A stretch of 61,680 nt of DNA, counting the filler, from Rhabdomonas costata (Eukaryota), in the NCBI GenBank assembly GCA_019059605.1. It is 16 parts of 16 records of this genome, joined end to end, with 100 filler letters (N's around TTAATTAATTAA, not from the genome) between each part and the next. Parts side by side here need not be neighbours in the genome. Positions count along the whole stretch, not along the records: positions 57,923 to 61,680 come from JAHMHO010000551.1; 15 more parts are not named here. One strand, written 5' to 3'. This document shows, piece by piece, positions 1-61,680 of the stretch (position 1 is its first letter; each line of letters starts with the position of its first letter). A program made the position numbers and the translations under genes. Under the pieces are notes generated by a model. The model was given only the letters and a program-made list of their open reading frames with translations. It had not been told where the DNA came from and searched no databases.

Positions 1-3000
1 GGGGGGTGCTTCTGGCCCTCGTGAGCCGCAACGACCTCGCGGACGTCACCGCGGTGTTCGAGCGGCGTGCCGGGGAGATGATGCTTAACCTGGCCACACA
101 TATCGTCACCACGTATACCCCCGCACGTCCCGCTCGAAGGCTTTCTTCTTTCGGAAAGGAAGTGACCACTCTGAATGTTGCCTTTTGCGTTTGGCCAGGA
201 ATCGCCCCCACTGACCTCCGGGTTTCATTGTGACCCTTTCTTGATGAGGCTTGCTAATTGGTTTACCCGACCTATAGGCGGAGGCGTATTCCTTCTACCT
301 CATCCCTTCTCATCCTTTTTTTTTACCAATTCTTCCTTCGCAATTCCTGTTGGCTACGTTCACTGCAGGCCACTGGATGGTATGCCCAGGTGTTGATGAA
401 AGAAAATGAAAGGGGTTGATGATGAATCTTTTAAAGGGAATGAATAATCTGTCCCGGGTCTACATGCACGTGTCACTGCGCGGCAGGAGAGTGGGATGGG
501 GAGCGAAGTCTGCGGCAATCGCGGAGATTGCGACGGAGCTCAACCTTGGCCTCGACAGCTTCGGTTTTTTGGATGACTCCCCTGTGGAATGTGCTGAGGT
601 GTTTTTCCGCACCATACAACATTAATATTTTCAATTGAGGTCTTCGTAAAAAGTCAGTGCCGACGTTATTGGGAACTCACCCACCCCCATTGTTCGCACC
701 TTCACATGCAAATATATCAAATTTGTCTTCGGCTTGGAAGGCTGTCACGGGGTGTGGGGGTTCTCATTATACAACCTGGATGATGTCCCTTTTTTTCTTT
801 CTGCCACCAAGTTAAGTTTCAAGCATCGTTGGTCGGGCGAGCGAGAAACGTGCAAAAAGAGCGAAATGTCTATCCATGAATGTTGCTTTTTTTTTTTTTG
901 CTGATTTTCCTTCTTCCATTTCCTTCATAACACAACTTGTGAGACAAAATGGGAGAGAAGGAAGACGATTAAGGTGAAGCTCTCGTTGGTCGAACATCCC
1001 ATTTCCCTGCTTTCCCAAGGCCAAACCCGTGCTGCCAACTACGCAGTCGCGGAGTCCTCTCACACACAAACGAGAGTTTTCTTTTTGAAGGATCTGGCTC
1101 TGCGGAACCCCCTACCTCCCGTTGCACCACTCTTCAGCGTTACCACATCCTCTCCCTGCAAAAGAGAGACGTAGACCATGGCTCCCCTGTGGTGCTGTTC
1201 AGGTCGCTTCGGCACTTCCCGAGGTGAAAGTGGGGCACCTTCCGCACTGCCCGCAAGAGTACCTCTCTTTCCTGCTGAGCTGGTGGCCGCTGGATGCTCC
1301 ATTGCTACGAACCACCGCCGGTGGGAACTCTGACGGAGCTGGTACCGGGGAGGACGCCGCTCGCACGGAGATGTACAAGGCCGAGGTGTGCGTCCCGTCC
1401 CTTGTGGGCAGAAATCGCAAGACACAAAAGCCATGATGTAAGCTGGATTGATAAAAACCTACGAAGTGGAAGCATCCGCAGCGTTCCCTACTACTGATCA
1501 AATTAACTTCCTTTCATACGCGCGTGTGCAAGTGGTGACCTCGATTCGGTCTTTCCTCAAGGTCCCACTTGCGGACTTTCGTGACGGCGTGAACGGAGGA
1601 TATCAACTCCGTTATAGGTAGCTATGACACCAAAGATGTTTTCTGATCTTAGATGGGTTTTTTGCCGAAGCTTTTGTTGTTGAGTTGTTTTCGCCATGTG
1701 AACGTTAGCATTTGTAATTATCCGCAGTGCTCGTTTTGCGGACTGCCCCTTGCAGTCACTCGGCTGTGAGAATCGTATCGCCGAGCCTGTTTTACTTTCT
1801 ACATTGTTGCTATTCCTTGTTTTCAGGCGCAGCGTCGTGCGGCCAGGGCTCTCTCGGCCAGTGGGAGTGCCTTCCTGGCCTCTCTTCGGCTGCGGATGGA
1901 CATCTTCCTAGTTGGCGCGGGAACTGCGCAGGCTGCGCGGGTGGCCCAGCTCACCACCCGCACCAACCAGTTTGTGTGCTTCAAGGGGGAGGTATGTGTA
2001 TGCATGCTCGCATCTCTGCTAATTGCCATTCGCTGATCGGTGCAAATGCTTCAAAGGTTCCAAAGCCTCCCCACTACCGACTCACATCCCCATTACCGAC
2101 GCCATGTTTTGTGTCATTCTGGGAAGTGTGCGTGGAAATGTGCTTGTTCAGACACTCTCATGTTAACACTCACATCATGAGGTGCCTACACAATCATACA
2201 CTTTTGGTCTCGGCAGAGATCTTGCCGAGGTCTTGCAATCGTTGAGATCTTTGAGATCTTTGAGGTTTTGCAATTGCGTTGTTTACTGCGGGTAGTTTTA
2301 ATGAGCTTGGTATCTTTTCGTCGTATCCTGGCGATTAGGCCATTGACGAGCTGGAGGTGAACACTCTGATCACCTCCGGAGGTGCGTCCAGATTCTCGTA
2401 CATCTTCTATGCATCCCCTCCCCCCGCACCGACCAATGCAGTGGAATTCAGTAATTTGTGTGAACAAAATTTGCACCTGCATAGCAGTAAGTGCATCTTG
2501 GAAGCTGCCAACTTTTGCACCTTCCACAGTGTGGAGCCCAACCCAGTGCCCTTAAGTGAATGAAGCCTTGAAGGTAGGGGATGAAGGCTCCTTTTTTCCC
2601 CGTAATCTCTCATCTATGGTGCTTTTTCGGCTGCGCTTCGGTTTGGTCCTGGACTCATAGAGCTTGTCGTGCTGGGGCTCAGCGTCACGGATCGCTTTGG
2701 GTTCTACGGCCTCACCGCGGCAGCGTTTCTTCGCGTGGGCGGCCAGGGCTCGTGGTTTGGATCCTCAGGCATGATCACAGGACTCCTTGCGCGCTGTGGG
2801 GAGCACTAACTGAAACGAAAGAATTTTTTGTCTGTTTGATGCGGGCGCTTCTGAATGCTTGGCAGCAACCCAGCTCAGCCCGACGGGGCCAGAGAGGGGT
2901 GTGGAGGCGGATGAATCCCGGAGATTGCTGTGTTTGGAGGCTGGTGAGGTCATGCTTTGCGGTAATTCCCCCAAAAGTCAGGGCCCCATCACTCGTCGAA

Positions 3001-3217
3001 CCAATCTCCACAATTCCAATGATGTGTCGGATGCGTGTGGTGGGCGCAATGCGCCCACGCATTGGCTGTTGCCTGGTTGCATGGTTGGGTCTATGGTTTA
3101 TCGCGGTTTTGCGCAGCGGTGCTTTCTGACGCGCTTCTCGTGGAGAGATTCCTGATGAGTTGTAGGGTACTGAACCGTGGAGTAGAGCACGCTCTGGTCC
3201 GCCGCCTTGCGGCGGAG
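1..3217 (+). CDS. FkbH-like protein (HAD-IIIC phosphatase plus C-terminal GNAT-like region), spliced, partial at both ends
   Basis: Phase-consistent exons ~3-112, 487-598, 1203-1385, 1827-1991, 2339-2381, 2661-~2740/2768, ~2859/2866-2943 and 3117-3217. They give FkbH motifs in the correct order: LALVSRN, WGAKS..IATELNLGLDSFGFLDDSPVEC, EDAARTEMYKAE, RVAQLTTRTNQF, DRFGFYGL, FLMSCRVLNRGVE. Introns are mostly GT-AG. Confidence 0.9.
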
Positions 3218-3766
3218 GTGTGTCGACGGCTTTGCAGTCGCTGCGTTTCTTGCGTATCCCTCGGCGCCGTACCCATCCTGTTGCATACAAGCTTTGTTTT
3301 GCCTGATAAAAGGGAAGTCATCATTTCAGTCCTTCTCTTGTGCGAAGTCAGTTTGCACTTGGTTCCTCAATCGGGCAATCTGTTGCGCTTTTTCACGGCA
3401 AGGCAATAAGCGCTCTGTAGGATAGAAGCCTGCTATCATCAAATATTCCTGGGGCAAACCTCGCATCACCGCACAGCAGCTTCCGATTGGCGTAAGGAAC
3501 GAGCATAAAGAGACCGAAAGAATGCCACAACGCGCCTCACACTGACTTCTTTGGACTTCTGCAGCGCTGACCAGTGGGAGCCTCCCAGCACCCACCGAAG
3601 GGAGGGTGTAGGTGACCGTCTTGTGTCAGGGGCAAAGGGGATGACGCGGAAGGATTGACGCGCAAAGGGGATGACGCGGACGTGGATTTGGGTGCCTGCA
3701 CCACCTTTTTTTTTCCAGGCTCAGGAGAGAGGGAAATCGAGGCTGGCGTTCCGCTTCCACCCACCC

Positions 3767-3866
3767 NNNNNNNNNNNNNNNNNNNNNNNNNNNNNNNNNN
3801 NNNNNNNNNNTTAATTAATTAANNNNNNNNNNNNNNNNNNNNNNNNNNNNNNNNNNNNNNNNNNNN
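3767..3866. other. Artificial contig linker N44-TTAATTAATTAA-N44 (first of 15)
   Basis: Identical 100-nt spacers with stops in all frames also lie at 7633-7732, 11497-11596, 15359-15458, 19218-19317, 23076-23175, 26958-27057, 30823-30922, 34680-34779, 38539-38638, 42394-42493, 46246-46345, 50098-50197, 53966-54065 and 57823-57922. Confidence 0.99.
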
Positions 3867-6800
3867 GTTTTTTGTGACTAAATTTCCACTGCGGACACGG
3901 AGGTGACCGGATATATCATTCTGGGGAAGCAGTTTTGTAATTGGGGGGCGTTGGGCTTGCAGTGGTCTAAATTTCGCTGGATGCGAGCTTCGGTACCAAA
4001 TGTATCACGATAGATGTCCCGATTGCGGCATCGTTCGTACATTTGCATGGGAAGTAGAGCGCTTCTCGGCACGGCGGCCTCCGGAAATTTAGATTTTTCC
4101 GAGACAGGTAGACTGCCTGATGTCATGTTGCATGTATGGCGACTCTTTTATGTCGCGACCAGTGATGGAAATCACGGGTAGTTATTGATGTGCGGGTATT
4201 GCTCGTCACAGAAAAGTTTGCCGCTGGTAGAGCTGGATGGCTTCAACCGCTTCCAATTCCAGAAGTGTTTGCTGTGATGTGACTGTTGGAGGTTTTGGCG
4301 GCGGTCTCAACCGCGTAGTTGGCTCCGGATGGGCTTGGCGCCATTAAACTTTTCGTATGTATTACTTCTTAACGTGTGGCGTTTGCGTGGAAAGCAGTTA
4401 GCAATGATATTGCTTTGTTGCCTCCGTGACCTGTTTCTATGAAGCAAAAGTGCCTCAAGACAATCTGCTATAAAAAACGTGCTTTTTCTTTTCGGCACCA
4501 TTGCGGGCCAATGTCGTGTCCTGCAAACTTCAGGAACCCAGGGTTTTTTGTAGTTTTGTTGCGGTGCGCCCGGAAGCCGTTGGGACAAATGAGCCCGCAA
4601 ATGGGACAAATTTTTGCATTTTTGCCGTTTGATCGGTTTGAAGTCAAGCCATTATGATATTTGGTGCTCCCAGCATTTCGTGGGTGAAGGGTTTGGTAGG
4701 GGCCAGGTCTTTTTTGGAACACGGCGGGGTGGCATGACGCAATGAAAGAAATTTCCATTTTTCTCAAGAAGTTCGCTTTCGTGTTGAAAAAACATTCGAA
4801 ATAAACAAAAACCTTAAACCAAAGACGGGTAAAAAAAGCTGACAGCTTTTCTCAAAGTCGTTAGCGGAGCAAAAAATTATGACCAAAAAGTCGCTTGTCA
4901 GGACTCTCGTGCAATGTCGGCGGTCGGTTTCTGAACATCCCCCTGGGAACTAGACCCTATTTACTGGAACCTACTTTGTAAAATACCGTGTTGGATGGGT
5001 TTTCCAGGAATCCTTTCGAATCCCAATGCAAAAGGTTTACAAATAGCAAAGAAAAAACGGGATGGAGAATCCCGTAATTCAAGAAAACGACGTGGAGAGA
5101 ATGCCAAAAAACAGAAAAAGAGAATTCCAGGCGTATAAAAAAGGACAATGTTTACGCGGGTTTTGGAAAAATGAATGAAAACACGCGCATCACGGCAACA
5201 GGCGCAGGGCCTAAATCACATTTGAAGTAACTGGGCAACGGACCGGCTGAAGGCTGTTCGCACCACCGTTAACCGCTGAGTTGTAGTTGCTGTCAGGTAA
5301 TCTAGTCGGTTGTGGTTATGTACATAAATTCGTGCATATTGTGCATCTGGTGGAGGAATGTTTTACCGCTTGTATTCTTTAGTTGGAAATTCAAAACCCC
5401 CGTGTGGAGTAAGGTATGGCAGTGCTTACATCTAGGACAAACTGACCATGCAGTTGTGGGTTCAGTTTGTGATCTGCTGTAGATTGTACGTTTGTTGTTG
5501 GATGCAAACTTGCATTTCTGTAAACCTGGTGATCAAGAAACTGATCACTGAGTCTATTTTGTATTGCAGCTGTTGATTGATTTAACCATGGAAAAGGCGG
5601 CATTATTTATTATTTATTATTGCTGGGTGGCTTCTTTAGGTACTGTGAACGGAAGAAAGTAGAATGCCGGTTGGTTAAAGTGATCCGACTGGCGTTAAGC
5701 TATGTGCTGATGTGTGTTTATATCATTTATTTGAAAAACATTTGAGAATTTGGAATTGTACTTGCAATTTAGGTTGTTGCTGTAGATTAAAAGCAATATT
5801 GCAAATGTGAATCAAATGTAGAAGTTCATTTGTGTTGCGTGGTTAACGCTTTAAAAAACTGGTCCGAGGAAAGCATTCGACTTTAGGACCACAACATTGT
5901 GCGTTCATTGTCAATCCATACTATGCTGAATGCCACTTTTGCGACTGTAGTTGAAATGTGATATGGTGGTACTAATGGTAGAGTTGTTAGACTGTAGTAC
6001 TGTAGATTGGCTGTCAGTTTTTGTGAACTCATCAGCGTATATTGGCGTAGTGACAGGTGGTGGTTTTGGTGGACGGGGGGACTTTTGTGTACCAGTCAAT
6101 CAGATTTTATGATTTGTTGACAGTTTACAGACAGGAGTTAACGATGGTGCCTACATAGGCTTGAAGTTCACATTCACTTAGATATAAGAATCTGGTTTCC
6201 GGAGGACATTAATTGCCACTTTAACTGGTTTTGTACGTGGAAATTAGCATGGACAAGACTCCTGCTATAACGCGGGTTTAGGCGTGGGTTTTTGATCAGA
6301 CTGCCGGTAAGATTGGACAGTTGCAGCAGCGGCAACAATATCATGGGAGTTGTGATCTATTGTGTTACCAAATGATAAAAAAGCTTCCAGTGTTATTTAT
6401 TTGGGTAAAAAACAGGTAGTGGTTGCAAAATAACACAATGTTTAGGTAAAAATGTTCACATTGTTTCAGCACTCATTGTTAATTTACCAGCGTTAGCTGC
6501 AAAACAATTGCTCTTTCTTTATGACTCTTGAACTTCCTCGTTTTCAGTCCTCTTTACCATACCAGGTGCGCGAAAACGGCCCAGAACGGCTGAGGGCCCA
6601 GTGCGGCCCTGTGCGGATTTCCGCCATTCCGGCGCCCAAGAAAGCACAAGCCACGTCACACCGCGCCCAGGAGCCCGGGCACACCGCGCCTGGGCCCTAA
6701 CACGGGGGCCGGAGACAAGATCAGAAAAAAGTCCTGCAACGGTGGCTGCGTCGTTCGGGTGGTTTTCTGGTTTCATCATGGTTTGTTTGATTTAGTCATT

Positions 6801-7732
6801 GGTCATTGGTCATTTGGTGGATGCCCATTCTTGACGACGCAAGGGTTGTGACACGTTAATCATGCGGAAGGTTGCCTCTCACTGGAATCCGCGGGGCTGC
6901 GGACCACTGGGATTTACCAATTGCGGCCGCATTTCTGGCAAAGAACCCAGAAATAAGACTGGACTACAGCGATGCTGTACTGCGCTAAGCTTAGCAGAAC
7001 TAGCGGGGGCACCAAAATTCCGTGGAGATCTTCAACCTGGTTTGCGTGAGTGGTACTCTCCTAATTGCAGGAAGGCCTATCACGAGACCTATCCTGGCCA
7101 AGGGATTTTTGGAAACCATACCGCGCCATTTCACTAAGTTCGAACGGCACACGGGCGCCCCCGTAAAAAAATTTTGCACCTCCCTCCCCCGGGAGAAACC
7201 CCTTTGTGGTGTACTCCAGCCCACCACCTTCCAAGAGCAGTGCGTCTTCACTTCACAATCGGTCATATCTTTTCGATGTGCCTGGGCTCGGTGCTCAACG
7301 GGTGCGACACTTGGCCGGTTTGGCGGGACATCCACACGTGCCGTCAGGCGCCACCGCTGCGCCTGCAGTGCCCAGTGAGAGCCCCACCTCAATGTTCATC
7401 GCGAGGAGCTCCACGCAGAGGTAGATGAAGGAGAAGGGCAGGTGTACCGTCTGCGGGCGAAGCGGCGCAGGGACGCAGTGTGCACGAATGGGAAAGGAGA
7501 TCCAAGCAATGGTATGGATGAGCGGATGACAATGACGGCATCAGACGGAATCCCCAGGTCCAAAGAATGGGAATCCACAGCTGCACACCACAAACGTGAA
7601 AAGTCAGAAGCCACCTAAACGCCAACAAAACCNNNNNNNNNNNNNNNNNNNNNNNNNNNNNNNNNNNNNNNNNNNNTTAATTAATTAANNNNNNNNNNNN
7701 NNNNNNNNNNNNNNNNNNNNNNNNNNNNNNNN

Positions 7733-10700
7733 GCTGCCAACCGTCAGTTCCCTTTCACCACACTGTTCGTTACCACATCCCTGGCACCCGCCGACGAGTT
7801 AGTCGCGGCCCTCGGCAGCATTCCGACCAATGTACTTGTCTCCGAAGTGATTCCTCTCCAGAGCAGCTCAGTTCAGCCGAGCCAGCTTGCCAGTGATTTC
7901 CTCTCTGCGGCCACCGCAGCTGGCCCCCACACCACGTCGCCTGGGGCTGTTGTTGTTGAAGCTTATCTTGTTGGCCGGTTTTGCAGCGCAGTTGTTCGCC
8001 AAATGGCATCCAGCAGTGGTAGCACAGCGTTTGTCTCCACTCTGTTCACCAGCTCTCTGGTTTACGTCAGCGGGCTTTATCTGGGGCCGTACACTGCAGG
8101 AAATTGCAGCGCAGGGCTCTCTGAGATATGGGTTGCAAACGCCTCTGGGGTTTCCACACCCCTTGTTGTTCCCGTGGATCGTGTGACAGGGATCGCTTCT
8201 TCGTCTCTGAACAGCTTCGTTGTATTCGGGCAGTCCGTGGCTTTGTCCGGGGTTGCGGCGGACAGTGGGATGAAAATGCGGCTGGGAGTCTGGGCAGCCT
8301 TTGCCGCACAGAACGCCAACGGGGGAATTTTTGGCCGCAAGGTGGCCTTGGAAACCCTCGATGACGGCTACACTGCGGCTGGGGCGAAGTCCAACACGGC
8401 GAGCTTTGTTCAGGACAGCCGCATTCTGGCCCTGGTTGGGTTCTACGGTACTGGACCTGCCGTGGAGGCCAGCTCCATCGCCTCGGCCAGCACTATTGGC
8501 CTTGTGGGGCCTTACAGTGGCTCGGAGGCACTGCGGTTGCCCTTCCAGCCCAACACGGTCAATGTTCGGGCCTCATACTCTGACGAGATTACCGCCCTGG
8601 TGAAGTATCTCACCACCAATACTCAGGCCACGAGGGTTTCGATCTTCTACCAAAACGACAGGTGTGACTGTGGCTTTCACTGCGCTTTTCTTCTTCTGAT
8701 TCATTGGAGCCTATTTCGAGAAGGAAAACAAGCGAATAAAGCACGCTGTGACGGCATCCATAATTGTCCAAGAATCAAATGCTTAATTGTCATCGTCGTC
8801 GTCATCACTGTCGTCATCATCCTCATCTGACATCACCCTATGACATCATCGAATGACATCAAGATTCCCTGTATTGTCGTGCTCGTCAATTTGTTGCCAC
8901 ACTGTGGTTGTATGCTTCTTGTGTTTGTCGTGTGTTTGTGCAGCTTTGGGCTGGCAGGCCTGTACGCCCTGGTGAACACCCCAACCGCAGTTAACCTTAA
9001 GCTCTTCAGCAGTGCTGCGTACAGCCTGACTGGCGCCACGGACTTCGCCAGCTCAGTGCGGCGCCTGCTAGGGGGGTCCTCCGCGACGTGCCCCGAGGCG
9101 GTAGTTGTGCACGCGCTGGGACAGTACGCTGCCCCGCTGATTGCGCAGGCCCAGGCGGGCTTTCCCACCACTCCGGTGTTCCTGTTAACCTCTCCCGCGG
9201 CGGTCTCTGCGGAGATGCTGCGGCAATATGGCGGAAGCCCAGATGGGGTGCTGATCTCGCAGGTCTTTGCTTGAGCGAGGAAGAGGGCGGGAGTGGACTT
9301 CGAAAGCGGAAAAATTTTCGATTTCTATCTGTCGGCTCGTGGGGTCAGATCGGGAACGGCGTTTTGGATCCCCTTGTTACTCGTGCTTCCTGGTGAACAG
9401 CATCAACGCTGCTACGCGAATCTGGCAGTTTTTTCGTGAGTACATCTTACATCGATAAATCTATGCCTGGTTTACAGCTGAAACTTTCACATCTACCTGC
9501 CATGCTGCGCCTAAACTCTCTTTGGGTAGTCGTTGCCTCTCTTCCTCTTCTTTCAAGGTGGTTCCCTCTCCGGTGGACACCACCCTGCCGGTGATCCAGG
9601 ACTACCTCTCCGCACTTCGCTTGGTTAACTCTTCCGCATCTCCCGACTGGGTTTCCCTGGAGGGCTATCTCTCCGGCCGCCTTGCCCTGGCCGTGGCGCA
9701 GCGAATGAACCCCACCCAGCTGACCAGCCGCCAGGCCTTCGTGGACGCGGTGTACCAGAGCTCCTCGTTCCTCCTCAGTGGGCTCCCTTTGGGCCCATAC
9801 GCCAGCGTTAGCGCGGCCTCACCGTGCAACCAGGGCATGAGGTGGGTGTGGGTGACAAAGCTAAACAACAGCACCAGCACCAGCAGCTATTCTGTGGTGG
9901 ACATTTTCCAATTCTCCACCGCGGCATGCCAGAGCGACGCCACGTCGGTGTGATGGGGCGGGAGTTGAGAATTTTTTGTGGCCCACATATCACTTTTTTC
10001 TCAAGTTACTATTTGCTGGAATGATGAGATCTTCTGTCATTTTTGAGAGGTGAAACTGATGAGTAATCCGAGAAGCGAAGGTCGTCAACACATTCCAAAG
10101 TAAGGATGTACACAGCTTCTTCTGTCCTGAGGTCCCGAGGTTTTCTGCAAGCAACACAGAACGGAATTTCTTTTGGATATTTTTGTGTTTTTGTGTGTTG
10201 TGTCAGCTATGGCGTGATATCTGTGTGGGCTCCACAGCTTCCGAAGTTCCTGTTGCTCGGGCAGTCCACCGCACTGTCCGGCGGGATGACGGCCGGCGCG
10301 GAACTCCGCGCCGGCATTACCGCAGCGCTGACCGCCGCCAACGCCGATGGCGGAGTCTTTGGGCACAAGCTTATCCTGCGGGTGCTGGACGACGGCTACA
10401 TTCCTGCTAACACCACCCGGAATACTATCGCGCTTGCCCAGGGCGACGGGGCCTACGGGCTGATCGGGTACCTGGGCTCGGCTACTTCCCAGGCCGCCCT
10501 GGAGGTTGCGGTGAACTATTCGATCCCTCTGGTGGGGGCCTACGCCGGGAGTGATGGGCTGCGGATTCCCTTCCAGTACAACGCGATCAACATTCGCGCG
10601 GGGTACAGGTTCTCTTGCCTTGGACTCCTCAATTAATTCTTGATATCTTGCGCCCAACGGCGTGCCAGCGGCTTCTCGCAGAGAGACGAGAGGCGGGAGC

Positions 10701-11253
10701 ATGGACAGGGTCGATTCGGTTCGGTTCCGGTTTTCTTCTGAAGGGGGGGAGGTATAAGTTCGACATCTCATTCGATTGCTTGCGCGGCCCAGTGCCGAAT
10801 CACCGGAAGCTTTTGAGGTTGTGGTCTCACGCTTTTTTGTCCGCCTAGAATGTATTCGCAGTACTCTACTTCTGGCCGAATAAGGGATGATTTTTTGTTT
10901 CATAACTTGAGCTTTTTGCAGCTTATTTACGGCTTCATTGCTCCTCCTTGGGATGTCGTGCACGTGAGCGCCCATTTGCGATCTCTCGGGAGGCGAGTAA
11001 GAGTAATTCGGGCTCTTCTGGAACGTTGCGGATGTATTGCACAAGCCAAGAGGCATAACTTGGCAGTCCTTGGTGCTCTTATCCATTGCGGATGAAAAGC
11101 TGAGAAGGATTGCAAGGGTCGCGCGGGGTTGAAACCCGCGAAGCATCCCTACCTTCCCTCGCTGCTTCAGGGACGAGATCAATGGTTTGGTGAACTATGT
11201 GCTGAACTTCACCCCGTACACGAGAATTTCTTACTTCTACCAGAATGACAGCT
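7733..11253 (+). CDS. Protein with at least 3 tandem type-1 periplasmic-binding (Venus flytrap) domains, probable receptor ectodomain; spliced, partial
   Basis: Exons 7733-8661, 8944-9262, 9558-~9943, 10207-10608 and 11171-11253 join in frame via GT-AG introns. Repeated motifs GQS.ALSG..G...R.G..AA...N..GG.FG.K..L..LDDGY, LR.PF...N.RA.Y.DEI..LV.Y, FYQND.FG, SQVVP and LEGYL.GR are typical of PBP1 ligand-binding domains. Confidence 0.88.
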
Positions 11254-11619
11254 GTATGCGCAGCTGGGGGAGGGGTTGCTCGCGGGTTGCGCTATGGAGG
11301 CGTGAAAATAAGGTAAGTTACATCCCGAAACTCAGAATTTAGTACGAGATCAATGGTTTGGTGAACTATGTGCTGAACTTCACCCCGTAAACGAGAATTT
11401 CTTACTTCTACCAGAATGACAGCTGTATGCGCAGCTGGGGGAGGGGTTGCTCGCGGGTTGCGCTATGGAGGCGTGAAAATAAGGTAAGTTACACCCNNNN
11501 NNNNNNNNNNNNNNNNNNNNNNNNNNNNNNNNNNNNNNNNTTAATTAATTAANNNNNNNNNNNNNNNNNNNNNNNNNNNNNNNNNNNNNNNNNNNNGTGT
11601 GGGTGTGTTTGGTGGGGGT

Positions 11620-11750
11620 GGGGAGAGGAGCGGCGCGGGTCTGGAGTCGGTCGAAGACGGCGGGAGAAGGTATTGTACAATTTGACTTTCGTCATGCGTT
11701 CAACCTCTGCAGTCGTCAAGTGATGTTTGAAGAGGTTTTTGTGCCCAAGC
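11620..11750 (+). mobile_element. Fragment of CRE-like non-LTR reverse transcriptase
   Basis: AARVWS...IVQFDFRHAFNLCSRQVMFEEV resembles the DFxNAFNxxxR RT motif of CRE-type elements. Confidence 0.6.
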
Positions 11751-11974
11751 TTCTGCTTTCTATTCACGGGCGCACGTGTTATCCCGTTCCCGGTCCCGGG
11801 TTCTCGTCTCCGGGGTGGAGGAACCATCGCTCAAACTCGTGCATGAATACGCGATGACAGGAGGCGAGAAAAGATATCAAGTCACTCTCTGAAAAAGGGT
11901 GAGTCGTCACACTCCACCGATTCATGAAATTCATGAAAGCCCAGCGAGTCGATCGCAGCAGGGTGGTGAGCGAG

Positions 11975-12330
11975 AGGACCTCAAAAACCCCAAACCTCCA
12001 GAGGAGACATCGGAATCGGGCATTTTAAGATGACCTCCAATGTGCTTTGGACCTTTTATTTTTGTTGTAAGTGATGACCCATGTTGGAGTGGGAATGCAC
12101 GGAGGAGATGGATGATTTTACAGGAGGAGCCCCTCCACGACCTCAAGATGAGCAAAACAGCGTGGAGGTTCCCGATATCTGTGAACCGCTCCTTGCACCG
12201 CTGAATGTCGGAGCGTAGCTTATAAAGGAAATTACCAGCAAACTCACCCGTGCCTATGGGGCTACCCAGCAAAACGAAGGCTGGACCCCGCCAGGAGAGT
12301 TTAGACCGGATAGGCCACCCAGTCCTTCTG
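11975..12330 (-). mobile_element. Degenerate CRE-like non-LTR RT, C-terminal (thumb) fragment
   Basis: RLGL...LLGSPIGTGEF...L.DIGNLHAVLLILRS....KIIHLLRAFP...GGLGF matches the post-RT LGxPIG / LLR / GGLG pattern. Confidence 0.65.
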
Positions 12331-13599
12331 GCAAGCCCCAGACGCTGGAGTCTCGAGTGCGATCGTGTGAGGACGAGTCTTCTGCCCGCACAGTGGAGAG
12401 TTTCTTTCAGTGGCACCTGCAAATCGCCTGTTTCAGCCGGGAGATGCTCAGGTTTTCTTCCGCTTCCGTGCCGGAGACAATGGGAGCGTGAAGCAGCTCC
12501 ACCTGCAGCTTTGTACTGACATCTCTGACATCAACACCACTAGCAGCGATACACACTGCCCCTTACCTTGCCACCTTAGCGTAGGATTTAGCGGCATCAC
12601 CATTGGGTTGCTCCATTACACCAACATCACACGCCAACGCTGGTAAGCTGACGTCACCCACCACAGTGTGCTCGTGCATTTCACGAGGCACTGCAAAATG
12701 ACGGAGCTTCCCAGATCGTCTCCCTCGAGGGACTCCACCCCTTCGCAGACAATGACTCTGAAATTGAGGAGTTCACCGAATGATCCCCACTTCAACTCGG
12801 GAGAGAAGCGAGGAGGACGAGGAGAAGGGTAACCAATCCCGGCCAGACCAGTGGCAAAGGACAAGCACCACAAAGTGGCTAGGGCGACCAAGCCCGACTA
12901 AGGGGAACGCTCTCTCCTTTGGGCCCGACGAGGAGGGAAGATGACACCTCGAATGCAAATGGCCGTGTTACGGATACACCCACAGAGTACGAAGTGAGAG
13001 GGTAGTTCCTACCTCCGGTGGTAGAAGCATACCCTGATGGTAAGAGTGAGCGTAAGGGTGAAGTGAGAGGGCCCCGCAGGGTGATGGGCGTTTCAGTCGT
13101 CATCCTTCTACGCATGGCTCCATGCGCTCCGACCCATGCTTCGCTCCCTACCCTGATGCTGAACCCATGCTAAGGTGCCCACTCCTACGCTAAGAGAGGG
13201 ATGCTGATGGGTTGATGCCCTTCTGAGACCGTAACCCTACGAGACCGAACCCCAAGGTAGGGATCTCAGCGTGACTTCGCCAAGGACGGAGTGAACATGA
13301 GGTCTTGCAGCGACCAGTTGCTGCGTGTCTCCAGATATCGATGGGTTGTGTTGGTGCTCCGTTGGTTCCTCTGTGTCTCCTGGATGGTAAGCGTGGTGTT
13401 CCTGGCTCTGTGTGGGTTCCTGCTGCTGTTGGTGTTGCCTCTGAGTCCATGCCTTCTGTGTGTCCTGACCTTGCTGCTACTGTGTGTTGACCTTGCTGTG
13501 TGTGGCTCTGGCGATGTTGGTGCTTGGTGTGGTGGTTCCTGCTTCGTGGATGCTGGGTGTATTGCTTCTGATGGTGATGCTTGGTGTGTGGTCCGACCT

Positions 13600-14440
13600 C
13601 TGCAGATGTGTGACGGTGTGGCTCTGCTCCATCCTCAGAAGCCGCCATTTCCTCACAGCGCCCAATGTATCGGTGTCCATTGTGCAGCTGGACCCCTTGC
13701 TCCGTCATCCCGTCACGCCGCACCTCGCACCGTCCCCGAACCCCGCTTCACCGGCAGTGTTTTCCTGGAACCACAAGAAGAGAACGCTCCTGCAGGTTCC
13801 GTATGGACCGATGGCTCCGTGGTTGCCCACTATGGAGGGGCGGCTGCTTACCAGATGACCAACCACCGCCATTTCCAATGCCAGGTGGTACGTCTCCGTC
13901 ACTCCACGCACTTCGAGCTAGTGGCGCTTTGTCTGGCCGCGAGGTTCCAGCCTTCACCTCCTCTTGTCCTCACAGACTCGCGCAGCTCTTTGCAGCTGAT
14001 CCGCTCTTGGAGTCGGCGGTCGCTGAGTTGTACGCTGTCTTGCCCAGAGTGCGCCTTGGTAAGGCAGTTCATTTCTTTGTGGGCCTCTGCCGGAGTCAGC
14101 GACATCTTCGTGGCGGACCTGCGCTTCGCTGACGCTGTCCTTGTCCATGACACCTTTGGGGCTTTGATCGAGGCCGTGTCCCAGGCAATAACCCGGTACT
14201 GGTGGGAGCTTCATCGTCGGGAAGGGTCTCCATCGGGCTGCCGCGACCACGTGGCTCGTTTTGAGTGGCATCCCTGAGCTCGTCCTCGTCCTCCAACGCC
14301 GCGCGCACTGCGCTGAGTTGTGCGAACCCGCGGCGACCACACGTCGGTTGTCTGTTGGTTGTCACTGTCTCCATGCGGGGTGGAGGAGGATCCTCGTGCA
14401 CCGTGAACTGCGTTGGGTGGCCACGGCCCCACCACGTCAA
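13600..14440 (+). mobile_element. Degenerate non-LTR retrotransposon RNase H region
   Basis: VWTDGS (13801)...GGAAA...FELVAL...LVLTDSRSSLQLIRSW supplies RNase H acidic residues D-E-D. The C-terminal H/D motif is missing, so the domain is truncated or deleted. Confidence 0.7.
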
Positions 14441-15769
14441 CCGTTGACAACATCTCGCCAGTCTATTGGCGACACCTTTCTTGTAGATTTGTGCATAGTT
14501 CCTGTTTGTGTTGTCTCCCCAGGCAGAAGTGAATGCCTGGTGGAATTATAGCCCACCGCTGTGAGGCACCCCGTTTGTGCGGGCATGCCCCTTGACGTGA
14601 CCAGGTAGTTAAACAAACGGCACAGTGGATAGCCGACAACATAGATTTGCCCGACAGGCCACCACCAATATTCTGGGAACCTTGGTGAGATTCACCCCGG
14701 CCGCAGACTGAGCGGGGTCCCAGAGTACCGTAGGGGCGTGCCTCGAGTTTGACGAGGGGGTTAACAACCGACACCGACCTGGGTCCAAAATGGGGTGTCC
14801 TGGGTGAAAAAACTGAAACTGACCCAACTGTTTTGAGGTCAGTGGGTCCAGAACCCGTTTTATACCGATTTGCAGCTTTTTGGGTGGTTTGACCTCTTTT
14901 TTCGCTGTTGTTTCTTTTTCCGCCCTTTTCAAAGAAGGGCGTTTTGGATTCCGAAGAAGCCAGAGCGGTGCCGAAGTCCAATGTCCAATGGGCCAATGAG
15001 TTCCAGCTCGCCCAGTGAAAGGGGAATGCTGGCTTTTCCCTTGACCGTCTGCTAAGGGAGAGTCAAGGCATTGACATGAAGCATCCCTCATGCAGCATAG
15101 GTGGGGTTCGTTCCCCGTCTCGTCCGATGCACGTGGTTCGGGGTGAGTTGCGGTCCTCAGAAGGGGCATGGCGTTCGTTTTTGAGTTTGATCCTTTCAGT
15201 ACTTTTGCCTTTTATATTCAACCATTCGGAAAGGAATTGTTCGTTTCTTGGTGTGAATTGATGGCACCCGTGTCCTCTGAGTTGCTCCAAGAAACGAACA
15301 ATTCCTTTCCGAATGGTTGAATATAAAAGGCAAAAGTACTGAAAGGATCAAACCACAANNNNNNNNNNNNNNNNNNNNNNNNNNNNNNNNNNNNNNNNNN
15401 NNTTAATTAATTAANNNNNNNNNNNNNNNNNNNNNNNNNNNNNNNNNNNNNNNNNNNNTGTGGGGTGTGTTTGGTGGGGGTGGTTTTTCGAGATGAGCAG
15501 TTGGCTGATCTCATGCGTCACCCCGACAGAGTGGTTGGGTCAGGCATCCCCGCCTGTGCCTTTGGCGCTCTTCGCTGGGTCTTCTTTGCACCTGTGGGGT
15601 TGAGGTCGACTTACCTAGGACCCTTCCCATCTGAAATCGGAGGATGAGTTCTGCGGGCTATCAGATGGGATGACCAAGTGCGGGGTGACGGATGGGGTGA
15701 TGGGTAAATAGGGGCATTGTTCAGCGTTCTCCGTAGTCGGGTTTTGGTCGCCCCTGGCCACTTTGTGGT

Positions 15770-15931
15770 ACCCTTCTCCTCGTCCTTCTCCAGGGTGAGA
15801 GAGAGACAGCGAGAGAAAGAGACAGAGGCAGAGTTACAGGCCTGGTTCTGGCTCGGCGTCACTTCGTCGTTTCGGACCTCCTTAGTCCTGTGACCTTCTT
15901 GGGCCACACCGCTCGAGGCTGCGCCTCCCAT
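15770..15931 (-). CDS. Probable first coding exon of a hypothetical protein (MGGAAS..., possible N-myristoylation signal)
   Basis: ATG follows a long pyrimidine tract, gives an MGxxxS N-terminus and has a GT donor after DEEK. No recognisable domain. Confidence 0.35.
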
Positions 15932-18900
15932 TATGCAAACAATACAAGGGGAAAGAAAAAAAAAGCAAAGCAAAACAAAAGCAAAGTGACAATCAGAAAA
16001 GGGGAGAAGGAAGGGAAAACATTGGGAGGTAAAGTTTTCTATGAGTGCTGAAGTTAATACCGGGTGTAAAGAGAGCTGTGAATTGAGAGAAAGGAGGAAG
16101 GAGTCGAGTGGGGATATCGCCGATAATGTCAACAAGGTTTTGTCCGCGCGGAAACCGTGCACAGGTGTCCGTGTCCGTTTGATTTGGTGACCACTGCAGA
16201 GCCCATCGCACTTCTTCGCTCCAGTCGGACGTGCTTATCGTCTGAACCACTTGTTATGTGAGAGTTGTTCGTGTCCCTTCTCTCTCTCTCTCTCTCATGG
16301 ACAGAAACCTCATTGCTCATGATTCGCTTCTGAAAACCACACGCAAACCACACTGTGGTGGAAGAAAGTCTGTGGCATCCACGGTGGCGGCTCCGCAGAA
16401 AGGTGAGCAAAATATAATGCAGCACAGCGTGTTGGACCCAAAGAGAAAGGTGAATGGATTGCCGAGGTGGCGACCCCGCCACGAGCTGTCATTTCAGAAA
16501 CCCAGTTTATCTGCAGACAGTGGGAACGCAAGGAAGTCCTTCATTGAGAAATGGCACGTTCCGCGCTGGCAGTGGGGGCAGTGAAAATGTCACCGAAGGA
16601 CCTCCAAAGCTCTTTGTTGTTCCATCCAGGAAATTCTTTACAGCTGCATGAGCGACTAAAAGCAATAACAGCAGGGTTGGCCATCTTTTTATGTTTTTTT
16701 TTGGGAAAATTTATTTAAGGTCCCCCTTGGCTATTCACGCCGAGCGTCGCGGCCTGAGCCAAACAACTGAGCGCCATAAACGTTCGCCGGAATTGCAACA
16801 GTACGGGGCTAAGGGGCGGTGCACGTACGGGGTAGGGGTGGCTCCGCTGCCGTTAGGTCCGTTCCGAAGTTTGATGCGGAGAGTTCGCTACGCAACAAAC
16901 ATGAGCCTTGAAAGGGAAAAGAGGCTCGGTTTGCTGGTCCGTCAACCCTGCAGAAGTTATGAGACAGAAATACGGGTGAACGTAAAAAAAATGGTGAGAA
17001 TGTTGCAACGTTGCAATGTTGCAATGTTGAACGTCCCTTTAGGATCCTTTGCAGGGAACCCATTGCACAAATGCTTCAATGCCGTGGCTGCTCTGAAACC
17101 AGGGACCTGGAGTTTGTGATTCAGTTGAGCCACTCGCAGGTCCCAGGGACATGCTGCTGAGTCAGTGTTGGAAATCGCATTTATGGGCTTCAGCAGCAAA
17201 CCTAAAAAACAGGTTGCACAGCCTTTGACGACCATTGTACCCGGCCCAGCGTTCACAGCTTCCTCTTTCAACGAGTGATTCATTCTGCTGCTCGCCCCAG
17301 ACCTGTATGGCTGCTCACACGGAAGGGCCAACAATCGTGTTGGGCCACTCGGGCATGTGGAACATTCTTGGGGCGGTGAAGGGAAGGTGTCCCTTTCAAG
17401 GCGACCTCTGTTCTAATGGCGCTCACAAGCACCAAGGTAAATCCTGAAGCAAACCACGACAGCTACACCACACAACAAACACCCGCTTCGAGTCCCACAA
17501 GCTGCAACCCAGTTCCTCCTTTGCAATCAAACCTCAAGCGCAACCTCCCCACCTTTCCGCAAATCCCCCCCAAGCCGACGGGGGGTGCTATTTCCTGTGA
17601 CACACAGGGCCACACAAAGGGGAACCCGCCTCCTGTCACCTCTCAAAACGCTCTTCCACAGCCCAAAGCATACGCCAAGGGCCATCCCACACCCTCCGAT
17701 CTTTCCTGGGAAAACGGAATGCGTTGCGCAGAGGCCGAGGGACTTGAGAGCCCCACCCACAAACACGCAAAAGCGGGCGGGACACCCCACCCACTCACAC
17801 ACAGAGTGAGCTAACCCATACCGCGGCTGAGCATGTCTTCTCCCTCACCCGCCCAGCTGTCGGCTCGCCGAATCGCCCAAAGAGAGGAGGGGGCCCTTCC
17901 CCTGCCTTCTCAAGCAGTGCTCCATTACACACACCTCCGAAAACCGAGGTCCTGCTGCGCGCTGCTTTTGCCCCACTCACCGTCAGACACTACGATGGGT
18001 GTCGTTTTGAGCATACTGGCATACTAGGACATCATTACTTTTTTTAACCGCTTACCCCTTTGTCCTCCGTCCCCCTTGTCCTCTTTCGAGCTCAAACCTA
18101 TACAAACATTCACACTGTCCTAGTTACCCAAAACCAATCAAACCAATGGCATATCCATACTTCATGTTGCTCTTGCGCACTGCGCCAGAGCACAGTGGGT
18201 GACAGCCCCGGTTCTGACTCATCCCACAATGCATCGTACATTGATTTTCTCTCTCTCTTTTCAGGCATGCTGTCCCAACCCCCTTCGATTTACCACCACG
18301 GGACTCACGGTGGCTTTCCACCACGCAAAAGGGTTTTGAAAGTCCTAAAAGTTCTATAATCCTTAGTCTGGGCGATGGGCAATGGGTGGAACACGGTACC
18401 GAAGGTGACCAAACGTCTGTTAGCATGGGGGGAGGTAGCGGATCTTCCCTTTCTCGAATACTTAAATTATAGGTTTTGCTCGACGTGGAGGCGGGATATC
18501 CGCCACGGAGCGACGAAGCGCGCAGCAGGTCGATCACACACATCTCTACACTCACAAAAACCGCGCCCGCTTCTTTGCGGGAGGTCAACTTACCACGCTG
18601 AGAGCCCTTCTGTTCCACCTCCAGCACACAAACACACACACCCCTGTTCCCCACTGCTCACTCTCTCTGGGTGTGTGTTTTTCCCTCTCCCTATCACTCA
18701 CTGGGGGTTGTTGGCGAAGTGGGCCTCCAGAAGCTTGGTGTACTGCCGGAACACGAAGTCTCCCAGCTCCGCTCCTGAGAAGGAAGGGGCAAGATTTGAA
18801 GAGGGCAGTCCCTCAACAGGAAACACACGAAAGAAAGGGACTTTGGGTTCGAGGCGAGACTGCTGCCCCGCTGTTACATGTGTCTGGAATCTGCTAGCGG

Positions 18901-20289
18901 ATGCTGCGCTCCTATCAGAGCACAAAAAAAGTATGAGTGTTCTCATCTTTCTGCCTCGGGGCCAGCACCAATGGTCAGGGGTCACCGGGACCACTAATTT
19001 CGGTTCAGATCTTAACGTTTTTTTTTGATGAGTTCCGGGGTTGCCATTTTTTGGTGTTTTGAATTTATCGGGGACGTCTGTTCGAACCTTACGCATCGCG
19101 AATATCGGTCCGGTGCATTTTTGGGGTGGGTGGCTGGGTGGTGTTAAATAGTTAATGACTCTGGTTTAATGACGTTGAACAACGTTTTCTATTGAGGTAC
19201 CTTTCCTCGGTATTTCTNNNNNNNNNNNNNNNNNNNNNNNNNNNNNNNNNNNNNNNNNNNNTTAATTAATTAANNNNNNNNNNNNNNNNNNNNNNNNNNN
19301 NNNNNNNNNNNNNNNNNGGGGTTTGTTACAGAGATCCTCCATTGAGCAATGTTGTACAATATTGGTAGATATTGTTTTGGAAACACTGGGATCAAATTCC
19401 AAGGAATTGGCAGCACAGCACTATAATATAACCAGAAAATTTTAGACAAACAGAAAGGTTAAGACTTGTCTCGCGAACGTTTGTGCTGATATCTGAGTTC
19501 ATGGCGTTGTCCAGCAGAGACCGTGCATATGTTACCATGGGAATCTGTGCACCGTACGAACGTAAAAACGCCGGCTTCCCTCCGCAAAAAAGGACTACTC
19601 GGAGCTCAGCAAGGATAGCATCTCTCGAGTTTTGCAACCCTCCTGTCCCAGCTCATTATACTTCAGGGATGCCTCTGCCTTAAGTTCTTTCTCTGTCGCA
19701 GTGTGCCAAGACACACACAAAAAAGCCGTCTTCAAGGGAGAAATAAGCCTGCACCGAGCCACACGAAAAATGATTTGAGGATGAAACCCAGGTGCAGCTC
19801 TCCCAGGTCTTTCTCACCCACAACAACGGGGTGCAACTTATGCGGTGACCCACACGGTTTGTGCAGTAGCACACAGAGAATACAAATATGAAGGGTTGGT
19901 TGAGCGGCAATACTCGCACCCAAAAATGATTAGATGATCAAATTTTGGCCTCCGCCTCTAAGCTAATGTTGTGCCAATAGATCAACAATGTCCGAAACGT
20001 TTAAGCCCCACCACCCAAAATACAATTGCTCCCCATACAGACACGTATTCCCAAGGCCCTGACCTCGTGGTATTCTTGTCTCATCTTCGACTCAGTGCAG
20101 GTCTACAAGCTCTCAGCGAACAAAGTATTCAGTGCAGTTTGGAAGTGGGCAGGGGGACAAGAACGAAGAACAAATGACACAAATGACATTCTGCACAAAA
20201 GCATCGACGTGGGCTGCACTTGGAAGCCAAGCTGCAGGCTGAAAATTGTGTGACGATGTGGTAGTGCGGGGGGGGGGGTCGAAGCCCAC

Positions 20290-20831
20290 CCGCTGAGGGT
20301 GTGCTGAAGGACGTTGTTGCTGTAGGTGCGGCAGGCGTAGTCCCCCAGCAGGGGCTCGGAGGCCAAGTGAGGGAAGGCCCCACCAAAGCGCTTGCTGGCA
20401 AACTCGTCCACTAGCTGCAGAGCTTGCTTCTGAACTCGAGTCACGGCCTGAAGGGCCTCCTTATGCGCAGTGTGCGCAACTTTCTCCGCCACCGATGACA
20501 GCTTACCTTTGTGTTTTTAGGGTGGGGTGGGAGGCGAGGAAAGGGAGTGTGCCATAGGAGAGAATTCGTGTCCACGTGAGCCAGTGTGGAAAGTCGCACA
20601 CAAAAACCCATTTCTATGAGGCTTCTGAAAGGCAGGTCTGATTGTGTGGTTATGTCACTGCACGGTAATGAGCTAATGTGGGTAAGCGTGAGACTACGAA
20701 GGGCTGCAAGACCTAGTGAACCTCCCGAACTCAACGATTGCAAGGATTAGACTCACAAACCAAGGAGCCCAGGCCCCTTCTCCTCAGAAGCCCTCTTCAG
20801 TTCAGCCTCCTTGAGGGCCAATTGGTCCGCC
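20290..20831 (-). CDS. Probable exons of an unidentified spliced gene
   Basis: GC-rich, codon-like segments (ADQLALKEAELKRASEEKGPGLL; LVDEFASKRFGGAFPHLASEPLLGDYACRTYSNNVLQHTLS) with nearby cag/gt sites. No domain recognised. Confidence 0.35.
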
Positions 20832-22234
20832 TGCAAGGCAAGAAATTCACAGAATAGGGAGAGGCGGGGGAAGGGGGGAGACGACAGGAGAGACTTAAAG
20901 CCCGGAAGAACAGGCAGGAACGGAACAAATGGCCACGGCAGCACTGGTGCTGACACTGGTGTACTGGAGCTCAACAAAATGCTCAACCAAACTCACCGCG
21001 GGCCCTGACATTATCCCCCCCCCATCACAAGTGAGCACCAAGTAGAAGGTTCTTGTAAAGCAGTGTGCGTGGGCAGTGGCCGGGAGGTGCCCAATCCAAG
21101 CAAGGCACTTTACGGTCACAAGAAGCACCCGGGCCAACTTGTGATTCAAACCGTTCTTGCTGCAGTGCTTTTCAACAACCGAGGGGGAATGCAAGAGGGA
21201 ACATGGCGAAGCTTTTAATGTGTCTGCCACGGGCCCCCCAAAAGACAACAGAGAAGGGCCACCGGGGGGTTAGCTCTTTCAGGGGCACGGCCAGGGACAG
21301 AAAGGCTGACACTGGCACAGATTTCGTCGATCTCAGCAGTCACGAGAATGGTGTGTATGTATGATTCTTTGAGTGTGTGATTTGCCACATCTATGAATAC
21401 GTGTTTATGTGTGCGCTTTGCCACATCCCAGATACCCGTCTCAAGTGAACAAAAGTATGCGCGCTGTGGATGAGCAAAGGTGTGGAGGAGGGGGAGCCCA
21501 CACTCTTTCATCTCCCATCGCCCGAGAGGCCCAAGAGATGAAAAAAGAGAGACGACGAGAAGGGGAAATCACATGAGGTTAGCACAGGAGGACTAGCAAG
21601 GAGGGGAGAAGACGGCTGAACCTGCCCAAGAGTCTGCCGTCACGGGAAGGCAGCGGAAAATCTCGAATTCAAAAAGCACCACGGGGCAAAGAAAAAGAAT
21701 TCACAAAAAGAGACAATACCACATTTCGCTCGAAGGCCCTCTCGTGGGGTTTGGCCGTTCCGCAGCGCTTGTGTCCGGATGGCACACTCGCTCACGCAAT
21801 ACACACAGTCGTGGAGGGAGAAACAGAGAAAGCAGGCAGGAAAAAAAGGGGGATTGGTGCTGGCATTCCATGGGCAGGAGAAGAAGGTTAGGGGCGTTGC
21901 ATTTTCCTCCTCGCTGGGTGTTTAATTCCAAGTTTCCAAGTTCTTGGGAGGTGCGTGGCAAGCGTATATTAGGCTGGTCTGTAGCAAAGTATCCAGCATA
22001 ATAGCTCTGTTACGTCCACTGTGGCTGCCAAGGCTGTGTGAGAGAGAGCACCGTTCTCGACGTCTATCTTAATCATTGGCCTTCCATCCATTTTCCGTGG
22101 GGAGGTGTGGGGCACAGAATGGAAAAACGATGCTTGCAGGCAGTGGAGGAGTATTTTGAGGTGACTTCTAGAAGCAGAGACGCAGAGGTCATCCAAGTGC
22201 ACACTCCTCTCCTTCCTTCCCAACTCCGGCACAC

Positions 22235-22460
22235 CCCCTTCCACATTGACTTCCACTTCCTCTCGCGCTGCTGCGGGGTCCTGGCCTGGTGCAGCTGGGT
22301 CAGCAGCTCGCTGCCCAGCACCCCAACCGAGCCCCCGTGCTGGCGCACCAGGTGGCCCAGGTAGAAGTCCACCAGCTGGGTGTTCTGGAACAGCCCGCGA
22401 GTGCGCAGGCGATTCAGGTCATCCTCCCCGAGGATCAAGTTGCCCTCGGTGTACAAAAAC
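22235..22460 (-). CDS. Exon of a Ulp1/SENP (C48) protease-like protein
   Basis: AG/GT-bounded exon reading LILGEDDLNRLRTRGLFQNTQLVDFYLGHL, similar to the L...DL..L....LND.IIDFYL..L start of C48 domains. The catalytic H-D-C residues were not located. Confidence 0.55.
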
Positions 22461-25400
22461 CTGCGCGGAGCACAACCTACCGCGGCTTGGAACCATAGGA
22501 GGGGCGTGTTGGAGGAAGATCTGGGGCTGTTCCATAAAACGAGCCACGGGCCACAAACTGACGGTGCAGACTGACCACACATGAAAGCAGAAGCGTGTGG
22601 TGGGTCGCTAACAATTGCACACAATCAGGCAGAGAAAGAAATCCCGGTTTTTTGGCACGGTAGTGTGGGCATGCATGTCCCTGTTGATATTTCTTTCTTC
22701 CTCCAGATGGAGGATATTTGCTTTCTCGGAGGGTTGCGGGTCCACATCGCTCCGCTCAAGCGCAACGTAAGGTGGAGATTGCTTTGACTTTAACTCGGTG
22801 AAAGTCCCCAGGAGCACGCAGGGGGGAAGCCTCGGTTCCATTGACCAGGCGTGGGGTATGCATCACTTCGATAGCAAGCTGCACCTTGAACTAAGAGTTT
22901 TGCCACACCACCTCACGGGATGCCGCGAAAGACCAGCCAGTTTCGGGGTGTGCTACTAGGCTTTGTTTTTTTTGCTGTTTAAGCAGAATGCGCTGACCTT
23001 CACCTGTTGTCCCCTCGTTACCAGCAACAGGCTTCTCCTTAGGTGTCACTCTCACCTAAGATCCTCAAACAAAAANNNNNNNNNNNNNNNNNNNNNNNNN
23101 NNNNNNNNNNNNNNNNNNNTTAATTAATTAANNNNNNNNNNNNNNNNNNNNNNNNNNNNNNNNNNNNNNNNNNNNGTGTTTTTTGACAGACTCCTCTGTG
23201 GCGGCGGGTCTTGGGCTGGGACCAGAAGGAGGGTGCGGAGAAGAGCATGGCCCTGTCCAGCCACCACTGCGAGGAGTTCATCGTACATCGGATGGGTGCG
23301 TTTGTTTTGAAGAGGGTGCAAGCGAGCATCAGAGAGGGATGGAAAGTAATTGCTCAAGTCACGCACCTGGTGCTGTCCCCTCATGCCGGTTCATAATACC
23401 CTCCCACCCTCCTTCGAGTTCCCCAAGTTCTCGTTTTGGGGAACCTCAGAAGCTGGAGTGGTATTGATGTCTTGATGTCGCCTCGTTGGTGGTTTGACAA
23501 AGGGAACTAACGTTTGAGCACCACACGCAAATGAACATCTCGAGTTTTGTGCGTTTGCAGCTACAGCCGGGGCTTGTTTTGGTATTGTCAGCAGCCTCTT
23601 CCTGGGTGACAAGTTGTATTAAAGTTTGCGGTGCACTTACTATAATCACATAGGAAATGGCTGCGCTTTCCAGCTGGCTGAGGGTTCCGAGGGCGAGCCT
23701 CCACTGTGGCTGGCCGAATCTGGAGGCAGGCTGGTGTGCGTGGCGGCCTGCTCAGACGCGTGCAAGTTTCAATTGCGGTGGATGGGAGACAGCGATGATG
23801 GCAGCGGCAGCGGCGCAGCCGCTCTGGAGACCTGGAACGGGCTCTGGGTTAGTGGAGGTCTGTCCCCAGAAGTCCCCCACCCCCACCCAGTGCACTGACC
23901 ACTGACTGGGGGAGCGTCCACTGCAAAGGGCATTAAGGTTGGATTACTCTTTTGCATGTCTACCCTGTCTATGTTGTGTGCGTACGTTGCGATCGCTTCG
24001 GGCCATATCTATCTGTTGGTCTTTGCACTCGCGCCCACCCATTTCTTTCATTCAAGACGAATTCTCTTAAAGAAATAGTACTATCACTTTTTGAACGCAC
24101 ATCGTGTTATTCTTCTTAGTTTTCTTGGTCGCTCTTTCTCGTGGTCTCTTGGTCACTTTGGCAGACCCCGTGCTCAGCTCCGCCCTGGAGGTGCGGTGCA
24201 GCCCCACCCTCTGCCCCACCACAGACCTCTTCTCGGTCCTTGTGCTGCCTTCCTCCTCCCCTGAGGCCGCTGCTGGGCTCTCGCCTGTTCCTTGCGCCCC
24301 CTTCGCTAGCGCCGCCCCTCCCCTGTTCTGCCCTCGTAACTGCGCCGCGTTGGCGCACCCGTCGCCGGGATCCACCACTACAGCACCGTTGGGCGAGGCA
24401 GGGCTGCTTGGATCTCTCGGGAGCCTTCTGGTTTTGGGGTACGAAGCCGTCTGTGCTGGCCTCCTGAGCCTGGGTTCCCCTCCGTCTCCATCTCCGGCCT
24501 CCACCTCAGGTACCCCGCTTTCTTTTCCCGAGTGCCGCAGACAGCCTTCCTGAAGCTACGCTCATTTGGGGGCAATCTGAGGGCCTTGGTTTGGTCTCCA
24601 AGTTAAATGCATTGCAGTGCGCTTCACCATCCTCCAGTTTGCTTCTTTATTTGCGTTTTTTTGTTCCTCCCATCGCTCCTCATTTTCTTCGAGAGCGCAC
24701 GCAAACGCCCACACTGGAATGCTAGATTAGTGGGGGAGGGTCGTTTTTGAATATGCACTGAAAATCGGCCCATTTCCACTTCAAAGTGCCAGCTTCACTT
24801 TTTGGCCGTTGTGGTCACAACACAAAGCGTTTCACCTCAAACCCAAAGTTCTGCATAATCAACCAACCAGCTAACAAGAAGGCTGACGAAAAACACAATA
24901 AGCGATGATCCGTGTGCAGTTTTATTCTGTCGACTTCAAACAAGGACAAAGTCACGTCGGTCTCACTTTACTTCCAGAAAATCCATGCAAAGATGTGCAA
25001 ATTCATACAGCCATTGCCTCAATTAAGGCGGAAAATACCGGAACTGAATCCCTTAAACGCTGAAAGTCCTGAAAGCCCAAATTGCTTTGAAAACGTTTTT
25101 GGATCTCTCAGTTTTGATGTGATACGGGTAATACATAGAAAGCAACATCTTTGCAAGAATGTCTCATCCTCAGCCGTGCTGCAGACAAACGACAAACGAC
25201 ATAGCTGTTTCCTCCCCCGATGTTCGGTGTCCGACTTGGTGCATTTCTCCGCAGGACAATTCTCGGGTGGTACGGAGGAGGACCTGCGGGGCCTTCCGGC
25301 ACTTAGGGATGCCCTGAACGCCGCCTGCCAGGCTGGGGATGAATCCAGAGCAGCCCTTCTGCGGCAACGGATTGCGGGGCTGCAGCGCCAGACCCTGCCT

Positions 25401-27759
25401 GCGGCAATGACAGAACCTGCCGGAGCCCCCAATCCTGCACCCTGGATCACCAAGAGGAGGGAATGCATGGGCTGGAAGTCATGACCCGACAGTGGACAAT
25501 CGAGCTGATCTTCGGTGGGCGTTTTGACACGTGGTTCTTTACGTTACATCCAAATCTAGTGCACGACACTGTGTGTTTCCGGAGATGTGTGGAGATCGTC
25601 CGGGGCTCTTGGTGCGGCTGCTTCTGAAGCCCCAGTTTTTACAGCCAAGAAGAGGAACGGCAGAAGAACAAGCAGTGAAGCAGGACGACCACGAGGAAGG
25701 AGAAGAGCGCACCGGGCAGTGCAATGCACAATCTGAGGAACCGGAGCAAGTCAGAGGCCAGTACTCGCGGCACGGGAAAAGTAAGCGCAAGGTCGGATCC
25801 CGCAGCCAAAAGCGGGAAGGAGGGACGGACGGACGAGGAGGAACGGGGGGAGGGGGAGCGACAAATGCACAACCAAAAAAATTCAAAGTATAAAGCTCCC
25901 GCTCGCGTGGTGACCCCGGGCACCGGTCCGAACCTACCTCTCTAAGGTTAAGGGATAGGACAACCTGGCAGGGGGAGCAGTATCCTGCGGGAGAAACCAA
26001 AAAGAAAAGAATAGAAAAGAAAAAGAAAGAAAGAACCTCGCCCTCGCGGGACGCCACCATCACCGCGAGCGAGCCAAGGTGGCGTCAAGGCGGCGCAGCC
26101 GCAACACGGCCCGCCACAAGAAAGACTGAAAAAAAAACCCGCACTGTACACTTGATAATGAGCCCCGCCGCCTCTCGGGGCTGAGGGATGTGGCCGCAGC
26201 AGGGAAGGTGGGAGGGGTATTTACCCCAGGGACCCCGCACAAAGGTCAGCGATGACCAGAAAGAAGAGGCAACCAATTCCAACCCCAGGTCCTCCGCGGG
26301 TAAAGGAGGATAGGCCAAAAGCCGAAAATGGGGACAGCACCCGCCAAAAACCGAAAGCCGAAAGAAGGTGGAAGACGAGCGCGTGTGCCCCAGGAGTGCG
26401 ATGCTGGCACTGGATAGCAAGCTCCAACGTTGTCCCTTTGTGCACCCGAGGGAGGAGCACCCAGAACGAACCCGCCTAGAGACGGACCCAGTGCGCAGAG
26501 GTACAAGCGGACCATCCAGCATCGCAAGAAATTATAGCCCTTATGCTAGGGCCAACGGAAAGCCAAAGTACTCGCAGACACACCAGGGCAAGGAGTCAGT
26601 GAGGCAACCTCGAGGTACCGGAGGCTCAGCGGAAGAGGGCAACGCAACAATGGACAAGGGTCGTTCCCATGAGAAAAGGCCCCAGCCCCCAAGGAAGGAG
26701 TGTGGAGTCGCAGAGACCTGAGCAGCAATGGAGCAATGAGCATGCAGGTAGCCGCTGGAAAACAGCAGCAGCGCGACAAAGGCCCGGGACCCGTGGGGCA
26801 GAAGGGAGGTTACCAGATGAGGAACGTTCGGCGGTGAGCCGTTTCCGGTTCGCCACGGCACCGTTCGCTTCAACGGCACCTCTCGCGAGCACCCGTGGCC
26901 AACAGCGCGTGCGCCTGTTAGTCCACAGTGGTCACCAACAACCAGTCAACAACACAANNNNNNNNNNNNNNNNNNNNNNNNNNNNNNNNNNNNNNNNNNN
27001 NTTAATTAATTAANNNNNNNNNNNNNNNNNNNNNNNNNNNNNNNNNNNNNNNNNNNNCTGCGCGCGTCTTAGGGGCAGCTTTTCTTTTCTTTCCATCATC
27101 GCTCTCCTTCACGGGTGTGTGTCTTTTCTGTCTTTACATCGCACAAACATACACAAATACGAACAAACAGACACAGCTGTCCCTAAGTCAAAGAATAATG
27201 ACTTTTTTCCTCTCCTACAAACTGTGAACAATGCTGTCATGATGGACGTTGTGGGGACCTCACCATATTCGCTGGGTGACATCCACCATGGTCTCTCCCG
27301 GAGGGGACGGGACCGGATTGAATTCATAACTCGAGTGGCGGGTTCGGGCTCACATTTGGTGGAATGGCAGTACTCCTGAGATGAGTTGGTTGGCCGCTTA
27401 CCAGCCTCGGACTCCAGGCTGAGAAATGACCCGCGCTATGCCCCTTGAAGCTCCCATTTTGACCCTCTTAACGGCATTTTGGACTTCGAAAAATTGGAAG
27501 GACTTTTCGCGCTTGCTTTACCTTGGGCTTGAGTTTTGATAAGAGAAAGAACTGTAGGCCTACACATCCACCCACCTGGCACGCCGGTGTGCCAGCACTA
27601 ATTTTTCTTCTTCTTATCACTCTCTTCCGCATGCAAGTCCGAGGTCGCTGGACCTTCTATTCGTGCTTCGAGGAAAGTGAAAGTGAGACGAAAGAGCAAC
27701 CACCACAGAAAAACAAAACACTCATGCATGGAGAGTAGAATTTCAAACAGGCTGCATAC

Positions 27760-29061
27760 CCGGGACATTAGAAGGTCCAATCGGCCTTGGAGCTGCCGCA
27801 AACGTGCAAAGGTGGAAAGATGTTCCCTGTTCCATACAAACCAAACGAAAGGTAAGGCCGCACACAACGTCCGAGTTGAAAGAAGGACTGCCGAGCGCAA
27901 ACGTTGTGCACAAGACCACAAGGTCACGGGTTGGTTCGAAACACCCTCGCACATAACTCGGGTTCGGTCAGAATTATCTAGGAAGGGGGCAAACAGTCAT
28001 CCCCCCCCCCCGACTTGTGAGTAAGCACCAAAAAGCAGCGGAAACAGCTGACGCATGCGGCACACCTGACAACATGAACCACGGGAAGCAGCAGCGTGGA
28101 AACCTCAGGCTGGCTCATCAGAAACACGGAGTGGGTAACCACCAGTTCCTTGATCCACGGCAAGACCTCTTGTGCCCGTGACGCCTTCAGCTGGAAAATC
28201 TGAGCACATCTATTGGGAAACGCGGAGCTGCTTTCTTTACAACCCGCAAGGAGAGGCAGAAAAGCAGGAACTCGCGGTTAATAAACGTCACTCTCTGAAC
28301 ACTGAGAGCAACAGGAAAAGGACAACCCGGAAAATCTGTAAAACCCTGGGAGAAGTTGCCAGCTCTCGCAACGCTCGGCAACACTCGACAATTACCCGGG
28401 GGAAATGGCCTTCCAGTGCTATTTTGGACGTTTAGCTTCATCCATCTCGCGACCCTGATAATCTGACTGAAAAGCGGGAGAAAAGGCCAGGAAAAGCCGA
28501 AGACTCTGCGGGCGCCTTCTGGCGCCCGACTCGCCCTTTGGGCAGACGCCGGGCGACTTACCTTTAAAAGGAAAACAAACCCTCTCAGAAGAACAAGAGC
28601 CAGGGCAGGGTCCAGCTTTGCGATGGACGCTGCGCGAACAGAAGAAGGGGTTGTCCTCAGAATGCTGTCAAGCATTGTAAAGTCTTCCGAGTGCAGAGCC
28701 TGGGCCAGCGCCGTGGAGACATTGGCAGAGAGTGCTTTCGAACCCTGAAAACACATTAGAATCGAGAATATCGCCAAAAGTTGGTTTGGCTTGGAAATAA
28801 GGCCAGTGCCCCAAAAATACCCCCCCCAAAAAAAACCTCACTAAACCGCGCCAAATAATCCGATCCATAATTACCAGAGGCAGAGTGGAAAAATGGATTA
28901 TGCAAACTCCCGAACAGAACAGGCACACCGCCTCCCTTCGAGCTGCCGTTTCAGCTCTCGCAGCAGAAGCCTGCTTCACTCGCAAGCTGAGTGCTTTCTC
29001 TTGCTCTGGAAGAAGGTCTGCGCCATGAGCAGGTTGAATGCGATGCTTGCTCTTGTTTTTG
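27760..29061 (-). CDS. Dip2/Utp12-domain protein (WDR43/Utp5-like C-terminus), spliced, partial
   Basis: Exons 29061-28929, 28744-28562, 28190-28066 and 27826-27760 join in phase. They read LAQALHSED..MLDSIL, LPWIKELVVTHSVFLMSQP and LRQLQGRLDLL, the Utp12 domain signature. Confidence 0.82.
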
Positions 29062-29064
29062 CTG

Positions 29065-30308
29065 ATTCAGAAGCTCCATCGTAGCCTCGTCCCTGAACAC
29101 CACCACCCCAGGGGTGTACACAATGGCGTGGGTGTACAAGGTGGAAGCGGCCCCGCGGTTGAGGTCATAGTATGGTGCTGCCTCCGCAGCGGAGAGGCAG
29201 GGGTACAGGCTGCTGGCTCGGCACAGGGACTCCTCTTGGGTCTGGGCCCCGCTTAGGAACCCCCCGCCAGGGTTTTGGGCCGAGGCAAAGTTCAGGCAGA
29301 CCACGGAGGGCAACGGTAAGGGGAGCGTCAAGTCAGGGCGCGAGCAGGAAGAAGGGTGACATGTTGTGAGTATTGAAAGGTGGAACCGCCATGAGAACTA
29401 AGTGCGGCCCAAACTAAACCACAGCTGGCAACACTGCGATCAACGTCAGCGATGGTGGCGCTGGACACTCGTCGCAGTGTTGAGACACATCGAAGACGGG
29501 ACAACGCGTGGATGAAGCACCGAGTTGATGACCGTTTCCAAAACAACAAATTATGAGGGGGTGACAATCGAGGGCAAATTATAAGGCACTGACTACATTG
29601 GGGTGGGGGTGGGGATGCACATGTGTGTTCGATACGAATGCCCAACCTTTAGACCCCTGCTCACTGGGACAGGATACTTTCAATAGAATAGCTCGTGGTT
29701 TGGTGATCTTTCTCATAGTTAATCGATTAATTAATGTGCCGCAAGGTACCAAAATTTGTCATCCGGCGTCTACGGATTTCATTCATCACGTCAGAAGGGC
29801 CACCTACGAGCTTACTTGGGTTGCCATAAGACGCATAGCACGGCCTCACACGCGCTGTTACAGATGAGCGTTCCTGGCCGATTGCCGCAGCAAGGGGCTG
29901 TCGCCAGGTTGCTGCTGCCGCCCCCTCCTTTCTGCAAGGCTGTGACCGGACCCTCGGGGGAATGGGCTGAAGGGTCTCCACGCACCGGCGGGCCGCCTCC
30001 AGGGTTCGCTCCGGGGTCACCTCAATGCGAGTCTGCAGGGCGGGCTGTGGAGATGGAGGGCGGTGGAGCCTGCCCGGCTCCGTCTCAGGGGGGAGGTAGA
30101 CTCGGGTGTTCTGGCGGGCGTGCTCGCAGCGGTCCCGGATATCCACCACCGCGCCGGATTGGGAGGCGGGGTAGGAGCCCTGCCGCACGATGTTCAGGGT
30201 CTCCTGTGCCACCGCGGTGTTGGGTGTACGGGCAGCACCACCGGAGGTCGAGCCCCCCGTGGAGGGGCGGGGCTGCCGCTGTGGGGTCTTGACCTTGTCT
30301 TTTTTCAT
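29065..30308 (-). CDS. TIGR02452/DUF2263 microbial PARG-like macrodomain protein, N-terminal half only
   Basis: ATG at 30308. Motifs AQETLNIVRQGSY, TRIEVT..TLEAARR(LAE), LNFASAQNPGGGFLSGAQTQEESLCRASSLYPCL and IVYTPGVVVFRDE. Proposed exons 30308-29986, 29939-29892 and 29317-~29065. Confidence 0.9.
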
Positions 30309-33300
30309 TTTGAAGCCTGTGGAAACCGAAAGCAAAGTACCAAAATAATAAAGAGCTGAGAACGTATTATAAAAGTCACTGTTTTGACATCCAGTGTGTC
30401 TATGAACAGAAGATCCCTTTTTTTGCATGCCATTTTCGCAGGGGCCAGAACCCACACTGCTTTTTCTGCAATGTGCAAGCCGGCCCTTTTAAAAAATATT
30501 TCGTCGAATTTTTTTTTCGTAATTTTTTGCAACTGCTCCACAATGGCCAGCCCTGCAATGTGTTCCAGACGTTAGGGTGAGTACAACTGAGGATTTTTGA
30601 CCTCACTTTTGACGTTGGACACGTGCTGTATGCCGCAAAAAAAGTAGGGGAAGGTTCGGGGTAGAAAAATGGCCTGAACTGGAAAAACAGCCACTTGAAC
30701 GACACGGAGTGGTCGCATTAGCATTGATACCCACTGTATGCTATCCGTCACGGTGCCCCTGCGACCACTCCGTGTCGTTCAAGTGGCTGTTTTTCCAGTT
30801 CAGGCCATTTTTCTACCCCCAANNNNNNNNNNNNNNNNNNNNNNNNNNNNNNNNNNNNNNNNNNNNTTAATTAATTAANNNNNNNNNNNNNNNNNNNNNN
30901 NNNNNNNNNNNNNNNNNNNNNNGCCTGCTACATCCACTGTAGAAGGCTACCTCTAGTAACAATATTGTCTGACCCTTTCACCAAAGTTTGTGCCGCCTCT
31001 ACCTTCTATCGTCTCTTCACCGCGTGGACATCGGATATCAAAAATGTGTCCTTGCTGCGTTAATCTTCGACTGCGGTGTGGCATTACACTACTCTCTGGA
31101 ACTGTTGCTTCCAGAGTCGATCATGAAGATATCACTGAAAACAGATTTGGAACTCCTGGCAATGCAACCAAAGCGGTAGATTCACCGAAAGAAAACTTGG
31201 TACCACATCTTTTCCTTTATTACACGGAGTGAGAAACTCAGTACTGAAAAAGTAGTATAGCCATAACGCATCGCATACAATTCTATGCCTAACGATACTA
31301 CTTCCCAAAGTAGGTTTAGGCCTTTCTAATGCCTGATCCAATGTCTGCAGCCATTTCTCCATCAGTTCGTTCTGTATGTTCCCATACAATCACAGCTTAC
31401 AAGCAGATACTGCAATTGCTCGTCGTTTTCAAACCGATTCATTGACAAAAGATTTTGACACTTCATGAGCTGCTTGTAGGAACTCTAAAATTACATTTTA
31501 CAATTTTCTATAGTCTCCATACAATGTTGTCGTCACAAGTCTACGGATGAAAGTTTTCCCAGCGCACTAGCAAAGTCTACCTAATCTCTGAGCGTCTGAT
31601 TTTGGGTATTTATTACAATTGCAAATGAGCCCAAATCTTCCGTAGCATACACAGTTGCAACTTGGACTGTAACTCTCCAAAAAATTTCCTTTATTCAACT
31701 GCAACAACAACGAAAGAATTTAGCTGCATTAACATCGCATATTTGGAATCCCGGATATTTTCCGTGATTCTCCTGCAATCCACCCCCTCACAAGGATTCA
31801 TGCTATCCCCTTCACCCCACACGTAGATGATGAGATCATACTGAATACTAGCCAGAGTATAACCACATTTTCCTTGCAGCTTCCAAAAAGCTCCTTCCAC
31901 TGCATTTTACTGGATGGAGCAACTGTGACAGGCACTGCCTCTGTCTCTGCAACTCATCCACGGCAGCCCACCTCTAAATCTTAATCTCTGCACAATATTG
32001 TCCTCCAATTATTGCTTCGACTTCTGCTGCGCTTCCAGCTGCCGAAACTGCGAAGATACATGCAACAAAAAAGTCGCTTGATGTGTTTGTGCGCACTTTC
32101 TACAGACATCTTAAATCATCTCAGCCACAACCATACTACGCAAGCTTTTTTCTGCGCTGCTCAAGTTACAAAATCAACTGGAACATGAACACCACACTCA
32201 ACCCAACACAGAGCACGTGGTTTTGCTTTCAACTAAGCAACCGAGTGGCACAGCAAATCTATTTTTCAACCCCTCTGACTTTGTCTTGATTGTCTCAATT
32301 ATGTCCCTCTTTGGAAACATTCCAGCTCTGTGCAAACTCGCTCTGCTTCAGATCTACTCTTGTACGACCGCTTTACTCTTGCAAGACTTCTGACTCTGGC
32401 TTTTGACACTCGGCAATTTCGTACCGAGCTCATCTTTTTTTTTACTTTCATCATTATGAACTTTGCTTTTGACACTTTGATGATGCGTGATGATCTTCTG
32501 GTGCTTTGTCCATTGCAATCTCCTTATCTATTGTTCTTTTCTCTCTACCTTTCCCGGGATTTTGCTCCACTTGGCTCTCCAGGTCGGAAATATCTCCCTT
32601 ACTACTCACCGTGTGTAACTTCACTTCCTGACGTCTTTTGCCTCTTACTCCAATGGTTGTGGCCTTCCCATGGTACCAAAACTCCCTCTCCAAGCTGCGA
32701 AACTGCGAGACTGGAGTTGACTGCCTATGGTAGACTTTCTGTGACTTCACACGCACTCTGTAACGTTTCCTCTTTCGACTCATCAACGAGACTCTTACAC
32801 AACCTCGTCATGCAACTTGGCTCCGCAGCTTATCAAACCAAACCGGATGATCTCAGTCTCTCGCTCCATCTTGCTACCTCCCTCCATCTCCATCCCTCCC
32901 TCCCTCTCCATTTTTCGCTCTCTCTTTCGTCATCGCCAAATCAAACTACAGTTGAGCTCTAAGTAGCATTAATGCAAGGCAAACGTTGTTCTGCACAAAG
33001 ACCAACCTCAGGTAAAGCACGCTAGACGCTCAGTCTTCACAAACGTAATCTCTTTTAGAACCATTTAGCTTTCACGAACAACTTATCTTGCAAACTTAAT
33101 ACCTGCGCTATTTTGCCTCTGACACGTTGCCAGTGGTTTTCTGCTGCGTGTTGCGGATTGGGTGGCGTTTTTGTCTCGGAATTTATCAGCTTCTATGGAT
33201 TATTTAGCTCCTGACCAAATTTCTCGTCCTTCACCTCAAGCAGGTGTTTGTGTGCGCCTCTTGCCGTCGCCAATATTTCAAAGGAACTACGTTGTAACGG

Positions 33301-33715
33301 CCTGAGCGTGGAAAATCCCTCAAACTTGGCTCTGCAAAATTATATTTGGCGGTGGCACAAAAAGTGTTTTCGGTATTTAACTGAAAACGTGTTGTGATCA
33401 AGAACTTAATATGTCAACATTAAAATTGGCAAAAGGAGGTGGATTTCTACAAACTGGTTGGTTATAAGAAGCAAACTACGTGTCGACGAGAGAAAATAAT
33501 CGCACGAATCCCTTTAATTGCCTCTAATTGTTTCCCTTACCACAAAATCACATGGAGATCTTGAACAGAACAAAAATAAAAAGACACACTTAGGCGTTGA
33601 TGATTTCCGCTGGACATGGAGTTCCAGTCGGTTGCCAGTATCATCATGTAATCGCAATTTTTTTCACGAGCAATTTATTTTCCTCAAAGCCAATGGATAA
33701 TCATCTCACGGAAAA

Positions 33716-34679
33716 CTGACGTTTCCCCGATGTCCCTTACTTCTCATCACGTTTCTAGACATTCTCTTTTCTTTCGCCTGCCCACTCTTTCTTTCTTCCT
33801 CACTTCCATGTCACTAAACCGATGAGATCCATCTCTTCGGACGCTGGCCCTCCATCGAAGGCCTCCCGAGTCGACTGGAACCATTCCGCGGATATCCTGG
33901 ATGCCACTCGACCTCTGTGAGCCAAACTCTCCAACATTTTCGTCAAAGTGGAGACGTTTGAGCGAAGCGCTGCCTCTGGTGGTCCTTGTCCCTCGCAACC
34001 CCATCATTGCCATTTATCCGCCAGACCGGAGGCTCTGAAGCAGATCAAGGCTGACCACGGCACTCCTCCCATCATCACACTCTTTCTCACTACCATTTCC
34101 GCTCTTCTCCACTCGGTGGTCGACGAGCACCACCTTGCCCTCATCCAGCAATGCTACTAGCACGCCCTGCACCTGCGGATGTTACCTCCCAGGTACCCAC
34201 CCAGGGCCCGTGTTTGCCCACACCGACACTGCCCACTCCATATCCCTACACCCCCTACCCCATTCAAGCATCACTTCCACCGCACCACGCCGTACCGCTA
34301 CTTACTGCCTCCGGTTTCCAATATGCCTCCTGGTGCCCTCTTGCACCTTCTGGGTAATGTGCGGTTTGTTGAATATCAGGGGCGTATGTTTTATTGGGCG
34401 GAACAGGGCTACCTACATGATTTTAGCCTTCCGCCTCGTAGCCCGTGCAATGTGTGTCAGGACTTGCACTGGGCGTGGCAATTCCCGCTGATTCAGCCTG
34501 CCCGTCCGTGACCCCCAGGCACCATACTCCCCCTCCTTCACAGGAGGTGGCCAGGCCGTGCTGCCCATCTCCGAGTAAGGTCCTCGCACGTCCCGTCGGT
34601 CAGCCCTTGCCTTCCCCTAGCCCTGCGGCCATCTCTCACACCACCACATCTGTCCTCAACCTCTCTACACTCACACGGG
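33716..34679 (+). mobile_element. Interspersed repeat with a decayed gag-like ORF (33822-34511, two internal stops)
   Basis: A single frame with two premature stops ends in CNVCQDLHWAWQFP, resembling a CCHC knuckle. Its 5' 300 nt are homologous to 34797-35087 on the opposite strand in another contig. Confidence 0.5.
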
Positions 34680-34796
34680 NNNNNNNNNNNNNNNNNNNNN
34701 NNNNNNNNNNNNNNNNNNNNNNNTTAATTAATTAANNNNNNNNNNNNNNNNNNNNNNNNNNNNNNNNNNNNNNNNNNNNGGGGTGGGGGTGGAAGT

Positions 34797-35087
34797 GTAA
34801 TGATGGAGTTGAGAGGGACGAGAAACACCCGAGGCAGAGCTACGCCCCAACGTCTCCATTATTACGGAAAGATTGGAGAGTTGGGCTCCCAGAGCTCGAG
34901 TGGACTCCAGGATATCCGAGGAATGGTTCGCGTCGACTCGGTCGGCCTTAGATGGAGGGCCAGCGTCCGAAGAGTTGGATCTCATCGGTACAGCAACAGG
35001 AAGGAAGAAAGAAATATGGGGGCCTGCAAAAGAAAATATAATGTCAAGGAACGTGATGAGAAGGAAGGGACATCGGGGAAACGTCAG
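34797..35087 (-). repeat. Second copy of the 5' end of the 33716 repeat
   Basis: The reverse complement aligns with 33716-34012 (ctgacgtttccccgatgtccctt...ccgatgagatcca.ctcttcggacgctggccctccatc). Confidence 0.85.
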
Positions 35088-38000
35088 ATCTTTTACTGGT
35101 AGCAAATAGTCACAATGATTCACTAAAGGTTTAAGATTTAATTATTTTCTAAATCATAAATTACAACAGGACTGCTATGAAAACTCTATTGTGTGAATAT
35201 AATTGAATTAGTATTTACTTTTGTTTAGCACAAGTTCACAGAATATTGGCAACACTTGAAATATGTCAAAATCAACTGGAACAATTACTAAATGCATTTT
35301 GTATTCTGTAAGTCAAACTAAAACAACATATTAACAATTGAAAAGCAGCGCGTGACACAGGCATTTTCACTCAACAGGTGGAACGTTTGTGGTGGGAAAC
35401 TACACGAAAGCTTGGTGCATATTAATTCTTCAACAGTTTCTCAGAAATTATTCATAGAACTATGGAAATATGACAAGTTGACTCCAATTTTAACAAATAA
35501 ATGCGTTGGAAACGGGTTTTTACTGTACAAGTATTCAACGTAGTTCTAATAATGATCATCGAAATTACCATTATTGACGTCATTAAAATATCAAAACTGA
35601 ACCACAGAGAGATGATAATATTACAAACAAATGCTGTATAGACGTAACATTTTTCGCGTATTGTTAATTTACAATTAAGTCACAAAAATTAGCAATTTAT
35701 TACTAGAAGCATCATAATTATCAACTTTATTAACAGAAAACTCGAGTTTAAATTGAACACAGTGTTCACTTATATAATAGACGTCACCCAAATTGTAGTT
35801 TTCAATGTACATTATAACGTGCGCTAAATTGTGGACTTTTGGGCATTTTTTAAAATAATAATCAACACCACATGGGTCAGATTCACTGGAAATGAACCAG
35901 AACCACAGACTCTGGCCACATGGCATGCAGATGCATTAGTATAAAAACGTTGTGGCTTCATCTTCACGGTAATGAGGGCAGAACTCCATGCCTAATGAAA
36001 CGATATCATACATAAAACTCCAGCTTAGACCATCACGTTTTCATTTACATTCAGCTGAACCGGCACTTTACTTCAATACAGATGTCTAACCTCTGCATCA
36101 TATCCACAACTCATATCCTCTTCCTTTTCAATTTCATATCACCTAATATACATAAGTCATGTAATAAGTCACAGTTATTTAATCAAAGACGTTATTCAGA
36201 GCCGATTTATCTTCTTTAATATGACACAAACGTAACATATGAAAATATTTTACATCCTTATCGAAATTTGGAATGTTTGTGGGACCCATGAATGTTTTTC
36301 ACAAAAACCAAGATAGAAGGCACATCTCGTTTGGTTTGTACATAATTTGTTTTTGGTAGTTTTTGAGCGCGCAAAGCTCTTAAAACCTTTATGGCAATCC
36401 ATAAAGCCTCACACCATTAGTGTCCAATTAAGATTTAGTACACATTTTAACAAGCATGCGTAATATACCAGAACCTTATTCCTCGATCGTAAAATAGCTG
36501 AAATGAGACAATACACGTGGTCATGGAAAGACATTTGCACATACTTAAAAGCTCCAGTTTTACATCCACACTTGACCATTGTGAGTGGTAATAACTCGAT
36601 AAACCCATACACAATCTCCTCTAAACAACCACATAATCTAGTCTTTACAACTTGTTTTACATGAACAAAAATATTTTACTGGTCAGATATTCCAGAAGGA
36701 ACAAAGATTCTGAAATAAAGCCAATCTTTTTTCTTCCAAATTTTGATTTTATCAAACCAAAGTTCATGCCTTCCACAAAATTTAAGGCATACAACTAAAA
36801 CGCCACTAAATGGCACTTTACATTCACAAATAGTAGTAAAACGCTTACACATTTGAAGTCTTTTTTACTCCATTTAATTTGAAGGTTTTTTGAAATTTAA
36901 CGTCTTCTTTACTTTCAGGTCAATTATTTGAATTATTTTTCAGTCATTTTGTATTCGCGATGGTGTGCAAAACTCATTTCAAAAGCAACTGTGACTGTGA
37001 AGTCCTAAAGTACCATCAAACAAGGCGCCGTTATAGCAGCACGTAAAATGGGTCATAATGCTTGTTGAAAATTACTTTTGACATTTTATTTGAAACGGTG
37101 ATATGTTTGAATTGAAACAGACTCACGGAGCAACCAATAATGCAACCATACTTGACATTCAACCCTAACCGTATCACTTACCATAATCCAAGTGAGAGAC
37201 TATGTTAGCGCTCACGGTGAACATCTAAAATCACATTAAATAACGTTTTCAATTCAGTATATTACATTCATGATAATGTAATTGCTATTTTATTGCTTTT
37301 TTGATTTTGTATTGTAGTTTACTCGTGAGATTATGTAAAATTATAAACAGTTGCTTTAGTGCTTTTTATGCATGGATTTTAAACGTTTGGTTGCTAAGTG
37401 CACGTTGCAAAGAATAATACATAGAAATTTTCTTCCAAACTCACTTTTAAAAATAGACACATCTGTTTAAGAATTAACTCCGTGAAACCTCCAGCAATAA
37501 ACACAATGCTTCCACAACCAAGATGTCTTCTCTTTGGCAGACGTATAAAACTGCTGCACATTTTGAGTACATTTTGATTGTGAATTTATACCAATCTGTC
37601 ATCTACTGAAGACTTATTGATTTTTTGGTTTGACATGTTTGTTAATTTTACATTGTTTTGCAAAATATAAGTCGAAAAGTTTACGAAATAATACCAGCGT
37701 TGACATAATTCACATTTGTTAATGTGTGGAAGCTTCTTATTTCACCTGTAATTGAATATGTGTAATTTTACTTATGTACTATTTTCAATAAATTTAATGC
37801 AGTTTACGTCTGCAGATTATGCATCTGAATGGTAATATTTGTGCGCTGGCGTGGTTTCACGATATCACATAATTCACAGCTTTACATTTCATATCAAGAA
37901 TTACCATTTAAACGAACAAACAAACGAACACTACAAACCTGATACACAGAAAACGTTTTACGTTTGCAATTGAAAGAAAACTGTAACAAATTGTGTCGAG

Positions 38001-38185
38001 ACGTTTGTGCATATGAAATGCAAACAACAACGTTGTGGACGACTGTAAACACAAATTACTCAACGTGTTACATTTTACTCAAAGTTGTTTTTTGAGGCGC
38101 TCGTATACGACGCGCACCCCCCATACACAAGTATACAACATGCACACCAATGCACTCCGGGAAGAACCCCCAACAAACATCACGT

Positions 38186-38538
38186 CTAAGCCAGAAGCCA
38201 AGAAGTATCAGCGTGTCTAAAGAGACGCTTTCTTTCCAAGGAGAAGCATAATGCCCCTTGGTGAACAAACTCGGCCTCGGAGTGATTTAGAGCAATGTGT
38301 TTGTAACCCAAAGCAGAGAGATTGGTCCTGTAAACGCGTAGCCTGTCTGAAACAACCCAGCCCCCCGGAGACACAAAACGAGTGACCAAAGGAAGTACCT
38401 CATCGCTATTTGCAGGGCCAAAACGACGAGAGCCGTCAGCTGCAAGTTTCTTAAAATGAGTGACCACCAACCTCCCAGATTCTTGGTCCACCGCCCCCAT
38501 ACATCAAGCATCACAGTGGACGGCCTGCCTTTGTGACC
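38186..38538 (-). mobile_element. Merlin/IS1595 (ISXO2-like) DDE transposase fragment, degenerate
   Basis: WGAVDQESG...EVLPLVTRFVSPGGWVVSDRLRVY..L...GYKHIALNHSEAEFV matches the ISXO2-like core. The downstream HTNxIE motif is not intact. Confidence 0.8.
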
Positions 38539-38638
38539 NNNNNNNNNNNNNNNNNNNNNNNNNNNNNNNNNNNNNNNNNNNNTTAATTAATTAANNNNNN
38601 NNNNNNNNNNNNNNNNNNNNNNNNNNNNNNNNNNNNNN

Positions 38639-39970
38639 TCCCGGTGCCCATTTTGGCAGGCGACAAAAAGTGGAGTGGCGTTAAATTTGTTTCCCAGGTT
38701 GACATCGGCCTTGTGCTGCAGAAGCAGATCCGCAGTACCCCGGTGCCCATTTTGGCAGGCGACAAAAAGAGGACTGGCACCGCTGCTATTCTGCTGGTTG
38801 ACGTCGGCCTCGTGTTGCAACAGCAGCTCCGCCGCGTCCCGGTGCCCATTTTGGGAAGCGACAAAAAGTGGACTAGTACCATCGTTCTTACACTGGTTGA
38901 TGTCGGCCTTGTGGTGCAGCAGCAGCTCCGCAGTATCCCGGTGGCCTTTTTCAGAGGCTGTGTAAAGCGGAGTAGTGTTATTGTTCATCCCCAGGTTGAC
39001 TTCAGCCTTGTGCTGCAGAAGCAGCTCCGCAGTATCTCGGTGCCCATTCTCGGAGGCGGCGAAAAGTGAGGTAACACCGTTGCGGAATCTCTGGTGGAGG
39101 TCGGCCTTGTGCTGCAGCAGAAGCTCCGCAGTATCCCGGTGCCCATTTTGGCAGGCGACGAAAAGTGAAGTAGCGCCAATGCTCATCTCCTGGTTGATGT
39201 CGGCCTTGTGCTGCAGCAGAAGCTCCGCAGTACTCGGGTGCCCACTTCCGGAAGCGGCGAAAAGTGGACTAGCACCATCGTTCTTCTTCCGATTGACGTC
39301 GGCCTTGTGTTGTAAGAGAAGCTCAGCAGTATTCCGGTGCCCATTCTGGGAGGCGACAAAAAGAGAAGTAGCACCATCGTTCTTACACTGGTTGATGTCG
39401 GCCTTGTGCTGCAGCAGAAGCTCCGCAGTATCCCGGTGGTTATGCTGGCAGGCAACAAAAAGTGGAGCAGCATTATTGTTGTTTCCGAGGTTGACGTTGG
39501 CCTTTTGCTGCAGTAGCAGCTCCGCAGTATCCCGGTGCCCATTTTGGCAGGCGACGAAAAGCGGAGCAGCGCCATTCATGTTCCGCTGGTTCACGTCGGC
39601 CTTGTGCTGCAAAAGAAGCTCCACGGTATCCCGGTGGCCATTTTGGGAGGCCGTGGAGAGTGGAGTAGCGCCATCGTTGAGCCCCTGGTTGACGTCGGCC
39701 TTGTGTTGCAGCAGCAGCTTAGCAGTATCGAGGTGGCGGTTTTCACACGCAAGGAAAAGAGGAGAGGCGCCATCGTTTTGCTTCTGGTTTATTCCCGCAC
39801 TGCGCCGAAGAAGCTCTGCTGCACTCGAAGTATGGCCGCATTGGGCTGCGACGCAAAGCGGAGTCTTACCTGTGGAATCCACGCTGTTCACCTCTGCTCC
39901 ATGGCTGCACAGGGCTGTCACGCACCCTACATACCCAAATCCCGCTGCAGTGTGAAGCAAGCTGTGCTCT
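38639..39970 (-). repeat. 99-bp tandem ankyrin-coding repeat array
   Basis: Units such as gtcggccttgtgctgcagcagaagctccgcagtatcccggtgcccattttgg recur every 99 nt. Confidence 0.95.
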
Positions 39971-42126
39971 CCTACGCGAAACTCCGCGCTGTTCAAGCTA
40001 GCATCCGTGTCAAAGGCCTCCAGAAGCTGAATCAGCATCCCCTCGTGGCCCGTCCGCACCGCCTTTTGCACCGCTTCCGCCTTGGATGCCTCCCTGCACC
40101 CCACACCCGCAGCCAAGTGCACGATGGCAGTACCGTTGCTCTGGAAGGGATCATTTAGCAGCTCGTAATAGCCCTCAACGCTGGTGCATGGCTCTATAAA
40201 CTTTGGGTTGCGGGGCAGCTCTTCCGCCGCCCTCGCTCCGGGCAGCTCGCGATAGAAAACCACCTTGACCTCCTCCATGGAGATGATGTCCACGTCGATA
40301 AGGTCGCACCCCATGTCCTCCTCCAGCAACGTCTTGATCCCCACGCTCGCCTTCCCGGAAACCCGGAACTGACTCCCGCAAGGCATCAGCACCTCCTCCT
40401 CGGCCGGAAACACGGAGAAGGGCGCAATGAGCCGCCCCGTACGACTGACCAGGGTGAAGATCGTGCCCGAGGGGGGCCCCACAACGCCACCCTTGCCCAG
40501 GAACGCCCGCACCACCTTCGCGGACTTCGAGGTGCTGCTTGGCTGAGGCACAAGACAGATTGCAAAATTGGGATGGTCAGGCTGGGATGAATTGGGGTGA
40601 GAGCCGCTGCGAGGTTACGGGTGGGGAGTGCTGTTACCATTGATATTGCCGTCAATGGAACAGAGGGGTAAGCAGGCAAGAATAAGGCGACAGATGAGCT
40701 GGGTAATTTCACGTTTAGCCATATCGGAAGAACGTTCCATCACAAGTCCACGAATACATACCTCCTTCTACCCTAAGTTTGAGTTTCTGCAATTGTTACC
40801 GACCGAACGAGATCCGCTTTCAGGCACTCACACATCTCCCCCGAGAGGGTTTTTCCCGTTTCCGGGGCTCCGCGGGAAGTCTGGAGCGGGCTCGAAGGGA
40901 TGGGAGACGCGTGCGGTCTCATCTGCTTTTGGGTGCGCGGAGGGGCAACCGCGGGAGTGTGCCAGACGTCCCCTTCCGCGAGATGGGTTGGTTGAGCCAT
41001 TTTGTAAGGGTGCTCAAAGGTGAAATCTTCTTTACCCGAAGCTCTCTCAACCCAGTTCCCATCGTAGAAGCTTTTCTCCCTGCCCTAGAAGATGTCACGG
41101 GCGATTGTTTCATATGCCAATATCTCTTTTGGTGCCTGTCTTGGACAGAACTCTGGGCAATGCAGAGCATATGCTACGGATGTCCGTTCAGCGAATGCAT
41201 GGGCACCTATTCCCGAACCTTCAGCAGGGTTTCTCAATGATTATGAAGTGTTACAGCTGTGAAAACCACCCCTATCATCCAAAACGTTAGGGTACTCACA
41301 AGGTTAATGAAACGAAGAGTTACCTCTTTGAAGCAGCAGAGCTATCCAGCTGAGGACCTGCTTCATTTCCGACGACATCTCCTCCCAAATCATAATGAGA
41401 ACATGTCAAGAGGATCGAGTGTTTTTTTTAAGGCTGTGCCCCAATAGAACCTTTTTCGACTGCTAAAGAAAGGCCATCCTCCACCATCCTCTTGTTATGC
41501 GCACGAATGGGTTGTTCTCCTTGAAACATCGCCAACACTGGTGCAGCGATGCTAAGGGTCATCCAAGGGTAGAATCCATGCTCTTCAGCCCTCAAAAAGC
41601 CAGAGCGAATGGAAAAACGCCTTATCGGCACTTTGGTAGCCTCCCAGAGGCCCGTAACATAATGAGATTTGGTTTTTTGTAACCACTCCCAATGGAAGTT
41701 GGGGGGGGGGTTGTTACGGTTACCACCGGTGACAAAAATATGCCAGCAACCTCCAAAAACACTTTATTGTTGTGCAGGGGGTTTGGGAAAACTTTGTTAG
41801 CAGCTGAAAAGTGCACCTCGTTTTAGGGATTACGAGGTAGGGGGCTGAAAAGGGAACAGTGCGTCACTAACACCACAGAACCATTTCATTAACAGTGAGG
41901 CCCACAGCACTCCCAATCTCACCTGATTCCAAGTCACCACAGAGCCCACCCGAAAGGAGCTCGACGGGAGCTTGAAGTCCACCGCGCGGTATACCATCCC
42001 CCGGTACTTCGGTAGGCTTTGCAGCTCCTCGTGCAGCAGCTTCGCGAAGGGCTTCCACGGCTCAAACGCTGCCGACCCGCCCTCCGTCCCGTACTCTCGG
42101 CTGCTCAGGTTCAGCAGCGGAAACAA
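38639..42126 (-). CDS. R-S-E type mono-ADP-ribosyltransferase fused to at least 14 ankyrin repeats; partial
   Basis: Exon 42126-41923 (LFPLLN...LQSLPKYRGMVYRAV...GSVVTWNQ) splices in phase 0 to 40542 (PSSTS...GTIF...FSVFPAEEEVL....FRV), giving catalytic R, STS and ExE. This is followed by 33-aa repeats xxPLFVACQNGHRDTAELLLQHKADVN. Confidence 0.9.
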
Positions 42127-43020
42127 CTGCACGCAGCAGCAGTACCAACCAACGGAAAGGGTACTCGCATGACCACCCACCCACATACCAACTGCGTGGA
42201 TATGGCTGCGGTGACTTGCGCTTCTCTTCCTTCTTGGGCTCCCCATCCTTGATCGACGCAATTTATATGTTGGGAGGTGTTATACGTTTAACACTGCTAA
42301 ACTGTCCTAAACTTCCTGAGCCCCTTAATTTAAATTATGGGGCTCAGGAAGTTTAGGACAGTTTAGCAGTGTTAAACGTATAACACCCCCACCNNNNNNN
42401 NNNNNNNNNNNNNNNNNNNNNNNNNNNNNNNNNNNNNTTAATTAATTAANNNNNNNNNNNNNNNNNNNNNNNNNNNNNNNNNNNNNNNNNNNNGGGTGGG
42501 GTGACCTGGAAAAAGAGCTAGAGGTTTGCTGACCACTGACTTGACAGGTTGGGATGCGTGGCTGGGTTGAAGTCGAGGTTCAGAGTTGGTCTGATGTGTG
42601 TTAAGAGACTTCTTGGTTCTTCTGTGCAGGCATTGATTGAAACCAGTCTGTTCCTCTGCCGTAGGGAGCATTGCCGAACTTTCTGCTTTTGTGCTGGTGC
42701 TGATCATCTGCTCTTTTGGACCCTGCGGCTGTCACGGAAATCTGCAGAGGCGAAAGTTCTTTGTAAATAGGGAATTATTCACTCCTCATTTCTGATCATT
42801 TCTGAGTCGAAGTCAAGGTGGCTTGAAATGGAAAGCTGGATGCCTGGGCACTTAAGCTACCTTGCAGGGAGCATGTGTTGAATATTTAGGTGGTGGGTCG
42901 CAATATTTCGCCATACCAATCAACAGAAGCGATTGACTGGGTTTGTTGTCTGTTTTCGACGAAGTTCGATTATTCATTTTTCCCTTTTTGTACTTTTACG
43001 ACCCATATAAGGACAAACAT

Positions 43021-44776
43021 ATGGTCACACGGCCCCCAGAGGATTCCGACCTGGTCCCGCGGATGCAGACATGGGACTTCAAACCCACACAGCGGCCTAC
43101 TAGTCGCGTGATTCTGCCGAAGACTCACTCCCACCAAAGGCAGCCCAAGGCGCAGCCTCCGCCACGAACAAGGCGCGTTCTCCCGGCGGTGGAGTCTTCA
43201 ACAGAGCAAGGCACAAAACGGCCCAGTAGCGCGCCGCCTCCGGCGCTGGCCTCTCTGCCCCAAGCTGAGGCTTTGGAGCCCAGAGGTTCCACTTCCTTTC
43301 ATTGAATGTAGATGTCTTTTGTCCTCATTAGCGTGGATTCCATTGAGCACCAATGACTTGGCTTTCTTTCCCTTCGCCATTATCCAGTGAACAGTGGACA
43401 TTTTGCCACACTGCGATTGCTGTTGTGCACCTTAAGTAAAATTTATTGTCTGGCATCGATTTTCGGGCACAAGTTTTGAATGATGCGTACAATTTGGTTT
43501 ATTCATCACTGACTGTTCCCACTGACTGTTTCGAATTCTCGAAGTCTGGAATAATGGTTGGAAGGGCACTTCCCTGGAACTCTGCGGAGGATAGTTTCAC
43601 GACGACATCCCGCGGCTTGGCCCTGTGTTGCATTCGTCATCCGGTTCATAATTATCCCTCACTTTTGCGCAGCGTGTTTCCTCTTTCTCTCCTTGTCCTT
43701 CAGAAGCCACGCCGGCTCTTCTTCCGGCAGTCTCTTCTTCCGCAGTACCTTCCGCACCTCAGGCCGCCCCGCAGGTCATTGCCAGCAGTGGGGTTCCGTC
43801 CAGCACTGCCGCAGTGCCCAGCGGGCGGCCCTGCTCTGCGCCTGTGCGCCCCACCCGGCGAAGCGTTCAGGTGCCTTTGCAATCCCGCAGCAAGATTCTT
43901 TTTGCCTTCTTTCTGGCATTTCAGCGCAGTTTAAGATACTCCAGAGTCAATCTCCGAATCTTGGGACAGGTAGTGTTTTATCCCGCTGGCACAGTTGCCT
44001 GACTTATATCCATCAGGCGCCAAAAATGTGGACTTATTATGCTTATTAGGCTAAGAGGGTTTGCGTGTTTCCCTGTTTCTGCGCACCTCTCCGTGGGCAG
44101 GAAATCTTGACCTTTCCCACGGGGAGCACTCATTTGTCGACGACCCTTGCTCTTATCGCTTTCTTTTGGGCTTCGCTCCAAGGGAAAGCATGCTGGCGTC
44201 GCCATGGCGCTGGACATGGCCTCCTCGCTGGCTGCGGACTTGCAATGGTCCTTGCACAGATACATGCAGATTCTTGCATGCTCACGCACATACCAGCGCT
44301 TCCTCCCCACCTCTTACCATAATTTCGGCAGAGTGAGTAAAAGACAAAGGCGGGAGTTTTCCTGGGTCCGGTATTGTGAGAAATCGGAGGCTTTCTGCTG
44401 AATTGCCAATGATTCCGTGAACTTCCCTGTTTTTTTGTTGCTGTCCTTGAAACGCATTTCGCAACGTAACTGTTTGCTTCTCCCAGCCTAGTTGAGTTCC
44501 CGCTTGTAGCCCTTGTTTCTCACCGGAACAATATTCTATCAATGTTTTCCCGAGTGTTGTTTCGGGGTCCTCTGCTGGGGCCAGCTTTCACTCCCATGGG
44601 AGCCGTGCTCTGGCCGAAGCGACGAGCATGGAGGCCCGGAGGACTTCCCCGTTCACGGCCTGTGTGCAGTGGCTCTTTGCGCAGGCCTGCTTTTGGCGGA
44701 CTTTTTGGACATGGCATCAGGGGGTGTAACAAGAAGTTTTTCATGTCGTGAGGGATTCCGCCCCACGCATCTCTAG
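43021..44776 (+). CDS. Complete 4-exon hypothetical protein (~257 aa, Pro/Ser/Ala-rich)
   Basis: Exons 43021-43285, 43704-43870, 44183-44332 and 44585-44776 are all GT-AG bounded and phase-consistent from ATG to TAG. Confidence 0.5.
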
Positions 44777-45145
44777 TGTAGGGACCAAGCGCCGCACCCT
44801 CACCCTTCAGCGTCCAAACTTGACCCGAACATCCTGGATCGTCGAAAGAATTTTTCTCCCCTACCCTTCTGTCTGAAAGAATGCCATAATCCCGCCACCG
44901 CTCTCATCCTGCGAACGTATGCATATGTTAGAAGCCCCCTCCTTGGTCAATGCGTTCGTGTCGTTTAAGCCAGCAGTCACCTTCAACTCAACTGCAATAG
45001 CTGCAATTTCACCTTTGACGCAGATTGAATATCAACCCTCCGTGGCTGCTGATCGGCCCTGTTACGTTTTACAGAACGCTTCGGAACCTTCATTCTTTCC
45101 ACGCTCTTTTGCCGCGCCCTTTCTTTTTCACTCGCTCTGAGAAAA

Positions 45146-45544
45146 ATGGCCAAACTTCTTCTGAAGGGTGGCCTCGTAGTCAATGAAGATGGCTCCGAGG
45201 TGGCCGATGTGTACTGCGAGGGAGGCCTCATCGCTCAGATCGGAGAGGAGCTGGAGGCCCCTCCCGGCGCCACCGTGATCGACGTCAGCGGGAAGCTTGT
45301 GCTTCCCGGGGGGATCGACCCACACACCCACATGCGGATGCCCTTCATGGGAACCGTGACGGTGGATGACTTCTACACGGGCACCCGGGCCGCGGTGGCC
45401 GGGGGGACCACCACCATTGTAGACTTTGTGATCCCCAACCCCGGGGAGAGCCTCGTGGAGGCCTTCGCGAAGTGGCAGGAGTGGGCCTCAGTCGCCGTGT
45501 GTGACTTCGCATTCCATGTCGCGGTGACGTGGTGGAGCGAGCAG
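45146..45544 (+). CDS. DPYS: Dihydropyrimidinase (amidohydrolase), first exon
   Basis: LLLKGGLVVN...ADVYCEGG.I..IG...VIDVSGKLVLPGGIDPHTH..MPFMG...DDFYTGTRAAVAGGTTTIVDF...CDFAFHVAVTWW, with a GT donor at 45545. Confidence 0.93.
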
Positions 45545-46849
45545 GTGGGCATTGTGTGTCCCGCTCGGGCGCTCGACATCCGCGTGCTTGCCGCCCCCCA
45601 CTCCCATTATCGGAAGGAGTGGGCCGATACCTTCTACCAGAGCGACATTGCCCATTAAACCTCAGAGATGACACCATAAGAGATGGCACTACCCCACTCT
45701 TCTCCTTTCTGTGCTGCTGTTGTCTCTACCGTTTTTTAAACACTCCTGCCTCCCGCTTGTCTTATTGGTGACACTGTAATTCCGAATAAGAGGAACGTCT
45801 CGGATCTGGAGGTTCCCGTTTTTGCCAGTATTGTTTGCATGTGATTTGTTTGTGTCTGCATGAGATGAATCACCACCCCCTCCCCTCCCGATTTCTTGAA
45901 GCTGTTGAATCTTTTTCTGCAAGATAAGCATGTTTCTCCGCTTCCGCCACGTGCGCCTGAAGGCTATCCGACGTAGCGTGCACTACGTTCTGCTTTTTTG
46001 ACTGCTTGGTTGCTCGGTGGCTTTAAACGTCAGTTTTTGGTTTTTTAAAGGAATCGCGCGATGGAAAGAGTATGCTTTTGCTGGTACCTGGTACTTTCGC
46101 CATGCCCATCAAAGCCGAGCTCGGGGGAAAGTCATTCAAGAACGCTGCCGCAGGATGACCACAGAGCCACTTTTTGCGGTTTGCCGGAGAAACATGCTTA
46201 TCTTGCAGAAAAAGATTCAACACCCAACCAAACACACCTAACATANNNNNNNNNNNNNNNNNNNNNNNNNNNNNNNNNNNNNNNNNNNNTTAATTAATTA
46301 ANNNNNNNNNNNNNNNNNNNNNNNNNNNNNNNNNNNNNNNNNNNNTGTGGTGTTGGATTACACTGATGCACCCACGTGCGCGTTGTCACACAACTGTCAG
46401 TGAGTGTGCGAGGTGAATGTTGGTTTGGATCATATGGTGTTGATTCAGCTTCGGAACCACAGGCAGCTCATTGTGTTTCAGATCAGCAACCAGAGAAGTG
46501 ATCTACCCCGAAGCCTACGTCACACGGCAGTTGGACTTAAGGCATCGCTGCATCTTCCATTTCGGCAGCTCCGGAATTGTAAAATGCTTCTCCTTGCATA
46601 TCACAGAGTGCCATTTCAAGCAATTTTAGTGTTTCCGCCTCTGCGGTAGTACGGCCCAGATCAATGGAGGAGCAGCTTTCCCACATGTACGGCCTCCGCA
46701 GTCTGGAATGTGGAAACTTCTGATTTTTACAGGCGTGCGCTGCTCGCCGCCGACATGGAAATTAAGATGTCTGCGCGCAAAGACGTTCAATCTTGATCCA
46801 CAGGCATGCGGCCATTCAGTTCATACAGCTGCAATTCCCCAACAGGTGC

Positions 46850-47440
46850 TCAAGATCAATGAGGAGTACAAATATTTCTTTCCAGAAAATCTGCCACCAT
46901 GGCTACTCGTCCTAAAGATCATTGCATTGACTTCACAGAGAAGTTTCGTATAACAGATCCACGCATGTGCAGATTGGCCCCCAGCAAATATGCCTGGTTA
47001 CAGCGTCAGATAAAGGACTCTCTGGACCATCAGTACATCAAGTAAGTCGCGTTTACATACGGCTCCGGGATCCTTTTCGTCCCGAAAGCAAACGTGAAGC
47101 TGCGGATTGTTGTGGACTACAGACCCATCAACAAGCTGATACTGGTGTACAAGTACACCATTCCGCGCATAGACGAGATGTTTGATAAAGTTGGAGAACG
47201 CTGATTTTACAAGTTTGACCTGCACTCCGGATTCCACAAGATCCTGGTCCACATAGACGTGGAGTGCACAGCCTTTAAAACGAAGTACGGCACCTTCTTC
47301 TACCATGAACTTCATTTTCCAAAAGATGAAAAGTTTGCAGGAGCCTACATCGACGACATCTTGGTATACACCAAGACTCTGGAGGAGCATTGAGGCAGAC
47401 AGCTTCGTGAGGAGCGCTTTTTTTTGACACGATAAGTACA
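46850..47440 (+). mobile_element. Decayed Ty3/Gypsy reverse transcriptase
   Basis: FPENLPP...ILFVPKA..KLRIVVDYRPINK....YTIPRIDEMFD...KFDLHSGFHKI...TAFKTKYG...YIDDILVY, with frameshifts and stops. Confidence 0.85.
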
Positions 47441-49469
47441 TATCTTATGCTCTGTGCTCAACACCTATAGGTACGCCTTAGAGTCTGGGGTTTGGTGGGT
47501 CGAGTTGTATGATCACGCCGCAAGTTGGTCAATGTTGCATAACCACATCTACAACATTGTGTGTGGGGGATAATTACAGAACGGATAGTAGGCCTTGAGG
47601 TACTACCGCAAACACGCACAGCACGTGTAGCCATTGCTTAAGTAGTGGTTTCACACCCACCATGGTAGCGTGTGGTCAGGTAGAAGCTGAGGCTGTCGTG
47701 GTAAAATTGGCAACCATAGCAGTAGTATGGTACAACAGTGTGGTAGGACGCCATTGACACCACAACGTGGGTATGTGGCATGACAAAGCTATGGTGGTTT
47801 GCCATATTAGTAGTAGTATACACGTGTTGATATCATGGTGTTTGGTAATCGCGTAGGTCATCGCATAGAGGGTGATGGTCACACTTTGCCCCTCTGCGTG
47901 TGATGCCAACATTAGGGTAAGGTCAACCATAGTGTCTGTACTCGTTGTGGTTGGCACACGTGTCACAACCTCGTAAGCTCTCATGCTGTTTGTGCCGATC
48001 CTGTGTTGTGGGCCAGGGCATGATGTCATCGGCGTAACAACACTAAAAGCCCATGCACCAGAGGTGTTGGTGTTGTACCGAGGTATAGCCTTGCCGTCAT
48101 TACCATCTGCATAGGTGGTGGTATAGCAGCCACGTCAACTCTATGCGTAGTGGTGGTAATGATGTGGTGAATCGAACCCTGTGTTATGTTTCGAGTCATC
48201 GCCTCCGTATCACGCAGTGTGAGTCAATTGTGGTGGTTTTGCATATGGCAGGAAGCTTTGCATACATGCATCCACCCATGTTCCCTTGTTAATATTGTTC
48301 ATAGTGTAGGTGTGTGTCTAGTGGAGCTGTGTGCTGATGTTGACGTGGATGCCAAAGGTGGATTATTTCAGCATCCTGTTATTGGGGCCATCCATCTAGT
48401 GGAGTGGAAGGCCTTCTCACCCAGTGATACGCGGTGACGACAAGGAAGTACGCCCAAGCACCCAAGTCACCAAGCCGTGATCCTGTGTCATGTGATGCCT
48501 CTGGTTAGGTGTGCTTCCTCTGTGGTTGCGGTGGTACGCAGAGATGCCTATATACTATGGGTATATGGTGAGGTTTCCTCCTCTTCCTCTTCCTGCGTAT
48601 TGTTTGTTGGTGCGTAGAATGACCACCACCTGCAGATGGTCTATGTAGTGACGTTGAGAGCATAGCGTAAAGATTTCATCAACCATCATCACTAAACCCA
48701 GTGGAGAGGAATGCGCTTAACGGAAGGCGCCGAGCTCGACCATCACGTTACAGCGTGAAAGGAACCCAGGTGAAATCACCGAACCACTGAGTGTTTAAGT
48801 AGATGGAGTAAAGTCAACCCTTCTACATCCAACCCACCATGACCAATGTGTGAGGTGAGGTGAATGTTGTAATGCTGAACTCACCACTCATTTGGACCCA
48901 CCAGTAAGACCAATTCCTCCTATTCAGTTGTCATCCTTCCTGCGCATGAGTGGCGATGATATAATCACACCCTACGCATGATGATGAATTTTGTATGTCG
49001 TATTCCTACATCTATGTAAGGGTGTAAGTGGTATGCTTCCATGCCGTGTGCTGTCACACGTTACGCTTCATCTACTGACGTTTCGTCGCTACGCTTGAAA
49101 TGTGGGTCACTTCGCTCCCAGATGCGCGGTACGCTCGTTACAACTCACTACGTCATCACTCACTCGACTCGTTCGCACTACCTCTACTGTTTTCAAGATT
49201 GTCATCTCCTGCGTCATAATGCTCACTGTGACTACTCTCGGACGGAGTGGGTGAAGGCACCTTAGTGTGGCAAAGAGACACGTGTAGCTGATGGTGTGTG
49301 AGCTAAGCACCTTAGTGTGTTGAAGCAAACCAATGTGACTGTTGAGCGTAAGCATATTACGGTTGTGAAGCAAACCAAGAGGAGCGACAGAAATGGAGAG
49401 ACGATGAAGATACAATGAACTTAAATTCGCATGTCATGTCAAACTCGCTTCTTGAACTCAGAACTCGTG

Positions 49470-49990
49470 ATGACGTCGTCGCTCACGGATACGCTGTACG
49501 CTCCTATATCAAGAGTGACCCAGTGGAAACTTTGTTTTGGTGGGATGTGGTTTGTTACCACGTGTTGCCGAAAAATTCTTAAGCTTCAGAGACGCGAGTG
49601 AGGGGCTTCATATATTTTGGAAAGAGCTGTCGAGTTTCTTGGATGTGAACTTGAGAAGACCTTCGCCGTATCACACCAATACAAGTGGAAAAGCGGAGAG
49701 GACTAATCAGACTATGAAGCAAGTTTTCAGGAATTTGATTGTTTCACACACATGGAAGTGGTGACAAGAGCTTGTAGTGTTGGCTGAAATCGCGATTAAC
49801 AGTGCGACGATTGCTAACACGGAGTACACTCCGTTTACATGACGTGCTTGTATCAACCAACCGTCGAAAGGTGCCCGGAGAAATCCAGTGAAGCTCCAGA
49901 TAAAGAAGGTGAAGTACGAGTTGTAGCAGGTGCGTAGAGCGGAATACAAGTTTGTTGTATGGAAGGAAATGCTCATCAACACAAAGAAGC
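49470..49990 (+). mobile_element. Decayed Ty3/Gypsy integrase
   Basis: FWKELSSFL.V.LRRPSPYHTNTSGKAERTNQTMKQVFR...W...V.LAEIAINS......TPF. Confidence 0.8.
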
Positions 49991-50197
49991 ATCCCAATTG
50001 GAGGTATGGTGATCCAGTAGTTCAGTTGGGATGCTTCTTTGTGTTGATGAGCATTTCCTTCCATACAACAAACTTGTATTCCGCTCTACACACCACCNNN
50101 NNNNNNNNNNNNNNNNNNNNNNNNNNNNNNNNNNNNNNNNNTTAATTAATTAANNNNNNNNNNNNNNNNNNNNNNNNNNNNNNNNNNNNNNNNNNNN

Positions 50198-50324
50198 CGA
50201 GAGGCGCAGCGATACTTTGGGCGAAGAAAGGGGGGTCGAGCAGCGGAATATCCGGTTGGTCCTGATTTGGGACACTTGAATCGCCCATTTACTCCCTCTG
50301 AGACACACTTCAGGCCAGTTCCAC
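50198..50324 (+). repeat. 127-bp exact terminal redundancy of the contig (same as 53839-53965)
   Basis: The first 127 nt of contig 50198-53965 are identical to its last 127 nt. Confidence 0.95.
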
Positions 50325-50641
50325 TTAGCATCTCCAAAGGCCTCACCCCGCTGCTGCTCACTGGGAGACGAAGGCAGCTCTATGGCGCCCCCAAGATCCC
50401 AGTTTAGCGGACACACCTCACTGGGAGTGTTGCACCTGGTGACAGATCCCAGGCCACTTCTGACTAGAACTGAGTGAGCTCCAAACGTGAAGGGCAGAGC
50501 GAGCCCTGCGCCCTTTTGAATTGTCACACGGAGGCATTGCAGTTTCCGACTCGGTTGACATCAAGCAGTGTGTGTTACGTGTGTGCGTGCGTGTGCGTGT
50601 GCGTGTGGCAACAGCGGGGGTGGGGTGGGTGGGGGGCATAC

Positions 50642-52019
50642 CAATCTTCCCAGACCGCTTCTCAAAGGGCAGGGCTTGAACGTCGACACGCTTGTACACT
50701 TCTTTCGCAAAGCGAGCGTAGGGAGTTTGAGGCTGCGAACCACAAAACGGAGCCACCATGAGGTCAGAGGAATACGAGCGCAGAAGCAGAAATGAATGCG
50801 ATTGGGCTCAGAGGATCACTGTGCTCAGTACGCTTCCTGATGCAGACAAATGGACACGCGGACCTTGCAGCAACCTTTTCTTAGCGTCGACAACGCATGA
50901 GGTTGTGTGAAGCGTGATCATCACCACTACGCAACAAAACAAGAGCACGTGCCTTCTGTGCCTTCTTGGGGAAAGGGGAATGCAGCCGAGCGGCCTCCTT
51001 CACGAAGGGAATCCTTTCCTCCTCCGGAAGTGCCTTCCAGAGTTCCGCTGGAGATGGAGATGCAGTGGGTGAGCACCACACGCAATGCACACAACAGGAT
51101 GGTCACTGTGCAGCAGGGGAACAAGGTCGATCGAAGTTTATAATCAAGAAGCCGAAAACTTCAGAAATGCTTAGGCTCAGCACTATATCTCGTCAACATG
51201 CTTGAAGCGAAGGGGGCCAAACTGGAAATTCCAAATCATGCTGATTCGCTGATTCGCTGATTCGCGGCATTTGGTACATTTGGTGGTACTTTCCTGTTAT
51301 CTGCCCCAAAATTTACCAACTGCAGGGATGGCTCTCTTTTTTCTCCCAAAAAATGACAACTCGGCCATGAGATTTCTGCAGGGTTGGGGTTAGGGTTTGG
51401 GTTAGGGTCACAAGACTAAGACACAAGACCTAACCCAACCCTGACCCATCGGTAGTCCCCTTTGGTATCCTTTCTTAGTGACATTTGGTGGCTAAAATGG
51501 CAAGTCCTCTCCCTTAGGAGAATGTCATTGTGCTGCAGAAATCTCATGGCGGAGTTGTAATTTTCCGGAAGAGAAAAAAGCCATCCCTACAGTACGTAAA
51601 TTTAGGCGCCAGATAACAGGAAAGCACCCATTTGGTTACCCAGCACAGAGCTCGTGAGCGTGAGACGACAAACCCAGTCCCGACGGTTGCATAGCCCCCC
51701 CTCCCCACACTTCAAAGAGAGTTGCCTGTGGAAGTCAAAAGGTCTTGAGGAGTCAGGGTACTCCCAATCGCACAGCCTGCTGCCAAACGACTGCTGGCAC
51801 TGCTGACAGGGTGCTAGACTCCGGCGCGAAGGAGAGCTTATATCCCTCGGCCTTTAGAAGCTGGCATGCCGCAAAGGGGTGCGCATTCGTTAACACACTC
51901 TGACTGGCATCGAACAGACAGAAACACACACAGATTCTCGGCAATCGCTTCTCGAAGGGCAGTGCCTTGATCTCATCCCGCGCGTAGGCCTGCTTGATGA
52001 ATACACTGTACGGGGCAAC
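50642..52019 (-). CDS. Tandem HMG-box-like protein, spliced; continues across the contig junction into 53806-53742
   Basis: Box 1 is 52019-51932 (VAPYSVFIKQAYARDEIKALPFEKRLPRI) plus 51047-~50949 (SELWKALPEEERIPFVKEA). Box 2 is 50732-50642 (PQTPYARFAKEVYKRVDVQALPFEKRSGKI) plus 53806-53742 (AELWKGLSEKEREPYM). Confidence 0.75.
51285..51628. mobile_element. Non-autonomous TIR element (MITE), Merlin-like, 344 bp
   Basis: ~97-bp imperfect TIRs (51285-51381 and 51533-51628) begin GGT and are flanked by the 8-bp direct repeat CATTTGGT (51277-51284 and 51629-51636). Confidence 0.85.
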
Positions 52020-52807
52020 CTGGGAGACGTGACAACGTTACGGCGCTGATGTCGCCCCCCACTCCCTACAGAATTCCAAAGGAAAGGAGTTGGCCACAAC
52101 GGCGTGAACAGCTCCAAATTGTGAATCTAAATGAACGCGCATTACCCGCCGACCCTGTCGGATCCTACGGAGGGTGTTGGGCATTTACAAACACGGAGGC
52201 TAGCTCTACATAACTAAATAACAGAGTATCCTGTAAAGTTCCAAGCAGCGGTCTTTCCCATTCGATACGTGGATATGCTAATCGGCCTCTTTCTAATCCC
52301 TTTTCATGATAATGATCTGCTGCTGCCTGCCCACATCATACAGATCACACGCCCAATCTTTTCAAAGGGCAGGTTTCATATAAAAATGCGACGTTGGAAA
52401 GAAGTCTAAGCCCCTGCGGCCATTATTCCACCGCCACATCGATTGGAGGGGGCGGGGAGTGCAGTGTGAATTTTTGGCCACTCATTTTCACAGGTCTCGT
52501 CTACCTATCACTCTCGGGGGGCGGCCACTCGCTGCTGAAAAGCACCGTCTTCTGAGCAAGCTCCGCTGATCACACTCCGACAAAGCAGACGACTGTCTCT
52601 CTCAATCCGTGCCCTTCTGCCCGTGCGTCGGGCGAAGTCTGGTATGCACCCGGAGAAGAATGCCGTTTTCTCCAGCTGGGCGTTATTGGCGCTATTAGCC
52701 CTATTTCTCCAGCTGGGCGCTATTGGTCTAGAATATCTTAGAATTATGTACAGCAGCATACTTTAGTTTTCCCACCCACAACCAAAATCATGGGTGCAAC
52801 GGCAGCT

Positions 52808-53169
52808 GGGGGGGGGGGAGTGGTAACGGTTACCACCAGTGGTAATAATTTTTTCTGGCATATTTTATAAAGGTCCCCCAGGTCACGTCCTCGCACCAGC
52901 CGCGCGCTCCGGCGCGGGGACTGGCCTTCGCCCCTAAACTAATGTTGTCCTACTCGCCCGCCCATATCCCAGCCATTGGAGAGCCCTTAGCCACCAGTAG
53001 TTTTCAGCTGCTATGCAAAATCATTGATATAGGGGGCACTGGCAAAAGCTTACCTAACCCCCTTCTTCAAAAAGTCATTTCGAGAGTGCTGGCATGCTTT
53101 ACGTGACCGGTTTTTTATAGTTAATTCAGCAAAAAAAAAATTGAAGCCAGGTTTGTGTTACCCCCCCCC
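52808..53169. mobile_element. Possible second MITE-like element
   Basis: Starts with a G-run plus GGTAACGGTTACCACC and ends GTTACCCCCCCC. A similar G-run/ACGGTTACCACC.GTG terminus occurs at ~41701-41731. Confidence 0.35.
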
Positions 53170-53439
53170 AACAGGCCTTCCCCTCCATTTTTTCATGGAG
53201 CCAAATCATCTGACGCTTTTTTTGTGGCGTTTGTCTTGCTTACAGGTGCCCGCAGGAACAATTGTATTATTTCCAGGTGGTCGAAGTGCGGGCGGTAAAC
53301 ACAGCGTCGTGAATCAGTTACAAACGAACATCTTCTAAAGTGACGTGCGTAGTGATGGTGGTGGTGTTGGTGCTGGTGGGGTGATAAAGGCCAGGTGCAA
53401 AGGGAAGATGTTTGGTAGCAGTCACAACAGGCAGGAAAC

Positions 53440-53440
53440 A

Positions 53441-53488
<48 letters not shown>
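53440..53488 (+). repeat. (AAAG)n microsatellite
   Basis: About 12 consecutive AAAG units. Confidence 0.95.
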
Positions 53489-53741
53489 GGTCACATGCAC
53501 AATTTTTGCCGGGTCTGTACCTGCAAATCTTCGAACACCTTCGGTACTCTGGTGCCGGTTAGGTGCATGCGTTTGCACGCGGCGCATGCAACGGTTTGTG
53601 GTACTCAGTGTTGCTCAAGAATTGGAGGCGTGAAAATGACTTTAGTTGAAATCCACTGAGCATGGCCTTTTCGGGCGTACTTCCGGCCCCGAGAAGGATT
53701 TTCTGAAATGCCAGACATATGGCCGAACGCAAGAAACATAC

Positions 53742-53806
53742 CTGGGCATCGGCGGGATTCATGTACGGCTCACGCTCCTTCTCCGAAAGCCCCTTCCAGA
53801 GCTCCG
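53742..53806 (-). CDS. C-terminal half-exon of HMG box 2
   Basis: cag|CG GAG CTC TGG AAG...GCC CAG|gtatgt. Its phase matches the donor at 50641. Confidence 0.7.
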
Positions 53807-56800
53807 CTGGACACAGCAGAAGGAGAAAAAACAAGCATCGAGAGGCGCAGCGATACTTTGGGCGAAGAAAGGGGGGTCGAGCAGCGGAATATCCGGTTGG
53901 TCCTGATTTGGGACACTTGAATCGCCCATTTACTCCCTCTGAGACACACTTCAGGCCAGTTCCACNNNNNNNNNNNNNNNNNNNNNNNNNNNNNNNNNNN
54001 NNNNNNNNNTTAATTAATTAANNNNNNNNNNNNNNNNNNNNNNNNNNNNNNNNNNNNNNNNNNNNTGTTTCGTGTCTCATGGCTGGTTGCTGGGTTGGTT
54101 GCTGGGTCTTGCGTTGGGAGTTGGGAATTGGGAGTTGGGTTTTGAGGTCGGGATGCGTAATGGTGAGATGGTCGATGGAAGGTGTGAGGTGTGAGGTGTG
54201 AGGTTGGGTGTGGGATTGACTGGAGGGACGTGGAGTGTCTGGTGACCGTGACGGTGGGTTTGGTGGTTGGAGGGAGAGTTGAGAGTTGAGTTGGAGTTGG
54301 AGGGTTGCGTCGATCTTTGCTTCTTAGTTTCTGTCTTCTGGTTCCCTCTTCGAATGTTGGTCTCTGTCATCGGTTTTTTATTGCAGATGTCCCTCGGGAT
54401 ATCACAGATACACAAAACAATGGTAGTGGGTTAAGCAAAACAACTCCGGGATGCACACGCTGTAAGTGATATGACACCCAACCATACGATGATGACTAAC
54501 GACTGAATAGCAACGATGACTCGATAAGGATGCGGTCCGATGCTTGTAACTACAATCACGGCACGGCACTGTACACGTGATGCACATACCAATAGTATCC
54601 TATGATGGCAGGATCGCACACGCATCATTAAGGCCACTGACACCTAGCGATATTGGTTGCTCACGTACACATACTACACCTTGCGTTAGAGTGGAAGGTG
54701 AGCTGGATCATCACACCACAGGTTGTTCAAGGTGATTCAGCCCTCCATGTCACTGTCAGTACTGGCACGCACTGCTTACCACACTCATGGGTATAACCAG
54801 TAGTGAGGAGTGACCGTGTGTATGTCACTACCTACTGCTTTCACCACCCCTACGCTCAGAGTGGCATGGTGTGGTTGGTTTATTGAGTAGTAGATGAAAA
54901 AACTGGTTCAAACATTCTTAAAACAATGTCCGTGTGTGCATAGCGGTTTAATTAGCCACATTTAATTGAATTCGGACATTTTCGACACTCTTCTTGTTAT
55001 TCAGGATTTCACAGCAACTCTCTTGGTTAAAAACATCGCACCAAACCACACCATCCAAGCGTTAAAGTCAAGTCTTCTATCTGCTCGTATTGCTCTTCAC
55101 TCTTTACTACCCTTCGGTTTTTGGGGCTTGCGTCACCTAACCGTTGTCAACGTTCTGTACATTAACCCAGGTCTTTTCATTGTTTTTATAACCTTTTTAT
55201 TTTGACTCTTCAACGGGGTTGTTTTCCAACTTTTTCCTGAAAAATTTTCTGCGCTACATTCTCTTCGTTTTCATCGTTTTGCTTTTGATCTGGTGCATCC
55301 CAGTCTTTGCCATGAGTTTCCAGTATGGGTTGTCATTGTGATATCAGCAAACACTCTTTTGATTCTCCTAATTCTGCTGTCATTTCATGCCCTCCAGGTA
55401 TGTTACCAGTATTTCACGCACACTTCGCACACTTCTTATCAAAATCTCCAGCCGCTTATTGATAAGAACTCTCTTCAGCAGCTTTATATACAGCTTCTCA
55501 CACAATTTTGTCCTCAAACTGCACTCTGTACATTCTTTTCTCTATTTGTTAGCGCTTGCTTATACAACAATCCCTTGCTACACATTAGTCATCACATGTC
55601 AGCTACTTACAAGTGTATTCCAATCTTTTCTAGAAACGTTTTTAGAATCGATGCTTTTGAGCCTGAGTTATGATTTCTATTTTCAACTTGAACACGCGTG
55701 CTCTTACATTGACATTTCACATCGGAAATATGAGATCAATCTTACAGTACTTCAAAACAACTAAGAAGTGACGGAACAAATTCTCTTGCATGTAATTCAT
55801 AGTTCTTGTCAATGCACGCGTCCAGTAGAGACACTAGCGTCCGTAGAAAATAAAATCTGTGGAGTCGAATCTCAACCGTTTAGTGAACTCAACATTTTTT
55901 GATGGACACCTTCACGCTGACAGGAACCAGTGCGGCATTTATGTGCAATCGAATCAACAAATGGTATACAAAGCGGCAACGATTGCCTAAAAATTCTTGA
56001 TATGTCTTTTCAATATATCCATCTCTCCAACGTTTTAAAAGTTGCCGTGTTTAGCATCATATTTTACTGTCAACTGACACGTATGGCATAACACAATATA
56101 TGGCAAATATGCCGATGCGAGGAAGTGGTGTTGTCAGCATTAACAGCAGTTTTTTATCCAAAATTCAAATAGAGCAAACAAAATCCCAGAACCCACGCAA
56201 ACACGTTGTACACAGTGGTTTTAAGCCACTCTGAATCTGTACAACAAACATGCAAGAAACTACTCGCTTGAGTGGAAACAAACACAAACTGTTTTTATAA
56301 AATATCTTCCCCATAGGGCTGCCAGAATACACAAACCTTAACGAAAACGTATTGTCAGCTGAGCATTCTCATCTTGTTTGCAAAAATTCCGCTGCTAAAT
56401 CTACCTAAATGCATAGTACAATAAGTTAAATGCGATTAATTTTCTCTCCATTTTCCACGACAATGTAACCGTTGCTTATGTAAAAAACCAACTTTATCAA
56501 ATAGTACCGACATCATGCATCCAAGATGGACGCAACTTGCTCAGCAAAATTTATTTTGCTCCAGGGTTTGTGCCGTTATCTAGGTACACTGATGTGCTGC
56601 TGTTAGCTCTGCCTTGCAAAATTATCTTCCAATCCAGTGTTATCACCATCTCTAGTTTCGCAACTGCCCCACTTCACCACATTTCTTTTTCATCACTCAG
56701 GTGGGTTAGTTACTATTATTATCACGGACTGCCATGAAAACCAGTTTGGCTTCCAAACAGCAACAAGCAAGCAATTTCACCACATGATTTAATCTAGCCA

Positions 56801-58210
56801 TACATCTTACAATTCCAGCTTTCAAACATTCCATTAATTCTGCTTTTCCATCTTCTTTTTTGCCCAATCATTTTCAGAGGTATATTTACGCTGCATAAGC
56901 TCATATTTAAGCTGCGGTAGCACTGTTTACTCAACTTTGCAATTTTATTGTACTGTGAACCCGTCCTCCAGTAGTTGCTCTTCAAACATACTCCGTGTAT
57001 CATTCCTCGTGTTGCTGTATTATCACTGATTTAGGATTGGTGTTCAGAAGAATATCTTCAATTACAATAAAAGACATATCAAAAAGTCTATGAAAAAATT
57101 ACCCATCAATTCAAAAAAACAATGGAAAATTCAAAAATTTTTAATGTGGCCACAGGCTCTATGATTCATTACATCGCTCGCCCATTTATTTTTATTTCAA
57201 GCCTGATGAAAACCGTCACGACTGAAACTCGCGGGTGGAACTATGATGTTGACAATGCAAGTCAGGTGCAACATCCATTTGGCATTACTCCATGGAACAT
57301 CGTCCATATCAAACTGCTTTGTCAATGCTTCCCAATTTTTAACTGAAAACACAACACATTTAATTGCCAACTGAATTAATCAGCTTTTTGCGATCATATA
57401 CGGACAGGCGCGTGGTACTTTGATTGCTCCGCTTCGAAAACGTTTGTGGGCGCGCGCGGCCCAACCACCATGTCGCATGATGTTTCTTATCATTCGTGGC
57501 ATATTAAATTCTGCGGCAATCGGAAGTATGAGGTAATAAAACTTTCGGAACTATTTTCTAGAAGGGATGTTTTCCATCTTTGCGCGCATCCGGGATTTTA
57601 CATGAACAAAAAGAATTGAACGCCAACGTACCACGCGTGGTATAGATCTTGCGGTGCCTTGTTATTCCGCCCTATCCAATAAGGTTATGGCCGCCAAGTG
57701 CACATCAGAAGCCGGTCTAGTAGTCACAGCAGAAGACGGTCTAGTCGGAAAAAGGCTATAATCAAAATGAACGGGCTCCAAAGGTTCTTTCCTGATCACA
57801 CTTTTTTGGGGTAGGCAAGTTANNNNNNNNNNNNNNNNNNNNNNNNNNNNNNNNNNNNNNNNNNNNTTAATTAATTAANNNNNNNNNNNNNNNNNNNNNN
57901 NNNNNNNNNNNNNNNNNNNNNNTTTTGAAAAGGGTGATTTTTAAGCAGCACGTGGAGAATAAATTGACTTAGCGGCACTAGTTCGTGAGTTTTTCCAGAA
58001 AGGGGTGACTTTCGAATGCATATGGGCGATTTATATCGAAGTTCATACCCGCACCAGAAGTGCTTTTCTCTCAAAACTGCTACAAAAGGCTGGGGTCAAC
58101 AAAACAACCAGTAATTTGCACCGAGGGAACGAAAGAACACAGGGAAACGTGTGCGCTGCAAAACAATATATAGCAACGCAACCGTTCACGCAGCAGGTCA
58201 TCACAAAGCA

Positions 58211-59272
58211 TCAATAAGAGCAGCGGGCTCCACGGTTTTTCACTATTTGATGGATCCTTTTGGGCATTGTCATGATCGTTTTGTCGATATATTGGGCCGC
58301 CAACTCGTGAATGGTGGAAATGATGCGTTTCTCAAATTCTTCAAGGGTCTCATAGCGAATTTCCAGTGCAATGGCGTCATCAGCGAGCTTTTTCTTCACA
58401 AGGTGAAACAGATTTTCCACCGGATTGAGATCAGGGCTTCGCGGGGGGATAAAGAACTGCTCAGCCCCAATTGCCGCCATTGCCCTCAACGCTGCCCTAC
58501 TGGTCTGGGAGGGATCATTGTCCTGCAGGAAAACTTTGCGAGGCTTTTTGCTGAGCAAAAACGCTTGTGGAAGAGTGCTCCTGACAAACGTGGAATAGAA
58601 CTTGGCGCTCATTTTTTCGTACTTCGAGCATACAACGACCCCAGCACCAAAAGACACCCCCACAAGGAAGCGAAGAGTTCGGCCCCCAGAGCCTTCATGG
58701 GAGCCTTTGCGGGTGATGAGCAACTTCTCCTCCTTCTTGAGCCAGGCTCGAGCATGAGGAGAAGAGTGCGCATCCATGGGGTGAAGTTTGTGCTGAAATG
58801 CCACACCATCAATATAGAACGCCACCCCACTAGCCCAGAAAGAGGCAGGCGTTTTCAGGTGCCGCTTGCACCATGCAAGCCTTCGCTTTCTGTCAGCCTG
58901 CGTAAGAACTCCCTTACGGTGAACCGAAGACCAGGAATAACCTGCCCTGGTCATCTCCCTGTAGCATGTCGCCAGTGAGCATGTATTGCTAAATCCAGCA
59001 GCATGCTGCAGCTGTCGGACAGAAAAGCTTTTTGACTTGGGGCGCAGTAGCGGTACATGACGCAGCAGTTGCCGGCGGCATCTGGCGTCCAAAGCTCGTG
59101 GACGCCCACCGGGATGTTTCTTTTCAGGGCCCCTTAGAAGTGGCCGTTCCGCAACACGCTTGACTGATCCCAGTGAAATACCACATTTTCGAGCAATAAC
59201 GCGGTAGGAATAGCCATCCATAACCATAAGCCTCACCAAAGCCCTGGCTTCGATGCCTATTCTTGGTGCCAT
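58211..59272 (-). CDS. IS630/Tc1/mariner superfamily transposase (DD34E), intact and intronless
   Basis: ATG at 59272 (MAPRIG). N-terminal HTH (GYSYRVIARKCGISLGSVKRV), GRPR linker, RRLAWC, and catalytic FYID / FLQDND / SPDLNPVE with 34 residues between the second D and E. Ends MPKRI..IVK.RG.R..Y. Confidence 0.93.
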   Translation of the reverse strand: MAPRIGIEARALVRLMVMDGYSYRVIARKCGISLGSVKRVAERPLLRGPEKKHPGGRPRALDARCRRQLLRHVPLLRPKSKSFSVRQLQHAAGFSNTCSLATCYREMTRAGYSWSSVHRKGVLTQADRKRRLAWCKRHLKTPASFWASGVAFYIDGVAFQHKLHPMDAHSSPHARAWLKKEEKLLITRKGSHEGSGGRTLRFLVGVSFGAGVVVCSKYEKMSAKFYSTFVRSTLPQAFLLSKKPRKVFLQDNDPSQTSRAALRAMAAIGAEQFFIPPRSPDLNPVENLFHLVKKKLADDAIALEIRYETLEEFEKRIISTIHELAAQYIDKTIMTMPKRIHQIVKNRGARCSY

Positions 59273-59682
59273 TGCAAGAAACGTGAATAAAAGCAAGTAG
59301 TACGCGGCTAAAGGTCATAAATGCACATAACATTGCAGAGCAAACACTAAAGATATGACGGGCTTCTGTGTAACGCGCATTTGCAAACGTTCATTTCGAA
59401 GGCATGTTCCTCATGAACTGTGTAGCATCGTAATTCAACAAGATCCGCTTCATATTTGCTTCTTAATTCGAACGGCACGCTTATATAAAACACTGAGACA
59501 GCCATGCTCTTTTCGCCTTAACCTGATTGGACAGATCTTGAGATCTCTGCGGTATCGGCATCAGTGTCTGGACATATCATGACACTCATCCGAGGGAAAA
59601 ATGGAGCAAACACAACGTGCACAATATAGCAAGGCACATCCAGAAGTACCATCACAAAGGGGGAGGGGGCTGGATACACTGG

Positions 59683-61662
59683 TCAAGCGTGTTTCTTGCC
59701 GGTTGCACGGCAGTACGGGGAGGAAGAGAGAGGTAACCCACAGTCTCCGCAGTAAGCCAGCTGTGAGCTGGAGGTAGAGGAGGAGCGAGGAAACTCCGAT
59801 TCGGAGCTGGACCCACATTGATAATTGCAGCTATTGGAACCTTCTGCATCGGGAGATGGTTCCACACACATCTCAGAACCATGTGGAGTACAGGAGGAAT
59901 TTAATAGAAGCAAAGAGGCAAAGCATGCGGCACATGGAGGAATCTTCCTCTCCTGATTGGCAGACACTGTTTTCTCAAAGTGAAAAAACAGGAACCGCCG
60001 ATCCATCATCCCCTGCTCCTTAGGGTCAAGGTGACTCAATGGCGCTGCAGAGGTGATAAACACAGGCTGACAGACCTTAAAGTCCAGGTCACCCTGAAAC
60101 TCCGTCCGTGGTCGGCGGATGGTCACCTCTGTCCCTTCAAATACCAACAGAAGACTTGCCCAAGGAAGAACGTCTTCATCCAATCGGAAGTCCTGCCATA
60201 AGATCACTTCCTTTACTGGAAGCTCTTGCAGGGGAAAACCCGATTTTCGCGGCGGAGTCAAATGGCAAGTATAAATCACACGCAATGGGTCCAGAATCCA
60301 CGACTTTGCTGAAGTCGTGGTGCCATGGATGAAGACGTTCACCCCCTTAGAGGCCCCAGTCACCAGGGCAGTCACCACAGCCTTTGCGAATATAAGTGGC
60401 TGAATTTTTTGTAACCGTAACAAATCCAGTGCCATGGTTTTCCAGTCCCCGGCGTGGTCGCATGTGCAGGTGGCATCCGCCGCTTGCCGTAGGATTGCCA
60501 GACGGCTCAGCTCACTTCGTTTCAATCGAGCATCGGCTTGCTGCACATGACGAGCCTTCTCCACTATGCTGCTTGGGGACCTTTGCATGCAGAGAGAGAT
60601 GAGCCTAGGGTCACCCAACCTCTGCACAAATGACATTAAAGAGTCCCCAGTTTTCAGCTCGTGATCGCATATCAGCCGGAAAGCATACGCCCAGACAGGC
60701 TCCCTCCTGCTTTTTTGTGGACATTGAGATTTCAGTCCTCCTTTTTCGTCCTCATCAGCAGCGGCGGACGAAGAACCTTCTCCCTGGTCACCAAACGGAA
60801 ATTTTTGCTTACTGCCACTCCAAAAAGGACGTTTGGCAGCCTCCTCTGGAGAAGGGTGCGCTTCGGCACCATCCACAAGCAAAAACTCTTTGTCAAGGTC
60901 AGAGAGAGGCTTGTGCTTAGTTGGCCACCAACCATAGCGGAAAGCTGACCAAAAACCCCCTCCAGACACAGCGAAGTGCACATAAATACTGTGCTCGCGC
61001 CTGAGATAATCCGCTATAGGTGCCCACAGGTGCTGCCGACTGCTTTTCATCGCTGCATGAAAGTGGGTATTTCGTGCTTCATCAGTTACCCCTGCTGCAT
61101 GCATCTCTCTGAAAACAGCACCATATAGCACGCGCAAATTTGGAATAGCGGCTTCAAATGCTTTCAGTAGCAAATCTGCAAACTCCCTTCGGGAAAACTC
61201 GGATGGGGACCGCCGCTCCTCACTCTTTGGGTGAGAGAACGTGACGAGATAGACCCGCCTGCCGTTACGAGCTTTTCGGGAAAACGGTTGTGCACTATCA
61301 CTGTCGTGATGGACAGTTTCTTCGTCGGCCTCAAATACTCCGGGATCTGGTGGCGATATGTCCTGCATGCTTTTAGTGTACGTATCGTACACATCGGAAA
61401 TTACTTTGAATAAGTGGATGAGCCGGTCACTGTGAAGGTTGCTTGACAGAGAGGGTTGCTTGTCCGGATGCAAGAACAAGCAGAGATGCTTGTAGAATCG
61501 TCTCAGTGACTCATCCGACAAATCACCGGGGCATGGCATCCCCACCATGGAGCCAAACAGTGTCAACCATTGCACCCAGATCGATTTTCTATCAGCCATT
61601 AACGCGACAAAGCCGTAAAAAGAGTAGCGCACTACCACTTTGCATAAATCAAATCTGCTCAT
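59683..61662 (-). CDS. Rep-like protein: DnaJ-like domain + HUH endonuclease + SF3 helicase + C-terminal C3H zinc finger; intact and intronless (659 aa)
   Basis: J domain LRRFYKHLCLFLHPDK...FKVISDVY (HPD at aa 65-67). HUH motifs YLVTFS, THFHA (aa 200-202) and AFRY (Y243). SF3 Walker A GTTTSAKS (447-454), Walker B VILWQD, motif C VFITS and arginine finger DRRF, then CAAC. Ends C638xxC641...C651...H658. Confidence 0.88.
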   Translation of the reverse strand: MSRFDLCKVVVRYSFYGFVALMADRKSIWVQWLTLFGSMVGMPCPGDLSDESLRRFYKHLCLFLHPDKQPSLSSNLHSDRLIHLFKVISDVYDTYTKSMQDISPPDPGVFEADEETVHHDSDSAQPFSRKARNGRRVYLVTFSHPKSEERRSPSEFSRREFADLLLKAFEAAIPNLRVLYGAVFREMHAAGVTDEARNTHFHAAMKSSRQHLWAPIADYLRREHSIYVHFAVSGGGFWSAFRYGWWPTKHKPLSDLDKEFLLVDGAEAHPSPEEAAKRPFWSGSKQKFPFGDQGEGSSSAAADEDEKGGLKSQCPQKSRREPVWAYAFRLICDHELKTGDSLMSFVQRLGDPRLISLCMQRSPSSIVEKARHVQQADARLKRSELSRLAILRQAADATCTCDHAGDWKTMALDLLRLQKIQPLIFAKAVVTALVTGASKGVNVFIHGTTTSAKSWILDPLRVIYTCHLTPPRKSGFPLQELPVKEVILWQDFRLDEDVLPWASLLLVFEGTEVTIRRPRTEFQGDLDFKVCQPVFITSAAPLSHLDPKEQGMMDRRFLFFHFEKTVSANQERKIPPCAACFASLLLLNSSCTPHGSEMCVEPSPDAEGSNSCNYQCGSSSESEFPRSSSTSSSQLAYCGDCGLPLSSSPYCRATGKKHA

Positions 61663-61680
61663 GGATAAACACGCGGCGGA

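Follow-up and report, generated by a model that had tools for sequence, protein, structure and literature searches.

Does the resemblance of a replication protein (Rep) of Rhabdomonas costata (assembly GCA_019059605.1) to polyomavirus large T antigen reflect common descent, and in what kind of genetic element does the Rep gene reside? Like large T, this protein has a J domain with an HPD motif, a domain of HUH fold (which binds DNA in large T) and an SF3 helicase, in that order. The origin-binding domain of large T is an inactivated nuclease, as described in the excerpted text of PMC13595969, whereas the family of the Rep studied here keeps its HUH and Tyr residues. The reading preferred in this study, to which a probability of roughly 65% is given, is that the gene at 59683-61599 (-) encodes a rolling-circle-type initiator with the order J, HUH, SF3 and zinc ribbon, that it is inherited with a gene for a Tc1-like DD34E transposase, the two likely forming one element, and that the likeness to large T is convergent.

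The Rep gene and its contig

The window, which is the whole stretch of 61,680 nt that was analyzed, consists of 16 contigs of about 3.76 kb joined by 100-nt spacers (N44 + TTAATTAATTAA + N44), and the sole real context of the Rep gene is 57923-61680. The features of this contig are as follows.

57923-61680 (no strand): single contig of 3,758 nt with the Rep and transposase genes; positions left of 57823 belong to other contigs
61600-61662 (-): upstream in-frame extension, aa 1-21, probably untranslated, judging by homologue coverage
59683-61599 (-): Rep gene from M22 through the stop codon (638 aa), comprising the J, HUH, SF3 and zinc-ribbon parts
61363-61599 (-): J domain, aa 22-100, with HPD (aa 65-67) at 61462-61470
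60853-61260 (-): HUH (Y1-type) Rep nuclease domain, aa 135-270, placed by fold model and alignment columns
61234-61254, 61105-61107 and 61057-61065 (-): HUH sites, namely motif I, E186 and HFH
60952-60954 and 60934-60936 (-): F237 and Y243, sites of the HUH tyrosine helix
60703-60852 (-): low-complexity Ser/acidic/basic linker, aa 271-320; pLDDT <50, mean homologue identity 40%
59893-60702 (-): SF3 helicase, aa 321-590, with a helical N-terminal part and an ATPase core
60301-60324, 60190-60204, 60046-60066 and 59995-59997 (-): Walker A, Walker B, motif C and Arg finger R556 of the SF3 domain
60460-60468 and 59923-59934 (-): conserved Cys pairs within the SF3 region
59686-59757 (-): zinc-ribbon-like C-terminal tail (CxxC...C...H), aa 636-659
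59297-59682 (no strand): intergenic spacer from the Rep stop to the transposase ORF
58211-59272 (-): Tc1-like DD34E transposase gene, 353 aa from ATG; the ORF from TTG extends to 59296

Translation of 59683-61662 (-) yielded 659 aa from the first ATG and confirmed a single frame with the J, HUH and SF3 parts where the initial annotation had located them. The frame is present, but the start that had been placed at 61662 is not retained, since homologues favor M22: 10 of 17 begin at a Met aligned with M22, and aa 1-21 have a counterpart in only 1 of 17. On this alignment, the conserved start of Rep is taken to be M22 (61599) rather than the first ATG. The 17 close homologues, which share 50-71% identity with the window Rep, all have open frames. 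Identity to homologues is highest in the SF3 core (71%), followed by the HUH domain (65%), the zinc tail (64%) and the J domain (50%), and falls to 33-40% in the linkers. Judged by sequence, the Rep gene is intact and appears to be selectively maintained.

The spacer at 59297-59682 is without a hairpin. Neither Rfam matches nor tRNAs were found, and a dinoflagellate spliced-leader motif had 0 matches within the window. Another long ORF, at 38587-40551, is unrelated; it lies on a different contig and encodes an ankyrin-repeat protein. The concatenation of contigs and the downstream start go beyond the initial annotation, as do F237, the wider family and the linked transposase described below.

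The nuclease and the helicase

The HUH fold proposed for the nuclease region is borne out by structural comparison. The domain was modeled with a pLDDT of 91.6, and in a VIA-align comparison with 48,161 chains the best 11 were Rep nuclease or origin-binding domains (Z 9.5-6.7), the first unrelated row following at Z 6.6. The top match was the Rep nuclease of Vientovirus (9pqf; Z 9.5, with 107 residues superposed at rmsd 2.8). Of 50 BFVD matches, 10 carried names and all 10 were replication proteins, and relatives of Rep gave weak Pfam matches to Gemini_AL1 and REP_ORF2-G2P. A Foldseek search of the PDB placed HPPK at the top (E = 9.8e-4, TM 0.38), with no Rep among the rows listed; this match was rejected as a generic alpha/beta sandwich because the exhaustive aligner ranked Rep domains first.

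The catalytic positions are conserved across the family. Motif I (VYLVTFS) forms a strand at aa 136-142, in which T141 is kept in 113 of 118 sequences; motif II is H200-F-H202 (H200 in 130/133, H202 in 127/132), and E186 is kept in 120 of 129. Y243, which sits on a helix at aa 237-245, is kept in 130 of 131. Motif III of the relatives reads Y-[VI]-x-K after the Tyr matching Y243; in the branch of the window Rep it reads Y-GWWPT-K, with K251 in 88 of 101 sequences. Thus, the nuclease motifs described earlier as intact are present and conserved as far as HFH and Y243 are concerned, and one position departs from the relatives: residue 237 is F in the window copy and Tyr in 125 of 132 relatives. 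If Tyr 237 is catalytic or essential, the window copy would be impaired. These observations support a conserved Rep-type single-Tyr (Y1) HUH nuclease domain, for which nicking is predicted. The domain would bind and nick the origin, through a metal coordinated by H200 and H202, probably together with E186, and Y243 would make the covalent 5' link to DNA.

The SF3 ATPase was likewise recovered by profile and by structure. In a search of the PDB, the family profile reached AAV Rep40 (1.7e-8), B19 NS1 (4.4e-7) and papillomavirus E1 (1.1e-5); CRESS Rep helicases scored E = 0.48-0.83, and large T gave no match at E <= 10. Foldseek with the whole-protein model found E1 (2.4e-7), and AAV Rep68 and SV40 large T were also matched. 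By profile and model, the helicase appears closest to those of AAV Rep and papillomavirus E1.

The initial annotation had described the Walker A, Walker B and motif C sequences as variant, and they are. In Walker A (GTTTSAKS), G447 and K453 occur in all 152 sequences and A452 is common to 37 of them. In Walker B (ILWQD), D491 is present in 141 of 152 sequences and replaced by E in 10; because it is preceded by N or Q in 127 of 152, Walker B has a single acid. Motif C (FITSA) ends on a variable position, 539 (K 30, A 15, G 15 and R 15 of 152), which aligns with the Asn of TSN in AAV Rep. No Asn is conserved there throughout the family, so its absence characterizes the family and does not indicate decay of the window copy. 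The Arg finger R556, which aligns with that of AAV Rep, is kept in 148 of 148. Ring assembly and DNA unwinding may depend on K453, D491 and R556. Behind the helicase, the zinc tail keeps C638 and C641 in 27 of 27 sequences and C651 and H658 in 25 of 25, and the relatives P0024 and P0033 match Pfam zinc-ribbon models.

These two domains relate Rep to different virus groups. CRESS Reps of Redondoviridae, Nanoviridae, Geminiviridae and Circoviridae share the nuclease fold (Z 9.5-7.0), and relatives of the window Rep have CRESS-like motifs: T in motif I, an HUH motif II and Y-x-x-K in motif III. Unlike CRESS Reps, the window Rep has a helicase of the parvovirus/papillomavirus type, is about twice as long owing to its J domain, extended linker and zinc tail, and does not appear to lie on a small circular genome. 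Parvovirus Rep/NS1 proteins (AAV Rep68/78, B19 NS1) likewise join a one-Tyr HUH domain to an SF3 domain with a helical N-terminal part, and the helicase profile has its best sequence match in parvovirus Rep. However, the nuclease of the window Rep is compact and nearer to CRESS-virus Reps in fold (bocavirus NS1 reached only Z 5.6), its motif C is without the Asn, and the J domain and zinc-ribbon tail are extra.

The J domain and the likeness to large T

In the whole-protein model, the N-terminal region contains helices at aa 15-40, 50-64 and 75-97 (pLDDT 72-86), the last two of which flank the HPD (H65-P66-D67). It might be argued that this is a helical hairpin with a chance HPD, used for oligomerization or DNA binding and not for Hsp70 recruitment. 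The window Rep alone matches Pfam DnaJ (PF00226) weakly, at E = 0.036 and 14.6 bits, under the 27.8-bit cut-off, and for aa 22-112 the ESM Atlas gave a DnaJ cluster second, with a score of 0.89; because this is under the level of 0.9, the match is a lead only. The family profile, in contrast, supports a J domain. A profile of 25 sequences reached solved J domains with a best E of 9.7e-6, 14 sequences at E <= 1e-3, and 57 among the best 60 PDB rows listed matched the J region; the alignment spans helix II, HPD and helix III in many independent J-domain structures. Each residue of the HPD is kept in 24 of the 25 sequences covering the column. Pfam DnaJ was matched at E <= 1 in 14 of 18 family members (best 8.4e-5), and the relative P0024 exceeded the cut-off at 29.6 bits. 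A chance hairpin is decidedly unlikely on this evidence, and the earlier assignment of a J domain holds.

From the conservation of the HPD, recruitment of Hsp70 by this domain is a reasonable inference. Dependence on Hsp70 and a J protein is seen repeatedly among replication initiators, as in polyomavirus large T, papillomavirus E1, phage lambda and plasmid P1. In the window Rep, the HPD-bearing J domain would stimulate host Hsp70 locally, and this may lead to the assembly, remodeling or release of the Rep complex.

Domain order is the first argument that the window Rep is a surviving ancestral form of large T, in which case the J domains of both would share an origin that predates the inactivation of the nuclease. 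The structures also agree in part: the SV40 large T origin-binding domain matched the HUH model at Z 7.1, and large T (4gdf) matched the whole-protein model at E = 2.5e-5 over 543 columns. This origin is nevertheless very improbable. The J domain is limited to 17 of 128 near-full-length family representatives, as a survey of homologues revealed. No large T entry was among the best 60 PDB rows listed at E <= 1 for the J-bearing profile, and on these profile matches the J domain of the window Rep resembles that of cellular DnaJ rather than that of large T. In addition, the LxCxE motif is absent from the window Rep, as the initial annotation had reported.

Thus, of the two origins named by that annotation, "convergent or ancestral-like", the first fits better. 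The likeness to large T is most likely convergent and not by descent, because the J domain resembles cellular DnaJ, because it occurs in so few representatives, and because large T, unlike AAV Rep, B19 NS1 and E1, is not reached by the helicase profile at E <= 10. The J domain was probably acquired within the Rep family from a cellular DnaJ-type protein. It may have arisen there once or more than once: its distribution needs 5 changes (3 forced) on a FastTree tree of 128 rows and 2 changes (1 forced) on a maximum-likelihood (ML) tree of 51 rows. The family carries swappable end domains, which include SAM, SHOCT and the zinc ribbon as well as J.

The linked transposase and the nature of the element

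Downstream of Rep lies a gene whose product matches Pfam DDE_3 (E = 1.7e-10; 41.4 bits, cut-off 28.6). With its HTH and DDE_3 domains and an intact triad of D163, D259 and E294 (DD34E spacing 34), it resembles the transposases of Tc1/mariner DD34E transposons. In 6 of 6 loci, a gene for a Tc1-like transposase lies downstream of Rep in the same orientation, and these 6 Rep-linked transposases all fall within one 13-row clade (SH-aLRT 98) among 79 Tc1-like transposases. Three loci have an intron-like gap in the transposase gene. Relatives of the transposase (n = 84) are in many cases multi-copy and located on long contigs. Ordinary Tc1 elements consist of a transposase alone between inverted repeats; here, a 1.9-kb Rep gene is always upstream and inverted repeats were not found. 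Around the transposase gene or the pair, no terminal inverted repeats or target duplications rose above shuffles in the window contig, L003, L004 and L005, contigs that may end inside the element. A blastn comparison of the loci found no conserved non-coding blocks.

The Rep family is large (1,890 clusters at E <= 1e-3); its genes occur on short contigs of publicly available genome and metagenome assemblies, and a search of prokaryote genomes returned no relatives. Full-text literature searches retrieved no description of a J domain fused to an active HUH-SF3 Rep, and the window Rep belongs to a J-bearing branch of a large HUH-SF3 family in protist DNA that is apparently undescribed. Replitrons and Helitrons are comparable in that their HUH Rep genes reside and have multiplied in eukaryotic nuclear genomes. 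According to the excerpted text of PMC10288648, Replitron Reps are Y1-type and CRESS-like in proteins without a helicase, and Helitrons combine a two-Tyr Rep with an SF1B Pif1-type helicase; that excerpt describes no J domain or DDE transposase partner for either, and "DnaJ" and "mariner" are absent from it.

Could the contigs instead be fragments of a small DNA virus or episome of exogenous origin, similar to CRESS viruses or parvoviruses, whose Rep replicates a viral genome? The affinities of the nuclease to CRESS-virus Reps and of the helicase to parvovirus Rep would suit such an origin, as would the short contigs (1.9-8.6 kb) on which all close homologues lie. Furthermore, L001 starts with a palindrome with 137-nt arms that contains repeated CATGAAGGC units, and a conserved hairpin is present in 4 loci. 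Yet a viral collection of contigs, queried with the family alignment A1 and protein P0058, yielded no relatives, and terminal overlap was absent from all contigs examined. Five other ORFs of at least 100 aa in the loci had no Pfam match, so no recognizable capsid gene is present; in this, and in its adjoining transposase gene, the locus differs from that of a parvovirus. The DD34E transposase, with its intron-like gaps, is always attached, and a related cluster comes from the nuclear assembly of the dinoflagellate Polarella glacialis. A viral or episomal source is accordingly quite unlikely.

The same Polarella cluster enters the case for a domesticated host gene, in which Rep would be an exapted replication or repair factor and a Tc1-like element would tend to insert alongside it. 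Six of its 10 members list a contig of identical length, 144,849 nt. The family is large and constrained, and some relatives (P0022, P0023, P0031, P0053 and P0063) carry SAM domains, add-ons that are typically cellular. Element ends were not found, and pairwise identities of Rep and transposase did not co-vary over 15 locus pairs (Spearman -0.31, p = 0.26), which suggests that partners have been reassorted or that the association arose more than once. However, the order and orientation of the transposase are constant in all six loci despite their divergence, the transposases paired with Rep group in a single clade distinct from 63 other Tc1-like proteins, and the catalytic residues of nuclease, ATPase and transposase are all retained. 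The 54-67% divergence between copies from few samples also fits a multi-copy mobile family. Domestication is therefore considered unlikely.

The Rep and transposase genes most likely constitute a single mobile element that integrates, in which the transposase would carry out insertion and excision. The stable pairing suggests a replicon-transposon hybrid in protist genomes. It is possible, though doubtful at present, that this gene pair represents an unrecognized type of eukaryotic mobile element, in which the Tc1-like transposase integrates the DNA and the J-bearing rolling-circle Rep multiplies the excised form, and which belongs to a pool for the replication proteins of parvo-, papilloma- and polyomaviruses. 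If so, it would be a living example of an integrated pool that could have supplied these proteins, and the layout of large T would have been independently re-invented with the nuclease still active.

In sum, this study describes a large, unexamined Rep family in which a nuclease of CRESS type is joined to a helicase of parvovirus/papillomavirus type. The window Rep would allow a direct test of the role of a chaperone in a nicking initiator. Considering that the nuclease and helicase halves of the family resemble different virus phyla, the family is relevant to the assembly history of replication modules in small DNA viruses.

The Rep gene and its contig

The window is built of 16 contigs of ~3.75-3.78 kb each, separated by 100-nt spacers (N44 + TTAATTAATTAA + N44), the first two at 3767-3866 and 7633-7732 and the last at 57823-57922. 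Rep is carried on the last contig, 57923-61680 (3,758 nt), where ORF listing and translation gave, as initially annotated, a single minus-strand ORF of 659 aa at 59683..61662. Its first ATG is located only 18 nt from the upstream contig end. A protein homologue search identified 17 close homologues with 50-71% identity, on contigs of 1.9-8.6 kb. In their alignment (A1), the Met aligned with M22 is the first residue in ten homologues, and aa 1-21 are covered in only 1 of the 17; translation therefore most likely starts at 61599 and yields a protein of 638 aa. The concern that the J region might be untranslated, with the true start downstream, was not borne out, as this region falls within the conserved frame from M22. 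The proposed domains are better conserved than the linkers.

Mean identity of Rep regions to homologues
J domain: 50%
HUH domain: 65%
SF3 N-terminal helical part: 56%
SF3 core: 71%
Zinc-ribbon tail: 64%
Linkers: 33-40%

Because the window consists of joined contigs, its ORFs on other contigs, among them the ankyrin and PARG-like ones, are not neighbors of Rep. The following ORFs were observed on different contigs, a set in keeping with a eukaryotic or mixed source:
7847-8830 (+), periplasmic-binding-protein-like ORF
29727-30455 (-), microbial-type PARG-like ORF
38639-40551 (-), ORF with ankyrin repeats and a weak match to ADP-ribosyltransferase

Many contigs also start G/T-rich (GTGTGGGTGTGTTTG, TGTGGGGTGTGTTTG; e.g., 11597-11611, 15459-15473, 34780-34794) and end C/A-rich (right ends 3752-3766, 42379-42393). 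This pattern resembles remnants of a G/T-only whole-genome-amplification primer, not telomeres.

Nuclease and helicase domains

A search of cluster representatives with A1 reached 1,890 clusters at the E <= 1e-3 level, of which 863 score <= 1e-10 and 267 score <= 1e-30; most of the best 150 of the 1,890 cover profile positions ~100-570, which correspond to the nuclease and helicase without the J region. The AlphaFold2 model of aa 120-285, made with an alignment of 100 of these representatives (A2), had pLDDT 91.6 and pTM 0.84, with the element order beta-alpha-beta-beta-alpha-beta-alpha. In a Foldseek comparison with the PDB the top match was HPPK (E = 9.8e-4, TM 0.38) and Rep was missing from the matches listed, whereas VIA-align, run exhaustively over 48,161 chains, placed Rep nucleases or origin-binding domains at ranks 1-11. 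Since Z values of 7-8 are commonplace for models without a clear match, weight is placed on the eleven consecutive related rows and on the motifs.

VIA-align matches of the nuclease model
Ranks 1-2: Vientovirus Rep, Z 9.5 and 9.3 (9pqf, rmsd 2.8 over 107 residues)
Rank 3: FBNYV M-Rep, Z 8.1
Rank 4: Geminivirus Rep, Z 8.0
Ranks 5-6: Plasmid RepB, Z 7.7 and 7.4
Ranks 7-8 and 11: Circovirus Reps, Z 7.2, 7.1 and 6.7
Rank 9: SV40 large-T origin-binding domain, Z 7.1
Rank 10: Smacovirus Rep, Z 7.0
Rank 12: RRM, the first unrelated chain, Z 6.6

In BFVD, the model had 23 matches at E <= 1e-3; among the 50 matches listed, 10 are named, and all 10 are replication proteins. Relatives match Pfam REP_ORF2-G2P and Gemini_AL1 below cut-off, and the A2 profile matched the Vientovirus Rep nuclease (E = 0.0073) and SIRV1 ORF119 (E = 0.028), giving weak but consistent sequence support for a Rep nuclease. 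Together with the VIA-align ranks, the conservation of H200, H202 and Y243 supports the HUH motifs and fold reported initially.

Conserved nuclease residues, counted by column over the 166 family proteins P0001-P0166
T141: 113/118
E186: 120/129
H188: 112/130
H200: 130/133
H202: 127/132
Y237: 125/132
Y243: 130/131
K251: 88/101

In many relatives [VI]-x-K comes right after Y243, and Y-[VI]-x-K is how motif III usually reads in CRESS and geminivirus Reps. Y243 is the presumed catalytic Tyr, and E186 is likely the third metal ligand. In the window copy, the other conserved Tyr is replaced by F237 (codon TTT, 60952-60954), which precedes the Tyr of motif III by six residues and shares its helix; F occurs here in just 2 of the 132 proteins.

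The whole-protein model (pLDDT 59.7) matched the folds of papillomavirus E1 helicase (E = 2.4e-7), AAV Rep68 (5.8e-7), SV40 large T (2.5e-5) and B19 NS1 (4.4e-5). Against the PDB, the helicase part of the A2 profile matched AAV Rep40 (1.7e-8), NS1 (4.4e-7) and E1 (1.1e-5); CRESS Rep helicases scored just 0.48-0.83, and large T was not matched at E <= 10. G447 and K453 are conserved in 152/152 proteins, D491 in 141/152 and R556 in 148/148. Motif C reads F-x-T-S, the conserved Asn being found nowhere in the family, and A452 and a single-acid Walker B are likewise family traits. The variant Walker A, Walker B and motif C that had been noted are confirmed, in a helicase matched to E1 and AAV Rep40. 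Four conserved Cys flank the ATPase core, C399 (143/152) and C401 (111/152) at 60460-60468 and C577 (146/147) and C580 (147/147) at 59923-59934, an arrangement that suggests a metal site. C638, C641, C651 and H658 fall within the last 24 residues and are invariant in the 25-27 sequences compared; in this tail, relatives P0024 and P0033 are matched by zinc-ribbon models.

The J domain and its distribution

The window Rep alone matched Pfam DnaJ over aa 47-93 with E = 0.036 and 14.6 bits, not reaching the cut-off of 27.8 bits; 14 of 18 A1 members matched DnaJ at E <= 1 (best 8.4e-5), and the distant relative P0024 exceeds the cut-off with 29.6 bits. The A1 profile gave 48 matches at E <= 10 against all PDB sequences (best 3.2e-4), all on the J region bar one, 1j6r. 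When A1 was enlarged by more distant J-bearing relatives to 25 sequences (A3), the best E value was 9.7e-6, and 14 sequences scored E <= 1e-3. The J region was aligned in 57 of the 60 A3 matches listed; the remaining three, two ABC transporters and E1, were aligned at the P-loop. The J-region matches are cellular J proteins (DNAJA, DNAJB, DNAJC, auxilin, Sec63 and bacterial DnaJ), and large T antigen is absent among these 60. H, P and D of the HPD motif are each conserved in 24 of the 25 sequences covering those columns, and in the whole-protein model helices at aa 15-40, 50-64 and 75-97 (pLDDT 72-86) surround it. The A3 match to solved J domains and the conserved HPD corroborate the N-terminal J-like hairpin described from the sequence.

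A survey of homologues for the J domain, as initially suggested, was based on the 128 of 166 proteins filling >= 75% of 466 nuclease and helicase columns, 38 fragments being dropped; 17 of the 128 carry the J region. The window's clade (17 rows, 100% local support) contains 14 of them, and its other three rows, P0015-P0017, are fragments truncated at the N-terminus. P0020, P0024 and P0031 are also J-bearing; they branch close to this clade, where the tree is poorly resolved. With FastTree on 128 rows, the J label needs 5 changes, 3 forced by well-supported branches. With IQ-TREE on 51 rows (the 17 J rows and 34 chosen from neighboring clades) it needs 2 changes, 1 forced, so a single gain of the J domain is possible. 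No DnaJ match at E <= 0.05 was seen in ten relatives that lack the J region but have a long N-terminal extension. Other family branches end in SAM (P0022, P0023, P0031, P0053, P0063), SHOCT (P0071, P0122) or zinc-ribbon tails (P0024, P0033, by matches to zinc-ribbon models). One named cluster, from the dinoflagellate Polarella glacialis, has 10 members, 6 of them listing a contig of 144,849 nt, and carries SAM domains.

The transposase neighbor and comparison with known systems

A second gene lies downstream of Rep:
58211-59296 (-), ATG at 59272, transposase ORF on the same strand as Rep, Pfam DDE_3

The DDE_3 match is above cut-off (E = 1.7e-10), and a Tc3-type HTH was found below cut-off. 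D163, D259 and E294 are present with 34 residues between the last two, identifying the gene as a Tc1-like DD34E transposase. A metagenome scan found five loci with Rep homologues (L001-L005), and by tblastn this transposase lies downstream of Rep on the same strand in 5/5, or 6/6 including the window. In three loci the match is broken at aa 272/280 by ~175-200 nt, intron-like (L003:3726-3929; L004:4001-4195; L005:3412-3586); the window copy is without this gap. The transposase has 84 relatives at the E <= 1e-5 level, many of which belong to multi-copy clusters with long contigs.

In a 79-row transposase tree (11 proteins < 270 aa excluded), the six Rep-linked transposases group in one 13-row clade (SH-aLRT 98), together with P0195, P0245, P0191-P0194 and P0247. 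The L002 transposase and P0195 are identical, and the longest contig of P0195 is 5,429 nt, as for Rep homologue P0004; that of P0245 is 5,838 nt, as for Rep homologue P0014. This hints at two further linked pairs. Rep and transposase pairwise identities showed no correlation across 15 locus pairs (Spearman -0.31, p = 0.26), and the L001 Rep clusters with the window Rep, whereas the L001 transposase clusters with those of L003 and L004; both observations stand against simple co-descent. No inverted repeats around the transposase gene or the gene pair scored above shuffles in four loci, a further point on that side. The two genes are stably associated, with reassortment; that they form one element is likely but unproven.

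Stable DNA hairpins (z -3.0 to -5.1) lie between Rep and transposase in four loci, and none was found in the window contig or L002:
L001:5130-5199
L003:2576-2692
L004:3062-3139
L005:2455-2536

The inner stem GTCAATGTTG/CAACATTGA is conserved in L003-L005, and the outer C-rich/G-rich stems covary, both sides being changed in 5/24 pairs among the three sequences. Iteron-like repeats occur upstream of Rep, each type in one locus only: CATGAAGGC repeats in L001:1-511, which opens with a palindrome full of them (137-nt arms, 97% complementary), and GGTATTCAGT-like direct repeats opening L004 (1-80). The hairpins and repeats could be origins or element ends, and the hairpin could be a junction.

Polyomavirus large T has the same order of parts as the window Rep. 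The latter is not a large T, however, because its nuclease residues are kept, it has no LxCxE (as noted initially for the region after the J domain), and neither its J domain nor its helicase is closest to large T. The initial annotation read the J-HUH-SF3 architecture correctly; of its two options, "convergent or ancestral-like", the likeness is better read as convergence. In PMC13595969, the HUH domain of papovavirus replication proteins is described as inactivated and serving origin recognition, and in PMC10288648 Replitrons are Y1 HUH transposons that have no helicase. Full-text literature searches, covering main texts, yielded no description of a J-HUH-SF3 protein or of the present Rep family. 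Going by what is established for HUH Reps, for SF3 helicases, for J domains and for DD34E transposases, this Rep may act in the manner of a parvovirus or CRESS Rep, but with its own J protein built in. The initial observation is confirmed, and this study adds to it the joined-contig structure of the window, F237 and the Tc1-like partner, together with the finding that the Rep family is large and protist-linked and that its J domain is lineage-specific.
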